From: Candidatus Bathyarchaeota archaeon
GTDB lineage: Archaea; Thermoproteota; Bathyarchaeia; TCS64
DNA: 64,000 nucleotides
Assembly: GCA_026014815.1 (NCBI GenBank)
Contig: JAOZHP010000076.1
Location: 7,250 to 71,249 of the forward strand
Direction: 5' to 3'
Part shown: one piece after another, positions 1-64,000 of the stretch
Numbering within the stretch: position 1 is the stretch's first letter
How the letters are laid out: each line of letters begins with the position of its first letter
The notes under the pieces: model-generated
What the model saw: the letters and a program-made list of their open reading frames with translations, nothing else
Told to the model about the DNA's origin: nothing
Database searches by the model: none
Made by a program: the position numbers and the translations under genes

Positions 1-425
1 TTGAACGCCTGATGCCACTCAGACGTCATGGCCTCAAAGACCTTGTCACGCATGCTTCTGCCCTCCCAGAACGGGATGATAGTGTCTCTGTATACATCTC
101 GGGCGTGATCATTCACCTTGAATGGGGTGCGCTCACGGTTGTTCATTATCTCAAAGTCTTCGAGTGTATGACAGCAAAGCTCAGGGAAGGTCGGCGTGGC
201 TTTGGGGGCAGGCCCTCTTTCACCGACGATGAGTTCCCCATGCTCGATGTTTATGGTCTTGTTGAGCATGATGTGTCTGAACGCCATGGCCCTGAACACG
301 GGTGTGCTGTACCTCTGATACCAGTTGTCTCTGTAGAACTCTGTGAGCAGCTCAGCCCTCTCAGTAGATATGTATGGCTTGATGCTCACGCTCTCCTCTC
401 TCAGCTTCGTCACTCGTTCATTCAA
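1..425 (-). CDS. hypD: Glycyl radical enzyme, 5' part (trans-4-hydroxy-L-proline dehydratase HypD-like); runs off the window edge
   Basis: Not in the ORF track. TTG start at 425 with RBS GAGGAGGT. Translates MNERVTKLREESVSIKPYISTERAELLTEFY...RAMAFRHIMLNKTINIEHGELIVGERGPAPKATPTFPELCCHTLED..., the typical HypD/PFL2 N-terminus. The active site lies outside the window. Confidence 0.8.
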   Translation of the reverse strand, partial: MNERVTKLREESVSIKPYISTERAELLTEFYRDNWYQRYSTPVFRAMAFRHIMLNKTINIEHGELIVGERGPAPKATPTFPELCCHTLEDFEIMNNRERTPFKVNDHARDVYRDTIIPFWEGRSMRDKVFEAMTSEWHQAF

Positions 426-604
426 TGGTTTACCTCCTCGCTTGGCCTTTAACCCCTGTATCACGGTGCTGTATTGATCTCATTTTGAGTAGGATGTCAT
501 ATATTACTTTAGAAAATGGGACCTGTTTTAGTCACAATTTGTGACTACAACACGCGACTTCAACAGGTGAGTCTCCTTTAAAAGTAAAATCCCGTTCCAA
601 GTTC

Positions 605-1378
605 ATGATTGAGATGGAGTACAGTGAGATACCCGTAACGAAGATAAGTGGCTCAGGTAGGGTCACACTTCAAGGCTACGGGGACGTGAAGATTAGCGGG
701 TCAGGCAGCATAAGCCCGGAAAGAATACGGACGAGCGGCAGTAGCAAGCTACCGGGCGGCCTCAAGGTTGGGGACATCCATACAAGTGGCTCCACAACCG
801 TGGGAGGAAGCATCAGCGCTGACACCATGAAGTTCAGTGGATCAGCCACCATCGAGGGCGACGCAGAGTTCAAAGAACTAGATAAATCCGGTAGCATGAG
901 GATCGAAGGAACCGCTACAGGTGACATCATGGAGGTCTCAGGGAGCACCAAGATTGGCGGAAAACTCACGATCAAGAAAGAGTTGAGGTCCAGCGGCTCG
1001 ATACGAGTACATGGCGACATCGAGTCAGAAGGCCTCGTAAGATACAGCGGCACAATGGATACTCAGGGCAAGATAACAGCTAAAAGATTCGAGGCTCATC
1101 TGGGCCGTAGCGTGAGCCGCATCGACGGAGGCATCGAGGCCGAGTACATCGACGTCGAGTTATCACCGAGGGCATGGCGGGACGAGGGAGAACTCAAGAC
1201 AACTGACATCATCGGCGTCAAAGAGGTAACACTCGAAAACGTTAACTGCCATAACGTCCGAGGAGGCATCGTAGTCATCAAGGCGGGCTGCAAAGTCTCA
1301 GGCAAAGTCGAGTACACCGACAGTGTAGAGGTCAGCCCTAACGCATACCTAGAGAATCAGCCAGAAAAGATCGAGTAA
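605..1378 (+). CDS. Polymer-forming cytoskeletal (bactofilin-like, YhbE/YhbF-type) beta-helix protein
   Basis: Repeated (I/V)SGSxx(I/V)xG units along the protein; C-terminal GCKVSGKVEY; TTTAAA TATA-like box about 25 nt upstream. Confidence 0.7.
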   Translation: MIEMEYSEIPVTKISGSGRVTLQGYGDVKISGSGSISPERIRTSGSSKLPGGLKVGDIHTSGSTTVGGSISADTMKFSGSATIEGDAEFKELDKSGSMRIEGTATGDIMEVSGSTKIGGKLTIKKELRSSGSIRVHGDIESEGLVRYSGTMDTQGKITAKRFEAHLGRSVSRIDGGIEAEYIDVELSPRAWRDEGELKTTDIIGVKEVTLENVNCHNVRGGIVVIKAGCKVSGKVEYTDSVEVSPNAYLENQPEKIE

Positions 1379-1385
1379 ACCCGAG

Positions 1386-2657
1386 TTGACCAGCGAAGTA
1401 GCGTCTCAGGAGGCCTCACAAGGCCTGATACAGCGTTTACGCTCCGAGTTCGATTTCGTGCAGGGCAACTTCCTGATCATGGTACTGAGCTGGCTGGTAC
1501 TCGATTTTTTCACTGAGCTGCCGAACACCTACCACACATTATACGTTGAGGCGCTGGGAGCCACAACCACTACTATCGGTATGATAGGTGCAGCGCAGAG
1601 CTTAGCGGGTGCATTTGTGCAGATACCTGGGGGTTATCTCGCTGACAAGTATGGCCGGAAATGGCTCATCTCCTCCATGACTTTCGTCGCTGCTCTCTCA
1701 CGAATATTCTTTGTCTACGCGCCGAGCTGGGAATGGATTCTCCTAGGGGGGGTGATATCAGGTCTAGCAGGCATCTATCAGCCTGCGTTAAACGCGATAA
1801 TAGCGGACTCCCTGCCCAGGGAGAAAAGAGGAATGGGTTTCAGCATCATCAACCTTATCACAAGCGTAAGCACAACACCCGCTCCGTTACTGGCGGGGTA
1901 CCTGTTCACGCTCCAAGGACTGGTCCCCAGTATGAGATTCACATACAAGCTAGTCATGATAGGTTTCTTCATAGCTGCCTTGCTTCGGACCCGGCTCACT
2001 GAGACAGTTGAGGAGCCCACGAAGATTAACGTGGGGGAGATGCTTAGCGAGTACCCTACATCGCTGAGGGAGAGCATTAATGTCTGGAGTCTGGTTCCAC
2101 GGTCAGCGTTCATCCTCTTTTTGGTCAACATAATCATGAACTTCACGTCAGGTCTCTTCGTGCCAGTGTTAGCGTTCTATATTATACGTGACTTGGGTAT
2201 CGGTGAGATACCTTACAGCTACATCATGACAGCGCTTCCTGTATCCATGATAGCCCTTGCGTTACCGGCAGGGAAACTCATCGACAAGGTGGGAAAGAAA
2301 AAACCACTTATGGCTGCTTTCGTGCTTTGGGCTGTAGCCATTATACTGCTGGTTTATGGTAACTTTTACCGGTTGATCTTGTCCATGGTGATGGTTGGGC
2401 TACTCATGGTTATGGCTAACAGCTCAATGTCAGCGTTATTCGCAGATCTGGTGCCAAGAGAGCATAGAGGAAAAGTGAATGGGTCTAGGGGTTTCTTCTC
2501 CATGATAGCCGGGAGTTTTGGAGCAATCATGGGAGGCTGGATGTACGAGGCTGTAAGCCACCAAGCACCTTTCCTAATAGAGGTGCTGCTCGTGATACCT
2601 CCCATCCTCATGGTTTACTTCTGGGTCGAGGAACCGGAAAAAGAGGAAACAAACTAA
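1386..2657 (+). CDS. MFS transporter
   Basis: About 12 TM segments; motif A GYLADKYGRK and its repeat GKLIDKVGKK. Confidence 0.92.
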   Translation: MTSEVASQEASQGLIQRLRSEFDFVQGNFLIMVLSWLVLDFFTELPNTYHTLYVEALGATTTTIGMIGAAQSLAGAFVQIPGGYLADKYGRKWLISSMTFVAALSRIFFVYAPSWEWILLGGVISGLAGIYQPALNAIIADSLPREKRGMGFSIINLITSVSTTPAPLLAGYLFTLQGLVPSMRFTYKLVMIGFFIAALLRTRLTETVEEPTKINVGEMLSEYPTSLRESINVWSLVPRSAFILFLVNIIMNFTSGLFVPVLAFYIIRDLGIGEIPYSYIMTALPVSMIALALPAGKLIDKVGKKKPLMAAFVLWAVAIILLVYGNFYRLILSMVMVGLLMVMANSSMSALFADLVPREHRGKVNGSRGFFSMIAGSFGAIMGGWMYEAVSHQAPFLIEVLLVIPPILMVYFWVEEPEKEETN

Positions 2658-3328
2658 CTCTGGACATATCCATTCTCTAAGAGGTAATCAGGCAGGTTCC
2701 CTACGCCACGAAGAATAGTGTGAGGACCTGCCGCGTCAAGACGTTGGATGCTCTGGGTTCCAGAAAGCACCGCGACGGTAAGTACACCCGCGTTGAGCCC
2801 CTCCTCGACTCCTTTCGCTGTATCATCAACTTTGACAACCTCGTTTGGGTTCTCTATGCCATGTGTATTCATGGCGTGAAGAATCATTGCGGGGTCAGGG
2901 CGTGAAGCCCCCACCTGTTCACTGCATATCCATCCATCGATCAAGCCGTTTTCTTGCCATCCCAGCTCCTTTAAAATAGCGGATGAAACCTCTGTTGGGA
3001 AACCTGTCGAGCACACGACTTTGACTCCGTGTTCCTTGAGGAACCGGAAAGTATCGGAGGCTCCGTCCATCTCCTTGACTTTAGAGGTGTTTTGAAGCAG
3101 GGTCTCCACGAAGTCTCTGTAGATGAGTTTGGCTTTGTCTCCGCCCAGCTCCTTGATGACGGTCCACTTGTCTCTTCCCCGCTGCTCGTTAAGTATCTCC
3201 ATGGGGATGTGGACGCCGTGAGACTCGAAGGCGTCACTGTAGCTCTTCAAAACCAATGGGATGTTGTCGATTCTGTCGTCAACGGTGGTCCCCGCCATAT
3301 CGAAGACAACGAGTCGTACACGTTGCAT
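2654..3328 (-). CDS. HAD-family phosphonatase-like hydrolase (PhnX-like)
   Basis: FDMAGTTVD motif I, STGF, RPDP and KVDDT motifs. Confidence 0.8.
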   Translation of the reverse strand: MQRVRLVVFDMAGTTVDDRIDNIPLVLKSYSDAFESHGVHIPMEILNEQRGRDKWTVIKELGGDKAKLIYRDFVETLLQNTSKVKEMDGASDTFRFLKEHGVKVVCSTGFPTEVSSAILKELGWQENGLIDGWICSEQVGASRPDPAMILHAMNTHGIENPNEVVKVDDTAKGVEEGLNAGVLTVAVLSGTQSIQRLDAAGPHTILRGVGNLPDYLLENGYVQS

Positions 3329-3334
3329 GGTGGC

Positions 3335-3862
3335 TTACATCTCCTCAACGATCTCTGCGAGAGGCTTACGGCTCGTGTTCTCATTGAACACTCCCTTATC
3401 TGGGTAGCCTAGAGGTGTCACTGCGACCACATTTTCGTCGTCGGGGAGTTCAAGCGCTTCCTTTACTTCTTTATTCTGGAAGTCGCCTATCCAGCAGGTG
3501 CCCAGTCCCTCTGCCCGTGCTGCAAGTATTAGCTGTGTGAACGCGATACTTACGTCCATGATGAAGCTCATCTCCCCCATGTAGCCGCCTCTGCTGAAAG
3601 GCACCTTCCACCCAACAGCCACTACCACAATGGGTGCATCTGCTATCCATTTCTGGCCTCCGCATGCCTCAGCAACCTTGAGTTTTCTGTCTTCGTTTTT
3701 GACAATATAGAACTTCCAGAACTGCCTGTTGTGGCCACTTGGGGCAATTCGGGCGGCCTCCAAGATGCAAATCAACGCTTCCTCTGGCACTTTATCTTTT
3801 TTGTATAAACGGATGCTCCGCCTAGTGTTGATTACCTCGTAGAACTCCATCTGCATCGGCAT
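3335..3862 (-). CDS. Nitroreductase family protein
   Basis: RRSIR, APSGHNRQ and GLGTCWIG motifs. Confidence 0.93.
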   Translation of the reverse strand: MPMQMEFYEVINTRRSIRLYKKDKVPEEALICILEAARIAPSGHNRQFWKFYIVKNEDRKLKVAEACGGQKWIADAPIVVVAVGWKVPFSRGGYMGEMSFIMDVSIAFTQLILAARAEGLGTCWIGDFQNKEVKEALELPDDENVVAVTPLGYPDKGVFNENTSRKPLAEIVEEM

Positions 3863-3907
3863 GAATAGCGTAGCTATAGGGAATAAATCTTCTCAGTACC
3901 TATTTGG

Positions 3908-5164
3908 TTACTTTGTCGTAAAGTACTCGGAGTAAGTGATGTTCCTCACCGTGCCGTCAGGGGCTTTTACACCCACCATGAGCCTCATCTTAACGTACCT
4001 CGGCCCGGTAACTATTAACGTATAATACCTTGTTTGCTGGAATTCTAGGTTGAATACCGTGCTCTCCTTGATACCGACTATGCTTTCATCGATGGCTTCC
4101 AGTCCTAGCCAGGCGCGGTACCCTTCAGCCGTTCTGGGACTCTCATTGGTCAGTGTCATGGTTACAGTGACCTTGTTGCTTCTTATCGAAGCCTCCCACT
4201 CATGGTTCAGGTAAGGCTCAGAGTCCACGATGTACAGGTTTACTTCCTCGTACTTGTGCTCCGATGGGACTTCACCTAGCTCCCAGCCTGTGGCCGTGGT
4301 TTCTAGGTAATAATACGTGCGGTTGTTCAGCAACCAATATGTTCCAGTGGCGTTTGCCTCCACGGCTACCGCCATATGGTTAGGCATGTAGATGAGGGCT
4401 GTGCTTACGTTCATGGCCTTCAGGAAGCTTGAATAGAGGATGGATGTGTCCTCGCAGTCTCCTCCACTGTCCACAAGGGTTTCCACGGGGAACTTGGGGT
4501 ACTCGTCAAAGCCGAGGGTGTCGTCTGTCTCGTAGTGGAGGTTTTGCACGAAACTTGTTACTAGGCCCAATCTCTCTTCTTCACCGTACTTGTTGAGGGC
4601 ACAGATTATCTCGAACTCGTTGAGCAGAGCCTCAATATACGCGTCATCGTATGGGTGCACCACGTAACCCGTGTAGTCAGATGTGCTGTACCGATCCTTT
4701 CCACTGTAATAATCAAGAAGTGGCTCCGGTACCGTGATGTTTACTGTATGCACTTGTGCGCCGTATTCCCACGTGTACTCTCGATGCAGGACAGGTAACG
4801 ACTCTGGGGATAAATCGAGTCCCCCGAAGGACGCCTCGTACTGGTCCAAGAGGGACTCGTACTGGCCCTGAAGCAACGCGTGCTGTTCAAGTAACGCCTC
4901 ATGCTCATCAAACAGTGACTCATACTGGCCTGTAATGTCTAGGTGGCTCTGGTTCAGCTCTGTGAGCTGTGTCTCAAGCCTTGTTTTCTCGGTGCCCTGT
5001 ACCTCGTGGTCGATGGTTAGCTGTTCATAGTCCATGGTAAGCTGGGATACATTATCTTCCAGCTCGATTATCCTCGGAGTAATTAAGTAGTTGTTGCCGA
5101 AGTACCCGGCTGCACCGCCCAGTATGATCCCAATGACGAGTAAGGCGAATGTCTTGGCGCTCAA
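3908..5164 (-). CDS. Membrane-anchored coiled-coil protein with a transglutaminase-like cysteine-protease domain
   Basis: N-terminal TM, heptad coiled coil (about aa 30-112), YPKFPVETLVDSGGDCED, NHMAVAV and YYYLETT (Cys-His-acidic triad pattern). Confidence 0.75.
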   Translation of the reverse strand: MSAKTFALLVIGIILGGAAGYFGNNYLITPRIIELEDNVSQLTMDYEQLTIDHEVQGTEKTRLETQLTELNQSHLDITGQYESLFDEHEALLEQHALLQGQYESLLDQYEASFGGLDLSPESLPVLHREYTWEYGAQVHTVNITVPEPLLDYYSGKDRYSTSDYTGYVVHPYDDAYIEALLNEFEIICALNKYGEEERLGLVTSFVQNLHYETDDTLGFDEYPKFPVETLVDSGGDCEDTSILYSSFLKAMNVSTALIYMPNHMAVAVEANATGTYWLLNNRTYYYLETTATGWELGEVPSEHKYEEVNLYIVDSEPYLNHEWEASIRSNKVTVTMTLTNESPRTAEGYRAWLGLEAIDESIVGIKESTVFNLEFQQTRYYTLIVTGPRYVKMRLMVGVKAPDGTVRNITYSEYFTTK

Positions 5165-5238
5165 GTCGATGGTTCCAAGCTTTGGAGGGTTATAAAGGAT
5201 ATGTGGGGTGCTTATAGTTCCCTGTTCCTTATTTTCTG

Positions 5239-5763
5239 TTACATACCGATGCCGGGGGTTCTATACCTTTTTTCCCACTCTTCCTTCATGACAATATTTC
5301 GTAGATCGGTGAGATGGTCGGTGCACATGACCCCGTGGAGGTGGTCGATCTCGTGCTGCAGGAGCTCACTCATGTCGTCGCTGAACTCCTCTATGTGCTT
5401 CCCGCCGTCCTCGTCCTTGTACTCGACCTTTATCGCTTTGTTTCGGCTAATCTTGACGAAGAACGCGGCGTTCAAGCTGAAGCAGCTATCCCAGACCATG
5501 AAAGTCTCGGGGCTCCTCCAAATGATGGCTGGGTTAACAAGGTAAAAGCTTCTTTCAGGCATCTGTATGTAGACCACTTTCTTAGGGTACCCGATCTGGG
5601 GCGCCGCCATGCCTCTGCCCATACCTTGCTCCTTCTGGATATGTGTTAACGTGTCCTTGAGGTCTTCAAGGATAAGTGCAAGTTCATCACTAAAGTTCAC
5701 TACTCCATGGGCTTCCTCCCTTAGCCGCGGGTCACCTAACAGAACAGTATCCCGTATAGTCAT
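5239..5763 (-). CDS. def: Peptide deformylase family protein
   Basis: GRGMAAPQIG (motif 1), DSCFS (EGCLS variant) and QHEIDHL (HExxH). Confidence 0.88.
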   Translation of the reverse strand: MTIRDTVLLGDPRLREEAHGVVNFSDELALILEDLKDTLTHIQKEQGMGRGMAAPQIGYPKKVVYIQMPERSFYLVNPAIIWRSPETFMVWDSCFSLNAAFFVKISRNKAIKVEYKDEDGGKHIEEFSDDMSELLQHEIDHLHGVMCTDHLTDLRNIVMKEEWEKRYRTPGIGM

Positions 5764-5866
5764 GATTCAATCTGTGTGACATAGTAAGGTAAATGTTTGT
5801 ATGTTCCTCCGAAAAAATGCGGTTCAATACCCTTTAGCGGTGAATTAAATCTGATTCCGGATATGG

Positions 5867-5986
5867 TTACTGCCCTGGTGGTGCTACGACTTCCTTATGC
5901 TCTTTCTTTATGATGATTTTTCCTCGCTTCAGCTTCCTTTTCTTAAAGCTGGGGAAGAGGTTCTCGTCTTTCTTCTCTGTCATCAT
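5867..5986 (-). CDS. 39-aa candidate Pup/UBact-like modifier peptide, C-terminus PPGQ
   Basis: Not in the ORF track. The ATG is 2 nt after the stop of the Dop-like gene. Sequence MMTEKKDENLFPSFKKRKLKRGKIIIKKEHKEVVAPPGQ*. Confidence 0.7.
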   Translation of the reverse strand: MMTEKKDENLFPSFKKRKLKRGKIIIKKEHKEVVAPPGQ

Positions 5987-5988
5987 TT

Positions 5989-7566
5989 TCACTCTGTGTC
6001 ATGTTTCTCGTGGTCGTCGCTGGGGGCGTACATCATGTGATCCCCCCTCTGGTTAAGCTTGTCGAGGGCCTTGGTGAACTCTGTGAAGGTGCCTGTCGCC
6101 TTCTCGAGGACATCCCCGCACATCTGTTTGTTGAAGATGAAAGGCTCATCCAGACGGATCGATGCGTTGTGAAAGTTGATGCTCTCCCACTCGATGGACT
6201 TGAGCAAGCCCGGGAACTCTCGTGCAGCGAGGCAACGGATGTACTCCCGTGTCCCCTCTGGGCCGTTATGTAACGCATGCTTCACCTTCCCCGTCAGAGC
6301 GTCCCAGTTCTCGAAGGGAATCGCGTCTCTCGCGAACTCCATGGAGTCATCGAGGCTGAACGTGGTTTCGTCCACTTCAACTGTTTCACCTATGTACCTG
6401 AGAACGGTCTCATCCAACAAGGTGTACTGGTTGCAGATGCCTAACCCTTCCTCGATGTCACCCTCAGCGTACTCGTCTATGAGCGTCTTCTTAGTGACCC
6501 AGTCCAGTCCGTCGATGAAGTACTCAAGGCTGCGCTCCTGAAGTCTCTGCACCGTGGCCTTGATGAGGTTGAAAGACCGTCTGTCCGCCTCGGTTGATTC
6601 TTCTCTGCTTAACATCTCCTCGACGCCTGCTAGGTAAAAGCCTTCGAGGATGTCTGCAACTGCGTCTACTCTTGTCCCATCCGCAAGGGTTAGCTTCCAG
6701 TTGAGAGCCTCAGTGTCGGTGGTCATCTCCTTCATGGAGGCAACAGGGTCATCCAGCTTGGGTGCGTCTTGATAGTAACCTTTCTCGTAAGCAGTCATAA
6801 CGAGGGTTTCAAGGTTATCCCTCAGGTAGATCTGGAAAGGGCTTCTGAGTCCTTCCCAGTTGATGTCGTGGAATCTCCAGTACTTCTCGGGGTCTGCGTG
6901 GGGGTCGTTCCTCTGGTTGAGGATGCCCCTAGCGTCCACGGTGTCGTTGCTTGAGACTCTTTTGATGAAGGCTGCACGTGGGCTGATTACGAAGCGAAGT
7001 GTTTCACCGTTCATTATCTTTCCGGGTCGGGGCAGCGAGCCGTCCCTCTTGCAGGGCACATAGTCGCCGCCACCGATTACGGGTATCCGTGCCACCATGA
7101 ATGGGACTAAGGCGTCCTCCATCTTGTCCCAGACATCTGGACCACACACACGTCGATCCATAAGGATGCTGCTGTGAGTGCTGTAGCTGTTTGCCCTCCA
7201 ACCATCGCCTTCCTTGATGTTGGAGACGTTGTTCTTGTACCCGTTTATACCCTTGAAGTAGCTCCTGAGGCCCTTCACGGCGTAGTAGCCGAACAGCTCG
7301 GCGACCCTGTCGTAGATGACGGCCTCCATGCTACTGTTGTAGCTGGGGCTTGAGAGTTCTAGGTGGCTCATGTCGTCGTAGACCCTGAATCCGTTGTAGG
7401 CCATATAGTCCAGTCGGGGCTCCTCGACCTTGATCCCAGTGACAAGCTCTGCCTTCCTAAGCTCCTCGATAGCCATTCCTACTAGGTGTATCAGTGACCT
7501 ATGGGGTAGCTGGGGCTGTGTGTTCATGGCTAGCTCGTGCTCGACTCCACGTATCTTGTGTTCCAT
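5989..7566 (-). CDS. Pup ligase/deamidase (PafA/Dop) family protein, Dop-like
   Basis: GVEHE (GxExE), NGFRVYDDMSHLE, YKNNV, NSYSTH, ISPRA and RGILNQRNDPHADPEKYWRFH resemble Dop NGARLYVDHAHPE and RGIINTRDEPHADxxxYRRLH. The likely ATG is at 7566 (the track starts at TTG 7602). Confidence 0.85.
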   Translation of the reverse strand: MEHKIRGVEHELAMNTQPQLPHRSLIHLVGMAIEELRKAELVTGIKVEEPRLDYMAYNGFRVYDDMSHLELSSPSYNSSMEAVIYDRVAELFGYYAVKGLRSYFKGINGYKNNVSNIKEGDGWRANSYSTHSSILMDRRVCGPDVWDKMEDALVPFMVARIPVIGGGDYVPCKRDGSLPRPGKIMNGETLRFVISPRAAFIKRVSSNDTVDARGILNQRNDPHADPEKYWRFHDINWEGLRSPFQIYLRDNLETLVMTAYEKGYYQDAPKLDDPVASMKEMTTDTEALNWKLTLADGTRVDAVADILEGFYLAGVEEMLSREESTEADRRSFNLIKATVQRLQERSLEYFIDGLDWVTKKTLIDEYAEGDIEEGLGICNQYTLLDETVLRYIGETVEVDETTFSLDDSMEFARDAIPFENWDALTGKVKHALHNGPEGTREYIRCLAAREFPGLLKSIEWESINFHNASIRLDEPFIFNKQMCGDVLEKATGTFTEFTKALDKLNQRGDHMMYAPSDDHEKHDTE

Positions 7567-7639
7567 CAAACCATGTGCCTCGAAAACAAGTCGCAATGCC
7601 AACTCTTGGGCAGGATACTCTATAATATTTGCTACAAGT

Positions 7640-8995
7640 TCAGCGGCTTGAGTCTATTAAGGATTGAATCTCAGCCGTTTTCGCCTTGATCTTTTTATTT
7701 GTCCATCCACCAAGCTCGTTGAACTCGAAAGGGTAGTAGTTTATCTCGGGTTTCAGCTTGATGTAGCTCCAGCTCATGGTCTTCAACTCGTCCTTGAACC
7801 GTTTGGCGAGAGCGACTCTTAGTGTTCCCCTGCTCTCACAGGGTGGGTCCATGAACGCCTTCTTGACGTTCTCTTCCGAGATTATGGTTCTCAGTCCGTG
7901 GCTCTCCACAAGTTCATCGTACAGCGGGTCAGTGACCGCTGTATACTGGTACATCGCTGCCTCTTTCGCTGCATCCATGCTTAGACCCTCCTCCACGATG
8001 TACTCGTCCAGCACTTTCTCTGTGAGCCTCATCTTGATGACCCACTCGATGGATGTGTCCAAGGATTCAATCAATCCCTCATCGAGCTTCCCGAGAACCC
8101 ACTTGAACTCACGAAGAGCCATCAGGTCGTGATCCGCAGGGCTTCCATCAGCGAAGACACGTTCAATCGCCTCAAGATAATGGGAGTTGAGGTAATCAAT
8201 GACCCTTATCTCAGCGCCCTCCTTCAAAGGGACAGTCCAGTCTCCGTCGAGGCTCAGTGAGATCGCTTTGTTGGACTCGATTGGAGCCTCTATCTCGGGC
8301 ACCGATGTGAGGTGTCCTTGCTCGATTGCCCTGAGGATATAGCTGGTGATGCTGTGCTTCAGGAACGTTGTTACCTCAGAACGGGCTCCCTCCCCATTCA
8401 CGATGTGGGCGCGACTGAAAACGTCGTCTGTGTGGGACTCGTCACGTGTGCTGATAATCGGGTAATCGGTGCTGGTCTCCGAGTACAGGGTCTTGGGGAA
8501 AATTGTTCGAGGAGAGACGAGGTATCTCCCGTTCACGTATCCACCTGCACCGCAGAAGACCTGCCTCAAAACGAGGTAAGGTATGAGAAGATGAATGTTC
8601 TCAACGTACTTTTCCCGTTTGACGAGGTAGTTCTCGTGGCTCCCAACGGTCGTGTAGGGTACCTCTCCTTTGGGGTCAGTGGCTATGTTGGTCTTGTAGA
8701 GGTGGACTTGTTCACCTGTGTCTTCTTGGTAGGTCCATGAGGCTAGTCGGGCGTACGCCTCACACGCTTTTTCATAAGCCAACATCTCCAAGGGGTTCCT
8801 ACACTCGGGGGTGCAGACCTCGAAGAGGTTGCCGTGGATGTAGCAGAGGCCACCGTTTCTGAGAAAAGCCCGTGGGATGCCGTCGTCTGGCTTGAAGACG
8901 TAGACCCCTCGTTTGCCGAGGGCCTCAAAGAGCCCCATGGGCCATGAACCTGCGGCGAACTCTTGTTCTGCTCCCTGCCACATATTTAGAGACAA
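7640..8995 (-). CDS. Pup ligase/deamidase (PafA/Dop) family protein, PafA-like with divergent active-site strand
   Basis: GAEQEF, FLRNGG..Y..E..TPEC, LYKTN, GSHENYL, RQVFCGAG, PIISTRDESH, RAHIVNGE and IEWVIK motifs. Confidence 0.85.
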   Translation of the reverse strand: MSLNMWQGAEQEFAAGSWPMGLFEALGKRGVYVFKPDDGIPRAFLRNGGLCYIHGNLFEVCTPECRNPLEMLAYEKACEAYARLASWTYQEDTGEQVHLYKTNIATDPKGEVPYTTVGSHENYLVKREKYVENIHLLIPYLVLRQVFCGAGGYVNGRYLVSPRTIFPKTLYSETSTDYPIISTRDESHTDDVFSRAHIVNGEGARSEVTTFLKHSITSYILRAIEQGHLTSVPEIEAPIESNKAISLSLDGDWTVPLKEGAEIRVIDYLNSHYLEAIERVFADGSPADHDLMALREFKWVLGKLDEGLIESLDTSIEWVIKMRLTEKVLDEYIVEEGLSMDAAKEAAMYQYTAVTDPLYDELVESHGLRTIISEENVKKAFMDPPCESRGTLRVALAKRFKDELKTMSWSYIKLKPEINYYPFEFNELGGWTNKKIKAKTAEIQSLIDSSR

Positions 8996-9023
8996 GTAAT
9001 CCCGTGAATGGGTGTCTGAGGCT

Positions 9024-9064
9024 GTAAATAATTTTTGATCAAGCCCTTGGAAGCCGTTATATAA
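9024..9064. promoter_or_regulatory. Divergent archaeal promoter region (PafA-like operon / amidohydrolase)
   Basis: Minus strand AAAAATTATTTA about 30 nt before 8995; plus strand TTATATAA at 9057-9064, about 30 nt before ATG 9093. Confidence 0.45.
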
Positions 9065-9083
9065 TTATTGTATATATTACGCA

Positions 9084-10793
9084 TTGATTTTTATGGCGAT
9101 TCCAGATGAACTGTACGCCGACCTCGCCCTCATCAACGGAAAGATTGCGACTATTGACAAGGATGACACAGTCGCTGAGGCCGTCGCGTGCAAAGGAGAA
9201 AAGATAATCAAAGTAGGCACCACCGAGGAGGTCAAAGCCTACATAGGAAAACATACACAGGTCATCGACCTCAAAGGTAAACTGGTAACCCCCGGCTTCG
9301 TGGACACCCACGCCCACTTCAGCAGCGGAGGCAGACGAGTCAGGACCGTTGACCTTCGTTACGTCAGGTCTATGGATGCTCTCATCGAGGAGCTGCGGAA
9401 GAAAGCTGAGACATTCCCCAAAGGCCGCTGGATACAGGGATGGGGATACAACGAGTCCAAGCTCAAGGAGAAACGGTTCCCCAACAGGTATGATCTCGAC
9501 AAGGCATCCACTGATCACCCAATATCAATTACAAGACAGGGAGGCCACGACGGGATACGAGTCAACAGTCTAGCATTAGAGCTAGCAGGCATCAGCAAAG
9601 ACACACCTGATCCTGAGCCACCTTCATTCATCCATCGTGACCCCGAGACCGGTGAACCCCTCGGCAACCTCCGTGAGGAGGGAGCGAAGCCTGTGCTTGA
9701 GCTAATAGCACTGGAACCCGTTCTAACGAAGGAGGAGATGAAGGAGGGGCTCAAGAACGCCATCAAGATGTTCCTTTCATTGGGCATCACGAGCCTTCAG
9801 GAGCCGGGCGCTCCAATGGACTTTTTACCCATGTATCAGGAGCTGCTTAATGAGGGTGAGTTCCACATAAGGAACAGCTTCCTCATAGCCGCGCCAATAT
9901 TGGGTCGTTCTTATCACAGGAACGAGCGGTACCAGTTGGCCACTGATCTCAGCGTCGAGGCAGGGTACATGACCCACTTCGGGGACAATCACCTCAAATT
10001 CGCGGGCATCAAGCTGGGACACGACGGCAGCATGAGTGCGGGTAACTGCGCTGTCTACGAGCCGTACCTCAACTACCCGACTCCAGATAACTATGGCGTT
10101 GTCCACGGGTACACCAACGAGGAGCTCAACGATGGACGCGCCCTCGCAGAGTTCGCCCCAATCGTCGTCAAGCTCCACAAGGCCGGTATGCGTAGCGGTT
10201 TAGGTGCTATTGGAGACAGAGGAATCGATTTCTTCCTAGACTCCGTCGAGGCCGCGTACAACGAGGACCCTAGGCCCGACAGCAGGCACAGCATAGAGCA
10301 CTGCAGCCTCCCAACACAGGCAGCGCTTGAACGGATGAAGAGGCTGGACGTGACCAGCTCAACCTCCGTAGGCTTCGGGTGGGAGCTAGGAGACCAGCAC
10401 AGAGGATTCATGGGTATGGAACGGATGAAGCGATACATGCCTATGAAAAGCTTCAAGGAGATGGGCATCGTGGCAAGCGGAAACGCTGACTGGCCTGTGT
10501 GTTCAGCGAACATCATGGAGGGTATACATGTCTGCGTCAACAGGACCAGCGAGACAGGGCAGGACCTGGGGCAGAGCCAAGCCATCAGCGTCATGGACGC
10601 GATAAGAGTCTACACATGGAACGGCGCCTACATCACCTTCGAGGAGGACATCAAGGGCAGCATCGAGCATGGTAAACTCGCAGACTTTGCTGTGCTAGAC
10701 ACCGATATACTGACCTGTGACCCCGCTGACATTGTCAAGACCAAGGTACTCACAACCATCGTTGACGGAAAAGTCGTCTACCAGATGGAGTGA
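9084..10793 (+). CDS. Amidohydrolase family 3 (YtcJ-like) metal-dependent hydrolase
   Basis: PGFVDTHAH, IGDRG, RHSIEH and GSIEHGKLADFAVL motifs. Confidence 0.9.
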   Translation: MIFMAIPDELYADLALINGKIATIDKDDTVAEAVACKGEKIIKVGTTEEVKAYIGKHTQVIDLKGKLVTPGFVDTHAHFSSGGRRVRTVDLRYVRSMDALIEELRKKAETFPKGRWIQGWGYNESKLKEKRFPNRYDLDKASTDHPISITRQGGHDGIRVNSLALELAGISKDTPDPEPPSFIHRDPETGEPLGNLREEGAKPVLELIALEPVLTKEEMKEGLKNAIKMFLSLGITSLQEPGAPMDFLPMYQELLNEGEFHIRNSFLIAAPILGRSYHRNERYQLATDLSVEAGYMTHFGDNHLKFAGIKLGHDGSMSAGNCAVYEPYLNYPTPDNYGVVHGYTNEELNDGRALAEFAPIVVKLHKAGMRSGLGAIGDRGIDFFLDSVEAAYNEDPRPDSRHSIEHCSLPTQAALERMKRLDVTSSTSVGFGWELGDQHRGFMGMERMKRYMPMKSFKEMGIVASGNADWPVCSANIMEGIHVCVNRTSETGQDLGQSQAISVMDAIRVYTWNGAYITFEEDIKGSIEHGKLADFAVLDTDILTCDPADIVKTKVLTTIVDGKVVYQME

Positions 10794-10916
10794 CCCTGCT
10801 CATTTTTTCATTCATCTTAATTATTTTACTGAAGTCTCCAATCCAATTAGGAAAAACCCTGAAATCGTATATGATGTTAAGTGACGCTTCAAATTAGCTG
10901 TCTAATCGTACCCTTT

Positions 10917-11555
10917 TTACTCTTTGAGAAGCCTCAATCCTGTCCTCAGAGTGGAGAATAGAAAGCATAACCCGAAAGCCACCATTGTGAAGTTACTGAA
11001 GAGCTTCAGTGTACCCGCCATGGGTAGACCTGTACCGATAGCTGTCCTGTACTCGGTGAAAACATAGTCAAGCAAGGCGTAGAGGCCGTTAAAGAACCCC
11101 GCAAAGGTTAAGGTAAGCAGACTGATACCCCAAAGTTTCCTCTCAGACGACAGATCCACGCCGGCTAAGGCAGCTGCCACCATCCCTACGTTTGGTTGTT
11201 GAGGGTTTTCCATGATGCTGTCTTGCTCGTATGAATCTGGCACATCCTCTGGGGGCATGTCAAAGTCGTTAGGTGTTGCTCCAGGCAGCTTGTTTCGCAG
11301 GCGTTTTAGCGGATTCATGTTGAGGTTGCCGAGGATGCTTAGCTTGGATATGAGTCCTTTAGGTTTCTCCGTGTATTCGTCAGATGAGTCGGTATAATCA
11401 GAGTAGTCAGAGTACTCGTCATCCACATCAGGGATGGACTTGGTCCGGCGTGTTGGCCTGTTGGAGCTAACACGTCTGTTCATGAGGATGATGGAGATGG
11501 CTGTCCAGAAGGGGATCAAACCACCGATTATGAGTACCCAGTTCACCTGAATCAA
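10917..11555 (-). CDS. Hypothetical membrane protein (N-terminal TM, acidic linker, two C-terminal TMs)
   Basis: Hydropathy pattern of the ORF only. Confidence 0.55.
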   Translation of the reverse strand: MIQVNWVLIIGGLIPFWTAISIILMNRRVSSNRPTRRTKSIPDVDDEYSDYSDYTDSSDEYTEKPKGLISKLSILGNLNMNPLKRLRNKLPGATPNDFDMPPEDVPDSYEQDSIMENPQQPNVGMVAAALAGVDLSSERKLWGISLLTLTFAGFFNGLYALLDYVFTEYRTAIGTGLPMAGTLKLFSNFTMVAFGLCFLFSTLRTGLRLLKE

Positions 11556-11618
11556 GTTAAATCCACTCTAAAGATGTTTAAACCGTCTATGGAACAGTAA
11601 TCAGGAAAGACGATAGCC

Positions 11619-12023
11619 TCACGAATCCGTCACGGTGATAACGTCTACTTCCATGTACGGCGCTGGGAGCACGGTTTTCACGGCGAGTAGAAGCTCTTCA
11701 TCCGTGATGGGCTTCAATAACACATCCCTGATGGCGAGTTCCCTCGGGAATAATTTGTCCTTTATCTGAGAGTACCCAGTGATGAAGATTATTTTTGTCG
11801 TTTTATCTATTTGACTAAGCTGTACGGCGACTTGTTCTCCGATGATGTCATGCATTATATAGTCAAGTAATGCTAGGTTGAACTTCTTGGCTTTCGCCTT
11901 CTCGATCGCCTCGTATCCTGTTGAGGCTGTTTCCACGTAGTATCCTTCATCCTCGAGAATCAGCTTGAAGAAGTAAAGTATGTCTTCGTCGTCATCGACT
12001 ATTAGTATGGAGTCACCGCTCAA
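11619..12023 (-). CDS. Stand-alone response regulator receiver protein
   Basis: LIVDDD, LLD (phospho-Asp), FITGY and KPI. Confidence 0.92.
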   Translation of the reverse strand: MSGDSILIVDDDEDILYFFKLILEDEGYYVETASTGYEAIEKAKAKKFNLALLDYIMHDIIGEQVAVQLSQIDKTTKIIFITGYSQIKDKLFPRELAIRDVLLKPITDEELLLAVKTVLPAPYMEVDVITVTDS

Positions 12024-12256
12024 CTAAATCATCCATACGTGAAAATTGGTTTATATATTGACTATGGATGCTAAAACTATACTTCGAGACTTGAAAATAT
12101 TTCCAGTTACATGGTTTGACAGGCATGAATACTATTTGACTGGATGAAGTTGATGTTTTGTAGTGGGGAAAATGGAAGGGTTTCTTTATTGTTGAGTTCA
12201 CAGTGTCCAGTTGCTTCTATGGGAAAACATTAATAAAATGGGTATTAATGTGAATA

Positions 12257-12517
12257 ATGGGAACGATGGGAAAAGCTGAAGAGTCCACAGTAGACGACAG
12301 GGGACGCATTTTGATCCCAAAAGAGATCCGGGATAAACTAGGGCTACAGTCAGGCAGAAACGTTCAGCTTACAATAGAGGACGACCGGCTGATCGTGACT
12401 CCCCCTGTGTCCCCTGAGAAGTTCATCGAGGAACTGGAGGGTGTCATCGTTGATGGGGAGCCAGAGATGGACCCTCTTCGCTTAAAGGACATCTGGGGGA
12501 AACTTGGTGAAGAGTGA
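12257..12517 (+). CDS. vapB: AbrB/MazE/SpoVT-family antitoxin (VapB-like)
   Basis: VDDRGRILIPKEIRDKLGL; overlaps the PIN gene. Confidence 0.85.
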   Translation: MGTMGKAEESTVDDRGRILIPKEIRDKLGLQSGRNVQLTIEDDRLIVTPPVSPEKFIEELEGVIVDGEPEMDPLRLKDIWGKLGEE

Positions 12518-12947
12518 AGACACAGTCTTCATCGACTCAAATATCTGGTGTTATTATTTTGACTCTCGGCTCCAAGAGCACAGCCAAATCGCTGGTGTCC
12601 TTCGTGACGCCCTCACGTCGATGAACGTGATTGTCAACACCGTCATAGTTATGGAGGTAGCTCACTACCTCTCAAGGAACCTTGAGCCAAGTCAAGCCCA
12701 GAGAGTAAGTGAGTTATTCATCAACCTTGAGAACCTGACCATCCTAGACTTTGATCAACCAATGATGAGGTCATCGATCAGCTACCTGAACAGGTTCTCC
12801 AAGACGCATGGCCTTGGAGGCAGGGACTCCACGATAATCACGTCCATCATGGAACACAAGGTAGCGTCCGTCATGAGTCACGATAGAAGTCTTTTGCGTT
12901 TGATGGATGAACTGGGGATCAAAACAATTGATCCAATGTCAAAATAG
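12504..12947 (+). CDS. vapC: PIN-domain toxin (VapC)
   Basis: FIDSN, E in VMEV, D in GRDS and SHD give the acidic PIN tetrad. Confidence 0.88.
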   Translation: MVKSEDTVFIDSNIWCYYFDSRLQEHSQIAGVLRDALTSMNVIVNTVIVMEVAHYLSRNLEPSQAQRVSELFINLENLTILDFDQPMMRSSISYLNRFSKTHGLGGRDSTIITSIMEHKVASVMSHDRSLLRLMDELGIKTIDPMSK

Positions 12948-12952
12948 AAAGA

Positions 12953-13086
12953 TGGTGGGGCCGGAAGGATTTGAACCCTCGATATTTGAGTTTCTCCGCT
13001 CCAGAAACTCGTCATTCCCCGTAGGGTCAGTTTCAGTGATTGTACTTTCTGGAGCCCAACGTCGTACCAGGCTGGACCACGGCCCC
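12953..13086 (-). tRNA. tRNA-Trp(CCA) with a 57-nt intron at 37/38 (12992-13048); CCA end encoded
   Basis: Acceptor GGGGCCG/CGGCCCC-ACCA; T arm GAGGG-TTCAAAT-CCTTC; anticodon stem TTGGG/CTCAA; CTCC/GGAG central helix of a BHB-like motif. Confidence 0.93.
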
Positions 13087-13176
13087 GCACCAAGCAAATT
13101 GCATGTAGATTCACCTAATAAATGATTCCCCAGCCACACAACCAATAAACGGGTACACACCCTAGAAAAAACCTGT

Positions 13177-13524
13177 TTGAGCCTCTTATTCAAAAGTCAA
13201 TACGTCACCATGATCACGGAGGGCCGCAAGACCCAGACGCGAAGACCCCGAAACCCAAACCTACAGATCGGGCAAACCATCCGCCTCAAACGTGGATACG
13301 CATTGTTCCTCCCTGACAGCATACAGGTAACCGACATCTACAAGCAGCACCTGGGAGACATGACAGCACACGACATAATATGCGAGGGCTTCCACAGCCA
13401 CGAGGAGTTCCAGGAGGCGTGGATGAACATCTACGGTGACTGGAACCCAGAACAACTGGTCTGGGTCATCGAGTTCAAGCATATAAAGCACAACGAAACC
13501 TTTAAAGAAAAGAGACGTGGATGA
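13177..13524 (+). CDS. ASCH domain protein
   Basis: ITEGRKTQTRR (GxKxxTxR), EGF...F...W..IY and VWVIEF. Confidence 0.85.
   Translation: MSLLFKSQYVTMITEGRKTQTRRPRNPNLQIGQTIRLKRGYALFLPDSIQVTDIYKQHLGDMTAHDIICEGFHSHEEFQEAWMNIYGDWNPEQLVWVIEFKHIKHNETFKEKRRG
13495..13506 (+). promoter_or_regulatory. Probable BRE/TATA promoter of the 5S rRNA, inside the 3' end of the ASCH gene
   Basis: GAAACC-TTTAAA about 23 nt upstream of the 5S 5' end. Confidence 0.5.
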
Positions 13525-13528
13525 TAGC

Positions 13529-13652
13529 TGGGTAACCGGCCAAAGGGCGTGGGACCCACCCGAACCCATCCGAACTCGGAAGTTAAACCACGCTCCGTTT
13601 GCGGCTTTAGTGATGTCTTAGGCTTCGCGAAACCGCGAAAGCTGGTGGCCCA
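13529..13652 (+). rRNA. rrf: 5S rRNA (unlinked)
   Basis: Helix I TGGGTAACCGGC/GCTGGTGGCCCA; conserved CCCATCCGAACTCGGAAGTTAA; about 124 nt. Confidence 0.92.
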
Positions 13653-13905
13653 CCTTCTAAACCAATAAACACTCATTCTAACGTACCTATCCACAACTCA
13701 AAAGAAAGGAAGGGGGGGGTAACACGAAAAACCCTGAAACAAACCCCTAAACCATAAACAAGCCCCAGAACAGCCCAGAACACATCACGGTACACGTAAA
13801 AAAGTGGTAGAGTAACCGGTTTTAAACACATAAAAACCCGGATTATCCAGTAACCGGAATAATTTTTTTTCGTGATATACCAAGCTACTTGAAGCGAAAA
13901 GAGGG

Positions 13906-14796
13906 TTAATTGACGATGCCCAAGCGGTGAAGCTCCTCTCGCAGAACCTCCATGGTTTTCGTCAGGCTCATCTGCTGATCCACGTACTCGTCACCCGTCA
14001 ATGTACCGGCCTTGAACTGACTCTCCAGTCCAGCCAAAGTAACATCTAACTCATCAACCCTGCCCCTGAGCAAGTCACCATAATCAGCCTGCTGCCCCTC
14101 ACTGGTAGGAGCAACATCCGCCTGCACCACCCCGTCATGTATACGCAGAATCCTGTCAGATACACGCGCGATTCTTGGGTCATGGGTGACCATCACCACC
14201 GTTTTTCCCAGCTCCTGGTTAATCTTTCGCAGGTACTCCACCACGATCCGGGCGTTCTCAGTGTCAAGCTCACCGGTAGGCTCATCCGCGAGGATCAAAG
14301 GAGGATCATTAGCCAACGCTGCAGCCAAGGCGATGCGCTGCTGCTCGCCACCGCTAAGCTCACCGGGCTTGTGATCCCTCCTGTCCTTCATCCCGACGAC
14401 AGTGATGAGTTCCTCGACGCGCCTCGTACGTTCATCCTCCTTGATGCCGAGGGCAGCCATAGGTAACTCAATGTTCTCAGCAGCCGTCAACGTGGCGATA
14501 AGATTCATGTTCTGGAAAACGTGACCAACTGTGCCCCGTCTGAAGTTCACTAACTCAGCTGGACTCATTTTGCTCAAGTCAGTGTCGAAAACCCTAATAG
14601 ATCCCGCAGTGACCTTATCGAGACCCCCGATCACGTTCAGAAGAGTTGATTTGCCTGACCCAGATGGGCCGATGAGGGCAATCATCTCGCCCTTCCTAAC
14701 GTTCATGTTAAGGCCACGGAGGGCCTGGACCTCTATCTCACCAAGCTTGTAGATCTTGATGAGGTCTCGCACGATCACAGCGTTTCTCTTACTCAT
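13906..14796 (-). CDS. ABC transporter ATP-binding protein (LolD/MacB type)
   Basis: GPSGSGKS, LSGGEQQR, ILADEPTGELD and VTHD. Confidence 0.95.
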   Translation of the reverse strand: MSKRNAVIVRDLIKIYKLGEIEVQALRGLNMNVRKGEMIALIGPSGSGKSTLLNVIGGLDKVTAGSIRVFDTDLSKMSPAELVNFRRGTVGHVFQNMNLIATLTAAENIELPMAALGIKEDERTRRVEELITVVGMKDRRDHKPGELSGGEQQRIALAAALANDPPLILADEPTGELDTENARIVVEYLRKINQELGKTVVMVTHDPRIARVSDRILRIHDGVVQADVAPTSEGQQADYGDLLRGRVDELDVTLAGLESQFKAGTLTGDEYVDQQMSLTKTMEVLREELHRLGIVN

Positions 14797-14800
14797 TTCA

Positions 14801-17545
14801 TTACTCCTCCAATCGTAGGTCCGGCGCCACTGAGATCTGTCTCACCGCCACCAGAGTAGGTATGATGGTTGATACTAATAATAGAACGATGATTCCACCC
14901 AGTTGAATCAAAGTGCTTGTGGGGAACACCACTCTATGACTGAAAGTGAATGGCAGGCTACTGTTCAACAGGTTAATCACGCCGATAAGGTTACCTAAAC
15001 CAATGAAGAGACCCAGAATAATGGCGAAAATATCCATCCCGATGCTCTCTAGGAGCAGGCTCGCAGCCATCTGGCTCTGACTGTAACCCCTTATAGCCAT
15101 GATGGTGAGTTCCTTCATCCTGCTACGGATCACCGTAGAGGTGATGAGCATAACCCCGATGCTTGCCACGATGCCAGCGAAGTAAGCTCCCAGAGTCTGT
15201 ATCTGCTTAGGACCAGACAGCAACACATTGCTTAGAGCCACCTCCATGTTATGCTCAGTAACATCTACTCTCTGAATATCAGGATCTATCTCCTCGATGC
15301 TCGATTTCAGCTCATCCAAGTCAACACCTGGCTCGACTTTGAGAATAATTCGCCTCTGGTCGATGTACCGCTCCTTGATTTTCTCCATCAAGTCGTCGTT
15401 AACGTATAGCACAGGGTTACTGATTCCAACTATGTCGCCTGTATCTCTACCAAAAAACCCAACGATCTTTATCGAGTACGTCCTAGCCTTGACCTGAATC
15501 AGGAAAGTGTTGTTCACAGAGTACCCCAACGCGTTCGCAGCGCCCCTCTCCAGCAACCCACCGTACTCCGTCCTATTCATAACCTCGAAGACCTTCAGAT
15601 CCTCGACGAACTCGGGACCTATATACGCGGTGTCTCTCCACTCGATGGGATCAATACCCCGTATTGGAACATTTCCGAGGCTCGTTTTAGGCTGTAAAAT
15701 CGTCTCAATAGTAGCTGAGGCCACCCCTGGGAGCGCCTTAATTTCTTCGGATATCTCGTTCGCCGTCTTGCCCTCGAAGAGCCATACACCGATATCTGCT
15801 CCCACACCCGTCTTCACCGCGCTGACGAGAAAGTCCTCGCTTGTAGCAATGTTGCCGATGATGGAGACGCTATATCCAACGATGAGCGCTGTCATAAACA
15901 TGCTCGCTGCTACTCGCTTCAAGTTCCTCCTTGAGCTAAGCGTCAAGAACTTCGCAGCGTCACCTGCAACCAGCTGAGCAATCTTGGTCAAAAAGGTCTG
16001 GTACCATGGAACGTACTGCACGAAGAGCTTGATGAAGCCCCAGAAGAACAGTATTGGGGCAATGAAGCTCAACAGGTAATCCGTACCCCACCAAGTCGAG
16101 TAAAGCAATGTCACAATGAGATTAGAGGATTCGGGTCTAAACTGGTCGACAGATACACCCATGAAAAGCATCCCCATCCTGTAAGCTCCCAGAACAAAGG
16201 CAGTCATTGGCTCAAGCCAACTGAACTCTCCCTCCTCCTCAGAGGTCTGGTGCTCCCTAATCGCATCAACTATGTTGATGTTAATAGCCTTCTGGGCTGG
16301 CCGGTACACAGATAACACAGCAAGGAAGGTGCTGAATACGAATGTAACGATGAGAGTAGTTGGCGTGATAGATAACATCAGGTCGATGGGAGTAACCCCT
16401 GGGATCACGATAGGCAATATCAGTGTGCTGGCAATTATTCCGACAACGCTGGCTAGGACACTCACCATTGCTCCCTCGAAGAGCAGTATATAGAGAACCT
16501 GTTTATGGTTCATACCCCTCGTGAAGAGCAGCCCAATCTCTCTTCTCCTTAACCCGAAAACAACCTCACTCACTGTTACACCCAGGTACCATGCAGTGAA
16601 GAACACTGGAATACTGATCACCATCGTACTGGTCTTCATCTCGTCGGAGTTTCCCCGAATAGCGTCCAGAAGCTCCCCAAGGAAGTTCCTCGGCAGGTAC
16701 ATGTACCTCGCGCCGTTAGCGTTGACCTCCTCCAAGATCTCATTGACTGCTGCCTTGGAGCTAGGGATATCCCAAGGATTCACCAAGGTTTCCCTGTCAA
16801 GTGTGATTAATGCAACCGCTTCTTGATCATCCACAGGTCTCCTATTCTCAGCGAAAATCGGGTTGAGGATATCCATGAACGTCTCCTCGCTTACAAGCAC
16901 CATGTTGTAGATTGGACGACGCATAGTTACCTCGTTCCGGCTCATGAGGTTCTGAAGATAGATGTTATACCTGTTAACGAAGAGAGCCCAAGTCTTGTCT
17001 TTGAGCCCAACCGAGCCCTCTACTGGATAGGTTATGTTCTTGGTCTCGAAGCCTGGGGGGTTCTTCCAGAGATAAGTGTTCGCGGTGATAACCACCGAGC
17101 CTTCCTCGACGAGCGTGTCAGCCTCTCCACTGTTCACGTCTATGTAGAGAACACCTCTCTCAAGTCTATCTAACGTCAAGCCCTCGTAGAACACCGAGTC
17201 GTCAGGGATAGCGATAAGATAGACTCCTTCAAGTGTCTCGTTCAAGGCATCTGAGTTTAGGTTAATCGGCCACCTAACGAAGTGGTCCACTCCTATTACG
17301 CCGTCTATGTCACCTATTATCTCAGCGATATCGAAGACCCTTGTCTTGGAGATATTCTTGTCAGGTGCAGTCGAGATGATATCGTAGGGCGCCGAGTTGA
17401 ATATCTGATCGATGGACCGTGCCCCAATCGCGTCTGCTCCCTGAAGAATACCCGAGAATAGCGTAGCAGCCAAGGCTACACTCAGAAACAGTGACAGGAA
17501 GAGTCCTCTTCCACGAATAAGTCGTTTAACGGCGTAGCGGAACAT
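14801..17545 (-). CDS. FtsX/MacB-like ABC permease (duplicated)
   Basis: Two FtsX repeats (RRREIGLLFTRG, RMKELTIMAIRG) with large extracytoplasmic domains; adjacent to the ATPase. Confidence 0.88.
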   Translation of the reverse strand: MFRYAVKRLIRGRGLFLSLFLSVALAATLFSGILQGADAIGARSIDQIFNSAPYDIISTAPDKNISKTRVFDIAEIIGDIDGVIGVDHFVRWPINLNSDALNETLEGVYLIAIPDDSVFYEGLTLDRLERGVLYIDVNSGEADTLVEEGSVVITANTYLWKNPPGFETKNITYPVEGSVGLKDKTWALFVNRYNIYLQNLMSRNEVTMRRPIYNMVLVSEETFMDILNPIFAENRRPVDDQEAVALITLDRETLVNPWDIPSSKAAVNEILEEVNANGARYMYLPRNFLGELLDAIRGNSDEMKTSTMVISIPVFFTAWYLGVTVSEVVFGLRRREIGLLFTRGMNHKQVLYILLFEGAMVSVLASVVGIIASTLILPIVIPGVTPIDLMLSITPTTLIVTFVFSTFLAVLSVYRPAQKAININIVDAIREHQTSEEEGEFSWLEPMTAFVLGAYRMGMLFMGVSVDQFRPESSNLIVTLLYSTWWGTDYLLSFIAPILFFWGFIKLFVQYVPWYQTFLTKIAQLVAGDAAKFLTLSSRRNLKRVAASMFMTALIVGYSVSIIGNIATSEDFLVSAVKTGVGADIGVWLFEGKTANEISEEIKALPGVASATIETILQPKTSLGNVPIRGIDPIEWRDTAYIGPEFVEDLKVFEVMNRTEYGGLLERGAANALGYSVNNTFLIQVKARTYSIKIVGFFGRDTGDIVGISNPVLYVNDDLMEKIKERYIDQRRIILKVEPGVDLDELKSSIEEIDPDIQRVDVTEHNMEVALSNVLLSGPKQIQTLGAYFAGIVASIGVMLITSTVIRSRMKELTIMAIRGYSQSQMAASLLLESIGMDIFAIILGLFIGLGNLIGVINLLNSSLPFTFSHRVVFPTSTLIQLGGIIVLLLVSTIIPTLVAVRQISVAPDLRLEE

Positions 17546-17683
17546 CTCTACAACTCACGGTCCCAAGCTTAAAAAAATATGCTAATAAACACGTCGCATC
17601 CCCGGATTCAATGTTCTAGAGTATTGTTTTGCTTTTATACTAACATTTATATCGACTGCTCGGTTACCAACAGCAGTGATTCA

Positions 17684-18787
17684 ATGTCTTTGCTTCAACC
17701 TGATAACGAGATAGGCATGATATTGCAGACGCTGTTCAGCTTCGCGTTTGTCATCTATCTCTTCTACGCTCAGCGCATCCAAGCCATGACCATGCTCCGA
17801 CAAATAGAGACAACACTCCGAAAGATCAAGGGTCTCAAAGAGAAAGGCAAGAACACTGCCATCGAGACCATCAAGGAGATCGGTAAACCCGAAAGAGACC
17901 CGACACCCCAGGTAGAGCGTTTCATGGAGCACTTCCTGATCCCACCGGTAGACATGGACCCAGCGGGAGTAGTGGGAAAGCTCGGCAAAGTACTGAACGT
18001 AAGAGAGTTCACATTTGAGAAAGAGGTAGCCATACTGGCACCTAACGCCACACCCTCAGAGAGGAACAACATAGAGAATCTCCTCGAGGCATCACTGGCA
18101 CTGAACATGTTCTACAAGATCATCAGGCACTTTTACCTCATGGGCAAGAAGACCATGAACATCTACATCATCATGCAGATCCACATGATTCTCCCCCAGA
18201 TACTCCAACAGATCGAGGCATACAGCGCAGCCCTCCAAGCATTCAAGGAAGGCATCCCCATCGGGGACAGCGTCGGAGCAATAGTCGCAGCCAAACTCAT
18301 GAACGGCAGCGAGATCAGGGAGATCGCCAAGGACATGGTGGCAGCCGAGATCGAATTCGAGGGAAGACGAGTCCTAGTAACCAAGGCCATGGGTCCAGGT
18401 GGCAACGTGGGAAAGCCGGGTGACGCAATCACCAAACTGCTCGATGAAAACAAGGGCAAAGTAACAATGCTCATCACAGTTGACGCAGCAGGGAAACTAG
18501 AAGGAGAGGAAGTCGGTGAGATCGCTGAAGGCGTCGGAGCGGCCATAGGAGGTCCAGGCGTCGAGAAGTACAAGATCGAGAAAGCCGCGACAGAACACGA
18601 CGTACCCATGTACGCCGTTGCCATCAAGCAGGGCATGGAGCACGTGGTAGCGCCTCTGGTGGAGCCGCTGTTCGACGCCACAGACAAAGCGGTGGCAAGT
18701 GTGAAGGGACTTATCCTTGACTATAGCAAGGAAGGCGACACAGTTGTGGTAGCCGGGATCGGCAACACCGTGGGGGTAGCCCAATGA
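17684..18787 (+). CDS. DUF1512 family archaeal protein
   Basis: PVDMDPAG, PIGDSVG, VDAAGKLEGE, GVGAAIGGPG and GIGNTVGVAQ; likely ATG 17684 after a TTTATA box. Confidence 0.8.
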   Translation: MSLLQPDNEIGMILQTLFSFAFVIYLFYAQRIQAMTMLRQIETTLRKIKGLKEKGKNTAIETIKEIGKPERDPTPQVERFMEHFLIPPVDMDPAGVVGKLGKVLNVREFTFEKEVAILAPNATPSERNNIENLLEASLALNMFYKIIRHFYLMGKKTMNIYIIMQIHMILPQILQQIEAYSAALQAFKEGIPIGDSVGAIVAAKLMNGSEIREIAKDMVAAEIEFEGRRVLVTKAMGPGGNVGKPGDAITKLLDENKGKVTMLITVDAAGKLEGEEVGEIAEGVGAAIGGPGVEKYKIEKAATEHDVPMYAVAIKQGMEHVVAPLVEPLFDATDKAVASVKGLILDYSKEGDTVVVAGIGNTVGVAQ

Positions 18788-19197
18788 AGCAGATGAGCGA
18801 CACTGCGCCACTCGCAAGCGGAGCCACCCAGAACTGGGTCTCCTTGGCAGCCATGGTCGTCGTCGGCGCACTCGCCCTTATGAGCCTCTACATGGGTTTC
18901 CAGGCATACGGAAATGAGGACATCGAGACCGCGTTCATGTACATGATCATAGGGACAAGCGGATTCATAGCCATCGGGTACAGTTTCTTCAGGGCAAAGC
19001 CACCCACGAAGCGGAGCTTGGAGGTAAAGGAGTCTGAGGTGATCACCACACTGGAGTGCCCCCAATGCAACTTAAAACGCGTAAGGGCGTTCCAGCGAGG
19101 AGACTACTTATTCAAGAGCGATGAGCCTTGCACGCGGTGCGAGGGCAACATGCTCATGACGCGGATCCACACACGTAAAGACGAGAAAAAAAAGTAA
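18784..19197 (+). CDS. Two-TM membrane protein with C-terminal Zn ribbon
   Basis: CPQC...RAFQRGDY...CTRC; ATGA overlap with the DUF1512 gene. Confidence 0.75.
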   Translation: MKQMSDTAPLASGATQNWVSLAAMVVVGALALMSLYMGFQAYGNEDIETAFMYMIIGTSGFIAIGYSFFRAKPPTKRSLEVKESEVITTLECPQCNLKRVRAFQRGDYLFKSDEPCTRCEGNMLMTRIHTRKDEKKK

Positions 19198-20088
19198 CTA
19201 GGCTGTGGTAACCTCACAGCCATCACCGGTCACTATGACCGAGTGCTCAGCTTGAGCGACCTTCGCCCTGGTTCTCTCAATCAACTGAGGATAGCTCATT
19301 ATACACTTCGTTTTCAGGAGTTCCTGGAACGCTGCCTGCCCCTCCGGTCCCTTGAACCTCCTAATAACCCATCTGGAAGCAAAAGGAAGAGTTCTGTACT
19401 CTCCCTGAATTTGCTTCAGCATCCTCTTCGAAACACCCTTCAGGCTACGCTTCTTAATGAACCTGTAGATGTTGCTCGGCGGCCCATCCATGACGAGACC
19501 GTCAGCGCTCAGAGGCACAGCGAAGGGCTCTATCGCGTAAACGTCGCCCTCCATTATGAGGTGGTTGTCACGCCCAGAAACATTAGGGATACTTGGACCT
19601 GCATGAACCACGTATCTAGCGAGCTTGTGACCAGTAAGATTCCGTATGGGCTTGGCGCCGTGAGATTTTATTGCCTGTTCAATGGCTGCACCCACCTCTC
19701 CTGCCCGTATCCCCGATCTGATAGTGTTAATAGCAGCATCTAGACCCGCAGTCGCAGCGTCTACGAGATACCGTAAATCAGGGTCAAAACACGCCGTAAT
19801 CGCTGTGTCAGCGATCCACCCGTCCACATGTACACCGATATCCAGCTTAACGAGTGACTTGTCCGGAATCACCGTAATATCACCGTATGGAGAGCAGTAG
19901 TGAGCCGCCACGTGGTCTATGTCCACGTTTGTGGGGAAAGCCATGGCTCCCCCCAACTCGGCCACCATCTCGTTAACTCTGTCACAGAGATCAACAGCTT
20001 TCACCCCTGGCTTGACCTCCTTGACAACGGTGTCCCTGACCTTGCCTGCGATGCGACCTGCCTCCCTGAGGGCGTCAATGGGTTCCAT
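19198..20088 (-). CDS. map: Methionine aminopeptidase type II
   Basis: AAHY, DIGVHVDGWIADTA, GHKL..YVVH, IEPF and EHS, plus the type II helical insert. Confidence 0.95.
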   Translation of the reverse strand: MEPIDALREAGRIAGKVRDTVVKEVKPGVKAVDLCDRVNEMVAELGGAMAFPTNVDIDHVAAHYCSPYGDITVIPDKSLVKLDIGVHVDGWIADTAITACFDPDLRYLVDAATAGLDAAINTIRSGIRAGEVGAAIEQAIKSHGAKPIRNLTGHKLARYVVHAGPSIPNVSGRDNHLIMEGDVYAIEPFAVPLSADGLVMDGPPSNIYRFIKKRSLKGVSKRMLKQIQGEYRTLPFASRWVIRRFKGPEGQAAFQELLKTKCIMSYPQLIERTRAKVAQAEHSVIVTGDGCEVTTA

Positions 20089-20128
20089 AGTATCCACTAC
20101 TTTGGAGCATGATGGAAAAAGGGTTGCC

Positions 20129-20608
20129 CTAGGATGTGCTCTTGACAACCAGGACAGGTTTGGTACAGCTCTCTACGATCCGGCGACTGGTGCTGCCTAG
20201 TATCCATCCCGTAATGCCTCCAAGTCCCCTACTACCGATAACTATGAGGTCAACATTTGTGGTCTCCGCTTCATCAACGATGGTCGAGGAAGGTTTTCCC
20301 TCCAAGAGTTTGGTTGAAACCTTCAGGTTTGGAAAGGTCTCCCTGACATCGTTCTCGGCCTCCTTGAGGCTGGTGGCGTAGATTTCCTTCATTTTGTCCT
20401 GGTAGTCACTCATGTCCTGGGCAGCGGATATAGGAGCCGCGCCGAAGCCCTCGTCGGGGAAGACAGGCATCATCACCCTAGGTACAACTGACAGGATCTC
20501 TAGTTCACTGTTCCATCTGACAGCTACGCTGACACCGTGGTCCAGTGCGTGTTTGGATGGCTCGGAGCCATCGAAAGCTACAAGAATTTTCTTGTACATC
20601 GCTCTCAT
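20129..20608 (-). CDS. Universal stress protein (UspA family)
   Basis: KILVAFDGSEPS and DLIVIGSRGLG..LGSTS. Confidence 0.93.
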   Translation of the reverse strand: MRAMYKKILVAFDGSEPSKHALDHGVSVAVRWNSELEILSVVPRVMMPVFPDEGFGAAPISAAQDMSDYQDKMKEIYATSLKEAENDVRETFPNLKVSTKLLEGKPSSTIVDEAETTNVDLIVIGSRGLGGITGWILGSTSRRIVESCTKPVLVVKSTS

Positions 20609-20699
20609 GGATTACTCGGTTCGGGCAATATAAACGTCTTAGGACTCAAAAATGGGAGAAACCTTGTTTTATGTGAATTTATAAAAAATAATCCGGCAT

Positions 20700-21635
20700 T
20701 TAACCGGTTTTTCCAAGTGTTTGAAGAAGGTTCAGTTCTCCATACCTCTTCTTGATGATACTCCATTCTTCCTCGTCGTAGAAGCTGCACATGCCTTTCC
20801 CATAGGCTTTGGCAACCTCTAAGGTGAATCGGGCAGCCATCTCAATATCTGTGGGGTGACTGGCGCCGGTCCCACAGCCTGGCACAGGGACCTCAGTGGT
20901 TATCGCGACACCCACAACCGGTTTATCGGTGGCTATGGTGGGCTGCATTATGCTGTTGATGTGGTCAAGGTCATTACCGTATGGTGTGATGTCCTGCGTC
21001 GTTATGGGGCATACTCTAGGTGGCTGTCCTGTTGTCCACTCCATTATGTCCAGGAGGCTGTCGCTCACCTTGAGGATCCACCCTTCTTTAGCGGTAGGGG
21101 TGATGGCGAAGCCTCTCCAGTTGGCTACCCTGTTGCCTTTTGTGGTGTCGATGCTGAGCACCGCGTCCATCTCTGGGTCCATCTCCTCCTTGTTCATGGT
21201 GGCTGTGTCAATTGGGCTTCCCATGAAGGGAACTGGCTTGTGAGGCTTGATTGGGGCGTTTGGACAGATATGAGTAGCAACGACGACATCACCGGGAAGC
21301 TGGTCCCCTTTTCCTTTCATGTCCGCGAGCTTCAGGGCAACGCTGAGAGCCGTGACTGCGCCGTCGCCGTCCGAGACAAGACCGATCTGCTCAGGTCGGG
21401 CTCCTATACCTCCTAACCGACCGATTATCCCCAATGTGGGAGCGTCTCCTCCAACCGTCTTACCCCTAGTGCCGGGGATTTTTACTTTGATGAAGTCGGT
21501 GCTGCCTTTCTCTCCCTGTATCGTCCAGACCTTGACTGTTTCGTGGCCTCTCATTCTCAGGAATTCCGCGACCTCTTGCCCGGTCACGATAGCGGAGTCG
21601 AGAAGCTCCATTATCTCCATTACCTGTTTAAGCAT
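20700..21635 (-). CDS. DUF1177 family protein (peptidase-like)
   Basis: GSTDFIK, GRLGGIGARP, VSDGDGA, SIDTTKGNR and DITPYGN..HINSI. Confidence 0.85.
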   Translation of the reverse strand: MLKQVMEIMELLDSAIVTGQEVAEFLRMRGHETVKVWTIQGEKGSTDFIKVKIPGTRGKTVGGDAPTLGIIGRLGGIGARPEQIGLVSDGDGAVTALSVALKLADMKGKGDQLPGDVVVATHICPNAPIKPHKPVPFMGSPIDTATMNKEEMDPEMDAVLSIDTTKGNRVANWRGFAITPTAKEGWILKVSDSLLDIMEWTTGQPPRVCPITTQDITPYGNDLDHINSIMQPTIATDKPVVGVAITTEVPVPGCGTGASHPTDIEMAARFTLEVAKAYGKGMCSFYDEEEWSIIKKRYGELNLLQTLGKTG

Positions 21636-21726
21636 GGTATAGACTCATGTCTCTGCTTATCTAAAGGTTCTATGTTTCACTTCATGGTGACAGTATTCTT
21701 TTATTGGCTCCCGAGCCGGCTCATCT

Positions 21727-21921
21727 GTGGAACAGAAACACTCTGCCTTGGATGAACAGGAGCTAAAAGAACGCATCAAGATGCTTATCGCTGAGGAGAA
21801 AATTATTCGTGGGGAGCGTCACAGACTGGAGGCTCGCCTTAGGCGAATTATCATGGAAAGGTACACGGACTTGTATCGTCGTTACAGTGGAAAAGAGAAG
21901 GACCTTAAGGTCCCCTCATAA
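21727..21921 (+). CDS. Small hypothetical helical protein
   Basis: 64-aa charged ORF filling an intergenic gap. Confidence 0.4.
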   Translation: MEQKHSALDEQELKERIKMLIAEEKIIRGERHRLEARLRRIIMERYTDLYRRYSGKEKDLKVPS

Positions 21922-21974
21922 GGATTCTAGCGCGATAAACGCGCAAGTCACTTGGGACAAGTTTTTTTGGGGTG

Positions 21975-22892
21975 TTAGGCTCGTTCAGCCCTTACGATTA
22001 AGCTGAACCTTTCGTAGTCGTAACGGTGTACCTTGATGCCCGCTGCCTCTCCCTCGGTGTATTCACCTGCGGTTCCATTCTTGATGTTGACCGCTGCCTC
22101 GTAACACTCCTTGATGAGATGTCTCTCCATCCGTGGCTCGTTATGGCTTGGCATCACCCACTCATAGCTGGGAATCATATCCGTCATCTTCTTGAAGCTC
22201 GCAATGAACTGATCCAGATTCGTGGTAGGGGCGTAGACGTAGATGGGAGCAGGATAGAAGCTGTCACCAGTCCAGAGTATCTTGTTTTTCTTATCCAACA
22301 AGCATATGCTGTCAGGGCTGTGACCCGGCGTATGAACAACGTCAAGCGTCCTGTCTCCGAGCTCTACCTTGTCGCCGTCCTTGAGCCACCTCGTCACCTT
22401 GAAGGGGTGTATCCTCCAACTCTCAACATCGAGATAAGGTGGGAGAGGCTTCCAAACCATGTCTCCGTCAATGTAGTGACCCATCTGTTCCCTTGTCTGA
22501 CCGTTGTCAGCCTTGTTGTGGCTGAAGTCTGACTCAAGCACGGCTACATCGGTGAACTGATGGTTTCCTCCTATGTGGTCGCCGTGGGTATGAGTGTTGA
22601 CGACGATTACCGGTAGATCTGTGAGCCCGTCTACCACTGCCTTTATGTTTCCGATGCCATTCCCCGTGTCTATGAGGGCCGCCTTCTCCTCTCCGAGGAC
22701 CAAGTAGCTGATTACTTCCTCGAACTGCCCGTCCTCATAGATGGCATACACTGACTCGGTGAGCTTGTAAATCTCGAACCATGGGTCTGTTTGATCTACT
22801 TTCGGGTAATGGCTCCACACCTCACGTGGGAGCTTCTCGTACCACTTCTTAGGCACAATAATGTCGCTTTCAGTATCATTTGAATAAGCCAT
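21975..22892 (-). CDS. MBL-fold metallo-hydrolase
   Basis: THTHGDHIGG, TPGHS, TGD and PSHN. Confidence 0.92.
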   Translation of the reverse strand: MAYSNDTESDIIVPKKWYEKLPREVWSHYPKVDQTDPWFEIYKLTESVYAIYEDGQFEEVISYLVLGEEKAALIDTGNGIGNIKAVVDGLTDLPVIVVNTHTHGDHIGGNHQFTDVAVLESDFSHNKADNGQTREQMGHYIDGDMVWKPLPPYLDVESWRIHPFKVTRWLKDGDKVELGDRTLDVVHTPGHSPDSICLLDKKNKILWTGDSFYPAPIYVYAPTTNLDQFIASFKKMTDMIPSYEWVMPSHNEPRMERHLIKECYEAAVNIKNGTAGEYTEGEAAGIKVHRYDYERFSLIVRAERA

Positions 22893-23005
22893 AACAAATC
22901 AAGACTCAGCTTCCCTGATATAGTGTTATTGCTCCAGATGAGACAACACGCGACTATTCTCGGTTACATAGATCATAAGCATCCGCTGCTTTCACGTATG
23001 CCCGG

Positions 23006-24208
23006 ATGCGGACGGTTGCACTGATTCACCCCAGCCTCAACAGGTACGGTGGAGCCGAGAAGATGTGCCTTGAGATGCTGACGACGCTGAAGAACGCAGG
23101 TTATACTGTGCATCTATATACGCTGGATAAGCCGAGGTGGGAAGACATCGAAAAAAACTGGGGAATTAAAAACCGTCCAGACCACGAGGAACACCAAGTC
23201 GAAGGGATATTGGATCCAAGCTCTTCCTACATGTGGCTTTTGACAGCGATTAGGTATATATGGATGTTATTCAAGGCACAGATGGAAGACTATCTCACCA
23301 TCAATAACTATGGTGAGGCGTTCCCCCTCGTCAGCGACGTATCAGTGATGCACTCCAAACCCCTCATCACCATCGAACATGGTAACCCCTACAAAGTGCC
23401 CTTTTGGGAGTTTGTTCAACCAGCATACGTATGGCTTCATCGATTCATGGCAAGTCGTTATCCAACCAAGATCATCGTCGCCAACTCCAATTATAACGCG
23501 GGGATCATCAGGAAGAAGTTAGGAAGAATACCTATTACCTTACACCCCTTCATCGAGCCTATTAATTACGGAAGGGAGGCCAAGACTGGACAGATTCTTG
23601 TTGTCTCAAGACTTACCTCTGCGAAGAACCTGGAGATCATCCCCGAGGTACTTAGATACTCAAGGGGAACAAGATGCAGCCTCGCAGGGAGGACCAACAG
23701 AGGTACTCCTAGTCTCCTCAAAGCGATCAGGAACGACCTACGCATGGACGTCTACCCAAACCCCAGACGAAGCGAGATCATGAATCTCATGCGAAGTAGC
23801 TCAATATACCTGAGCACACAGCCCAACGAGGCCTTTGGCATGGCTGTTCTTGAGGCAATGAGCGCAGGGTGTGTCCCGGTAGTATACCGGGACGGTGGGC
23901 CATGGATCGACGTGCTGGAGGAGACTGATGGCGAGGTTGGTTACAGCTACACCACCGGGATGGAGGCAGCAGACAAGATCGATCTCATTCTCTCAGACGA
24001 GTTCCTGCGAGAACGTCTCCGAGTCAACGCCGTGAAGCGCGTCAACTACTTCTCCCGGGAACGTTTCGAGGAAAAGTTCATGGAGATCGTGAAAAGTGTG
24101 CCAAAGAGGGAAAGAAGGAAAGATAGGTTGGCGAGGGCTTACCGATGGATCGTAAGGATCAGGACGAGGATCAACTCAGAGATCGATAGACTCCTCGGGG
24201 ATTTCTAG
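23006..24208 (+). CDS. Glycosyltransferase family 4 (GT-B, Alg11-like)
   Basis: GGAEK, ANSNY and EAFGMAVLEAMSAG. Confidence 0.9.
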   Translation: MRTVALIHPSLNRYGGAEKMCLEMLTTLKNAGYTVHLYTLDKPRWEDIEKNWGIKNRPDHEEHQVEGILDPSSSYMWLLTAIRYIWMLFKAQMEDYLTINNYGEAFPLVSDVSVMHSKPLITIEHGNPYKVPFWEFVQPAYVWLHRFMASRYPTKIIVANSNYNAGIIRKKLGRIPITLHPFIEPINYGREAKTGQILVVSRLTSAKNLEIIPEVLRYSRGTRCSLAGRTNRGTPSLLKAIRNDLRMDVYPNPRRSEIMNLMRSSSIYLSTQPNEAFGMAVLEAMSAGCVPVVYRDGGPWIDVLEETDGEVGYSYTTGMEAADKIDLILSDEFLRERLRVNAVKRVNYFSRERFEEKFMEIVKSVPKRERRKDRLARAYRWIVRIRTRINSEIDRLLGDF

Positions 24209-24460
24209 TCGCGTCTGGTTAGCACGCTGAACCTGCCGTAGTCGTATTTTCTGATAGAAGTTTCTCTGTCTGTTCCTTCAAGGTATTCCCCTCGGCGATG
24301 TCAACGACTGCCTTGTACACTTCTTTGAGGAGGCTCTTCTCGACACATAGCTCGTTGTGGCTCGGCGTAAGGTGATCGTACTCGTCGTAGTAGTTGAGCA
24401 ACTTCTCGTAGCTATCTATGAAGGTGGGTATATCCCCACCGTTGAGGTACGTATACGTAG
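24205..24460 (-). pseudogene. 3' remnant of a third MBL-hydrolase paralog with a frameshift
   Basis: YTYLNGGDIPTFIDSYEKLL..YDHLTPSHNE..., then in a shifted frame GEYLEGTDRETSIRKYDYGRFSVLTRRD*, matching the C-termini of 21975-22892 and 30456-31367. Confidence 0.75.
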
Positions 24461-25004
24461 ATCTTGTTGTCTGATTTCCAGAATTTTCCTTCAAGCATCG
24501 CGGGTACCTAACTGTATATTGTTATCGAAAACTTTGAATGTATATCACCGAGACAGACTTTTAGACTTGCATAAGTATTTCGCGGAGAGTTTCTATATGA
24601 ATGAAATTAACAATATAGAGAACCAAGATATTACACCGCTCTAAGAGATCAATTGAACCAACTCAGAAAACAAGACCTAATGGACATTGCTCTCTGTAAC
24701 TAGGACCAGAGGGACCTCAAGACTTTACAAGAGATAATGCTGGCCGAGAAAAACCAATTCTACTAGTTAGACGAGGTCTTGGCTTGAGTATTGAGCTTCT
24801 ACCAAAAATTCGTACCTTTGGAGAGACTCCCACAGAAAACATGTTTAATGACGCGAAAGGAGGTGAGTCATACCTTTTATGATGAACTCCATCTGATAAG
24901 TGAGGCTTTCTTTTTTTATCATCTGACTAGCCTAAAAGCATCAGCCAAAATGTACGGATTATTCAATTCCAGGAGTTTTTTAATTAATTTATTATATTGG
25001 GATT

Positions 25005-25982
25005 CTAGTTGGGCTTTTTCCCGTTGTTTGTCTTTTCCTCATCGTTGTCGTTGTTTGTTGATGCTCCGTTGCTGTTGTTTTCTGTTTTATCCTTGTCCTT
25101 CTTTTCCTTGAAGTTGATCTTGTTGTCCTTGATATCTCCGTTCAACTGATCAAGTTCGTCATCTTCGTCAGAGGTATCCTGGCCCTTCTTCTCTTTCTCC
25201 TCCTTCTCCTTGAGAGTCTTCTGGACCTTGGCCTCAAGATGATCCACGTTCTTCAGCAACTTAGATACATCATTGTCACCTAGGTAATCGAAACCGGCGT
25301 TCAACTGCAAAGTTAGCGAGGAGAGATCATCGATCGCGTCGCTGTACTCTCCATCATTTATCTTTCCGAGTACCTGTCTGATCTTTTTGTCGCTGTTCCC
25401 GAGAATAGTCTCCAGCTTCCTTGCGTCATCATCTGTAATGCTATCAACAATATCCTCTACGTGCTGATACATCGATGTAATTCTTTCAAGGAGTCCGTCT
25501 TGGTACTGGACTATAAGCTGGTGTTTTCCTTTTTTGATCTCGTCATCCAAGTCCTCAGGGTCATCACCCTTGGGTTTGTCTGAGTCTTCTGTGTCATCTG
25601 GGGCACCATATACCGCGTCTGGGTTATAGTCCAGATATTGCTGCCAAGTGCTTCTAAAGAGTTTCAGGGCGTCCAAGTAATATTGTGCCGAGGCTTTCAA
25701 GTCAGCACCTTCGGTCTCCTCGGCCTTCTTCATGGCGGTCAAAGCCTGTTGAAGAGAGTTGAGAATCTCGGGACTTAGATCTTTTTCTAGGAGGTAAAGA
25801 AGCTCGTCTCGCCTGGCCTCGGCTGCGGCCTTTATGGCGTCGTACACTTTCTGGCTGATTTTACGGTTATTTCCGAGGTCATTGGTGATATCGTCGCCAT
25901 CGATATCCGCGTAGACCAAATTAACAAACAGAGATGACAGTAGTAGTACCATCAGAGGTATTACTTTCATCTTTCTTATCAT
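25005..25982 (-). CDS. Secreted acidic alpha-helical hypothetical protein
   Basis: Signal peptide, helical D/E/K-rich body and low-complexity N/K/D tail. Confidence 0.65.
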   Translation of the reverse strand: MIRKMKVIPLMVLLLSSLFVNLVYADIDGDDITNDLGNNRKISQKVYDAIKAAAEARRDELLYLLEKDLSPEILNSLQQALTAMKKAEETEGADLKASAQYYLDALKLFRSTWQQYLDYNPDAVYGAPDDTEDSDKPKGDDPEDLDDEIKKGKHQLIVQYQDGLLERITSMYQHVEDIVDSITDDDARKLETILGNSDKKIRQVLGKINDGEYSDAIDDLSSLTLQLNAGFDYLGDNDVSKLLKNVDHLEAKVQKTLKEKEEKEKKGQDTSDEDDELDQLNGDIKDNKINFKEKKDKDKTENNSNGASTNNDNDEEKTNNGKKPN

Positions 25983-26015
25983 TGGTCTTCGCCTGACCCA
26001 CCTCTGTACATGATC

Positions 26016-26051
26016 TATATTAAGAACACACTGAAACGATTTGAAACGATT
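26016..26051 (-). promoter_or_regulatory. TATA box (TTAATATA) with an upstream tandem 10-bp direct repeat (TGAAACGATT x2)
   Basis: Perfect repeats at 26032-26041 and 26042-26051; TATA at 26016-26023, 34 nt before ATG 25982. Confidence 0.55.
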
Positions 26052-26067
26052 TTCACCGGCATTTATT

Positions 26068-27336
26068 CTACCGGATTATACGAACGATATTCTTGTTCCC
26101 TACCTTCATCTCTTCCACAACGTTGATGCTAGCAAGCCGTTTTATGAGCCTCCAAGCTGTAGCCTTAGGAATCTCACAGTTATTCCGTATCTCTGAGCTC
26201 GATGCCGTGCCCCCTGACTCGACGATGAACCGTAACACCTTTTTCTCCGTCATCCTCAGGTCCTGGTGCTCCAAAAATATGGCTTCAAGGTCTATCTTTG
26301 CTTCTTTGGAGGGAATAATCTTCGGCAACTCAAGTGTATAGCCGAGTTTTTTTCTCTGAGTGTAGAGTAAACCGCCAAGCGATACGGTTCCAAGGATGAT
26401 AATGCCCGGAATCAACGGTGAAGCCCCTTCTGGTTGAGTCGCCCGTATGGACTGAGTATAGGCCTGAAGCGCTGTTGTCTCTGCTTTCCGGTAACTACCT
26501 TGACTATACCGCTCCTTGGCTGAGTCAAGGAATGATTCCGCTTCCTCTAATCCCTCAAGTCTACCCTCTGATCTGGCTAGAGTCACGGCTTCTTCGGCTT
26601 TATTCAACTCTTTATCGGCTGAGATGGCGTAATTCACGGAACCTATAGCTATTTCGTACGCATCATCGGCCTTGTTTTTAGCATCCAGAAATTGCTCTGT
26701 CTCGAATAAAACATGAGCTTGTGCTAGTAGGTCCTTTGCCCCTGTTAAAATGTAGCCCTCGGATTCTTTTCTTAATATATAATCATCAGCTTTCGAGATA
26801 GAAGTAACGGCCTCCTCCTTGATAATCGGCAACCCGATGAGGTAATAGACCGTGATCTCACCTGCCTCAAAATCGATGTACTGTTTACCGTCAACGGTTC
26901 CCAGATCTAAGGGAAAGTCGCTTAGATCAAAGAAGGCTGCGCCGTTGGGAAGAATTATCTTGGTTTCAACCGGTGAAGTTACGTTGATACACCAGACCTC
27001 GTTCTCTTTATCTGTCAGGCTGTTAGTCATATAACTGAAGAAAAGCTCTGAAGACCCGATACTGTCCACAGTGATATTGTTCCCGGAGGTGGTTGATCCC
27101 AGTGGAATTCCCTCCTCATTGCGGATGATCATGTTCCTGAAAGGTGCACCGAATAGCTCCACATCCACACGAACCTGAAGAATATTCGAGTAAACATGAT
27201 AGTTTACACTCGTTGTTCCGTCCATGAAGCAGGTAATGGTCAGTGACTGGGGTGTATACTGAGGTTCTGCATAGGTTTGTGATAAAACTGGCATTGTTAA
27301 TATTAAGAACATTAACACTAGCTTTGCTCTATGCAT
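26068..27336 (-). CDS. Membrane-anchored transcription regulator (extracellular domain, TM, C-terminal winged HTH)
   Basis: Signal peptide, beta domain, helical region, TM PLIPGIIILGTVSLGGLLY, then HTH EKKVLRFIVESGG..SSEIR..IPKATAWRLIKRL. Confidence 0.8.
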   Translation of the reverse strand: MHRAKLVLMFLILTMPVLSQTYAEPQYTPQSLTITCFMDGTTSVNYHVYSNILQVRVDVELFGAPFRNMIIRNEEGIPLGSTTSGNNITVDSIGSSELFFSYMTNSLTDKENEVWCINVTSPVETKIILPNGAAFFDLSDFPLDLGTVDGKQYIDFEAGEITVYYLIGLPIIKEEAVTSISKADDYILRKESEGYILTGAKDLLAQAHVLFETEQFLDAKNKADDAYEIAIGSVNYAISADKELNKAEEAVTLARSEGRLEGLEEAESFLDSAKERYSQGSYRKAETTALQAYTQSIRATQPEGASPLIPGIIILGTVSLGGLLYTQRKKLGYTLELPKIIPSKEAKIDLEAIFLEHQDLRMTEKKVLRFIVESGGTASSSEIRNNCEIPKATAWRLIKRLASINVVEEMKVGNKNIVRIIR

Positions 27337-27541
27337 TAAACTTCATTTGTTGGGACAGTTTATTCGCTATATAAATTTAGTTTAGCTATGTTCAATATTT
27401 TGATTCATGAATATTTCGTGATATTTTAGTAAGTATTGATGTTCTTCAATTAATAATTCATCTAAAAAACGTGTGATTCTTATCGTTCCAAAATGTTCCT
27501 CCTTGTTCTTATTATAATATGAACTCTTTTCCATAGCTACA

Positions 27542-27982
27542 ATGCTCAATCTGGGCGAAGATAATACTTGCACATCATGTGTTTATACCGAGGCTGAAAC
27601 CAGTCCAATCACACGTAACCGAGTTTTGATAGTGGATGACGACTTGGATATTCTTGAAGGATATCAGATCATTTTTGAAAATGAAGGATTTAACATCGAG
27701 TACAGTAGCGATCCCATCGATGCCTTACAAAAAGCTACGGAGAATCAATTTGATGTAGCTATCATGGACTATATGTTGCCTCACATGAGTGGCGACGAGT
27801 TAGCTGAAGGCCTACGTCGTATAAACAAAGATATGACACTAATCTTCGTCACCGGTTATGCTTATGCTGACGACGCCTGCAAGCCCAGGAACATTGAAGG
27901 AGTCAGCTTTTTAATGAAGCCGATAGAGCCTCTTCATTTGGTGACGACAATTAGATCGATTATTTCACGTTCATGTGGATAA
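27542..27982 (+). CDS. Stand-alone response regulator receiver protein
   Basis: VLIVDDD, IMDYMLP, FVTGY and KPI. Confidence 0.9.
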   Translation: MLNLGEDNTCTSCVYTEAETSPITRNRVLIVDDDLDILEGYQIIFENEGFNIEYSSDPIDALQKATENQFDVAIMDYMLPHMSGDELAEGLRRINKDMTLIFVTGYAYADDACKPRNIEGVSFLMKPIEPLHLVTTIRSIISRSCG

Positions 27983-28001
27983 CTCAAGAAACTTAATAGA
28001 A

Positions 28002-29849
28002 TCATTGGACACCTGAATCCACCTGAATAGGTGGATCGGTTAGCATCGAAATTTCATGCAAGAGCTGAGCATCTTGTTCTTCTGTATGAACCTTACCTTC
28101 TTCCTCAGATAATACTAAGGGTATACTAACTGTGAAAGAGGTCCCTACGCCTTCCTCTGACTCAATGCTGATCTCTCCGCCATGGGCTTCCACAATTCTT
28201 TTACATACAGCCAAACCCAAACCGGTGCCCTTTGCCTTGGTAGTAAAGAGCGGCTGAAACATCTTAGACATGTTTTCCTCGGAGATTCCTGTCCCTGTAT
28301 CCGAGACCACGATAACAGCCTGATTTTCGACCACTGAACCTTCAACTGTTAAATTTCCCCCCTCGGGCATGGCTTGTACTGCGTTGGTTAGCAGGTTCTG
28401 AAACACCCTCCGTAGAATGTTTCCATCCACGAGAACCCTTCGAAGGGTTTCCTCAAAACTCACGGAAACAATGGTGTCCATGGATAGGTTCAGTGTTTCA
28501 AGGACATCGTGGACTATTTGCTCTAGGTCTGTTTCTTCTATTACCAATTTTATTGTTCTGGAAAAGTCTTGTAGGTCTGAAACAATCTTATCCATGTAGC
28601 TAGTTTGTTCTCTGAACCTTGAATCGAGGTACTCAAGCTCTTTTATGTCCTTGCTGGTCATTCCACTGTCTTTCATTTTATCGATTCTTTTCTTAAGCCT
28701 CGAGTTGAGCATAAAGATTACTTGAAGAGGGTTTCGGAGGTCATGGCCTACCATTGCCGATGTCTGCCCGATTGTAGCCATCCTCTCGCTTTCTTTTAAA
28801 CGATACTGGTACTCGTTCAACGCCTCAAGCATTTCATCGATGTTCTCCGATAACGTTGAAATCTCGTCTTCTCCGGGGATCGTGAGTTTTCGTGTATCTA
28901 TACTATGGGGGTCAATCTGACTTACTTCGCTGCTGAGCTTTACGATTTTTGATAGAATGAACTTATTCATGCTGATTATGGCAATCAATGCCACTGTAGC
29001 GCCGACAAGGACGCTTGATCCGAGGAAATAACTCAAACTCAGTAATCCTTGCTTATAGAACTCTCTTGGCGCATCTACCTGCATGAAAAGAATTGATTCC
29101 CCGTAAATATCGTAGAGCCCTACGAATCCTGCGACTCTATCTTCGCTTGACCTTTCGATGACAATGTTATCCGGGTTCGTGTGCAGGAAAAGAGTGTTGT
29201 ACTCTACTTCTTCTGGAAGATACATGACATCATGAATGTTTAACGATAAGAATGTGGCTTCCCGTAACTTATCTATCTCTATTTCATCGAGATATCTCCC
29301 GCATATCAAGGAACCCATCACAGGACCCGACTGATCGCTTGTCAATATACGTCTTGAAGAAATAATGACGGGGCCTTCATCAGTCATGATCATACCTGAT
29401 ACTCCTCTCTGAAGGTCTGAACCCTGAGTAGCTGTCTCTTTTTGTATGTAGTTTATCATTGAGGGTAAGACCGGGACACTCTTCAACTCCATGAGATCAA
29501 ACGCCTTTGTATGAACAATCAAGCCGTTGTTATCAATGAATACCATGAAGCTGATCTCAGAGCCTATGAAAGTCGAGCTTGACATCAAGTCGTTTATGAA
29601 GTGTTTGAATGAGCTCTGCATGAAGTAATATGTGTCATCATTCGCGGCGAACCCTTGTGTGGTCTGATCCAACTCCTTTATTCGAAGGTCAAGTGTGTGA
29701 AGCCCCAACTCAGTCTGTGTCTGGATGTCTTTCATCTCGATATTCAGGAACCCACGCATAAGAAACTGGTTAGTGGTGACAAATACGCCCATGAATATTA
29801 GGACGTAACTTACACCGAAGATTATAACCAGTTTCTTAGTTAGCTTCAA
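28002..29849 (-). CDS. Sensor histidine kinase (CHASE4-like, HAMP, HisKA, HATPase_c)
   Basis: Two TMs flanking a sensor domain; H box GHDLRNPL; NLLTNA, DTGTG and TTKAKGTGLGL. Confidence 0.93.
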   Translation of the reverse strand: MKLTKKLVIIFGVSYVLIFMGVFVTTNQFLMRGFLNIEMKDIQTQTELGLHTLDLRIKELDQTTQGFAANDDTYYFMQSSFKHFINDLMSSSTFIGSEISFMVFIDNNGLIVHTKAFDLMELKSVPVLPSMINYIQKETATQGSDLQRGVSGMIMTDEGPVIISSRRILTSDQSGPVMGSLICGRYLDEIEIDKLREATFLSLNIHDVMYLPEEVEYNTLFLHTNPDNIVIERSSEDRVAGFVGLYDIYGESILFMQVDAPREFYKQGLLSLSYFLGSSVLVGATVALIAIISMNKFILSKIVKLSSEVSQIDPHSIDTRKLTIPGEDEISTLSENIDEMLEALNEYQYRLKESERMATIGQTSAMVGHDLRNPLQVIFMLNSRLKKRIDKMKDSGMTSKDIKELEYLDSRFREQTSYMDKIVSDLQDFSRTIKLVIEETDLEQIVHDVLETLNLSMDTIVSVSFEETLRRVLVDGNILRRVFQNLLTNAVQAMPEGGNLTVEGSVVENQAVIVVSDTGTGISEENMSKMFQPLFTTKAKGTGLGLAVCKRIVEAHGGEISIESEEGVGTSFTVSIPLVLSEEEGKVHTEEQDAQLLHEISMLTDPPIQVDSGVQ

Positions 29850-29870
29850 TTTTTACACCATGGAACCTGT

Positions 29871-30242
29871 TTATACTGAGGGTGAATCGAAGAAATCTTG
29901 CACAACATCAACGAGCATGGATTCAGAAATCGGCTTTAGAATCACATCCAGAATCACATCATCTGTCTTGATCCGGTCCTTTAACTCGTTTACACCAGTG
30001 ATGAAAATTATCTTGATTTCCTTGTCCATTCGGATGAGTTCATCCGCGACCTGTATTCCATCAATATCCGCTAATTTATGATCAAGCAACACTAAACTGA
30101 ATCTCTGTTTACTCGCCTTTTCGATGGCTTCTCCTCCGGTTACGGCAGTCTCAACCCAGTATCCATGCTCCTCCAAGGCTACCTTGAAGAGGTAGATGAT
30201 ATCTTCATCATCATCTACAATTAGGATAGAGTCATCTCTCAA
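29871..30242 (-). CDS. Stand-alone response regulator receiver protein
   Basis: ILIVDDD, LLD, FITG and KPI; close paralog of 11619-12023. Confidence 0.92.
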   Translation of the reverse strand: MRDDSILIVDDDEDIIYLFKVALEEHGYWVETAVTGGEAIEKASKQRFSLVLLDHKLADIDGIQVADELIRMDKEIKIIFITGVNELKDRIKTDDVILDVILKPISESMLVDVVQDFFDSPSV

Positions 30243-30455
30243 TTGAATCGGTTTTCCCTATATGTTTCAGTATATAATGAATATGGAAAATATTTCTTCT
30301 ATTGATAACATTTATTTTGACGCATTTTTCACGAACTACAATTAAACAATCATGAAAAACTTTCATACTGTTTCATCGGATAATGCACATAGAAAATAGT
30401 AACGAGAAATTAAGGTCCTTGACTCAATTTATTGGAACTACAGGCTGGAAAAATG

Positions 30456-31367
30456 TTAAAGATCCGCTCTGGTTGTTAACACGAATCGGTCGAACTGATA
30501 TCGTCGTACTTTGATGTCATAGTTCACGGCTATTGACCTGCTTTCTTTGTAGTTTTTCAATTTACCGGCTTTGATATCCTTTGCTACTTTCAGCATCTCT
30601 TTCATTAACTCTTTCTCGACCAGTGGCTCATTATGGGCGGGCATTAGCAGGTCATAGTGTGGCATCAGGTCTACGAGTTTTCTGCAGCTGGTGATGAAGT
30701 CGTCATGGTCTCTCCCTGGGAGATAAGAAGTCACTCCTCCGGTGTAGAAGATGTCACCAGTATAGAGGTATCTACCTTCGCGGTCAAGCAGGCTTATGTG
30801 ATTGCTGCTGTGACCCGGCGTATAGACAATCTCCAGTGTTCTGCCTCCAAGGTCTACCCTATCACCATCCTGTAGCCACTGAGTGACGAGGTAAGGCGGC
30901 GCATAATAGTTGTCAGGATCAAAATCCTCTGGATAGTCCCTGATGACGTATCCTTCCTCGATGATCTCACCCATCTTGTCTTTGCCGAGGCCCTTGGCTG
31001 CGCTTTCCCAGCTCATCACGTCGTCGTAGAGGGCTATCTCAGTGAAGTCCTTGCAGCCTCCGATATGGTCGTTATGTGTGTGAGTCAGCAACAGGAAGTA
31101 TGGCTTGTCAGTGAGCTCCTCGACTAGCTTGTCCAGATGTCCTATGCCTGTGCCGCCGTCGATGACTACCGCGCGTTCATATCCGATCACCAAGTACATG
31201 AGTGCCTCGTCGTATTGGCCTCCCTCGTAAAGCGCGTACAGCCAGTCATGTATCCTGTAGACATCGTACCATGGCTGACTGGTCTCTACTTTCTCAAGTG
31301 AAGCATAGATTTTCCGTGGTAGTACGTCAAACCAGTTTCCAGTTGACCCTGCGTCTTCCTCGGACAT
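30456..31367 (-). CDS. MBL-fold metallo-hydrolase (paralog of 21975-22892)
   Basis: THTHNDHIGG, TPGHS, TGD and PAHNEP; likely ATG 31367. Confidence 0.92.
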   Translation of the reverse strand: MSEEDAGSTGNWFDVLPRKIYASLEKVETSQPWYDVYRIHDWLYALYEGGQYDEALMYLVIGYERAVVIDGGTGIGHLDKLVEELTDKPYFLLLTHTHNDHIGGCKDFTEIALYDDVMSWESAAKGLGKDKMGEIIEEGYVIRDYPEDFDPDNYYAPPYLVTQWLQDGDRVDLGGRTLEIVYTPGHSSNHISLLDREGRYLYTGDIFYTGGVTSYLPGRDHDDFITSCRKLVDLMPHYDLLMPAHNEPLVEKELMKEMLKVAKDIKAGKLKNYKESRSIAVNYDIKVRRYQFDRFVLTTRADL

Positions 31368-31457
31368 ACAGGAAGAGCCACCGATAGCAGTTATTACATT
31401 ATCGCGGTTCCTGTTCAATAATTAACGTTAAAAGCCGGCTAGTTACCTTAGCGAAGT

Positions 31458-32738
31458 ATGGTATATGATATCCTCATCATCGGGGCAGGGGTCATGGGCC
31501 TCACCTCAGCTTACTACATGAAGAAACGTGACCCCTCTAAGAAGATCGTGGTCATAGACAAGTATAGTGGACCCGCCCAGGGAAACAGCGCCAAGAGTGA
31601 GGGAGGGTTCAGGAACACCTTCGCCAGCGAGACCAACTACTTGATGGCCGACACCAGCATCGACTACTTCAAGCACATGCAGGAAGAGATGGGGTACGAC
31701 ATGAAGCTGGAGTTCATTGGGTACCTCTGGCTGTTCAACGAGGAACAATACGAGGGCATTAAGCCAAGCCTCGACATCATGAGGGGCAGGGGCGTCGAGC
31801 TAGATGTCTATACTCGGGACCAGCTTGAATCAATGATACCAAGCCTCATGACCGATTTCGACGATGACGAGGAAGCAGAGCTACTGGGCCTCAGAAACGT
31901 GGACTACGGCGTCTATGGTAGGAAATGCGGTAGCCTCGACGCGGACGCCCTTGTCAGGGCGTATGAAGCCGAGTTCCTCAAGCTTGGGGGTGAGGTCATG
32001 TACAACACCGAGGTAACGAGTCTCATACTCAAGCCCGAGGAGGAGCTAGGCATTCCTGGTGAGCCATTCGTCTGGCAGAAATCAAACATAGTCGGGGTGG
32101 AGACAAGCAAGGGCGAGATACTCGCCGAGACAACAGTGGTAGCATGCGGAGTCTGGAGCCACATCCTTCTAGACGGTATCGGTCTCGACAGCTTCCAGCG
32201 GCCCAAGAAGCGGCAGCTGTTCGCCTTCAAGGACACCAAGCTTGACCCGGTGATGAAGACCGAGGGACTTAACCCCGAGAACGCGCTACCGTTGGTGATT
32301 CTACCAACCGCAGGTATCTTCCTAAAGGTGGAACTCACCGAGGGAAGCATCTGGTTGGGCTGCGCTGATATGATGGGTCGCAAGTTTGAGCTTGAGGAAG
32401 ACCCTCAGCCTGAGGACGACTACTACACCAACAATATCTACCACGCCCTCGTTATGTACTTCCCTGACTTCGAGGACGTACGTCCCATGAATAGCTGGGC
32501 AGGCCAATACTCCATCAACAGCTTCGACGAGACCCCTGTCATCTATAAAGAGCCCGGCCTCATCTACGTTGGATCGGGGAGCGGTAGCGGTATCATGAAG
32601 GGCGACGCCATCGGCAGGATAGTGGACGCTCTACATGCAGGTGAAGAAAACGCTGAGCTTTACGGTGGTACAAAGTTCAAGGTAAGTGACCTCGGCGTGA
32701 AAAATCGGTGCGTCGAACGCGAGGAGTTCGTTATCTAG
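31458..32738 (+). CDS. FAD-dependent oxidoreductase, DAO family (sarcosine oxidase / proline dehydrogenase beta-like)
   Basis: IIGAGVMG, GNSAKSEG, WAGQY and GSGSGIMK. Confidence 0.88.
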   Translation: MVYDILIIGAGVMGLTSAYYMKKRDPSKKIVVIDKYSGPAQGNSAKSEGGFRNTFASETNYLMADTSIDYFKHMQEEMGYDMKLEFIGYLWLFNEEQYEGIKPSLDIMRGRGVELDVYTRDQLESMIPSLMTDFDDDEEAELLGLRNVDYGVYGRKCGSLDADALVRAYEAEFLKLGGEVMYNTEVTSLILKPEEELGIPGEPFVWQKSNIVGVETSKGEILAETTVVACGVWSHILLDGIGLDSFQRPKKRQLFAFKDTKLDPVMKTEGLNPENALPLVILPTAGIFLKVELTEGSIWLGCADMMGRKFELEEDPQPEDDYYTNNIYHALVMYFPDFEDVRPMNSWAGQYSINSFDETPVIYKEPGLIYVGSGSGSGIMKGDAIGRIVDALHAGEENAELYGGTKFKVSDLGVKNRCVEREEFVI

Positions 32739-32751
32739 AGAGCCTAAGCTC

Positions 32752-33669
32752 TCACTCCCTATTCTTTACGCCTTTTATGACTCCTTCAACTAGTCTGTAC
32801 ACGGATTTCAAGCCTCTTCTCTCGGTGTCTCGTCGCCATGGATAGGACGCCATACCGAAGCCCTTTGCCTTCGGGGTTCTGAACATGATCTCCAGCGCTT
32901 CCCCAAGTTCATCCGCGGTGGGGCCGTTCTCCACCGGCAGCCCTGCTCCAGGGATGTCATCGGGATCGAGAATGTCAAGGTCCACGTGGATGTAGATGAT
33001 GTCCGTGACCGATGCGAGGCGCTCCATCTCTTCACTAATCTTCGGGGTCAGGTTCTTCAGGTCCGGTACTGTTACCTGAGGAATATTATGAGTGTCGATG
33101 AGGTGCTGCTCCCATGGATCAGTGTCCCTGACACCCACCATCGTGACATACTTCATGGGTAGCGGTGGATCTAAGCCGCAAGCTCTTCTGACGTGATGGA
33201 GGCATAGACCTGTGCTGATGGCTACGGGCATTCCGCCCATCATGCCGCTTAGGCTTGTCTCAGGCGTATTGAAGTCACCGTGAGCATCGATCCATACGAG
33301 GCCTACCCTGAGGGGTTTCCAGCTTGGTCCCGCTCTCTGGTGTCCCGCCAACATCCCCATGAGGCCGTTACAGTTCGCCAAAAGCCCGATGGGTAAGACC
33401 TCCGTTTTGATCTGGTTTGCCACGATGTCTGCGAGGTGATTGCTGGCGAGTCCAAGCCTGTATCTTGCTCCGTATACCTTTTCCTCCTCTGCTGTGAGTT
33501 TCGCTGCTTTACTCTCCACTACCTCACAGTCCCACTTTTTAAGAAGGTTCAGGAGGCCACCTTCCTCCATTGTCTTGGGGCCCTCGTCCTGCTCGGTCCT
33601 ACCAAGGTGCCCGCTGTAAGTCAGTTTGGGTATCCCTACCTTGATCTTGCTCAATGAATAACGCCACAA
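32752..33669 (-). CDS. Arginase/ureohydrolase family protein (divergent)
   Basis: WIDAHGDFNTP, VGVRD and HVDLDILDP. Confidence 0.85.
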   Translation of the reverse strand: MWRYSLSKIKVGIPKLTYSGHLGRTEQDEGPKTMEEGGLLNLLKKWDCEVVESKAAKLTAEEEKVYGARYRLGLASNHLADIVANQIKTEVLPIGLLANCNGLMGMLAGHQRAGPSWKPLRVGLVWIDAHGDFNTPETSLSGMMGGMPVAISTGLCLHHVRRACGLDPPLPMKYVTMVGVRDTDPWEQHLIDTHNIPQVTVPDLKNLTPKISEEMERLASVTDIIYIHVDLDILDPDDIPGAGLPVENGPTADELGEALEIMFRTPKAKGFGMASYPWRRDTERRGLKSVYRLVEGVIKGVKNRE

Positions 33670-33723
33670 AGTACACGGTGTGTTATAGCTAAAAGCCTGT
33701 TGAAAAGAAAAAAGAGAAGAAGA

Positions 33724-34158
33724 TTAGTATCTTCTGCCCCGTCCGCGGTCCCTGTCACCGCGTCCGTAGCTTCGGCGTGTGTATTCTACCTGCTTGTCAG
33801 AGATATTGTTATCGAGGTTCACATCCTCGAAGGGGTCCTCGTCTTGCTCCTCATAGCTGCCGTAGCGACCCAGGTTGAGACGCATGCTTCCCTTGAAGAC
33901 GTTCACGTAAGCGTTGTTGAGCTTGAGAATGCTATCCTCTGTGATCGCGTCAATAGCGTCATCCCAGAGTGTGAGAAGGATGCTGCCTGTGTCGTCCGCC
34001 ACAAGAGCCTCGCTGACTCGGTGTGAAGAGTTATCGGTTCTTGAGGTCACCTCACGGACCTCGTTCTTGCTAATAACCTTAGCGACTGTGTATACGCGCC
34101 TAGAAAAGCTGTTCAGGTCACCGATCTTAACCATCGGTTCTTCTTCATGATCTGCCAT
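33724..34158 (-). CDS. ssb: Single-stranded DNA-binding protein (single OB fold, acidic/RG tail)
   Basis: VSEALVADDTGSILLTLWD, NAYVNVFKGSMRLNLGRYG and a C-terminal RGDRDRGRGRRY. Confidence 0.88.
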   Translation of the reverse strand: MADHEEEPMVKIGDLNSFSRRVYTVAKVISKNEVREVTSRTDNSSHRVSEALVADDTGSILLTLWDDAIDAITEDSILKLNNAYVNVFKGSMRLNLGRYGSYEEQDEDPFEDVNLDNNISDKQVEYTRRSYGRGDRDRGRGRRY

Positions 34159-34260
34159 GTATTGTACTCTCGAAATAGTGCAACAGTGTCTAGTTCTACC
34201 AGCGTTTAAGGGTTCCCTGAGCCCTCAGATTCTTAACTCTCCTCTGTCTCATTCATCTCT

Positions 34261-35358
34261 ATGAAGATGTTCAGGGAGCCATTCCCCATTACAGATGAAG
34301 TGGTCTACATGAACGTGGCAAACCACGGTCCACCGTCAACGCCAGTTAAGAAAGCCATAGAAACATTTCTTGAAGACTGGGATAGGCTCAGTCGTCACGG
34401 CGACGTTAAGGTGAAGGAAGCCAACGCTAGCTTCGCCAAGCTAATCAACGCCGACAAAGAAGAGGTAGCGTGCCAACCAAACACCTCGAGGGGCCTCGCC
34501 CCCGTCGCTGCGAGTCTAGGGCTCGGGAAAGGCGACAATGTGGTTACCAATGACCTAGAGAACTGGGCAAACGTGTACCCATGGACCAATCTCAAAGCAA
34601 AAGGCGTCGAGGTCAGAAGAGTCTACGGCAGAGACGGCGCTATTCAACTTGAGGACATCGAAAAACAAGTCGATGACCGCACGCGCGTCGTCAGCATAAG
34701 CCAAGTTCAGTGGCTCACAGGCGCCCGTCATCACCTGAAACCACTCGCGGATCTGGTCCATGACCACGGAGGGTACCTCGTAGTGGATGGGATCCAAGCC
34801 GCGGGCGCCTTAAAGGTGGATGTAAAACGAGAGGACGTGGACTTTTACGCGTGTGGAAGCTACAAGTGGCTCCTAGGCCCATCTGGTGCAGGATTCCTTT
34901 ACGCTCGAAGAGAACTCCTCGACCGAATTCACCCGGTTGAGTATGGTTATAGAGCCATCAAGAAACATAGCCTTGACGGACCCACACTGAAGGAAACCGC
35001 TGAGAAACTGGAGTTCGGGGAACCCAGCTATCTGAGCTTCGTGGGAACCAAGGCAAGCATCGACCTAATGAACCGCCTTGGACTGGAAGAAATCGAGAAC
35101 CAGATACTGAAGTTGAGTCAGCACCTCTACGACGGTTTAACCGAGCTCTGCGTCAAATTAGTCTCCCCTGAAGACAAGTCTCTTCGTTCAGGCGTTGTAA
35201 GCTTCACTACCAAGGACACGGAGAACCACTTCAAAGCCCTCAAAGACGAGGGTTTTGTGATAAGCCTTCGACCAGCGGGAATTAGAGTCAGCACAGGTTT
35301 CTATAATACCATGGAGGAGGTTGACAAGCTTCTCGAAAGACTCAAAACCCTCCAATAA
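34261..35358 (+). CDS. PLP-dependent aminotransferase class V (cysteine desulfurase/lyase-like)
   Basis: VDGIQAAG, SYKWLLGP and IRVS..YNT. Confidence 0.88.
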   Translation: MKMFREPFPITDEVVYMNVANHGPPSTPVKKAIETFLEDWDRLSRHGDVKVKEANASFAKLINADKEEVACQPNTSRGLAPVAASLGLGKGDNVVTNDLENWANVYPWTNLKAKGVEVRRVYGRDGAIQLEDIEKQVDDRTRVVSISQVQWLTGARHHLKPLADLVHDHGGYLVVDGIQAAGALKVDVKREDVDFYACGSYKWLLGPSGAGFLYARRELLDRIHPVEYGYRAIKKHSLDGPTLKETAEKLEFGEPSYLSFVGTKASIDLMNRLGLEEIENQILKLSQHLYDGLTELCVKLVSPEDKSLRSGVVSFTTKDTENHFKALKDEGFVISLRPAGIRVSTGFYNTMEEVDKLLERLKTLQ

Positions 35359-35364
35359 GGGAAT

Positions 35365-35934
35365 GTGGCAGAGATGGTTACAGCCCAGAGGATCACGGAC
35401 ACTGACTGGTACATAGCCGTGGCAGGTGTGAGAGACGCGAGTATAATCAGTGTTGACAGGACCCTTGAAGAGATCAGAGACATCGCAGGTGACGCTATCT
35501 TCCAGCTGTTTGACGCTGAGAAGGTAGCTGGCTCAAGGCATCTTATACATGCGGCAATCAACGCCGTTAAGGCTTTAGAGACCGGCGCCGCTGTCTCCAA
35601 GAGCCTCGACGTGGAGACTCTTCTTTACGCCTCATGTCACGACCAGATCTCCAAAGCCTTTCAGGTAATGGGATTAAAGGATGGAGTCATGAGCGTGGCA
35701 GTAATTGTACTGGCTAAGAAAATGGGTGAGGTCATTGAGAAGGCTGAGCAGATCGCCGAAAAGCTCGGTGATATGGATGACTCCGTGCTTGAACTTTTCC
35801 CATTAAAATACGAGGCACTTAAGAAAGCATATGAGGTAACCGAAGAAGCCATCACGATCATGGGGACTGAGCCCTATGATTCCTTGACTAGCCTCATTAT
35901 CGAGAAAGGCTCGTTACTTCCCCTTAGAAAGTAG
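35365..35934 (+). CDS. cgi121: KEOPS complex subunit Cgi121
   Basis: QLFDAEKVAGSRHL and SLDVETLLYAS..QISKA. Confidence 0.88.
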   Translation: MAEMVTAQRITDTDWYIAVAGVRDASIISVDRTLEEIRDIAGDAIFQLFDAEKVAGSRHLIHAAINAVKALETGAAVSKSLDVETLLYASCHDQISKAFQVMGLKDGVMSVAVIVLAKKMGEVIEKAEQIAEKLGDMDDSVLELFPLKYEALKKAYEVTEEAITIMGTEPYDSLTSLIIEKGSLLPLRK

Positions 35935-36456
35935 GGCGTATCGTTCTTTCTGTATATTCAGAATATCCTCTGGCTTTACGACGGATACGCCTGTCTCGTT
36001 TCCTAAAACCTGAACAAGCACTACCCAATCAGGGTTCTCCAAGTTGACGGGGTTATCGATGACTGCAGCCACTGGGTCGATGAACTCTTGGCTCCTTAGC
36101 TGTGTTCGGCGCTTTTCAAGGGTGATCCGGAAGCTCTCACCGTCACTCATCCTCGACGCCTGCTCCTTGACTTCCGCTACTATTCTCTCGATATCCGTGG
36201 GTATCCACTTGGTGATGGGCATCACACGGTAGACAGCCTTGTACCTATCTGGCTCCCGCGTCATGTGCTCCCTGAGCCCATGCACTGCCTCCACTGGGTC
36301 CATGTTGGTGTATGCAAGTATAAGGCCCCTTACCCGTGCTCTGTTCACTTTGGGCTCCTCGTCTCCTGCGGCACGTAGGTTCATCCATAACTCGCTGCAT
36401 GCCTGACTGACGCTAATCTGGTCGGTGGTCGCCAGTATGTTATACTTCATCAGCAT
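35914..36456 (-). CDS. THUMP-domain RNA-binding protein
   Basis: ESFRITLEKR and VNLENPDWVVLVQVLG. Confidence 0.85.
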   Translation of the reverse strand: MLMKYNILATTDQISVSQACSELWMNLRAAGDEEPKVNRARVRGLILAYTNMDPVEAVHGLREHMTREPDRYKAVYRVMPITKWIPTDIERIVAEVKEQASRMSDGESFRITLEKRRTQLRSQEFIDPVAAVIDNPVNLENPDWVVLVQVLGNETGVSVVKPEDILNIQKERYALLSKGK

Positions 36457-36508
36457 AGCGTTGCATTGATCTGTTTTTTATATTGCGTTCACTGACCCCT
36501 TGTGAGCC

Positions 36509-37393
36509 ATGAAAGTAGGGTCTAGGTGCGGCTACTGCCTCCTCCACAGGGGCTACAAGATGATCAACCTCAGCACACAGGACGAGGAGGTACGCAGAGA
36601 AGCAATGACAGAGCTACTGCATCTCATGGGAGAACAGTACAACCCGGAGGCCGTGCCGAGCGTCATAGGCGCCGACAGGGGCAGAGTAATAGCACGCGTC
36701 ACAGGATGCAAGGACCCCTACAAGCAACTCAAGAAAGAGGCTAACCAGCAGGCACTCGCGTTACTCCCTGGTCTCAAGAAACTTGTCGTGGATATTCCCC
36801 CTGAGGACAGGCTGAGGTTAGCCTGTCTTATTAGCTGTCTGGGAAACGTCGTGGATTATGACGTGCCTGGGAACAACAGCGACATCGAGGACGCCATGAA
36901 GTTCCTCGACCAGAGACTCTATGTAGACGACACAGACAAACTCAAGGCCCTCATCAAACCAGGTACGAGGCTCCTCTTCTTCACAGACAACGCTGGGGAG
37001 ATAGCGTTCGACACCTTGGTGGTTGAGGAACTGAAGGCGCTGGGGTGCCATGTAACCGTCGCCGTCAAGGGTGGACCGGGCTTAAATGACGCGTTGATGG
37101 AGGACGCCGAGACCGTGGGCATGACAGAGGTAGCAGACGAGGTAATAACCACGGGCACCGACGCTATAGGCGTCAGGCTGGACGAGTCTCCTGATTGGTT
37201 CCTTGAGCGCTACTACTCAGCGGACATCATCGTGGCTAAAGGTATGGCGAACTGGGAGACACTGACCGAGACCCCGGCGCCATGCCCATTGATGTATCTG
37301 TTCAGGACAAAATGTGAGCCCGTGGCACGAGCCGTAGGTGCTCCAGAGCACGAAAACATCGGGTACTTGGTCGAGAAGGGCTGGAAACTCTAA
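36509..37393 (+). CDS. ARMT1-like / DUF89 damage-control phosphatase
   Basis: N-terminal CxxC, GNVVD, TDNAGE and KGMANWETL. Confidence 0.88.
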   Translation: MKVGSRCGYCLLHRGYKMINLSTQDEEVRREAMTELLHLMGEQYNPEAVPSVIGADRGRVIARVTGCKDPYKQLKKEANQQALALLPGLKKLVVDIPPEDRLRLACLISCLGNVVDYDVPGNNSDIEDAMKFLDQRLYVDDTDKLKALIKPGTRLLFFTDNAGEIAFDTLVVEELKALGCHVTVAVKGGPGLNDALMEDAETVGMTEVADEVITTGTDAIGVRLDESPDWFLERYYSADIIVAKGMANWETLTETPAPCPLMYLFRTKCEPVARAVGAPEHENIGYLVEKGWKL

Positions 37394-38001
37394 CCTTTCA
37401 AAGTTTTAACTATCTGGTCTCCTGTGATGGGGCCGCTTCTCAGTATCCAGAGTTCCTCCCCGGTTAAGTCCAGGACTGTGGAGGGCAACTCACCGGATGT
37501 GGTGCCTCCGTCTATCACGAGGTTCACCTCGTCCCCCAGATGCCTGATGACATCTTTGGCGTTATCGTACGGTCCTTTCCCTGTCTTGTTGGCGCTTGTG
37601 CTGACGATGACACCCCCTGAGAGTTTGGCTAGCCTCCGAGCGGTTTCAAGACCCGATACACGCACCCCGAGGGTCTTTCCTCCACGGTTCACCCAGATTG
37701 GGTAGTCCACCTTCTTGGGCAGTACCAAAGTCAATGGACCGGGCCAGAACTTTTCCGCGAGTTTCCTTGCTGCGGCGTTGAACTCCACCACTCTCTCCGC
37801 CGTCTCCGTGTCAGCGCAGATGATGGGAAGCGGATTGTCGGCTCTTCCCTTGATCTCGCAGACACGCCGCGTCGCGTCGGCGTTGCTGGGTTCACACCCC
37901 AGACCGTACACGGTCTCAGTGGGATAGATGACAACGCCGCCTGTCCTGATGACGGTCGCAGCCTCCCGTAGGCCATGTTCATCGGGTTTAACTACCTTCA
38001 T
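37390..38001 (-). CDS. tsaC: L-threonylcarbamoyladenylate synthase (TsaC/YrdC, single domain)
   Basis: PTETVYGL, KGR, WPGPLT and STSAN. Confidence 0.93.
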   Translation of the reverse strand: MKVVKPDEHGLREAATVIRTGGVVIYPTETVYGLGCEPSNADATRRVCEIKGRADNPLPIICADTETAERVVEFNAAARKLAEKFWPGPLTLVLPKKVDYPIWVNRGGKTLGVRVSGLETARRLAKLSGGVIVSTSANKTGKGPYDNAKDVIRHLGDEVNLVIDGGTTSGELPSTVLDLTGEELWILRSGPITGDQIVKTLKG

Positions 38002-38044
38002 GATCGGTATCAGGAATACATGAATGGATTTAAGGACTGTGCAG

Positions 38045-38815
38045 CTACTCGGGGAAGATGTACCCGAGAGAGTAGATGGTGAACATACCCAGCAACAGGA
38101 TGAACATCTGGATCACTGCCCTCCGTCTGTCGTTCTTTTCATGCATCTCCGGGATGAGTTCGCTTGCTGAGAGGAATATGAAGGCACCCGCGCTGAAGGC
38201 GATCATCCAGCCGCTCAGTGACTCCACCATGCCTATGAACATTGAGCCGAAGACGCCGCCTGCGACAACAGACAAGGCCGCAGCGAAGTTTAGTATCAAC
38301 GCCCTTCTTCTTTCTATACCAGCGAAGACGAGTATCCCGTAGTCCCCCATCTCCTGAGGAAGCTCGTGGAAAGCAACCGCTATAGCGGTTGTCATGCCTA
38401 TGCTGAACCCGTTGATGAACCCCGCGGCGATTATCATGCCGTCGATAAAGTTGTGAATAAAGTCACCTATGAGGTTCAGGTACGCGAAACTCTCGGGAGG
38501 CCTATCTTCATCATGCTCGAACTCGTGTGTGTGACCGTGACCATGGTACCAGTATAGGATGCGTTCTAGGAACATGAAGAAAACGAATCCTCCTGCGACA
38601 ATTGGGAATACGAGGTTCTCATCCACAAGCTCTATTGCTTCTGGTAAGAGGTCAAACAAGGCTGCGCCCAGTATTGTTCCTGCTGAGTAGGCTACAAGCA
38701 CAGTGAGTATTCGGTGAAGGGTTTTATCGTTCAGGCTTATTGTGAAGATGCCTATGAATGATAGTAGGCTGATTATTGAGGTTGCGACTATGGTTTGGAG
38801 CGTACTAGAAAGCAT
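38045..38815 (-). CDS. ZIP-family metal transporter
   Basis: His-rich loop, HNFIDG and HELPQEMGD. Confidence 0.93.
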   Translation of the reverse strand: MLSSTLQTIVATSIISLLSFIGIFTISLNDKTLHRILTVLVAYSAGTILGAALFDLLPEAIELVDENLVFPIVAGGFVFFMFLERILYWYHGHGHTHEFEHDEDRPPESFAYLNLIGDFIHNFIDGMIIAAGFINGFSIGMTTAIAVAFHELPQEMGDYGILVFAGIERRRALILNFAAALSVVAGGVFGSMFIGMVESLSGWMIAFSAGAFIFLSASELIPEMHEKNDRRRAVIQMFILLLGMFTIYSLGYIFPE

Positions 38816-39083
38816 CTTTTCATTCTTTTACATACTTGATAGTAAACCTTACTGCATTCATAGAGGCATCTTGGATCACGTGTGGATAATAATCAAGTTA
38901 GATGTGAAAACATGCATGAAAACCAAGCGTAACCACCGAACTTGAAGTGACTAGTACAGCCTGGAGGCAGTTACTCGAAGAATAAAAACCGGCATTTTAA
39001 GCCATAAAAAACCTAAGCGAGGCTTTATTAGAACCCCTGCGTTCTTGGATGAGAATTATATTCCAACAACACTGCTGATTAAA

Positions 39084-40205
39084 ATGGACTTTAACGAACT
39101 AGACTTCAAACAAGAGATCAAGAAAGCACTCAAAGAGCTAGGGTTCACTGAGATGTTTCCTATACAGGAAAACGCTATACCCCCGATGCTGGAAGGCAGA
39201 AACGTCATAGGGCAGGCAAAAACCGGTACAGGCAAGACAGCCGCCTTCGGGGTACCCCTCATCAATAACCTGGACCCGGATTCAGGGCACGTTGAGGGCC
39301 TAGTTATCGCGCCGACCCGTGAGCTAGCGTTACAGATCAACGATGACATTAACACCTACGCCAAGCACAGCAAGGTCTGGGCTACACCCGTTTACGGCGG
39401 GGTCAGAATAGACGGTCAGTTCAGACAGCTAAGGAAGAACCCCACCATCGTGGTAGGAACCCCTGGAAGACTCATCGACCACATGAAGCGAGGCACATTG
39501 GAGCTACGCCACATAAAGATGATTGTAATGGACGAGGCGGACCGCATGTTCGACATGGGGTTCTACGAGGATATCGACTATATCCTTAACAGGACGCCGA
39601 AAACCAGGCAGGTGAGCCTCTGGAGCGCCACGTTCGACGACCGCACAAGGAAGTTGTCAGCCAAGTTCATGCCAAACAGCGTCACGATCAATATGAGCCG
39701 CGACGAGATAGGCTTGACAACCATCAAGCAGTACTACATGGTCCTGACGGCCTATGAGCGAGAGGAGACCCTTCTCAAGCTCCTGGATCACTTCATCATC
39801 GACCGAGGGATCATCTTCTGCAGGACCAAGTTTACGGTAGACCGTCTTAGCTCGGCTTTACAGCGAGCGAGGATACCCGCAGAGGCAATACACGGTAACT
39901 TTACACAGGCGAGACGACAGCAGGTACTGGACGGATTCAGGAACGGTGACTTTGAGCTCATGATAGCCACTGAAGTTGCGGCGAGAGGCTTGGATATCGA
40001 GGATGTTCCTTTCATTATCAACTATGATATCCCGGATGACCCTCACATGTACTTTCACCGCATCGGCAGGACTGCCCGAGCAGGGAAACAAGGCACTGCT
40101 ATCACTTTTGTGTTCCCGGATCAGGAGATGGAGCTGGAGCGCATCAAGGCGATTACCAAGATGCCTCTCGAAAAGTTCTCGCTACCCCCTGATTTCCTCT
40201 TCTAG
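39084..40205 (+). CDS. DEAD-box RNA helicase
   Basis: AKTGTGKT, PTRELA, TPGR, DEAD, SAT, ARGLD and HRIGRTAR; likely ATG 39084. Confidence 0.96.
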   Translation: MDFNELDFKQEIKKALKELGFTEMFPIQENAIPPMLEGRNVIGQAKTGTGKTAAFGVPLINNLDPDSGHVEGLVIAPTRELALQINDDINTYAKHSKVWATPVYGGVRIDGQFRQLRKNPTIVVGTPGRLIDHMKRGTLELRHIKMIVMDEADRMFDMGFYEDIDYILNRTPKTRQVSLWSATFDDRTRKLSAKFMPNSVTINMSRDEIGLTTIKQYYMVLTAYEREETLLKLLDHFIIDRGIIFCRTKFTVDRLSSALQRARIPAEAIHGNFTQARRQQVLDGFRNGDFELMIATEVAARGLDIEDVPFIINYDIPDDPHMYFHRIGRTARAGKQGTAITFVFPDQEMELERIKAITKMPLEKFSLPPDFLF

Positions 40206-40240
40206 CCCCTCGATTTCTTAAATATCCATCAGCATGTATC

Positions 40241-41446
40241 ATGGTGAAAACCATGAATGCTTACTTTAATGGTCAACCATCCCCTGAGGAGATTCTTGAA
40301 AGAGTGAAAGGTTTCCAGAGCTGGTTGGAGATAGACTTGGACGCCATAGGACACAATTTAGATCAGGTCACCGCGAAGACAGGGAACGAGGTCATCCCAT
40401 GCGTCAAGTCTAACGCCTACGGTCATGGAGTCGTCCCTGTGGTCAGCTACATGATGACTAGAGGTGTTAATCGCGTCTTAGTTGCGAAGCTCCACGAGGC
40501 CCTGCAGCTAAGGGAAGCAGGGCTGGACTTGGGCATCGTGTCCATCGATCCCCTCTTCACCCCGGAGCAATTTGAGACAGTGGTGAAGAAGAATATCACT
40601 CACACTGTCTACCAGAGGAAAGCAGCAGAGGCCCTCAGCGATGCAGCTGTCAAACTGGGAAAGACGGCGAGCGTCTGGGTGAAACTAGACACAGGCCTCG
40701 GCAGGGTAGGAGTCAGGTGGACCGAGGCAGTAGGGCTCATCGAGTACATCCATGGGCTCCCCAACCTGAGAATCGATGGCGTATTCAGTACTATGTCTGA
40801 GGAAGAGGCGCTGGACCAGCTACAAGTTAAACGAATATTAGCGATCGAGGAGATGTGCGCCGAGAAAGGCATCAGCGTGGGCACCAAGAGCATAGCCAGC
40901 AGCAACGCCATCTTCCACAAGCCCTACACATACTTGGACGCGGTACGGCCAGGACTCATGCTCCTCGGATTCTATCCTGAGGAAGAGGACAAAGACCACG
41001 GCATCGAACTCAAACAGAGCCTCGCTTGGAAGGCTCGGATCGAGCACGTGAAAACAGTCGAGGAAGGGGAGAGCCTCACCTATAGCCGGAGGTTCGTGGC
41101 TCCTAAGCGGATGAAGGTGGGCACCGTCCACATAGGCTACTATGACGGATACCCGAGGGGACTCACCAAGAAGGGTAAGGTCAAGGTAGGTAATGAGGTC
41201 AGGGATGTCTTGGGCACAGTGTCGGTGAACCATTTTCTCGTGGACCTCACGGACACGGAGCTTGATGTCGGTGACACCATCGAGGCCATCAGCAGGGAAG
41301 GGGTAAACGACGCCCTCGGCGTGGCCACGGAGGCAGGGATAATGACATACAGCTTGGCGAACGGTCTCCACATGTTGACACCGAGGATCTACATCATGGA
41401 TGGCAAGCCTGTTGCAATGAGCAAACTCAAAGTGCAGGAAGAATAA
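40241..41446 (+). CDS. alr: Alanine racemase family (PLP, fold type III)
   Basis: VKSNAYGHG, KLDTGLGRVG, VRPG, LTYS and GYYDGYPR. Confidence 0.88.
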   Translation: MVKTMNAYFNGQPSPEEILERVKGFQSWLEIDLDAIGHNLDQVTAKTGNEVIPCVKSNAYGHGVVPVVSYMMTRGVNRVLVAKLHEALQLREAGLDLGIVSIDPLFTPEQFETVVKKNITHTVYQRKAAEALSDAAVKLGKTASVWVKLDTGLGRVGVRWTEAVGLIEYIHGLPNLRIDGVFSTMSEEEALDQLQVKRILAIEEMCAEKGISVGTKSIASSNAIFHKPYTYLDAVRPGLMLLGFYPEEEDKDHGIELKQSLAWKARIEHVKTVEEGESLTYSRRFVAPKRMKVGTVHIGYYDGYPRGLTKKGKVKVGNEVRDVLGTVSVNHFLVDLTDTELDVGDTIEAISREGVNDALGVATEAGIMTYSLANGLHMLTPRIYIMDGKPVAMSKLKVQEE

Positions 41447-41470
41447 GATTATTCACGTGAAGCATCATCC

Positions 41471-41476
41471 TTTAAA
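41471..41476 (+). promoter_or_regulatory. TATA box of tRNA-Met
   Basis: TTTAAA about 28 nt upstream of the tRNA 5' end. Confidence 0.5.
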
Positions 41477-41503
41477 TCCTAGTTCCTGAATTATCAGGGA
41501 AGA

Positions 41504-41610
41504 GCCGGGGTAGCATAGATTGGCTAATGCGCTGGACTCATGATCCAGAGGTTACAGGCACCAGAGCCTTAGCCGGATAAAGAGCGTGGGTTCAAATCCC
41601 ATCCCCGGCA
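41504..41610 (+). tRNA. tRNA with CAT anticodon (probably elongator Met) and a 32-nt non-canonical intron at 43/44 (41549-41580)
   Basis: Acceptor GCCGGGG/CCCCGGC-A; anticodon arm CTGGA-CTCATGA-TCCAG; T arm GTGGG-TTCAAAT-CCCAT; ATCC/GGAT central helix flanked by AG|A and AA|A. Confidence 0.88.
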
Positions 41611-41670
41611 CCTCATCAAATCTATTTGACTAAAAAAACTGAATTGAAGATAAAAAAGAAAATTAGTGTT

Positions 41671-41949
41671 TTACTTGCCTTTGGCCATGCTTATGGATAT
41701 GTTGCTGATGTTCCTCATTCCGCCGTCCTCTGACTCCAGCTGCTCCGTGTCTATGCTGATGTCCTTGACCACCAGGTCCGAGATGAACTGATTCCGTACG
41801 ACCTCCGCCACATCCACCGCCTTGCTGATAGCACGCCCACGCGCCATCAAAATGACCTCACTATCCTCATGTTTGAGGGCAGTCATCACCGCGAGGCAGT
41901 AAGCCATGACTGGTTTTCTGCCAATGTATACTATGTTACCTTGATCCAT
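41671..41949 (-). CDS. albA: DNA/RNA-binding protein Alba
   Basis: VYIGRKPVMAY and ARGRAISKAVDVAE; RBS AGGTG before ATG 41949. Confidence 0.93.
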   Translation of the reverse strand: MDQGNIVYIGRKPVMAYCLAVMTALKHEDSEVILMARGRAISKAVDVAEVVRNQFISDLVVKDISIDTEQLESEDGGMRNISNISISMAKGK

Positions 41950-42071
41950 TATGTACACCTGTGTTTACCGGTTCGGTAAACCATCCATAGTCCAACCAAG
42001 TATTAATCTTTTAGGAACCAGTCGAAGTGTTCCTGATCAGGTCTCCATCAACACTATAAGATTTCCATAAT

Positions 42072-45062
42072 TTGTTTCGACTGAATCGCGATTTGAGCAA
42101 AGGTAGCAGTCAGGAAGCCACCTACGGCTTTAATCCAGCTACAGCAAAGACACTGTTAATTGTAGTTATGTTAATGCTGAGTAATCCAGTTCCAGCAAGG
42201 GGTTTACTCAGCGAACCAAACCTGTCATCTGATTCTGGTGACGTCGGTGACCTTGTGCATGTTTATGGAAACGAGGGAGACGTAGGAGGAGGCCTGACTG
42301 CTTTGCTCTACTGGGACTCGGTGAAACAGTGGGACGGAACCAAAGGTATCCTGAATGCCTCTGTCTCGGAGCCCAGTGGATACTATACAATGAGTTTCAC
42401 GGTCCCCGAGTCAACAGGAGGAAAACATTACCTATGGGTAACCGACGACTTCACAGGCTCAAAGACCAGTACAGAGTTCACCGTGACACCCTCACTAATA
42501 ATGGACACCCTTTACCTGACTCCGAGTAACACTGAGACCTTCCTAGGGAAAGGATTTGGGGGGGATACTCAGGTCACCTTCATGCTTCGCAGACATGTAA
42601 GCGAACAGTTCAATGATTGGCCTTCCACCTCCACCTTACAATTAATAGGAACAGGGGATGATGTAACCACCCGGTTTACAGGCACGTTGAGTAACCTGCC
42701 ATTAAAACCAGGCACAGCTCAGGTCACCTGCGATCTTATCACTCTCGCTGACACTGGAAACGGGACCATCATTGGGTCTGGTGGCTACGGTGAAATCGAT
42801 TATGTGACCGGAGATTTCTCCGTCTCGTTTTCCGATCCTCCTTCCTTAGGTTCAGATATCGACCTCGCGTACGAGTTTTTCGAGGAAGTGGCTAACGAGG
42901 TGTATCCACTTGACCGATACACCACAAGCAGCTCGAGGGGAAATTTCATGAAGGATCTTACCATACCCCAGGTACCATATGGAAGTTACTGGTTCTGCGC
43001 CATGGACTCTGTGAACAACACGGAGGTAGTAGCCGTAGAGGTCTCTCCCATCGTCAAACTTAGCAAGACTTCGGTTGATACGGGCGACGTTATTCAGGTT
43101 CGTGGCGAAGACTTTACCCCAGGCTCATATATCCGTAGTCAGGACATCAAGCTCTACTCAGAGGAATGGAACGGGAGCTATTGCGCCATCTATAATTACC
43201 CTGGCGGGGCAGGGGTCCCCATTGACCCGGATGGGGAGTTCACGATAAATGTGATCATGCCTAACCCGCCGAAGACAGGTGATTACACGTTACTAGTGAG
43301 CGATAGCACTGGAGTAAAAAACGAGAAAACAATAACTGTAAACACACGTGCGAGCGTCCAACTGTCTGTATCCACCGTTGATGACGAGCACACCATTACA
43401 GTGACTGGAAAACACTTTACCAACATCAAGGGTCGACAAGTATCTTTTGAGCTATGGAACATATCGGGAGATCCCTCGGATGGAATAATCCCCATTGGCG
43501 CTGCCACAACAGATGCGTTTGGGTCCTTCACCCAAACCATCTCGATAAGCAAAGTACAACACCTTCAATACTTGTTCGTGGCCGTTATCGACGAGGACTC
43601 GATACAGGCAAGTGAGCCTTTACAGATCACCTCACTAAGCGTGACATTGTATACGGAGCAAGGTAAACCTGGAGACGAAGTAAAGTTATCCGGGAACGGC
43701 TTCACTAAAAACAGTAACTGGAGCGCCAAACTAAACACCACAACCGTGATCGAGGCCGATGAGGGAACCACCAACAGCAAGGGACAACTAAGGATAGGAT
43801 ACAAGTCACCATCGTTCACTGTCCCGGAGCTTGAGCTAGGAATCTACAGGTTAATCGTTACAGATGAGACACTCAAAAGATCCATACAGATACCGTTTAC
43901 CATTCTTGAGGAAGAACTATCAATAAACACAGAGTACCCTGTCCCAAGGTTCACGACAGATACGACTTACAAAGAGGGAGAAGCGGTACTATTCAATGCG
44001 TCAGAGTCTTCGGACTCAGATGGAATCATAATCTCATATAAATGGGATTTCGGTGACGGCGATTCATCAACAAAGCCAGTAGCTTATCATACCTTCAATC
44101 AAGACGGTATATTCACTGTCTCCCTCACGGTAAAAGACAACAAGAACGCAAAATCTACTAAAAGTAAAACACTGGTTATAGTGGACTTAGACCCCGCACC
44201 AAACTTTGATGCAAGCAAAGAAGAAGGATACAATCCCTTAACAGTAAAGTTCACGGACACCTCGAGTCTCCACGACCTCGTAACCTACAGGCAATGGGAC
44301 TTTGGAGATGGCTCCACAAGCCAGCAAGAGAACCCGGAGCACACCTACACAATGTTCGGCGTTTACACCGTCAGCCTTACATTAAGAGAGATCGACGGCG
44401 ATGAGGTTGTCATGGAAAAGACTCAGTTAATAGTTGTTATGGGGGATGACAATGCCCCCCCACGAGTTCATACCGTCGAGTCATCCGTCACAGGTAAACA
44501 ATGCACACTCTACGCAGTTGTCACTGACAACTCTGACATCAAGTCAGTATACATCCGGGCTTATGATGGAAACGAGTACGAACTCATAGAAGATTACAAT
44601 CTACCGGGACTTTACATGGTAACCATCCCATATGTGTCTTCAGAGACGGTTGATCCTGTCCTGTACGCTATGGATTATAACGGCAACTATGCACAGCAAT
44701 CAGTAATTCTTCCACCGAGCAGCGACAATGAAACAGTGTCAATTACTCTCAGCACAGGCTGGAACAGCGTAACACTTGCTCCAGATATCACCTTTGGGTC
44801 TATCGAGAGCCTCATAGAGTCTGTTGAATGTTTCGGGTCAATAATCGATGTTTACGGTTCCGTCGTATATGGCACATCACCACAAGTCAAATCACCATAC
44901 GTAAAGTCCATCTGGACCATCGACGAGTACCGGGGATACCTGATGTACGACCCAGCAACAGGCATAAGCGACTTCGACAGCCTCATAGGCGGAAGAGAGT
45001 ACTGGGTTTACGTTGACGGCAGCCTCCCTGTGGCCATGGATATACGCCTCGTTACTAGTTAG
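42072..45062 (+). CDS. Large secreted/surface protein with Ig-like repeats and two PKD domains
   Basis: Signal-like hydrophobic stretch, WDFGDG twice, Ig-like repeats and a C-terminal LSTGWN..GREYWV module; true start uncertain. Confidence 0.8.
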   Translation: MFRLNRDLSKGSSQEATYGFNPATAKTLLIVVMLMLSNPVPARGLLSEPNLSSDSGDVGDLVHVYGNEGDVGGGLTALLYWDSVKQWDGTKGILNASVSEPSGYYTMSFTVPESTGGKHYLWVTDDFTGSKTSTEFTVTPSLIMDTLYLTPSNTETFLGKGFGGDTQVTFMLRRHVSEQFNDWPSTSTLQLIGTGDDVTTRFTGTLSNLPLKPGTAQVTCDLITLADTGNGTIIGSGGYGEIDYVTGDFSVSFSDPPSLGSDIDLAYEFFEEVANEVYPLDRYTTSSSRGNFMKDLTIPQVPYGSYWFCAMDSVNNTEVVAVEVSPIVKLSKTSVDTGDVIQVRGEDFTPGSYIRSQDIKLYSEEWNGSYCAIYNYPGGAGVPIDPDGEFTINVIMPNPPKTGDYTLLVSDSTGVKNEKTITVNTRASVQLSVSTVDDEHTITVTGKHFTNIKGRQVSFELWNISGDPSDGIIPIGAATTDAFGSFTQTISISKVQHLQYLFVAVIDEDSIQASEPLQITSLSVTLYTEQGKPGDEVKLSGNGFTKNSNWSAKLNTTTVIEADEGTTNSKGQLRIGYKSPSFTVPELELGIYRLIVTDETLKRSIQIPFTILEEELSINTEYPVPRFTTDTTYKEGEAVLFNASESSDSDGIIISYKWDFGDGDSSTKPVAYHTFNQDGIFTVSLTVKDNKNAKSTKSKTLVIVDLDPAPNFDASKEEGYNPLTVKFTDTSSLHDLVTYRQWDFGDGSTSQQENPEHTYTMFGVYTVSLTLREIDGDEVVMEKTQLIVVMGDDNAPPRVHTVESSVTGKQCTLYAVVTDNSDIKSVYIRAYDGNEYELIEDYNLPGLYMVTIPYVSSETVDPVLYAMDYNGNYAQQSVILPPSSDNETVSITLSTGWNSVTLAPDITFGSIESLIESVECFGSIIDVYGSVVYGTSPQVKSPYVKSIWTIDEYRGYLMYDPATGISDFDSLIGGREYWVYVDGSLPVAMDIRLVTS

Positions 45063-45119
45063 TGGCTTCACACACAACATTATACACAGTTTTCAGTCAA
45101 TACCTGTTGAGTATTCGAC

Positions 45120-46529
45120 TTGAAGACGCATCTAGCTCGTGCCATCACAATGCTAGCCATAGTTCTAGGTATGTTTCTCACGTTGACGAGCGTCCATGCG
45201 GTGCCTGATCTTCCTCACGCAGTGAGTGGGATTGTCACCATCAACGGTAAACCAGTACAGGAAATACTGTTATTGGAGGCCAAGATCAATGGCTCAAGCT
45301 ACTCAGCGACGTATCTGAAGGAAGGCGAGTTTGGAGTAACGCCCACCTTCAAAGTGCCCATGGATGACCCTGATACGAGCCTAATAGAAGGAGCACATAA
45401 CGGTGACCTCATAGAGATCTATCTCGACGGCATCAAGGTCACCGAGCTGCTGTTCGAGTCAGGGCTCGTATCACGGCTAGTTCTTGATGTCTCTCATATC
45501 GCTGAGCTTGGAAACGAGCCCCCTCAAGCGGTTATTGGCCCATTCTCTGAGGCAGTAAATGGTTACAGCTTTGTTTTGAAGGGAAGCGATTCCTCCGATC
45601 CTGATGAAAACTCATTGACTTATAACTGGGACTTTGATAACGGGGGCTCCTCAAATGAACCTAACCCGGTTCACATCTACCAGTTCCCTGGCACATATAA
45701 CGTGTCATTAACCGTGACAGACACATATGGAGACAGTGACACCCAGCATATCCAGGTAAATGTTCAACGTAAACCAGACCCTGTGTACTGGAAGCTTTAT
45801 GATGTCTCACTACTGGGTGAGATGAACCATGTACTCGACAGTGACTCAGGGATACGGATGGAACTCCTATGCGTGGACAACAACGGTCTTACTCTGTACG
45901 AGTATGACAGGGTTTTCCTGACCAACAATCTACCCTACTCATATGAACATGAATTGTATGGAGTTTCCTTCAGCAATCCAGATGCCACAAGCTGGCCCAT
46001 ATACATGGAGATAGAGATCCCTCAACATTACTCCACGGAGCCGCCTGCCCTTTACTCATGGATTGATGGAAGATGGACGAAATGTGGGTCATCGGGGTCC
46101 ATCATCGGTGAGCAGAAGCTCTGGGCTTACTTATATCAAGGCGACATGGGAGAAGGGATATTCCTAGTTGGCTCAGACCCAGGAGAATATGTCGAGGTCA
46201 AAGAGGTCACCGCCACCGTAACCGAGATGAATGATTACCTGATTACTGCAAAGTTACAGAGCATTGGATACACGGGCGACTACGATGTTTATCTGCGCGT
46301 AGATGACGCGCTCATCAGCAAACAGTCAACATATCTTCACTCAGGCCAGCAAGCAGAAGTAGCGTTTACGGCGAACCTTGGAGGCGGTAGCCACGAAGTT
46401 TCTGTCAACGGTCTATCGAAAAACGTAAAGTCCGCGTCCGTCCTTAATTCTTCATTTATCATTGGGTTAGGATTGGTGCCAATAGTTGCGTTCGGGTTGT
46501 TCTCTTCTAGGATAAAAAGAATAATCTAG
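45120..46529 (+). CDS. Surface protein with PKD domain and C-terminal TM anchor
   Basis: Signal peptide, SSDPD..YNWDFDNG..PGTYNVSLTVTD and a C-terminal TM plus basic tail. Confidence 0.8.
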   Translation: MKTHLARAITMLAIVLGMFLTLTSVHAVPDLPHAVSGIVTINGKPVQEILLLEAKINGSSYSATYLKEGEFGVTPTFKVPMDDPDTSLIEGAHNGDLIEIYLDGIKVTELLFESGLVSRLVLDVSHIAELGNEPPQAVIGPFSEAVNGYSFVLKGSDSSDPDENSLTYNWDFDNGGSSNEPNPVHIYQFPGTYNVSLTVTDTYGDSDTQHIQVNVQRKPDPVYWKLYDVSLLGEMNHVLDSDSGIRMELLCVDNNGLTLYEYDRVFLTNNLPYSYEHELYGVSFSNPDATSWPIYMEIEIPQHYSTEPPALYSWIDGRWTKCGSSGSIIGEQKLWAYLYQGDMGEGIFLVGSDPGEYVEVKEVTATVTEMNDYLITAKLQSIGYTGDYDVYLRVDDALISKQSTYLHSGQQAEVAFTANLGGGSHEVSVNGLSKNVKSASVLNSSFIIGLGLVPIVAFGLFSSRIKRII

Positions 46530-46698
46530 CCCAGTAACATAGTTAATTTCAGCTATAAACAACGATAATCAGAATAATTAATTTATTTGATTACCAATGT
46601 ATCAGATATTTTCACACCTTTTATGCACATTTATTTTCTTTCATTTACAGAAAAGTAAATAACGATGAATCTGAGATACTGTTCAGGAAGGAATCACT

Positions 46699-49425
46699 AT
46701 GCAAAATAAACTCAAATTATCACTATACAAATTCATTATGCTGATCACAGCGTGTTTACTGTGTTCGATCGTTATGGTCGGAGCAGCGACATCCACTGAT
46801 TTCCCAGTAGAGGTTGACATTAACTCAGGAGCGGATGTCTTCCAGTTTGCACGTCACACTGGAAGTGCTACAGAGGGAAACTGGATACTTCTATCCGGGG
46901 GTACATCAGTAACAATGCCAACTGTAACACTCATTTATTCCGGTATCTCCAGTACAAATTATGATAAAGGAGGTAATAACGTCGATATTCAAGCTCTATC
47001 AGAGGTAATTGGTGACTCGGTGATTTATCCTTATGCAACTCATCAGATATTCTCGACAAGTCAGACAATCGATTATACTTTCTACGGTAGAACTAGTCTA
47101 GCGACGGATAGTGTTGACGTCAAACTCATCAAAGTCACAGATCCGACTGACTACGAGACCGCTGCGTCAGATATCTTCAACGGTGATCCAGCGGCTCTTC
47201 AAACTATACTTGATAACCCAGACTATGATACATCAACGACCCTCGATGGTAATGGTGACATACTTGGAGGAAGCATCCCGGCACAATCCGCTGGGGACTA
47301 TATCATGGTAATAATGTGGGATGACGGCACATTGTACAAGATCTACTCTGCTACTATAGTTGAGGTAGTCGATTATGGATGCACTGTTACAGTACCTACC
47401 TCAGTAAGAGAAGGCTATGACTTGGAACTGGATATTACCTTAACAGGCGCCCCCGCCGGGTCGTACATCTATGGAGCAGCGATAATTAAGGAAACCGAGT
47501 ATTCTCTCGATCTCGCGGTTACCACCGGTGGCTCGATCGATAGCACAGATGTCACTGTTAATGGTGCAGCCTTGTTAGAGGGATCTGGTTCATCTTTTGC
47601 TCTCTTTGGAGGAGGATTCTCAGATTTGCATCTCGATGACGCCCAGACACTGTTATCTCAGATGTTTCCATCATCCAGCTACGCGTTAGCGTTCTCAACT
47701 ACAACCTCAACTAACACATACACGCTCAAACTTACAACTGAAGGACTTGATGAAGCTAATTATAAGGTACTAGTAGGTGTCTGGGATACATCAGGCGATC
47801 TATTTACAGGAGACCGAATACTTGGATTCGCCGAGGGAACTGTCTACGTTGATAAAGTCAGCCTTGGTACCCCTGGCCCACTTGTTCCCCCATTACCTGA
47901 ACCAGAAGATGTAGAAGAAATGCCTTTAGATGAGGCTGTCGAGACGATTCTGGGATTATCCACTGAAGATGCCGCGGATATAATCGATGAACTCAGCGAC
48001 GAAAAAGCCGCAGAGATCATAGAGGAACTCGACACTGAAACAGCAGTCGATATCATAGAGGAAGTCTCCGAGGAGACAGCGAAAGCTATCATTGAAAACA
48101 TTGATGAAGAGACTGCAGCAGAGATTCTTGAGCAACTCGACGAGGAAACTGCAGTAGATCTCATCGTTGCACAGGAGACTGAGAAAGCCGCAGATATAGT
48201 TGAACAGATGAATGCTACTGATGCCGCTGAGATCATCGAAGCTGGAGCCGATGAACCTGAATCTTTCGATGCCTTTACTGACATCCTAAATGAAATGGAC
48301 GAGGAGGCGACAGCTGATATTCTATTGGAGCTCACTATCGAGACCGGTGCTCAAATTGTCGAGGAAATGGCTACTAAAGACTTGACGGCAGCTGCGGAAC
48401 GTGTTGAAGCCGCGGTTAAGAAACGGCTTGCCGAGACTGATCCAGAGTTAGCTGCTGAGGTAATGGCGAAAGTCATTGATACCTTGGAAAATGTCTCAGT
48501 CGAGTCATTGGTTGACTTGTTCGTCACAATCGCTAATCTACCTGCAACGCCTTCAACTGTGGCAGATGTCTTTGAGGCGATGTCTATATCCAAGACCCTT
48601 GAGGTCATCTCGTCTTGGGTGGATGTTGGGTTCGAGGAAGAACTGGCCCTAGTATTCAGTTACCTGACACCTGATACACTTGAAGGAATCTACCTAGGGA
48701 TGGCAGAAGCTGAAAGAACTGTTCTCTATCCATACCTAGATACAGCCACGGTTGCAGCTCTACCCGCATTAGGCGAATTGCAAGTTGAGTTATCCGTTAA
48801 CCCAGAGTCAGTAGAGCCGGGAGACGATGTCACGATAACCGCTGAACTCACCAACATAGGAGACGAAACCGGAGACTATACGATAACACTGAATGTGGAT
48901 GGTGAGGAAACTGATGCGGAGATCATAACTCTGGCACCGGACGAATCCACGACACTAACATGGACAATATCAAGAGACACGCCTGGAAGCTACACAGTTG
49001 ATGTAGCTGGTGAGGCAACCGAGTTCACAGTTGAGGTACCTCTATCGCCCGCCGAGTTCCAGATCTCGGGATTGACAGTGAACCCCTCAACAGTCGAGTC
49101 CGGAGAGGACGTGACTGTTACAGTTACTGTCGAGAACGTCGGTGAACTATTGGGTACATATGAAGTCGAGGTAATGCTAGACGGCGTAAAAGTTGACGAG
49201 ACATCTGGCCCACTCTCCGGAGAAAGCGAGACTTCTGTTACCTTTACAGTTTCTTCTGACGAGACAGGCACTCACACGGTAGCTGTCGATGGGCTATCGG
49301 CTCAGTTCAGCGTGGAAGAACCACCAGAGCCACCGGCACCATCATTCCCGTGGATACCCGTAGCTGTTGGTTTAATAGTTGTAGCCGCAATAGCGTTCTA
49401 CTTCTATAACCAGCGGACTCAGTAA
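46699..49425 (+). CDS. Surface protein: methanogen-type (TIGR04279-like) N-domain, acidic helical repeats, two CARDB-like domains, TM anchor
   Basis: TEGNWILLSGG N-terminal motif, 12-aa acidic repeats, CARDB-like TNIGD/ENVGE motifs and a C-terminal TM. Confidence 0.75.
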   Translation: MQNKLKLSLYKFIMLITACLLCSIVMVGAATSTDFPVEVDINSGADVFQFARHTGSATEGNWILLSGGTSVTMPTVTLIYSGISSTNYDKGGNNVDIQALSEVIGDSVIYPYATHQIFSTSQTIDYTFYGRTSLATDSVDVKLIKVTDPTDYETAASDIFNGDPAALQTILDNPDYDTSTTLDGNGDILGGSIPAQSAGDYIMVIMWDDGTLYKIYSATIVEVVDYGCTVTVPTSVREGYDLELDITLTGAPAGSYIYGAAIIKETEYSLDLAVTTGGSIDSTDVTVNGAALLEGSGSSFALFGGGFSDLHLDDAQTLLSQMFPSSSYALAFSTTTSTNTYTLKLTTEGLDEANYKVLVGVWDTSGDLFTGDRILGFAEGTVYVDKVSLGTPGPLVPPLPEPEDVEEMPLDEAVETILGLSTEDAADIIDELSDEKAAEIIEELDTETAVDIIEEVSEETAKAIIENIDEETAAEILEQLDEETAVDLIVAQETEKAADIVEQMNATDAAEIIEAGADEPESFDAFTDILNEMDEEATADILLELTIETGAQIVEEMATKDLTAAAERVEAAVKKRLAETDPELAAEVMAKVIDTLENVSVESLVDLFVTIANLPATPSTVADVFEAMSISKTLEVISSWVDVGFEEELALVFSYLTPDTLEGIYLGMAEAERTVLYPYLDTATVAALPALGELQVELSVNPESVEPGDDVTITAELTNIGDETGDYTITLNVDGEETDAEIITLAPDESTTLTWTISRDTPGSYTVDVAGEATEFTVEVPLSPAEFQISGLTVNPSTVESGEDVTVTVTVENVGELLGTYEVEVMLDGVKVDETSGPLSGESETSVTFTVSSDETGTHTVAVDGLSAQFSVEEPPEPPAPSFPWIPVAVGLIVVAAIAFYFYNQRTQ
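47923..48246 (+). repeat. About nine degenerate 36-bp (12-aa) coding repeats, MgtE-N-like
   Basis: PLDEAVETILGL/STEDAADIIDEL/SDEKAAEIIEEL/DTETAVDIIEEV/SEETAKAIIENI/DEETAAEILEQL/... Confidence 0.75.
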
Positions 49426-49514
49426 ACATCATTTCCATTTTTTCTTACTTTATACCATAAACAGTATTACGTTGTTGTGAAATCCTCTAATTTTTTAACT
49501 ACACACTCGTTCAT

Positions 49515-51782
49515 ATGTTCAGAGATTCGGTCGAAATGAAAAAAATCATAATTTTGATTTTAATCTGGCATTTTATAATACCTGGTGTATTTGGGGTTGT
49601 TTCATCAGTCGATTACTCTCCAAGCTCTCCAACACAAGGAGACACTCTGAACATCAATATACTGGCATCAGCAAACGAAGAGGTAGATATCACAATCGTG
49701 TTCGAAAAAGAAGTACCCGTCGAGAATGGTGGATACAAATACGAATTATTTGATGTACTCATCCCACAACGCCCTAACAAGTTCTCCGTCAAAGCTACAG
49801 GTGTCGATAACTTGGTTGTAGCCGTTAGGATGATGGGGATCTGGGTCAGTCTGAATAAGGACGCCTCTGGTGGTGTAGCCACGATATCTCAGAGTAATAT
49901 CCCCTCTGATCACTACGATACACAGATCAAAGGAGACGCTGCAGTGGGCCAATCAACTGTCCACCTAAAAATAACGGCTCAAACCACAGTGACAACTGAA
50001 TCAGATGGTCATTACACTTTTTATTACGATACTAGTAGCCTGCCTCCAGGAACTTTCACCGCAAATGTCGGAGGCGTCACGAAGACATTGACCTTAAAGT
50101 CTGCTAGTTCCTCATCATCAGGAGGAACTCCGACAATTCTTCCCCCAGTAGCGAGGTTTCAACACAATGGATCGCTCTACGTTAATGACTCGATAATTTT
50201 TGACGCCTCAGACTCATCTAGAGGAACTGGGAGTATCGTTTCGTATTCATGGGACTTTGGGGATGGAACGACAGGATCAGGCGAAACAATTTCTCACGTG
50301 TTCAATACCATCAAAACATACGCAGTCACACTTACCGTGAAGGACTCCCTAAACCAAGTAAGCACTATAACTAGTTCACTTGATATCGGGTTGAGACCGA
50401 ATGAATTTCCCATTGCTGTTGCAGGGTCTTCACGTACAGCTTTCACGGGGCAGAACTTGACTTTTAACGGACATAGGTCCGTTGATCCCGATGGAGATAT
50501 AATTTCCTATCTCTGGGAATTCGATGACGGAACCATATCCACCAATGGTCTCGCAGAACATGTCTTTCTGATCCCTGGGAGATACAACGTAACTTTAACA
50601 GTTACAGATGATCGTCATGACTCCTCAACAAACCAAATAGAGATCACGGTTGTTGAGCCGCCGTCCCCAATCTCTAATGAAGTACAGACTAGATTGAGCA
50701 TGAATAATAACTTGGTAGAGGCTCTGGGAGTGAAACTTGTCTTGAACACAACGAGCGAGGTGAATGTTCTCCTTTACGAGTACACATCTAACCCTCACCC
50801 TCAAGTGGAGTTACCTAGTTACACCATCGGTCCAGTGATTGATGTAAGTGTAAGTGACCCAGACGCGGTACAATGGCCAGTATACTTCGAGTTGAGTTAT
50901 AGTGGCATGAACGTCACTGAGGCATTGGAGATGGTTCTTGGACTATATTATTACGAGGATGAAACATGGCATCGATGTGACAGCACTGGGGCATACCCAG
51001 AGAGAGATGTCGTTTGGGCTTTCATGACCCGAGAAGAGATGTCAGGTAGCCCTGTTCTTATCGGTGAGGTTGACCTACTTCCAGTCTTCAATGTATCTGA
51101 TTTGGTGTATACTCCAGAGTCACCCGAAGTCGGTGACTTGATTCTGATAAATGTGAAGGTTACGAACACAGGTGATAAACCTGAAGATGCTATTGTGTTG
51201 CTTGAGATAAATGATGAACCTGTCAATTCATCTATGATTTATCTTCATCCATCTGAGACCGTGGAACTTGAGTTCCATCACACACCAGCAGATATCGGTG
51301 AAATGACTCTACGAGTAGATGATCTTACCCAAACTTTAGTGATTAATCCGAGAACATATCCTGATCTAGTCGTTAAACAATCATCCATCCCTGACGAGGT
51401 ACTACCTTCCGAGGCATTTTCTATGGTTTTTTGGGTAACTAATCAAGGAGATAAACCATCTGACTCTTTTGTCGTTAAATTAACGGTCAATGACTTGATT
51501 CTGGGTTCAAAGAGAATTCAGAGTTTAGATGTAGGTGAGGAAATTGAGGTTTCTTTTAATTGGGTCTCTACGATAACAGGTGAATTTTCGGGGAGCCTTG
51601 ACTTGGACATAAATGGAGACGTGGAGGAAACAATCGAGGATAATAATGCGTTCAAGTTTTCTATCGCAGTCACTCAACCTTCAAATGGAAATTTTCAATA
51701 TCTCTATGGTGTCGTTTTGATTATGCTTCTTGTTCTCGCCTGGAAGATATATCCTTACCTTAAGGAAATAATTATAAGGTAA
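49515..51782 (+). CDS. Surface protein with two PKD and two CARDB-like domains, TM anchor
   Basis: Signal peptide, WDFGDG and WEFDDG, TNTGD/TNQGD, VEETIEDNN and a C-terminal TM. Confidence 0.82.
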   Translation: MFRDSVEMKKIIILILIWHFIIPGVFGVVSSVDYSPSSPTQGDTLNINILASANEEVDITIVFEKEVPVENGGYKYELFDVLIPQRPNKFSVKATGVDNLVVAVRMMGIWVSLNKDASGGVATISQSNIPSDHYDTQIKGDAAVGQSTVHLKITAQTTVTTESDGHYTFYYDTSSLPPGTFTANVGGVTKTLTLKSASSSSSGGTPTILPPVARFQHNGSLYVNDSIIFDASDSSRGTGSIVSYSWDFGDGTTGSGETISHVFNTIKTYAVTLTVKDSLNQVSTITSSLDIGLRPNEFPIAVAGSSRTAFTGQNLTFNGHRSVDPDGDIISYLWEFDDGTISTNGLAEHVFLIPGRYNVTLTVTDDRHDSSTNQIEITVVEPPSPISNEVQTRLSMNNNLVEALGVKLVLNTTSEVNVLLYEYTSNPHPQVELPSYTIGPVIDVSVSDPDAVQWPVYFELSYSGMNVTEALEMVLGLYYYEDETWHRCDSTGAYPERDVVWAFMTREEMSGSPVLIGEVDLLPVFNVSDLVYTPESPEVGDLILINVKVTNTGDKPEDAIVLLEINDEPVNSSMIYLHPSETVELEFHHTPADIGEMTLRVDDLTQTLVINPRTYPDLVVKQSSIPDEVLPSEAFSMVFWVTNQGDKPSDSFVVKLTVNDLILGSKRIQSLDVGEEIEVSFNWVSTITGEFSGSLDLDINGDVEETIEDNNAFKFSIAVTQPSNGNFQYLYGVVLIMLLVLAWKIYPYLKEIIIR

Positions 51783-51804
51783 TTTTTCTCACCGGATTTT
51801 CTGA

Positions 51805-52035
51805 TCATGCGTCGTCTTGCTTCTGCTCGATGAGGTTTTTCATTATCTTTATGTTCTTATTCAGGAGGTTTTTCTGTTCCTCAAGTTCCTTCAGCTTCTT
51901 CTCGATGTCTGCCTTGGAGGCTTCTTTTCTCATGAACTCGAATATCTCGCTGTGCCCGTATTTGAGGTGAAAGTCCATCTGCTTCTTTTGGTCTCTTTCG
52001 AGTCCACAGAAAGGGCATACGTACATCTTGTCCAA
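51805..52035 (-). CDS. Small C2H2 zinc-finger plus coiled-coil protein
   Basis: YVCPFC-x12-H-x4-H followed by a heptad coiled coil. Confidence 0.7.
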   Translation of the reverse strand: MDKMYVCPFCGLERDQKKQMDFHLKYGHSEIFEFMRKEASKADIEKKLKELEEQKNLLNKNIKIMKNLIEQKQDDA

Positions 52036-52178
52036 TTATGTCCCCATGTTAACTCGATAACTGGCGTTAATAACGGTTCCCCATGAAAATTAAGTAGTTC
52101 TGAGATTGGAAAAATGAATTATTAATTGATGTATCCTTATACCATAAACAAATTATATAGTTTTATTTCAATCGATGA

Positions 52179-54335
52179 ATGTATATCATGTGTAGATTAA
52201 AAAAACTATCAGTTCTACTTATTTTAATTCTATTAATCTACACTCCGAGTTCTTCATTAAATGTTACAGCAGACTCCGAAGGTACAAAGGTAGGGGGAAG
52301 AATACGACGTGATACAATCTGGACAAAGGAAAACAGCCCCTATATCCTTGAAGACGATATTACCATTTCTTCTGACGCTAGATTAACGATAAAGGAAGGA
52401 GTCGTTGTCGAGTTTTCACTGTGGTCTTTGATCATCGATGGCGAACTGAGGGCTCAAGGAAGCCAGGAAGAAGAAATTATTTTTCGTTTCACCGTGATGC
52501 CTTTATCCAGTTACGAACAAGGAAGAATCTATTTTACCTCGAAGAGTCCACCATGGAAGGATAATGATTACCGTGGCAGTATTCTGGAGTACGTCGAGAT
52601 CTATTGTTATGAAAACACCGTCAACTATGGCCTGATCCAAGGGGGCACATTGAAGATTGATCACGTCTCCATTTACAATGCAGAACCACGCACCCACCTT
52701 TACACGATAACAGCCGACGGGCTGATATCTAACAGTCTTTTCGAGGGAGTTACTAGAGCAATAAATATGGAGGAAGGAGAGATAATTAATAACGTATTTT
52801 TGAATGGTAGTAGTACAGTGATTTCAATAAACAATGGAAAAGTAAAGGATAATATTATAGATGGAGGCAAACGAGGAATAAACGTTAAGAATGCACTCAT
52901 AAGAGATAATCTAATAAACAATATGCTAGATAGAGGCATAAATATAGTAAATGAATTTACGCCATACAATTATGAAGAAATCACTCCAATTATCCATAAC
53001 AACTCAATTATGAATTGTGAAGAACACGCATTATATGTAGCGGGATATTCGGGCCCAACAATAAGTCAAAACTTAATTATAGAAAACTCGAATGGAATAT
53101 ACTTCAAAGAAGACGCATTCTATAATGGAACTCGACCTAAAGTATATAATAATATATTTTATAATAATGATAACAATGTGTATTTTAATCGTGAAGACCC
53201 GAGAATTGAGATAAAAATAAAGAATAACTGGTGGATGACAAACGATACGAAGCTTATTGAGGATAAAATATATTACGAAAATGACGACCCCAGACTAACC
53301 GCAGCGCTATACCAGCCTATACTACTAGAGTTACCACTTTATCACCCAAAAATATGGTACGAATTCACGCTATTCCCTCCTCCACAAGAAACCCCAGTAA
53401 ATTCTGTAGTACCTATATCAGGTAAATTGGTCCCCTCACTCGAGACTTTCAACATACAAGTATCCTATTCAGGTCCAGAAGGACAAAAAATCTTTAAAGT
53501 ACTAAACGCCGACCCCTATGGTTACTTCACAGACGACTTCATCCCAAGTTCAGTAGGTATATGGAATTTTACCGTGACTCCAGACGAAAACGTACTATTC
53601 AAGTCAAATGAGAAAAACATGCAGGTCAACGTGACCAAACAGAGCAGCGATATAGACCCGTACATATCCCGCGAAACATACTATGAGGGAGATGAAGTCT
53701 TAATTAAAGGAATCATAAACCCAGGTGTACAAGATGCATATATTGCGATCAACATCCTAAGACCCGATGGGTCAGAAGAACACGCACAAGCAACAACGGA
53801 TAACAATGGCGTATACGAAACGAAGTTTACCGGAGACGTCCCCGGTGATTACACTGCTACAATCTCATGGCCCGGAACAGACGAAGTGGAGGGTTCTATC
53901 ACGGAACACGCCATAAACATTCATCCTCTCGGTAAACTAGAAATAGTAATTCAAGATCCAACAGGGTCCCCAGTTAACGATGTTCTAATTAAATCCATTG
54001 AACATCCCATGGATCAAAGCAGCTTATCCGGTACCACTGATGAGAATGGTACCCTGCTGTTTAATGGGGTTGTGTTTGGAGATTACATTTTCACCGCTGA
54101 AAAACCGGATTACGAAAAAACTTTGTTCAATTCCAGTATCAGTGAAGCCGAGGTATTAACGATTGAGTATGTCTCCCCAAACAATGATACCAATGTAGAC
54201 ACGCCTTCTATTTCCGATGGAGAAATAGAGCAGGTAAAGGACATACCGTGGATCATAGGATGGGTGCCCAGCATAGTCATTGTCTTGTTTATGACTGTTC
54301 TATATCTTTTCGTACGCAGAGCAAACAACACCTAA
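52179..54335 (+). CDS. Surface protein with right-handed beta-helix (NosD/CASH-like) and Ig-like domains
   Basis: WTKENSPY, Asn/Ile-rich repeats, NNWW, Ig-like modules and a C-terminal TM. Confidence 0.78.
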   Translation: MYIMCRLKKLSVLLILILLIYTPSSSLNVTADSEGTKVGGRIRRDTIWTKENSPYILEDDITISSDARLTIKEGVVVEFSLWSLIIDGELRAQGSQEEEIIFRFTVMPLSSYEQGRIYFTSKSPPWKDNDYRGSILEYVEIYCYENTVNYGLIQGGTLKIDHVSIYNAEPRTHLYTITADGLISNSLFEGVTRAINMEEGEIINNVFLNGSSTVISINNGKVKDNIIDGGKRGINVKNALIRDNLINNMLDRGINIVNEFTPYNYEEITPIIHNNSIMNCEEHALYVAGYSGPTISQNLIIENSNGIYFKEDAFYNGTRPKVYNNIFYNNDNNVYFNREDPRIEIKIKNNWWMTNDTKLIEDKIYYENDDPRLTAALYQPILLELPLYHPKIWYEFTLFPPPQETPVNSVVPISGKLVPSLETFNIQVSYSGPEGQKIFKVLNADPYGYFTDDFIPSSVGIWNFTVTPDENVLFKSNEKNMQVNVTKQSSDIDPYISRETYYEGDEVLIKGIINPGVQDAYIAINILRPDGSEEHAQATTDNNGVYETKFTGDVPGDYTATISWPGTDEVEGSITEHAINIHPLGKLEIVIQDPTGSPVNDVLIKSIEHPMDQSSLSGTTDENGTLLFNGVVFGDYIFTAEKPDYEKTLFNSSISEAEVLTIEYVSPNNDTNVDTPSISDGEIEQVKDIPWIIGWVPSIVIVLFMTVLYLFVRRANNT

Positions 54336-54475
54336 TAAACACAAAAATAGCGCACCAACTATTAATTTCATGATAAATTAAGTTTACATAAAGATTAGTG
54401 GAGTATTCAGGTCTAAATAACATATGGCCTACGGAATTAAGCACATAGTATCCCATCTCACGATAATTTCTGAGG

Positions 54476-54924
54476 CTAATAGTCCTTGTTAACGAGCATG
54501 GTACGTACTTTTCGGACGAAATCGTTAACATCCGGGTCTTTTACCTTTGTTAGACGCCAGATCGCGGCCTCATCCTTATTTTGGAGGAGGTGGGATCCCT
54601 TGAACTCGAACCAGTTCCGCCTGTACAAGACACCATATATGAGGGTCAGCGCTCCTACGCCTGCGCTGTAGATCCAGTCTTCAAGGTAATTGTAGTACGA
54701 GGTTACGATTATTATGAGGCCTATTACTGCGGCTCCGATCCTGCCTCTCTTATCGATGAGGGATAACCCACTGATCTCGCGGTAGCTCAAGTCGTGGAGG
54801 ATCTGCTGTCGAACTTCCTGTCAGGCTTAAACTTCAGGACCCGCTTATCTGTGCTGTAGAAAGTGTACTTGCCTTCCTTACATGAGGCTAAGATGCGTTC
54901 ACCGGACAGAAGATGGTTGTACAT
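54476..54924 (-). pseudogene. Frameshifted bPH-like membrane protein gene
   Basis: MYNHLLSGERIL..FYSTDKRVLKF (ATG 54924, stop 54787) continues in another frame as QQILHDLSYREISGLSL into the 54476-54790 ORF. Confidence 0.6.
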
Positions 54925-55028
54925 CGGTATAAATTACCAGATTCATAGCTAGCATGATGTATAATTCATTCTAAATTCTACAATAATTATTTTAGATGGG
55001 GCATTAGTGGATGACTCTATGATATTCA

Positions 55029-55253
55029 TTAATACGCGTACGCGGTTTCGATCATTCCACTGCTTTCTTCGTCGAATGGCCCGGTGAAGGGTTCCTCTGT
55101 CTCATTGTTCTTACAGACAAGCTGCTCAAACCGTGAACAAACCTGGTTCGGACAATAATATAGGGCAAAGTTTTTCTCGTCTAACTCTATTACGACGCCT
55201 AGCCATTTCTTCATGTCTCGTTTCATCTCTGTTTGGCACTCTGGACACTGCAT
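55029..55253 (-). CDS. Small Zn-ribbon protein
   Basis: MQCPEC...YYCPNQVC. Confidence 0.6.
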   Translation of the reverse strand: MQCPECQTEMKRDMKKWLGVVIELDEKNFALYYCPNQVCSRFEQLVCKNNETEEPFTGPFDEESSGMIETAYAY

Positions 55254-55377
55254 GGACTTGAAAAACCATATTTATTTATTAAAAATGATGGGGCGGTCAT
55301 ACGTGTTATCTGTACATATCGGTCACCAATAGCAGGAAGATGAGAGTTTCGTGGGGATTATTGTTATTTTCTTTCAA

Positions 55378-55510
55378 TTATATTACTTGTACTGAGCTTG
55401 GGATCATTTTTTTGGTGGTTTCTATTGATGTCTCTGGTGCTATAGGTTCATCACGTAGTCTGTTATGTCTTCCTTGTAGTTGTTGTAACCGGTGACCATG
55501 ATGATGTCTG
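55378..55510 (-). pseudogene. Remnant of a response-regulator receiver domain (C-terminal half)
   Basis: DIIMVTGYNNYKEDITDYVM, a 1-nt frameshift at the KP lysine, then PIAPETSIETTKKMI. Confidence 0.6.
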
Positions 55511-55631
55511 TCACAGTTTGCACAGTCTTGGATGTTTTTTCGTATTTAGAGGGGAGATGGGAAGGAACAATTCCGGCGAGATAGCTGGCGTATTTGAAAG
55601 CTTATCTAATGAGTGCAGCAGATTAAGACTC

Positions 55632-56939
55632 ATGAGGATTATTGATGAGTATCTGTCAAGGAATCAGGCATCCTTGGAGGCTTACGAGAATGCGAGGCGT
55701 CTTATGCCCTCGGGGAACACCCGGTCTGCTCTTTACTGGCAGCCTTTCCCGCTTTGTATGAGGCGGGGCGAGGGTAGCCACATCTGGGATGTGGATGGCA
55801 ACAAGCGAGTCGACTTCAACTACAATAACACCACGCTTATTCTGGGGCATAACCACCCTAAGGTTATCGAGGCAGTCACGGAGCAGTTGACGAGGGGCAC
55901 GGTTCTCGGTGCCTCTACGGAGACTGAGCCGAGGCTAGCTGAGGAGATTCTGGGGAGACTAGGGAGCGCGGACAGGATACGGTTTACACCCACGGGCACT
56001 GAAGCGAACATGCAGGCGTTAAGGGTGGCCCGGGCGTACACGGGTAAGCCTCTCATAGCCAAATGCCTCGGGGGGTATCATGGTTCATGGGACGCTGTGC
56101 CCACTACCCCAGATGCAGTGGACATCCCGCAACCGGTAAAGGATAACACAGTATATTTTCCCTACAACGATCCTGAGGAAGCGGAGGCGCTAGTCAAGAA
56201 ACACAAAGACGAGCTGGCGGCGATGGTGGTTGAGCCCACCATGAGGGACATGACGCCGAGACCCGAGTTCCTTGAGACGCTGAGAGAGGTCACGGCAGAT
56301 AACGATGTGCTGCTGGTCTTCGATGAGGTCATATCCTTCAGGCTTGGATACCGTGGAGCTCAGGGCTATTATGGTGTCTCACCTGACATGACGGCTATAG
56401 GGAAGATCATCGGGGGCGGGTTCCCGGTGGGAGCTTATGCATCAACAGATGAATGCATGGGTCCCTTGCAGATACCGGACGCGACTCTTCCGGAGGTTGC
56501 TTCCCCACGCCTCGGGTTCTCGGGTACCTTCAACGCTCACCCCCTTGCGATGACGGCTGGTCTCACGGTGATGAGGGAGATGAAACCGGAGCGGTACGAC
56601 GATTTGGCGGTGATGGGTGAGATGATGAGGATGGGCTTGAGGAAGGCGTTCATCGAGGAAGGTGTGAGGCCTTTCGTGGGGGGCGCAGGCTCCCTTTTCT
56701 TTGTCTCTTGGACGGATAAGGAAGTTATTGATCACGAGTCTTCGTTGACGGCTGATAGAGGTCTCTTCAATATCTTCAACCTTGGCATGATGAACCGTGG
56801 AGTCTTCATCCTAGGTCACCCTAATGTCTCGGTGGTTCAGAGAAGAGAGGATATCCGGGCTGCGGTGGAGGCCGCGAGGGAGACTGTGAGGGAGATGAAG
56901 CCACTAATACGGGAGAGGGCACCTAACCTTCGCTCTTAA
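55632..56939 (+). CDS. Class III aminotransferase (glutamate-1-semialdehyde aminomutase-like)
   Basis: GTEAN, GGYHG, FDEVISFR, GKIIGGGFPVGA and SGTFNAHP; likely ATG 55632. Confidence 0.88.
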   Translation: MRIIDEYLSRNQASLEAYENARRLMPSGNTRSALYWQPFPLCMRRGEGSHIWDVDGNKRVDFNYNNTTLILGHNHPKVIEAVTEQLTRGTVLGASTETEPRLAEEILGRLGSADRIRFTPTGTEANMQALRVARAYTGKPLIAKCLGGYHGSWDAVPTTPDAVDIPQPVKDNTVYFPYNDPEEAEALVKKHKDELAAMVVEPTMRDMTPRPEFLETLREVTADNDVLLVFDEVISFRLGYRGAQGYYGVSPDMTAIGKIIGGGFPVGAYASTDECMGPLQIPDATLPEVASPRLGFSGTFNAHPLAMTAGLTVMREMKPERYDDLAVMGEMMRMGLRKAFIEEGVRPFVGGAGSLFFVSWTDKEVIDHESSLTADRGLFNIFNLGMMNRGVFILGHPNVSVVQRREDIRAAVEAARETVREMKPLIRERAPNLRS

Positions 56940-57194
56940 TCCTTGTAGCCTCGGTCACAGTCCTCTTTCATCATTTTCTCGTAGGTTGCACGAAACGCTT
57001 GTTGATTACCACCCAGTCAGGGGCATCGCCCCCGTATAACCGTCTGGCTCAGTGCCTCACCGGTTACATGGTCAGAGTATCCTTCACCAACCCACCTGCA
57101 TTCAGCGATCTTGGGTACCTTTTTCTCCATACTGTAAACTACGTTAAGGTTTACCAGGTTTCTGGAGTAGGGCGTTGTGAAGAGTATCCTCAAC

Positions 57195-58274
57195 TTAATC
57201 CAGTAAATGTTCATTACGAAGTATTTGGATAAATTGCTCCGCAGACTTTTTCCACGTGAATTTCTCCTGCATATAATCGCGTCCCCGCCGCCCCATGCTG
57301 CGTCGCAGTTCAGGATCCCCCATCAGCTGGGCGATCCTTTCCATGAACAAGCCGAAATCGTTAGTCGTGTACCCTGTCTTTCCTTCCTCGATGATCTCTG
57401 GGATACCTCCTACCCTGGTCGCTACGACGGGTTTCTCAGAGGCACTAGCTTCCTGAATGACCATCCCCAAAGTATCCAGACCAGAGGGGTGAATCAATAA
57501 CTCACAGTTCGCGTAGTATCGCTCAATGTCACCGACGTAACCCTTGAATTCCACCTGTTCCTGTAAGCCGTGTTGTTTTACCCATCCAGCTGCCCGGCTT
57601 CTATAGGCCCCGTCTCCTAGGAACGTGACAGTGTACGGTAGCCTGGAGTCCCGGTAGTACTCGAAGAATCTTTCCAGCAGCTTGATCTTTCCTAGGACGT
57701 TAAAATTCATGGCGCAGAGGATCTCGGATTTGTACCGGGGATCACTTGGATAAGCCTTGAAGCGGTCTGTGTCTACTCCACAATACATTGTGTAGACGTT
57801 AGGGATCCCCTTGCTTACCGCTATTCTGTTAAGGTAGTTAGAAACAGTTACCACAAAGTCTACGTCGTTGAGGCTGTTCTCGTTTTGGAGTTTTTTCAAA
57901 GTGAATCCAAGTTTTTGGCGAAACGGTACACCTTTTTCCTCGGATTCCTCCCAGTAGTTGCCCTTCAAACGTAACCCTATGGCCTTGACTTTTTTCATGG
58001 ACTTTGCTATCTTGGCTCCCATCAATCCATGGTAAGGGTTATGGGTCACAAGAATATCCGAGTCGATCTTGTGGATGTATCCGAGCGTGGGGAGAGAAAG
58101 CGAGTTTCGAATAGATTTCAAGGGGATTACACTGCAGGTGAAACCGTGTTTCTTTAGCTCTGACCCAAGAGCAAGGGAAGCACCTCTCCACTCGATAAAC
58201 TGTATTGAAGGCCTCCTCACGGTTGTCTTCAATGAATCTGGGTATAGACTAGCTGAGACCGTGCTCTGAGCCAT
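57195..58274 (-). CDS. Glycosyltransferase family 4
   Basis: GVDTDRF, DTLGMVIQEA and PVVATRVGGIPEII. Confidence 0.9.
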   Translation of the reverse strand: MAQSTVSASLYPDSLKTTVRRPSIQFIEWRGASLALGSELKKHGFTCSVIPLKSIRNSLSLPTLGYIHKIDSDILVTHNPYHGLMGAKIAKSMKKVKAIGLRLKGNYWEESEEKGVPFRQKLGFTLKKLQNENSLNDVDFVVTVSNYLNRIAVSKGIPNVYTMYCGVDTDRFKAYPSDPRYKSEILCAMNFNVLGKIKLLERFFEYYRDSRLPYTVTFLGDGAYRSRAAGWVKQHGLQEQVEFKGYVGDIERYYANCELLIHPSGLDTLGMVIQEASASEKPVVATRVGGIPEIIEEGKTGYTTNDFGLFMERIAQLMGDPELRRSMGRRGRDYMQEKFTWKKSAEQFIQILRNEHLLD

Positions 58275-58415
58275 AGCGCTACTGTTTTTCCCTTTTAAAT
58301 ATGTCCTTGTAGGTAGAACAAGGATACAGATTGTTGATCTAGATCAACGGAATGTAGAACTGGTGGTCTGGGTCGGATGGATAATGTCTAATACTCAGTT
58401 TTTCCATTATTTTCG

Positions 58416-59153
58416 ATGCCTATCCTTACTGTTCTCTGTATCGATGGTCTTGATTTTACCTTCTCTAAGACCCTTGGTCTGGGTCTGCCTTATGAGGTTG
58501 AGCTGAGTATCCCTAGGGAGCTGTACTATAATGGGTCTCCGCATACGATGCATATTTGGCCTAGTATGTTCACAGGTCAGATTCATGTATACAGTAAATT
58601 CAGGGACAAATCTGAATGGAGGCTAAAGGCAAGAGAGGTTCTGCATAAGCTGGGTATACGGTGGAGAAGAGACAAGACTACTTTCACTAAGAAACCTGAG
58701 TCAGAGAAGCATGCGGTTTCGAGGATATTCTGTCCACCTGAGATAACGTCCAGCGTCTTCGATGAGTTTAACAGCTTCATACATGATATCCCGGGAGTCT
58801 CTAAGGGCTTTGTGTTCGGCGGAAACTATGATGATTATATGCACAAGAAAACGGTCTTTGATATCCTCGCCAAGAGTTTGGAGAGAACCATGAAGTATGA
58901 TCTGGTTGCATTGTATTCTGGGATCATTGATTACCTTAATCACTGGGGCTATGACGTGGATTCCTTCTATAGGCTATTTTTCGCGAAGGCTCAGATGTCC
59001 AAGACCCCAGTCATCATAGTGAGTGATCATGGATGCGTCGATGGCCAACACACGGAAACAGCGTACTTGGGAGCCACGTTCCCGGTGGAGGCTGAATCAG
59101 TTCTCGATGTAGCTGATGTAATCCGTGGCTTCATGAAAGAAGTAGATCAGTGA
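58416..59153 (+). CDS. Alkaline phosphatase superfamily protein (NPP/iPGM-like)
   Basis: IDGLD, T..IWPSMFTG, DYLNH and SDHG...H. Confidence 0.75.
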   Translation: MPILTVLCIDGLDFTFSKTLGLGLPYEVELSIPRELYYNGSPHTMHIWPSMFTGQIHVYSKFRDKSEWRLKAREVLHKLGIRWRRDKTTFTKKPESEKHAVSRIFCPPEITSSVFDEFNSFIHDIPGVSKGFVFGGNYDDYMHKKTVFDILAKSLERTMKYDLVALYSGIIDYLNHWGYDVDSFYRLFFAKAQMSKTPVIIVSDHGCVDGQHTETAYLGATFPVEAESVLDVADVIRGFMKEVDQ

Positions 59154-59277
59154 AAGTGATCTTGATAGATCGCGACAACTGCATTTTCATATATATTAAA
59201 AGATGTCTGACGAGGAGATGAACCAGTCCTCTGTCTTGGAGACGTCGACGCCATCGATGAATAGCTTATCCTTAGAC

Positions 59278-59940
59278 TTAGCCGTAGAGGTCTTTGATTA
59301 TCATCGTGTACGTTAAACCTGTCTCCCTGTTGAGGTTATTCACGAGGTTTTCCAGAGAGCCTCCGATCCGCGTAAATAACTCGATTTCATGAACATCGCT
59401 GTGGCTCTCCACGAGTATCCTCAAGACACCGTGCAGAATTGAAGGCCTTGAATCAGACAGGACAGAGTCAGCGAGGCCAATCAAAGTGTTGTCATCCTCT
59501 GCCTTGCTTGCGACAATGTAACCGATCACTGACCCGTCACGAGTTACAGAGTAGAAATAATTGTTTTCGCGGGGGTTATCGGTGAAACACCAATTAAGAT
59601 AATCTAGGCTTCGATGGTAATGAATCACCTCGCTTCTCTGAGCCCAGCCTAGGTAAATATTGCTAGTATCCTTCACAGTGCATGGCAACAAGGTAAGGCT
59701 GTCATCCTTGGGCTGCCTTTCTCTGATCGTCTTCGAGGATATTGCTTGTTTATTGACCTGACAGACCAGTGTGGACCCCGCCATTTTAGTAGCTCCGGTA
59801 GAGTTGGCGAAGTTGAACCCGACGAGGAACTCGCCCTTTCCATGTAAGCTCCTGCGCCATGAAACGGATGCTCTCTTTGAAGAGGCCTCGCTTTCGATGC
59901 TCGGGGTCGATGAACCGTCGCAGCCCTGAAGTGACAAGAA
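59278..59940 (-). pseudogene. 5'-truncated, frameshifted GNAT acetyltransferase
   Basis: The acetyl-CoA motif FIDPEHRKRGLF lies in an alternative frame (59914-59879); main frame has EFLVGFNFANS and RSLDYLNWCFTDNP. Confidence 0.65.
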
Positions 59941-59962
59941 AACTGCGTCACTGTGTATTTCA

Positions 59963-61075
59963 TTATTTTATTAGTCTGTTGTATTTTCTCAGCGTCTCTC
60001 TTAATCTGTCGTGTGGGAGTGCATGGACGGTATTTCCGTTTATTCCAGTCATGGTCTCGGCTGCGATAAGGGCGTTCACTATGGCTTCCTCAGTCGCCTG
60101 TACGGTGGCGAGGAAAAGATCTGTCATGCGGTCGTTGGAGAGCATATTAAGCATGGTTACGCTGTCATTGGTCCATGCTCCCTGGTTTGCCGTAGAGAAC
60201 GCGATGAAAATGTCACCCGATCCGTTACTTGCTATTCCACCCACTTTTGATATCCCCATAGGCACGCGTCTCGCCAATCGTTTAAGCTGATGTGGTAGAA
60301 GAGGCGCGTCAGTAGCTACGACCACTATAATTGAGCCGCCTCCGTGCGTATCTTCCTCCATTATTTCAGGCATTAAGTCGGTTATCTCCATGCCCACTGG
60401 CACGCCTGCGATGGTCAACAGTTCTCTGGAGCCATAGTTAGCCTGCACGAGTACACCGACCGTGTATCCGCCATGTATCAGTGTTCGAGATGAGGTTCCG
60501 ATTCCGCCTTTGAACTGGTGGCAGGTCATGCCTGTGCCTCCTCCGACGTTTCCTTCCTCCACTGGTCCCTGCTTGACGTTGTTCAGTGCTTCAAAGGCAT
60601 GTGTTTTTTTCACGTGAAACCCGAAAGTGTCGTTTAAGCGTCCGTCATAGGTCTCGGCTACCACTGGGAGAGACCAGAAAGCCCCAGTGAGGTCTGGATC
60701 ACGCATCCTCTGTTCAAGTATCCACTCGATGACGGCGTTGTGGACTATGCCGACGCTGTGGGTGTTGGTGATCATGACGGGGCCTTCGAGGAACCCTGAT
60801 TCCTCGACCCACGTCGTGCCTGTCATCTCCCCGTTCCCGTTGAGAGAACTCCAGCCAGCGAAGACAGGGTCGAACCCTTCTCCCCTCGGCAGGATGGCGG
60901 TGACGCCGGTTCTCACAGGGCCTTTCCCGGGTACCAGCTTTCCCTCGCCAGAGATGATGGTTGAGTGACCCACCATGACTCCCTTCACGTCGGTGATGGC
61001 GTTATGATGCCCTGCTTCACCGTTGATTGGGATGCCTAGGTCTCTCGCTCTCTTCTTGGGTGACACAATTACCAT
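59963..61075 (-). CDS. dmpA: DmpA/BapA-like aminopeptidase (peptidase S58 / P1)
   Basis: NAITDV, NGNGEMTG, PVVAETYDG, EGNVGGGTGM, G|SIIVVVATDAPL autocleavage site and SGDIF. Confidence 0.92.
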   Translation of the reverse strand: MVIVSPKKRARDLGIPINGEAGHHNAITDVKGVMVGHSTIISGEGKLVPGKGPVRTGVTAILPRGEGFDPVFAGWSSLNGNGEMTGTTWVEESGFLEGPVMITNTHSVGIVHNAVIEWILEQRMRDPDLTGAFWSLPVVAETYDGRLNDTFGFHVKKTHAFEALNNVKQGPVEEGNVGGGTGMTCHQFKGGIGTSSRTLIHGGYTVGVLVQANYGSRELLTIAGVPVGMEITDLMPEIMEEDTHGGGSIIVVVATDAPLLPHQLKRLARRVPMGISKVGGIASNGSGDIFIAFSTANQGAWTNDSVTMLNMLSNDRMTDLFLATVQATEEAIVNALIAAETMTGINGNTVHALPHDRLRETLRKYNRLIK

Positions 61076-61285
61076 AGAATTTCACTGTTGTGTGTAGGTT
61101 TTCTGTTACTTAATTCATCTTCCATTCGAGCCAAGAAAAATTGGTGAACAGCGGTTTTTAGTAAAATAATTGAGAATCGGTTTCCCGAAAACATACCATA
61201 CAAAGCAACTGTTCGCGCGTATTTCCCTGTCACAATCCTCGTAGAGGTTTTATTCTTCCCAAGCAAGATTTCAGTGGTGTGAATT

Positions 61286-61771
61286 ATGGGTGAGAGTTAT
61301 GATTCTCGGGTCTGTTCGTCTGGAAGGGTTGTAGTTGCTAGGCTCAAGCCTGGGAGTGACCTCTATGCCTCGCTTCAACAGGTTGTCGAGGAGAAAGGAA
61401 TCAAAGCAGCGGTTATCCTGTCTGGGGTGGGGTTGCTGGGGGAGGCTGGTATCAGGAACTGTAGGACGTTGCCGGAGGAGTTTCCTATCACGGATGTGAA
61501 TCGGAGCTACATGTACTTTGAGAAGCCTCTTGAGATCATTGGGTTGTCGGGGAACGTGAGTGTCGCTGAGGGTAAGCCATTGGTTCACGTGCATCTCACG
61601 CTCTCATATGTGGAGGATGATGAGATCAAGGTCATCGGCGGCCACTTGATCGAGGGGTGTACTGTGTTTGGGTTCGCCGAGGTGTTCCTACTCGAGCTTC
61701 AAGGTGAGCTAGTGAAGGGTTTTGACGAGGAGACCAAGACCCTTCAACTCTTCGCTGAGTCCGCTGGTTAA
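61286..61771 (+). CDS. PPC (DUF296) domain protein
   Basis: RLKPGSDL, EIIGLSGN, HVH and GGHL. Confidence 0.9.
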   Translation: MGESYDSRVCSSGRVVVARLKPGSDLYASLQQVVEEKGIKAAVILSGVGLLGEAGIRNCRTLPEEFPITDVNRSYMYFEKPLEIIGLSGNVSVAEGKPLVHVHLTLSYVEDDEIKVIGGHLIEGCTVFGFAEVFLLELQGELVKGFDEETKTLQLFAESAG

Positions 61772-61810
61772 GTATATAGGGGCTGGTTCCTGAGTCATAG
61801 GCGATGTTCT

Positions 61811-62314
61811 ATGGAGTTTGATGAGGTTTTAGTCAAGAGAAGGAGTATTCGCAAGTATAAGCCTGAACCCGTCCCTAGGGAGCATGTGGTGAAGTTGCTT
61901 GAGGCAGCGAGGATCGCCCCCTCCGCAGGCCACAGGCAGCCATGGCACTTTATCGTAGTCGAGGACAAGATGGCTATTGAGAAGCTGGCTGGGGGCTCCA
62001 AGTGGGCTGCGGAGGCGCCGGTGATGATCGTGGGGCTGGGCGACCCAGTTGCCTCACCTAGCTGGTACGGCAATGATCTTGGTGTTGCCTTTGAGCACAT
62101 GGTTCTGGCCGCAACGAGTCTGGGGCTTGGGACCTGCTGGATGGGTCAGACTAGGAGAGACGCAGAGGTTAAGGAGATCCTGGGGATCCCTGGTGAGCTT
62201 AAGGTGATTGCTCTCACGCCTCTCGGGTGGCCAGATGATTCTCCGGGGCCCAAGGACCGTAAGAGCCTTGACGAGATAGTGAGCTGGGGCAGGTACGGGC
62301 ATAAAGCCAAGTAA
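61811..62314 (+). CDS. Nitroreductase family protein
   Basis: RRSIRKY, APSAGHRQPW and GLGTCWMG. Confidence 0.93.
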   Translation: MEFDEVLVKRRSIRKYKPEPVPREHVVKLLEAARIAPSAGHRQPWHFIVVEDKMAIEKLAGGSKWAAEAPVMIVGLGDPVASPSWYGNDLGVAFEHMVLAATSLGLGTCWMGQTRRDAEVKEILGIPGELKVIALTPLGWPDDSPGPKDRKSLDEIVSWGRYGHKAK

Positions 62315-62401
62315 ACATACGTCCTGTAGGCTCTACTCATTTTTTTCTTGAGTGACGCTAAATGGTTAATATTCAAGTATGCAGAATTATTGATGAGAGT
62401 T

Positions 62402-63100
62402 ATGTCAAAGAGCAAAAAATATTGTTCGGAGTGTGGCGAGGAGGTATCAGAAGGAACTGACTTCTGCACTAGTTGTGGAGCGAGACTTCTTGATGAGGCG
62501 GTGCCGGTGAGAGAAGGCGGGGAGAGGAGTTACGTGGAGCACCTGACGGTTGGCTTCAACATCGCTGTTTCTCAGCCTATGGTGTTCGTGCCAGCGGTAT
62601 TGTCTGGGGTGATCAGTTGGGCTTTGACCAGTGCTACCCTGGGTTACGTTGGGGTTATGGCTGCGGTGTTATCGATCATCGGCTCTATCATAGGGTTCGT
62701 GCTTAACTTTGCGTCCATCGATATGTCAAGGGACGCGTACCAGAACAAGACACTGGACCTGGTAGAGAGCGTCAACTATGTCACTGGTCGTGCAGTGGAG
62801 TTCTTCATCGCTTCTATCGTGGGTGGCTTGATGTCTGTTACTATCATATTGATTCCAGCGGTATTGTTGATGTTCGTGGTCATGGTAGTCGATGAGACGG
62901 GTATAGGTGACGCCGTCAGCAAGTCCATCGAAGTATTGCAGGCGGACATCCGTGACGTGTTGCTGATATTGCTGGTCTCGATAATTGGTTCCTTCGTCAT
63001 CGGCTTTGTTCCGTTATTCTCGGGGCTGCTGAACTCGGCGCTCAACGTGGTCGTAGGATTGGCGTTCATCGACATCTACATCAACTACAAACAAAGATAA
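62402..63100 (+). CDS. Zinc-ribbon-domain membrane protein
   Basis: YCSECG..FCTSCG followed by several TM segments; likely ATG 62402. Confidence 0.8.
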   Translation: MSKSKKYCSECGEEVSEGTDFCTSCGARLLDEAVPVREGGERSYVEHLTVGFNIAVSQPMVFVPAVLSGVISWALTSATLGYVGVMAAVLSIIGSIIGFVLNFASIDMSRDAYQNKTLDLVESVNYVTGRAVEFFIASIVGGLMSVTIILIPAVLLMFVVMVVDETGIGDAVSKSIEVLQADIRDVLLILLVSIIGSFVIGFVPLFSGLLNSALNVVVGLAFIDIYINYKQR

Positions 63101-63102
63101 CC

Positions 63103-63137
63103 GGGACCATTGGATCGGGTCCTGTCTTGGTTTTTTT
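63103..63137 (+). terminator. Hairpin plus oligo-T terminator
   Basis: GGGACC..GGTCCT stem followed by T7, directly after the stop at 63100. Confidence 0.45.
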
Positions 63138-63192
63138 AATTAAACGATAAGAGGGATTCCCACGCAGATTTACCTGTACACTCACCGAAAAT

Positions 63193-63383
63193 TTATTTTG
63201 GAATAGAAATTGTGAAACGTATGCCTTTACCCACTTCAGATTCAACACTAGTCGACCCACCTTGACCCTCAACAACCTGCTTACAAAAAGGCAAACCCAA
63301 ACCCATCCACCTTAGTACTAAACAATGGAGTAAACAAACGACCCATAACCTCCTCAGAAATACCAGATCCATTGTGAACTGAA
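63193..63383 (-). pseudogene. Remnant of a histidine kinase HATPase_c C-terminus
   Basis: SVHNGSGISEEVMGRLFTPLFSTK, a frameshift, then MGLGLPFCKQVVEGQGGSTSVESEVGKGIRFTISIPK*. Confidence 0.75.
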
Positions 63384-63409
63384 GTGGAAGAGATCGTAGT
63401 GATTAATCT

Positions 63410-63772
63410 TCATGGGTTGATGACTGGTTCATCGAGTTTTAGAAGCTGCTCGGCGTGGAGGAAGTACCGTGTGATGGCGTCTCCTTTCTGTGTGTTTTTG
63501 TAGATCTTGTTTGTTCGCTTGTCTCCTGAATCTGAAAGGTCGACTTCCTCTACCAGATCTTGAGATACCAGGGAAGATAGTGCATCATTTAGGAGTTTCC
63601 ATGAGAGGTTGCACTCGTACATTATCCTCGTTGGCTTCTCTGTGCCATTCTTGATTGCGTTGAGTACGTCTAGAAGGATCTCAAGTCTGGAACGCCTAAT
63701 CTTCAAGCCAACCAGCATGATCCCTAAAGAATTGACTCTAAAAGCGAGTTGCTGTGAAGCACAACTACACAC
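63410..63772 (-). CDS. Winged-helix transcription regulator (HTH_45/ArnR1-like)
   Basis: RRSRLEILLDVL..KPTRIMYECNLSW; true start probably downstream of 63772. Confidence 0.82.
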   Translation of the reverse strand: MCSCASQQLAFRVNSLGIMLVGLKIRRSRLEILLDVLNAIKNGTEKPTRIMYECNLSWKLLNDALSSLVSQDLVEEVDLSDSGDKRTNKIYKNTQKGDAITRYFLHAEQLLKLDEPVINP

Positions 63773-64000
63773 ACATTATATGAGGCATGCCTGCCTTCAT
63801 GATGATTACTGACGTTTCCCCTTCTGTAATCTGCATTAACCTTGAATGTAAATCATGTTAGCGTCCATTAAAAGACGTTTAAACCCTTTAGAAGACTTTT
63901 TTCACCAAGAAAACCAGTTTTAACGCCTTAACAAAATCAGCTATTGTTACTAAACCTACAAAAATAGTAACAGATTATAAAGAAACATAAGAATGTGCCA

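Follow-up and report, generated by a model that had tools for sequence, protein, structure and literature searches.

A conserved archaeal three-gene module that looks like an undescribed counterpart of bacterial pupylation

Do some archaea possess a peptide-tagging system of their own that resembles pupylation, the tagging route of Actinobacteria? This question is raised by a locus in a 64,000-nucleotide stretch of DNA from a Candidatus Bathyarchaeota archaeon (GCA_026014815.1, contig JAOZHP010000076.1, positions 7,250 to 71,249; hereafter the window). A first-pass annotation, made from sequence alone, noted two co-oriented genes that it labeled PafA-like and Dop-like, followed after 2 nt by a 39-aa ORF ending in Gly-Gln, and inferred a carboxylate-amine-ligase tagging system. 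The observation itself is confirmed, as all three ORFs lie on the minus strand where they were described (Table 1). The interpretation is only partly supported, because the assignment of PafA and Dop roles to the two enzymes is not supported by the analyses described below.

Table 1. Features of the locus, with positions counted from the first letter of the window
Positions	Strand	Feature	Size and start	Remarks
7640-8995	-	Enzyme A, Pup_ligase family, archaeal clade A	451 aa, or 447 aa if it starts at ATG 8983	GAEQE (residues 8-12), GSHENYL, TRDESH
5989-7602	-	Enzyme B, Pup_ligase family, archaeal clade B	537 aa from TTG 7602, or 525 aa from ATG 7566 (the first-pass figure)	GVEHE, RVYDDMSHLE, RGILNQRNDPHAD; stop TGA at 5991-5989
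5867-5986	-	Putative tag-peptide gene	39 aa from ATG 5986, 2 nt after the stop of B, or 38 aa from ATG 5983, as is typical of homologues	MTEKKDENLFPSFKKRKLKRGKIIIKKEHKEVVAPPGQ; 12 K+R, pI 10.2; ends VVAPPGQ, then TAA at 5869-5867
5812-5817	-	TTTTTT run	6 nt	About 50 nt after the peptide's stop; possible archaeal oligo-T terminator, by inference only
5239-5763		Deformylase gene		
8996-9083	.	AT-rich spacer between enzyme A and the divergent amidohydrolase gene	88 nt	Candidate divergent archaeal promoters, by inference only
9057-9064		TATA-like word in the spacer		TTATATAA
9071-9078		TATA-like word in the spacer		AATATATA

To examine whether the small ORF is a real gene, we searched for it in related genomes and in protein collections, and we conclude that it is. 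The peptide ORF follows enzyme B in 16 of 20 enzyme-positive genomes within a sample of 401 Bathyarchaeia genomes; the DNA after B cannot be read in the other four (three contig ends and one N gap), and none lacks the ORF. It is conserved in sequence and position in every related locus where this DNA can be read, although one Alkanophagales-like locus (L076) carries A and B but has no G[QE]-terminated small ORF within 4.3 kb downstream. The values for dN/dS are 0.01-0.33 in all pairs of 10 loci for which dS could be computed, with synonymous sites near saturation, which indicates purifying selection. Eleven homologous clusters are present in a collection of 5.8 billion proteins, and all end in APPG[QE]. 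Residues K19, H29, V33, A34, P35 and G37 are invariant, and the peptide occurs in single copy in the genome. The stop codon of B overlaps or abuts the start of the peptide gene. The oligo-T run might close the three-gene unit before the deformylase gene, but a scan for bacterial-type terminators found nothing on this strand, and a sigma-70 promoter scan of the region gave results at chance level.

The last residue of the peptide is only ever Q or E. We count 9 Q and 7 E among the 16 Bathyarchaeia genomes, 6 Q and 5 E among the database clusters, 11 E of 11 in Methanomethylicia, and 18 E and 1 Q in ANME-1-type loci, and the preceding Gly is invariant. Near-identical peptides from two of the sampled genomes (G207 and G282) differ only in Q versus E. 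This is the pattern described for Pup (PMC2588565). However, the peptides show no similarity to Pup in sequence. Searches of Pfam and NCBIfam with four archaeal peptides returned no hit even at E<=10, and an hhalign comparison with a verified Pup from Nonomuraea gives a probability of 0.1%. The archaeal peptides are basic (pI 9.2-10.2), whereas that Pup is acidic (pI 4.2). They are also shorter, at 27-38 aa in Bathyarchaeia and about 31 aa in Methanomethylicia, than the 50-90 aa reported for Pup (PMC2588565). The ANME-1-type peptide is longer, with an open frame of 87-115 aa that contains a conserved 67-aa part and a long acidic head.

We next asked whether the locus could be a chimeric assembly, one of three computational conditions that had been named in advance as capable of refuting the proposal, together with failure to match PF03136 and absence of a conserved G[Q/E]-terminated ORF from homologous loci. 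None of the three refutes it. The order amidohydrolase-A-B-peptide-deformylase, or parts of it up to contig ends, recurs in six independently assembled genomes of the same genus (G007, G003, G012, G017, G018 and G001), with the flanking amidohydrolase at 83-88% protein identity. The contig is from Bathyarchaeia, and the window has archaeal features, including DUF1512 and tRNA matches of 107 and 131 nt to a 71-position model, an excess that is intron-sized. In genomes G237 and G043, the module has moved as a unit into different neighborhoods.

The same A-B-peptide module is found beyond Bathyarchaeia. It is present in 11 of 12 loci in Methanomethylicia, the twelfth lying at a contig end, and in 19 of 20 ANME-1-type contigs, where the tag is longer. 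Nonetheless, the module is rare, occurring in 20 of 401 sampled Bathyarchaeia genomes and in 14 of 401 genomes of the phylum sample, and it is repeatedly lost. In genome G594, A and B lie on different contigs. Peptide and enzymes are co-inherited across a family of 71 genomes (f1), in which the peptide profile matches 17 genomes, of which 14 also carry the enzymes. The other three show only decayed remnants: the stop is lost beside a B fragment in G013, the start is lost in G020, and only half remains in G024.

To classify the two enzymes, we compared them with profiles and structures of the family. Both are clear members of Pup_ligase (PF03136), with scores of 234 bits (3.2e-69) for A and 165 bits (4.6e-48) for B against a cut-off of 25, covering profile positions 70-440 and 69-440 of 441, which include the catalytic domain and the family-specific C-terminal domain. 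The first ~69 profile positions align only in some relatives. Both enzymes score better against Dop than against PafA models and structures, and far below the cut-off for either. Against the Dop model TIGR03688 (cut-off 492 bits), A scores 192 bits and B 141 bits; against the PafA model TIGR03686 (cut-off 551 bits), the scores are 168 and 97 bits. For comparison, Dop and PafA of Nonomuraea score 786 and 761 bits against their respective models. Sequence matches to PDB chains give 3.6e-37 to Dop (4b0r) and 1.5e-22 to PafA (4b0t) for A, and 2.3e-25 and 4.3e-12, respectively, for B.

Both window enzymes keep all six Mg-coordinating positions listed for Acidothermus Dop (E8, E10, Y92, E99, H155 and H241; Fig. 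6 legend of PMC8599861), as E10, E12, Y52, E59, H120 and H197 in A and E21, E23, Y75, E82, H143 and H245 in B, although enzyme A of genome G035 has Gln at the last position. At the position of the catalytic-loop aspartate (D94 of Acidothermus Dop and its PafA equivalent), B has D77, which is invariant in 30 clade-B sequences. In contrast, A has H54. This position is His in 114 of 118 close relatives of A, Asp in G035, G237, G043 and Methanomethylicia, and Cys in ANME-1/Alkanophagales. Clade B also lacks two Glu residues that are about 98% conserved in the rest of the family (TPE becomes SPS, and HENY becomes HSSI). Dop carries a loop of ~40 residues between the first strand (GxExE) and NGxRxY (PMC7947786). 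The spacing of these two motifs is 38 residues in PafA, 76 in Dop, 34 in window A and 46 in window B, and so neither enzyme has a Dop-sized loop in this genome. The B enzymes of G035 and of Methanomethylicia have 67 residues, indicating that a partial insert exists in other lineages.

In the family tree, A and B form two clades of their own (SH-aLRT 100 and 99), which group with each other (SH-aLRT 94) and lie outside the clades holding verified PafA and Dop. AU tests reject the grouping of A with the PafA clan (p 0.00037, delta lnL 55.6) and of B with the Dop clan (p 0.0025, delta lnL 65.6), although the groups were named after the tree had been seen. Thus, the labels PafA-like for the 451-aa gene and Dop-like for the 525-aa gene are not supported. 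All named members of the two clades are archaeal except one entry labeled Patescibacteria group bacterium at NCBI (contig L030). The genome collection places that MAG (G215), which has an identical peptide and the same contig number, in the window's own family.

The first-pass annotation also noted that no arc/mpa or prcAB gene is adjacent, and suggested that tagging might feed the native 20S/PAN/Cdc48 machinery or be non-degradative. We likewise find no proteasome, Mpa/ARC or other receptor gene in the window's neighborhood or in the related loci examined. Four 20S subunit genes and Cdc48 are encoded on other contigs of the genome. PAN is a doubtful receiver here, because no PAN over the cut-off was found in this 93%-complete assembly.

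We consider it most likely, with a probability of roughly 0.6, that these genes constitute an operon-like module for a Pup-like conjugation system native to archaea. In this view, the 38-aa basic peptide is the modifier, and its C-terminal Gly-Gln or Gly-Glu would enter the active sites of the two enzymes. One enzyme would phosphorylate the γ-carboxylate of the terminal Glu with ATP and join it to an amine, most likely lysine side chains of proteins, while the other would convert terminal Gln to Glu and/or hydrolyze the isopeptide again. Our tentative assignment is A as the ligase, because it keeps every family-wide Glu, and B as the amidase, because it has the invariant Asp, usually carries a longer insert at the Dop-loop site, and sits directly before the peptide gene as dop sits before pup. 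The retention of B in Methanomethylicia, where all tags end in E, fits a deconjugating role and not only a deamidating one. Our analysis establishes family membership, retained metal ligands, a conserved and selected peptide gene, strict gene linkage and the interchange of Q and E at the terminus. By contrast, the predicted fold, translation of the peptide, its binding, deamidation and ligation, its protein targets, and any link to the 20S proteasome or Cdc48 are inferred. The variable catalytic-loop position of A, the missing Glu residues of clade B, the lack of similarity to Pup, the basic character and shortness of the peptides, the absence of linked proteasome genes, the rarity and repeated loss of the module, the L076 locus without a G[QE] small ORF and the separate contigs of A and B in G594 all weigh against this reading.

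It is also possible, though doubtful, that the peptide is a substrate but not a protein tag. Its terminal Glu might carry a small-molecule amine through a pathway, as LysW/ArgW do with LysX, or might be joined to one of its own lysines, for example K19, to form a cyclic product of the kind proposed for GS-like amidoligases (Iyer et al. 2009, as summarized in PMC3511204). The same two enzymes and G-[QE] peptide fit this view, as do the short, lysine-rich character of the peptide, its invariant Lys and His, and the absence of linked proteasome or unfoldase genes, and the conserved amidohydrolase neighbor in this genus could be a pathway enzyme. However, no biosynthetic genes travel with the module, and its neighbors differ completely between the window's genus, G237/G043, and the Methanomethylicia and ANME-1 loci, whereas a carrier-protein pathway normally sits among its pathway enzymes. 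The ANME-1-type tag of 67 or more residues with its acidic head is unlike a small cyclic product, and a second, hydrolase-like paralogue kept where every tag ends in E fits reversible tagging better.

Less likely still, the enzymes might act on something other than the peptide, for example as a metabolite γ-glutamyl-amine ligase and amidase, with the small basic protein merely co-transcribed, perhaps as a nucleic-acid-binding or regulatory peptide. Binding of the peptide by the enzymes is only inferred, its strong positive charge would suit RNA or DNA binding, and the altered residues of A and B suggest that their chemistry may have drifted. Nevertheless, restriction of the last residue to Q or E after an invariant Gly, over three archaeal lineages and two unrelated-looking peptide families, is hard to explain for a mere nucleic-acid binder. 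Moreover, the peptide decays where the enzymes are lost, and it was found nowhere else in the genome. Finally, a mis-binned or chimeric bacterial fragment, or a recently transferred and non-functional bacterial pupylation locus, is already largely refuted despite the Patescibacteria label, the patchy distribution and the 4-9% estimated contamination of the MAGs, because flanks are syntenic, the mislabeled MAG belongs to the window's family, the module lies on long contigs of clean genomes (G512, contig >570 kb, 92% completeness and 1% contamination; G435, 96% and 1%), a Methanophagales member comes from a 1.19-Mb contig, both clades lie outside bacterial PafA and Dop, and all three genes are under purifying selection or intact.

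In the papers examined, pupylation is treated as a bacterial invention centered on Actinobacteria with sporadic transfer to other bacterial phyla (PMC2588565; PMC7947786; PMC3511204), and archaeal tagging is described only through β-grasp proteins (PMC2948915). A conserved and selected module in at least three archaeal lineages changes this picture, giving archaea a second, chemically different candidate tagging route. Automatic annotation already names the enzymes “PafA2 family protein” in archaeal MAGs, whereas the tag genes are called only “hypothetical protein” or are not called at all, and we found no paper that discusses the system. It is about as likely as not that archaea possess a tagging system not based on β-grasp proteins, built on an independent duplication of a Pup-ligase-family enzyme and spread, with frequent loss, over Bathyarchaeia, Methanomethylicia and ANME-1/Alkanophagales. 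Its 27-38-aa poly-lysine-rich peptide, attached through the terminal Glu side chain, would be the shortest known genetically encoded protein modifier. If clades A and B branch outside all bacterial PafA and Dop, this chemistry is older or more widely spread than a view of invention in Actinobacteria allows, and in archaea it would meet the native 20S/Cdc48 machinery. The module makes it testable whether archaeal 20S/Cdc48 can read a Pup-like signal. Because the duplication here is separate from the PafA/Dop one, the module offers a natural experiment on how ligase and amidase roles arise. The very small tags and their cognate enzymes could also become labeling tools, like PafA-based proximity labeling (PMC8825456).

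Among known systems, actinobacterial pupylation, which we examined in a Nonomuraea gerenzanensis locus (mpa, dop, pup, prcB, prcA, pafA), shares with the archaeal module two paralogous PF03136 enzymes, retained Mg-ligand residues, and a small modifier gene directly after one enzyme on the same strand, with a G-[Q/E] terminus at which Q and E interchange between relatives. It differs in that A and B are not orthologues of PafA and Dop, and in that its modifier is unrelated in sequence, 69 aa long and ends in GG[QE] instead of APPG[QE]. Its mpa and prcAB genes are linked, whereas the archaeal host has its own unlinked 20S and Cdc48. The proteasome-unlinked Pup-ligase loci of Planctomycetes and Deltaproteobacteria (Iyer et al. 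2008, PMC2588565) likewise combine paralogues that diverge from both PafA and Dop with an adjacent G[EQ] peptide and no nearby proteasome genes. However, those bacterial ligases carry a four-helix transmembrane insert and are linked to a membrane protein gene, neither of which is seen here, and a Planctomycetota homologue (P0051) falls in the bacterial part of the tree, not in clades A or B.

The UBact systems of Gram-negative bacteria (Lehmann et al. 2017) reportedly have a short modifier ending in G-[E/Q] next to Dop and PafA homologues, outside Actinobacteria, and UBact loci are reported usually also to hold Mpa and proteasome genes. None of the four archaeal peptides searched matched a named modifier model in NCBIfam or Pfam. 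The LysW/ArgW amino-group carrier proteins, which occur in archaea, resemble the proposed tag in that the γ-carboxylate of a C-terminal Glu is ligated to an amine in an ATP-dependent manner and later released by a hydrolase. Their ligases LysX/ArgX, however, are ATP-grasp rather than GS-fold enzymes, the carrier is acidic with a zinc ribbon, and the genes sit inside lysine or arginine biosynthesis clusters, none of which is seen here. Archaeal SAMP/Urm1/ubiquitin-like tagging (PMC2948915) also employs a small protein tag that possibly feeds the 20S proteasome, but through entirely different chemistry and folds, with β-grasp proteins ending in GG that are activated by E1-like enzymes through adenylation of the α-carboxylate. 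In the module described here, a likely unstructured peptide would instead be activated on a side-chain carboxylate by an enzyme of predicted glutamine-synthetase fold.

Re-examination of the 64,000-nucleotide window confirmed the observation made in the first-pass annotation. As it had described, three co-oriented ORFs lie on the minus strand at the positions it gave, comprising two Pup-ligase-like enzymes, here termed A and B, followed by a small ORF that begins 2 nt after the stop codon of B and ends VVAPPGQ. All motifs that it had listed are present, including GAEQE, GSHENYL and TRDESH in enzyme A and GVEHE and RVYDDMSHLE in enzyme B. The figure of 525 aa that it reported for enzyme B corresponds to an internal ATG start, and a second ATG in the small ORF yields the 38-aa form that most homologues have. 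Both enzymes are unambiguous members of Pup_ligase (PF03136), with E-values of 3.2e-69 for A and 4.6e-48 for B and matches that span profile positions of about 70-440 of 441. They are the only two such genes in the 3.09-Mb, 93%-complete assembly. In contrast, the small ORF matches nothing in Pfam or NCBIfam.

Coordinates of the module, its surroundings and related loci
Feature	Sequence	Position	Strand	Description
Enzyme A	window	7640-8995	-	451 aa
Enzyme A, residue 54	window	about 8834-8836	-	catalytic-loop position
Enzyme B	window	5989-7602	-	537 aa from TTG; 525 aa from ATG 7566; stop TGA at 5991-5989
Small ORF (tag gene)	window	5867-5986	-	ATG at 5986; second ATG at 5983; ends with TAA at 5867
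Peptide deformylase gene	window	5239-5763	-	PF01327, 3e-35
Transglutaminase-like gene	window	3908-5164	-	DUF553, 22.6 bits (cut-off 20.5)
tRNA match	window	12956-13086	-	131 nt
tRNA match	window	41504-41610	+	107 nt
5S rRNA gene	window	13532-13650	+	lone gene
Run of large genes, probably surface proteins	window	42072-54335	+	PKD, CARDB, NosD-like and Ig-like domains
MgtE_N-like repeats with CARDB	window	46699-49425	+	one gene of this run
ORF after the tag gene, Methanomethylicia	L099	3080-3445	+	same position in L095, L096, L098, L100, L103, L105, L106, L107
ORF after the tag gene, Methanomethylicia	L097	3049-3366	+	
Decayed module	L111 (G013:C5)	about 5326-5830		
Decayed tag gene	L112 (G020:C122)	987-1091		
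Decayed tag gene	L113 (G024:C35)	about 1986-2042		
Gene inserted between A and B	L016 (G017)	4051-5769	+	572 aa; matching gap in L019 (G010)
A and B (with the tag) on different contigs	G594 (L092, L098)	C20:2263-3384 and C7:16617-17828		
A and B without an identified tag	L076	6956-10405		Alkanophagales-like metagenome contig

To assess whether the locus genuinely resides in an archaeal genome, we examined its surroundings and its recurrence in related assemblies. The window carries the archaeal DUF1512, a lone 5S rRNA gene and two tRNA matches found with Rfam that are intron-sized for a 71-position model and are missed by ARAGORN. Eleven of 12 related contigs in the genome collection are titled Bathyarchaeia or Bathyarchaeota. 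The twelfth is titled “Patescibacteria group” but belongs to G215, a genome that the collection places in the window's own family, with the same contig number and an identical peptide. The order amidohydrolase-A-B-peptide-deformylase, or the part of it that each contig retains, recurs in independently assembled genomes of the same genus (G007, G003, G012, G017, G018 and G001), and the flanking amidohydrolase is 83-88% identical at the protein level. GC content is even across the region; farther along the window, around 50-56 kb, it falls to 0.38-0.45. A chimera, which had been named as a possible refutation, is therefore excluded for practical purposes.

Neighboring genes were also considered as partners of the module. 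The transglutaminase-like gene encodes a membrane-anchored coiled-coil protein whose transglutaminase-like domain is weak, and it was rejected because it is adjacent only in the window and in G003, and not in G012 or G001. The amidohydrolase and deformylase genes are conserved only within the genus and thus are not part of the module. The deformylase, which lies directly after the module, is an unexpected enzyme for an archaeon, as archaea generally start proteins with unformylated Met. A scan for sigma-70 promoters and terminators, which is not suited to archaea, gave results at chance level. No mpa/arc or prcAB gene is nearby, as the first-pass annotation had stated. Elsewhere the genome has four 20S subunit genes and a Cdc48 (1017 bits), and a second Cdc48-like gene lies beside proteasome genes, whereas no PAN reaches the cut-off.

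The distribution of the small ORF shows that it is a gene tied to the enzymes. In an even sample of 401 Bathyarchaeia genomes, 20 have PF03136 matches, a count that includes the window's genome. The split is 11 of 31 in the window's genus, 5 of 5 in a sister genus, and one each in three other families. In the loci inspected, the two enzyme genes are adjacent where the contig allows. In G017, a 572-aa gene lies between A and B that is rich in N-x-S/T, has a signal-like start and a C-terminal membrane anchor, and has no Pfam match, and G010 shows a gap of similar size (∼1.7 kb) between the two genes. The peptide gene lies directly after B in 16 of the 20 genomes. The other four cannot be read at this position, owing to contig ends in G017, G010 and G264 and to an N gap inside B in G187, which looked like a closed genome but is uninformative about the peptide. 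No readable locus lacks the gene. Eleven clusters in a collection of 5.8 billion proteins match the peptide, and these are named only “hypothetical protein”. Across 17 aligned peptides, K19, H29, V33, A34, P35 and G37 are invariant and the last residue is Q or E. Pairwise dN/dS over 10 loci is 0.01-0.33 wherever dS is computable, with synonymous sites near saturation.

A profile of the peptide finds one copy in the genome and matches 17 of 71 genomes across the family. Fourteen of these have the enzymes, while the other three carry only wrecks. In G013, the amidohydrolase abuts a fragment of the C-terminus of B and the peptide frame has lost its stop; in G020, a 35-codon frame lacks a start; and in G024, only the last 19 residues remain. 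The three genes therefore live and die together, and these remnants point to repeated loss by deletion within the genus.

To examine whether the module extends beyond Bathyarchaeia, we searched a 401-genome sample of the phylum, which adds one further family with 12 of 32 genomes positive. The B protein of this family is 100% identical to an entry named Methanomethylicota/Verstraetearchaeota. Eleven of the 12 loci have a 31-aa homologous tag, MSDILPSFK.KEK.DKKLKKEH.E..APPGE, that overlaps the stop of B, and all eleven end in E, whereas the twelfth locus is at a contig end. In one Methanomethylicia genome, G594, A and B (with the tag) lie on different contigs, and the 1.2 kb upstream of B holds no A. 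In Methanomethylicia, a conserved ORF of 95-121 aa ending EEKYEPPP follows the tag gene. Its product weakly matches double-psi beta-barrel families (Molydop_binding at 30.3 bits, cut-off 26.8; CDC48_N at E 0.007) and could be a tag reader or adaptor, although a search of the window's genome with a single query did not find it.

The nearest 50%-identity representatives of A include a cluster named ANME-1, Methanophagales or Methanosarcinales. Of thirty metagenome contigs of this type, 23 show A (about 586 aa) followed by B. Nineteen of the 20 with at least 300 nt after B have a small ORF ending KKIMPYEIYATSG[EQ], 18 with E and 1 with Q. The exception, contig L076, is Alkanophagales-like, its B being 88% identical to a named Alkanophagales protein. 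No G[QE]-terminated small ORF was found there within 4.3 kb after B or elsewhere in 5-13.5 kb of the locus, and the tag may lie elsewhere or end differently. Apart from the one entry labelled “Patescibacteria”, every named member of clades A and B is archaeal (Bathyarchaeota, “Promethearchaeota”, Methanomethylicia, Methanophagales, Alkanophagales and Methanomicrobia). A Planctomycetota homologue falls among the remaining, bacterial part of the family. Several A and B representatives have longest contigs of identical size, which suggests that they are pairs on the same contigs.

The first-pass annotation had labelled A as PafA-like and B as Dop-like. However, both enzymes score higher against Dop than against PafA and far below either curated cut-off. 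TIGR03688 (Dop) gives 192 bits for A and 141 bits for B against a cut-off of 492, and TIGR03686 (PafA) gives 168 and 97 bits against 551. Matches to PDB chains rank Dop and PafA in the same order. For comparison, a Nonomuraea gerenzanensis locus (mpa, dop, pup, prcB, prcA, pafA) that was located as a control encodes a PafA that scores 761 bits and a Dop that scores 786 bits. A FastTree of 150 sequences and an IQ-TREE of 73 sequences by 469 columns (LG+C20+F+G4 PMSF, quick search) agree, with SH-aLRT support of 100 for clade A and 99 for clade B. A and B sit together (94) against everything else, and the clans holding the verified PafA and the verified Dop are sisters inside that remainder. AU tests reject the grouping of A with the PafA clan (p 0.00037, delta lnL 55.6) and of B with the Dop clan (p 0.0025, delta lnL 65.6), albeit with clans that were delimited after seeing the tree, an unrooted tree, and 13 rows of deviant composition. 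The archaeal pair is thus a separate duplication, and not a copy of the PafA/Dop pair. The interpretation in the first-pass annotation is therefore only partly supported, in that membership of the family and a conserved G[Q/E]-terminated peptide hold whereas its two role labels do not find support.

Examination of the predicted active sites reveals both conservation and divergence. The Mg ligands of Acidothermus Dop are E8, E10, Y92, E99, H155 and H241, and D94 is described as activating the water (PMC8599861). Both window enzymes keep all six ligands. Enzyme B keeps the Asp (D77), which is invariant in 30 clade-B sequences, whereas enzyme A has His54. The latter position is His in 114 of 118 close relatives, Asp in three other Bathyarchaeia families and in Methanomethylicia, and Cys in ANME-1/Alkanophagales. 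All three residues can act as a base or nucleophile, so the chemistry may differ between lineages. Clade B has lost two Glu that are about 98% conserved elsewhere, in the TPE and HENY motifs. We also measured the segment in which Dop carries its loop of ∼40 residues (PMC7947786).

Residues between GxExE and NGxxxY in PafA, Dop and the archaeal enzymes (G035 is another Bathyarchaeia genome)
Protein	Residues
PafA (Nonomuraea)	38
Dop (Nonomuraea)	76
Window A	34
Window B	46
G035 A	47
G035 B	67
Methanomethylicia B	67
ANME-1-type A	53
ANME-1-type B	54

B therefore tends to have the longer insert, but this genome has no Dop-sized loop. We lean only tentatively towards A as a putative ligase and B as a putative amidase.

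The tags are basic, with pI values of 9.2-10.2, and the window tag has 12 K+R of 38 residues. For comparison, the Nonomuraea Pup is acidic, with a pI of 4.2. Profile comparison finds no similarity to Pup (probability 0.1%). An hhalign comparison of the Bathyarchaeia/Methanomethylicia tag profile with the ANME-1 tag profile gave only a weak 23-column match anchored at the C-terminus (probability 6%, E 0.006), which is suggestive but is not evidence of homology. The ESM Atlas likewise provided no support, as the window peptide is absent from it, the best score for the ANME-1-type tag was 0.79, which is at chance level, and the query P0008 gave no usable hit. What the tags share with Pup is the defining feature described by Iyer et al. 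(PMC2588565), namely a terminal G-[EQ] encoded next to a PafA-family gene, with Q and E swapping between close relatives, as in genomes G207 and G282. B is retained where all tags end in E, which argues for a deconjugating role in addition to deamidation. Dop is likewise described as acting as both deamidase and depupylase (PMC8599861).

We favor, with a probability of roughly 0.6, a reversible, Pup-like conjugation of the terminal Glu side chain of the peptide to amines, most likely protein lysines. The sequence data establish the family membership of the enzymes, their retained Mg-ligand positions, and the conservation and linkage of the peptide gene, whereas binding, catalysis and conjugation to proteins are inferred. 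It is also possible, although unlikely, that the peptide is a carrier or a self-cyclising product. Less likely still, the enzymes might have another substrate, with the peptide a bystander. That the locus is an artefact is very improbable.

Our literature searches found no description of an archaeal pupylation-like system, although they did not extend to the UBact paper or to supplements, and phyletic tables accompanying PMC2588565 and PMC7947786 might list archaeal hits. Searches on UBact and PafA in archaea and on pupylation in ANME-1 returned nothing, those on pupylation in Bathyarchaeota and in archaeal metagenomes returned only irrelevant work, and those on archaeal PafA and Dop yielded no paper on archaeal homologues. 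A paper from 2010 contains only putative Pup-like halobacterial proteins, and neither the 2025 “Pupdates” review nor a 2024 ubiquitin review mentions such a system. What is already on record is the automatic annotation of the enzymes as “PafA2 family” in archaeal metagenome-assembled genomes, in which the tags are unannotated. Relative to pupylation, the chemistry family and gene logic are the same, but the enzymes are non-orthologous, the mini-tags are unrelated in sequence, there is no proteasome linkage, and the domain of life is different.

Follow-up and report, generated by a model that had tools for sequence, protein, structure and literature searches.

In a sediment archaeon of the Bathyarchaeia, a small ORF on the minus strand, located directly behind two tandem Pup-ligase genes, probably encodes the tag for a Pup-like system of protein conjugation. 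The system would comprise this tag and the two enzymes, hereafter paralogues A and B. Because the small protein has no sequence or profile similarity to Pup, the analogy is drawn from genomic context, from a terminal G[QE] and from a model. The tag of such a three-gene module would be unrelated to Pup, much shorter and oppositely charged. The DNA analysed, referred to as the window, spans 64,000 nucleotides, and its features of interest are as follows.

5867..5986, minus strand: small ORF, candidate Pup-like tag, 39 aa from the first ATG, ending PPGQ
5989..7602, minus strand: paralogue B (P0002), 537 aa, putative deamidase/de-tagging enzyme or ligase, PF03136 E 4.6e-48
7640..8995, minus strand: paralogue A (P0003), 451 aa, putative tag ligase, PF03136 E 3.2e-69
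5812..5817, minus strand: T6 run read from the sequence, a possible archaeal terminator that may close the three-gene unit
5239-5763, minus strand: peptide deformylase homologue directly downstream of the candidate tag gene, PF01327 E 3e-35
3908-5164, minus strand: coiled-coil protein with a transglutaminase-like domain, DUF553 E 8e-5
605-1375, plus strand: bactofilin-domain protein, PF04519 E 4e-8
9084-10793, plus strand: Amidohydro_3 protein, divergent, upstream of paralogue A, 72-88% identical across many related loci

The small ORF and its family

The small ORF ends in a TAA stop at 5867-5869 and has its first ATG at 5986, with 2 nt between the paralogue B gene and this start. An alternative start, the GTG at 5992, overlaps with the TGA that ends the upstream gene and would lengthen the product to 41 aa, and a second ATG, at 5983, would give 38 aa. 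Since the ATG, TTG or GTG starts of the orthologues align with this second ATG, the product is probably 38 aa long. The T6 run lies about 50 nt past the stop and is followed by the peptide deformylase gene. The peptide contains 10 K, 2 R, 1 D and 4 E, for a net charge of +7 and a pI of 10.2. We re-read in the sequence what an earlier note on this DNA had reported, namely a strongly basic ORF of 39 aa with 10 Lys and 2 Arg against 5 acidic residues and a PPGQ end, and found all of it as given.

A possibility was that an ORF of this kind is non-functional, having arisen by chance or reflecting a nucleotide element that is itself conserved, for example the 3' end of an operon. Its very short length spoke for this, as did the lack of a call in the protein set of its own genome, the closest called protein being 87% identical and none 100%. 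Substitution patterns and conservation argued against it. Among 10 same-length orthologues (45 pairs), pS was 0.70 and pN 0.17, that is, a pN/pS of 0.25 in the small-ORF frame, whereas the remaining five frames gave 0.35-1.72. At the three codon positions, 19, 18 and 34 of 37 sites were variable, third positions thus varying at 34/37 codons, and the last ten codons gave a pS of 0.79 for a pN of 0.09. All 10 orthologues were open in the small-ORF frame, with stops recurring in other frames: two of the other five were hit in 10/10 orthologues and a third in 8/10. The start codon was also kept at the same aligned position. Frame-specific substitution together with the open frames indicated that the small ORF is a protein-coding gene under purifying selection, and we give the non-functional alternative a negligible probability.

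The earlier note had suggested a scan behind dop-like genes as a check of the C-terminus. We searched for ORFs of at least 20 codons ending in GQ-stop or GE-stop and located at most 260 nt downstream of paralogue B. Such an ORF was found directly behind paralogue B in 17/17 evaluable loci (14 distinct contigs, window included), a count that leaves aside L002, whose contig ends 13 nt after gene B, and L039, whose letters there are N. A second archaeal family (f44) had one G[QE]-stop ORF on the right strand in 10/10 downstream regions, some with a variant tail beyond the reach of the degenerate motif scan described below. Overall, the terminal G[Q/E] was kept in 24/24 evaluable enzyme-anchored archaeal loci, and this conservation likewise speaks against a non-functional ORF. 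At bacterial loci, a version of 54-58 aa ending in Q was placed before the enzyme pair in 2/2 cases.

In an alignment of 22 members of the tag family, a variable N-terminal part was followed by an [LF]PSF-K motif and then by a basic central portion; the tail was almost invariant and read K-E-H-x-E-[VI]-[VI]-A-P-[PS]-G-[QE]. Within these 22 sequences, lysine K15 was invariant and K27 was present in at least 90%. The last residue of 40 distinct tails was E in 25 and Q in 15, with nothing else seen and G always preceding; this set was partly motif-selected, and the enzyme-anchored sets, sought only for G[QE]-stop, gave the same tail. Length ranged from 27 to 47 aa in archaea and from 51 to 58 aa in the bacterial members. 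The pI values of the family were 9.0-10.3, as compared with 4.2-4.3 in three canonical Pups. The KRKLKR patch was specific to the window's clade and was missing from a 27-aa variant, and the Methanomethylicia-type tags, 31-33 aa long and all ending in E, had a net charge of only +2. Forms of 31-33 aa ending in PPGE and forms ending in SGE were both found.

The degenerate-motif DNA scan covered 185,579 species genomes and returned 40 stretches, of which 23 were tag-family ORFs. A Pup-ligase homologue was present at the same locus for 22 of these 23 ORFs and on the same contig for the 23rd. The hosts were Bathyarchaeia, Methanomethylicia-type archaea, and MAGs labelled Thermodesulfobacteriota or 'delta proteobacterium'. 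The other 17 stretches were chance matches, lying inside unrelated ORFs or having TGG next, and were rejected.

At the protein level, a profile of the family searched against 1.84 billion representative proteins yielded 8 matches (E<=0.001), all of 27-51 aa and all with this tail. Since every match was small and carried the same tail, there were no fused forms and no bridge to Pup among them. The ESM Atlas gave no usable match for the small protein. Called proteins of the family fell into 11 clusters of 38-47 aa, annotated at most as 'hypothetical protein' (JGI, ENA, Logan), none of them from NCBI and none identical to the window's copy. This bears on the claim of a new modifier class missed by gene callers. 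The second half of the claim goes too far, as the 11 clusters exist. A new modifier class is nonetheless the best reading of a product that is conserved and linked to the enzymes, ends in G-Q or G-E, is without likeness to Pup, and is shorter and basic.

The two enzymes and a model of the complex

The two genes upstream of the small ORF lie in tandem on the same strand and both belong to the Pup_ligase family (PF03136), scoring 234 and 165 bits where the cut-off is 25. With the NCBIfam equivalogs for PafA and Dop (TIGR03686, TIGR03688), scores were 97-192 bits, that is, below the cut-offs of 492 and 551. A quick tree of 30 rows, with long branches and only 4 canonical sequences, gave three separate clades: A (SH-aLRT 99), B (100) and canonical PafA plus Dop (100). 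It included 13 of 16 A rows and 11 of 15 B rows, plus L046. We had considered that A might be PafA and B Dop by orthology, and rejected this on the three separate clades of the quick tree (4 canonical sequences). The roles of PafA and Dop are therefore not transferable to A and B by orthology.

Residues were mapped with HMMER alignments to Dop 4b0r, using the roles named in the accessible part of PMC8599861, where the Mg ligands of Dop are E8, E10, Y92, E99, H155 and H241. In paralogue B, R73, Y75, D77, E82, H143, R231 and H245 corresponded to Dop R90, Y92, D94, E99, H155, R227 and H241, and all seven were invariant in 15/15 B paralogues. E21 and E23 of a GxExE motif were likewise invariant in the 15 B paralogues; we equated them with Dop E8 and E10 by motif, the alignment to Dop being printed from residue 84 onwards. 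In paralogue B, the 'HENY' motif has become 'HSSI', with loss of the Glu. Counterparts of the Mg ligands and of R227 were found in both A and B, the H241 equivalent being Q in some distant A paralogues; in A, too, the E8/E10 pair was matched through the GxExE motif and the other residues through the alignment.

The two enzymes differed at the catalytic Asp (Dop D94) and at R90. Both residues are kept in B (R73 and D77, 15/15), whereas both are absent in A of the window's clade, where R90 reads L50, Y92 reads Y52 and D94 reads H54, with a 9-residue deletion. Across A paralogues, the D94 position was His in 26/32 and Asp in 6/32; the six distant A paralogues, from other archaea and from bacteria, retain [RK]-x-Y-x-D. 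Because the His is fixed within the window's clade, the active site of A seems to have been altered and not to be decaying. The chemistry or the acceptor of A in this clade may thus differ, as it lacks both the Asp and the R90 equivalent. B would be the better candidate for Dop-type chemistry, while A binds the tag in the model described below but with a His-variant site. The Dop-loop, a mark of Dop, comprises 40-65 residues before strand beta2. There was no insert at this position in the window's B, and a 12-residue insert with a conserved Trp was present in L034, L037, L038 and L009; this insert of four distant B paralogues may correspond to the Dop-loop.

We then modelled paralogue A (alignment of 32 rows) together with the 39-aa tag (22 rows), a docking check that the earlier note had put forward and that was run here for paralogue A. 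The model reached an ipSAE of 0.83 (runs 0.81, 0.83 and 0.85), whereas unrelated 39-mers used as controls gave 0.00-0.01, the best of 3 controls being 0.01. The mark of A plus tag was reached by 58/80 solved complexes and by 2/110 mismatched pairs. At least 90% of contacts agreed between runs, and the pLDDT of the partner was 68-72. The tail was placed at the catalytic centre: tag residues 23-39 all touched A, and the interface included E12, H54-57 and H120 of A. As for single residues of the tag, F11 and P12 were located between residues 80-87 and 377-382 of A, and I26, K27, H30 and V33 on helices 334-358. Both enzymes are acidic (pI 5.0-5.1), and binding to them could account for the conserved tag lysines that the model places in the interface. 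The earlier note had supposed that the many lysines might allow chains to form and that the basic patch might bind nucleic acid or an acidic receptor. Solved PafA-Pup and Dop-Pup complexes exist, and the ipSAE may consequently reflect in part remembered enzyme structures. Against such a memory effect stand the lack of likeness between the tag and Pup and the values of 0.00-0.01 obtained with unrelated 39-mers. On its own, the tag was predicted as a low-confidence coil (pLDDT 62.6, pTM 0.14), which is compatible with a peptide that would be mostly coil and disordered when free.

Proposed function, related modifiers and rival readings

The analogy with Pup suggests the following scheme. The tag, disordered when alone, would insert its conserved LFPSF motif and its C-terminal half in the groove of an enzyme of the Pup-ligase fold, bringing its terminal residue to the Mg/ATP centre. 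Gln-ended tags, such as that of the window, would first be deamidated to Glu by one of the paralogues, most likely B, in which no residue of the Dop-type catalytic set is missing. ATP would next phosphorylate the terminal Glu at its gamma-carboxylate, this group would be linked to a lysine amine on a target protein, and one paralogue could reverse the tagging. Deamidation, lysine ligation, the assignment of these steps to the two paralogues and the fate of tagged proteins are what we infer from the analogy.

How close does this come to pupylation? Pup is described in the accessible part of PMC2588565 as a protein of 50-90 aa with a G[EQ] end, and in that of PMC12288473 as intrinsically disordered. 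The archaeal tag resembles it in being small and apparently disordered, in ending with G-[Q/E] and nothing after (the sole odd case being the possibly decayed locus L080, described below, with TGG for the stop), and in having its gene beside two paralogous PF03136 enzymes. Its Q/E alternation would imply deamidation, as in Pup, and in the model the enzyme groove holds its C-terminal half, while its last residue reaches the ligase active site, at the Mg/ATP position. The differences are the following. The tag is 27-47 aa long in archaea and basic, with a pI of at least 9.0 rather than an acidic one, its tail is APPG[QE] and not GG[QE], and its hosts are archaeal. On the enzyme side, A and B group apart from PafA plus Dop, each in a clade of its own, and A of the window's clade has His for the catalytic Asp.

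There was also no likeness in sequence. Searches of Pfam and NCBIfam with 6 members of the tag family returned nothing at E<=10, bar one unrelated weak match; the family thus falls outside Pup as defined by the profiles PF05639 and TIGR03687. PF05639 had no match at E<=10 in a six-frame translation of the window's genome. Finally, hhalign of the 22 tag-family members against 20 canonical Pups gave a probability of 0.06% and an E of 0.78. The view that only the terminal G[Q/E] is shared with Pup, and that the tag is shorter than Pup and basic instead of acidic, is in line with these results. By eye, the tails of Pup and of the mini-tag both have two hydrophobic residues at -6 and -5, which is an observation and no evidence of homology.

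Other modifiers are instructive as well. UBact is a Pup-like tag of some Gram-negative phyla that ends in Q or E and adjoins PafA/Dop homologues; it has been reported from bacteria, not archaea. As judged from the description of UBact and not from its sequences, the present tag is alike in ending with Q or E outside Actinobacteria beside PafA/Dop homologues. LysW is an amino-group carrier whose C-terminal Glu is ligated through its gamma-carboxylate to an amine in an ATP-dependent manner, with an ATP-grasp enzyme and a gene located among lysine/arginine biosynthesis genes. No lysine/arginine biosynthesis genes are conserved beside the module, unlike LysW, and the combination of amino-acid biosynthesis genes with an ATP-grasp ligase nearby was not found. 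SAMPs and Urm1-type modifiers have a beta-grasp fold, a Gly-Gly end and E1-like adenylation (accessible part of PMC2948915). Like SAMPs, the tag would be a small archaeal protein joined to lysines via its C-terminus, as we propose; it differs from them in its disorder and in its expected chemistry, as enzymes of the glutamine-synthetase fold would act on the side chain of its terminal Glu/Gln.

The LysW comparison leads to a rival reading, in which the peptide is a carrier or scaffold whose terminal Glu is joined to a small-molecule amine or to an amino acid, as in LysW or in the precursor of a ribosomal peptide. The enzyme fold would allow it, as the PafA family shares its carboxylate-amine ligase fold with glutamine synthetase and gamma-glutamyl-cysteine ligase (accessible part of PMC2588565). 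Having lost the canonical Asp and Arg, A of the window's clade could act on another acceptor, and no degradation machinery is linked to the module. However, no biosynthetic genes are conserved beside it in Bathyarchaeia, in the second archaeal family or in bacteria, the Q/E alternation and the two paralogues reproduce the logic of Pup, Dop and PafA, and the peptide is conserved over about 30 residues and not at its tip alone. We consider a carrier unlikely. In a further alternative, the peptide is never conjugated and is a non-covalent partner that sits in the groove of A and/or B, either as a regulatory subunit or as an inhibitor mimicking the substrate. The complex model shows binding only, and the conserved lysines of the modelled interface would face acidic enzymes, two points that suit such a partner. 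Yet both enzymes keep their Mg ligands and B its catalytic residues, and the last position is strictly G[QE], which is more than binding requires and fits the needs of a terminal residue that reacts. This second alternative appears very improbable to us.

A conjugated tag of a Pup-like module hence remains our preferred reading, and a more specific version of it can be put forward tentatively, at somewhat less than even odds. The module might represent a separate Pup-type branch, found in Bathyarchaeia, in a Methanomethylicia-type family and in a few Desulfobacterota, with a basic APPG[QE] mini-tag of 27-39 aa, joined through its terminal Glu to protein lysines by its own A/B pair. In the window's clade, the ligase would work with His where the catalytic Asp is otherwise universal. 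Tagged proteins might be recognised by a reader other than Mpa, for instance an unfoldase of the Cdc48 type acting with the 20S proteasome; alternatively, the basic tag itself might alter their binding.

Pupylation is treated as a bacterial invention (Iyer 2008; 2025 minireview PMC12288473, accessible parts), and Pup, PafA and Dop are recorded from Actinobacteria and, sporadically, from Nitrospirae, Verrucomicrobia, Deltaproteobacteria and Planctomycetes (accessible part of PMC2588565). Archaea are credited only with beta-grasp modifiers in the accessible portions of the literature searched. These same portions reported no Pup-ligase system and no such tag for archaea, and supplements (e.g. 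Additional file 1 of PMC2588565) could hold unusual Pups. If our reading is true, Pup-type chemistry extends to archaea, and one tag can give way to another with no change of enzyme fold or of the G[Q/E] ending. A natural minimal tag of about 30 residues would also become available, together with a His-variant ligase, and could interest those who develop proximity labelling based on PafA. The module also offers a direct experiment on protein marking in uncultured sediment archaea.

Neighbourhood and distribution of the module

Only A, B and the small ORF recurred across clades. Amidohydrolase, peptide deformylase, transglutaminase-like or 2-oxoacid:ferredoxin oxidoreductase genes neighboured the module, none of them in all clades. 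In the window and five other loci, there was no linked proteasome, unfoldase, Mpa/ARC or PAN gene, which is another difference from Pup as regards Mpa and the proteasome. Elsewhere in the genome, we found four PF00227 matches (20S subunits) and a 736-aa frame with two AAA matches, labelled Cdc48-like. For PAN, there was no score above the cut-off in the window's genome.

Several neighbours deserve mention. On 8 further contigs, all distinct, a copy of the peptide deformylase (61-70% identical) lay behind the module; counting the window and duplicate loci, tblastn gave 12 rows. The Amidohydro_3 neighbour was more conserved (72-88%) than the module's own enzymes (56-74%), and its gene was absent beside the module in the other archaeal family and in bacteria. 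A 2-oxoacid:ferredoxin oxidoreductase operon (POR_N, PFOR_II, TPP_enzyme_C, Fer4) adjoined the module at three loci from distant clades (L046:5462-7981, L069:1519-4973 and L070:4857-7425); at one of the three, it lay on the opposite strand. A single Methanomethylicales MAG had an IS605 OrfB/TnpB-type gene with a Cas12f1-like TNB domain in the place of A (L044:2506-3606, plus strand), and paralogue A of the same MAG was located on another contig (G599, contigs C7 and C20).

The enzyme family had a patchy distribution. PF03136 was present in 20/401 sampled genomes of the class, including 16/70 in family f1, and in 14/401 genomes of the phylum sample, including 12/32 genomes of family f44. It occurred as two matches per genome, save in a few incomplete or fragmented genomes.

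One locus, L080 (L080:3976-4329), showed a clean deletion of about 2.8 kb relative to L047 that takes out paralogue A and most of B. In its small ORF, TGG replaces the stop codon and the frame continues for 20 more codons. This may reflect decay after enzyme loss or an assembly artefact; it is a single anecdote, consistent with a joint function of the enzymes and the tag. Lastly, records titled 'Patescibacteria group bacterium' and 'Promethearchaeota archaeon' (L043; P0123; P0073) carried module genes 58-66% identical to the window's paralogue A. The tag of L043 was identical to that of L032, a locus of the Bathyarchaeia class, and these contigs were probably mis-binned.
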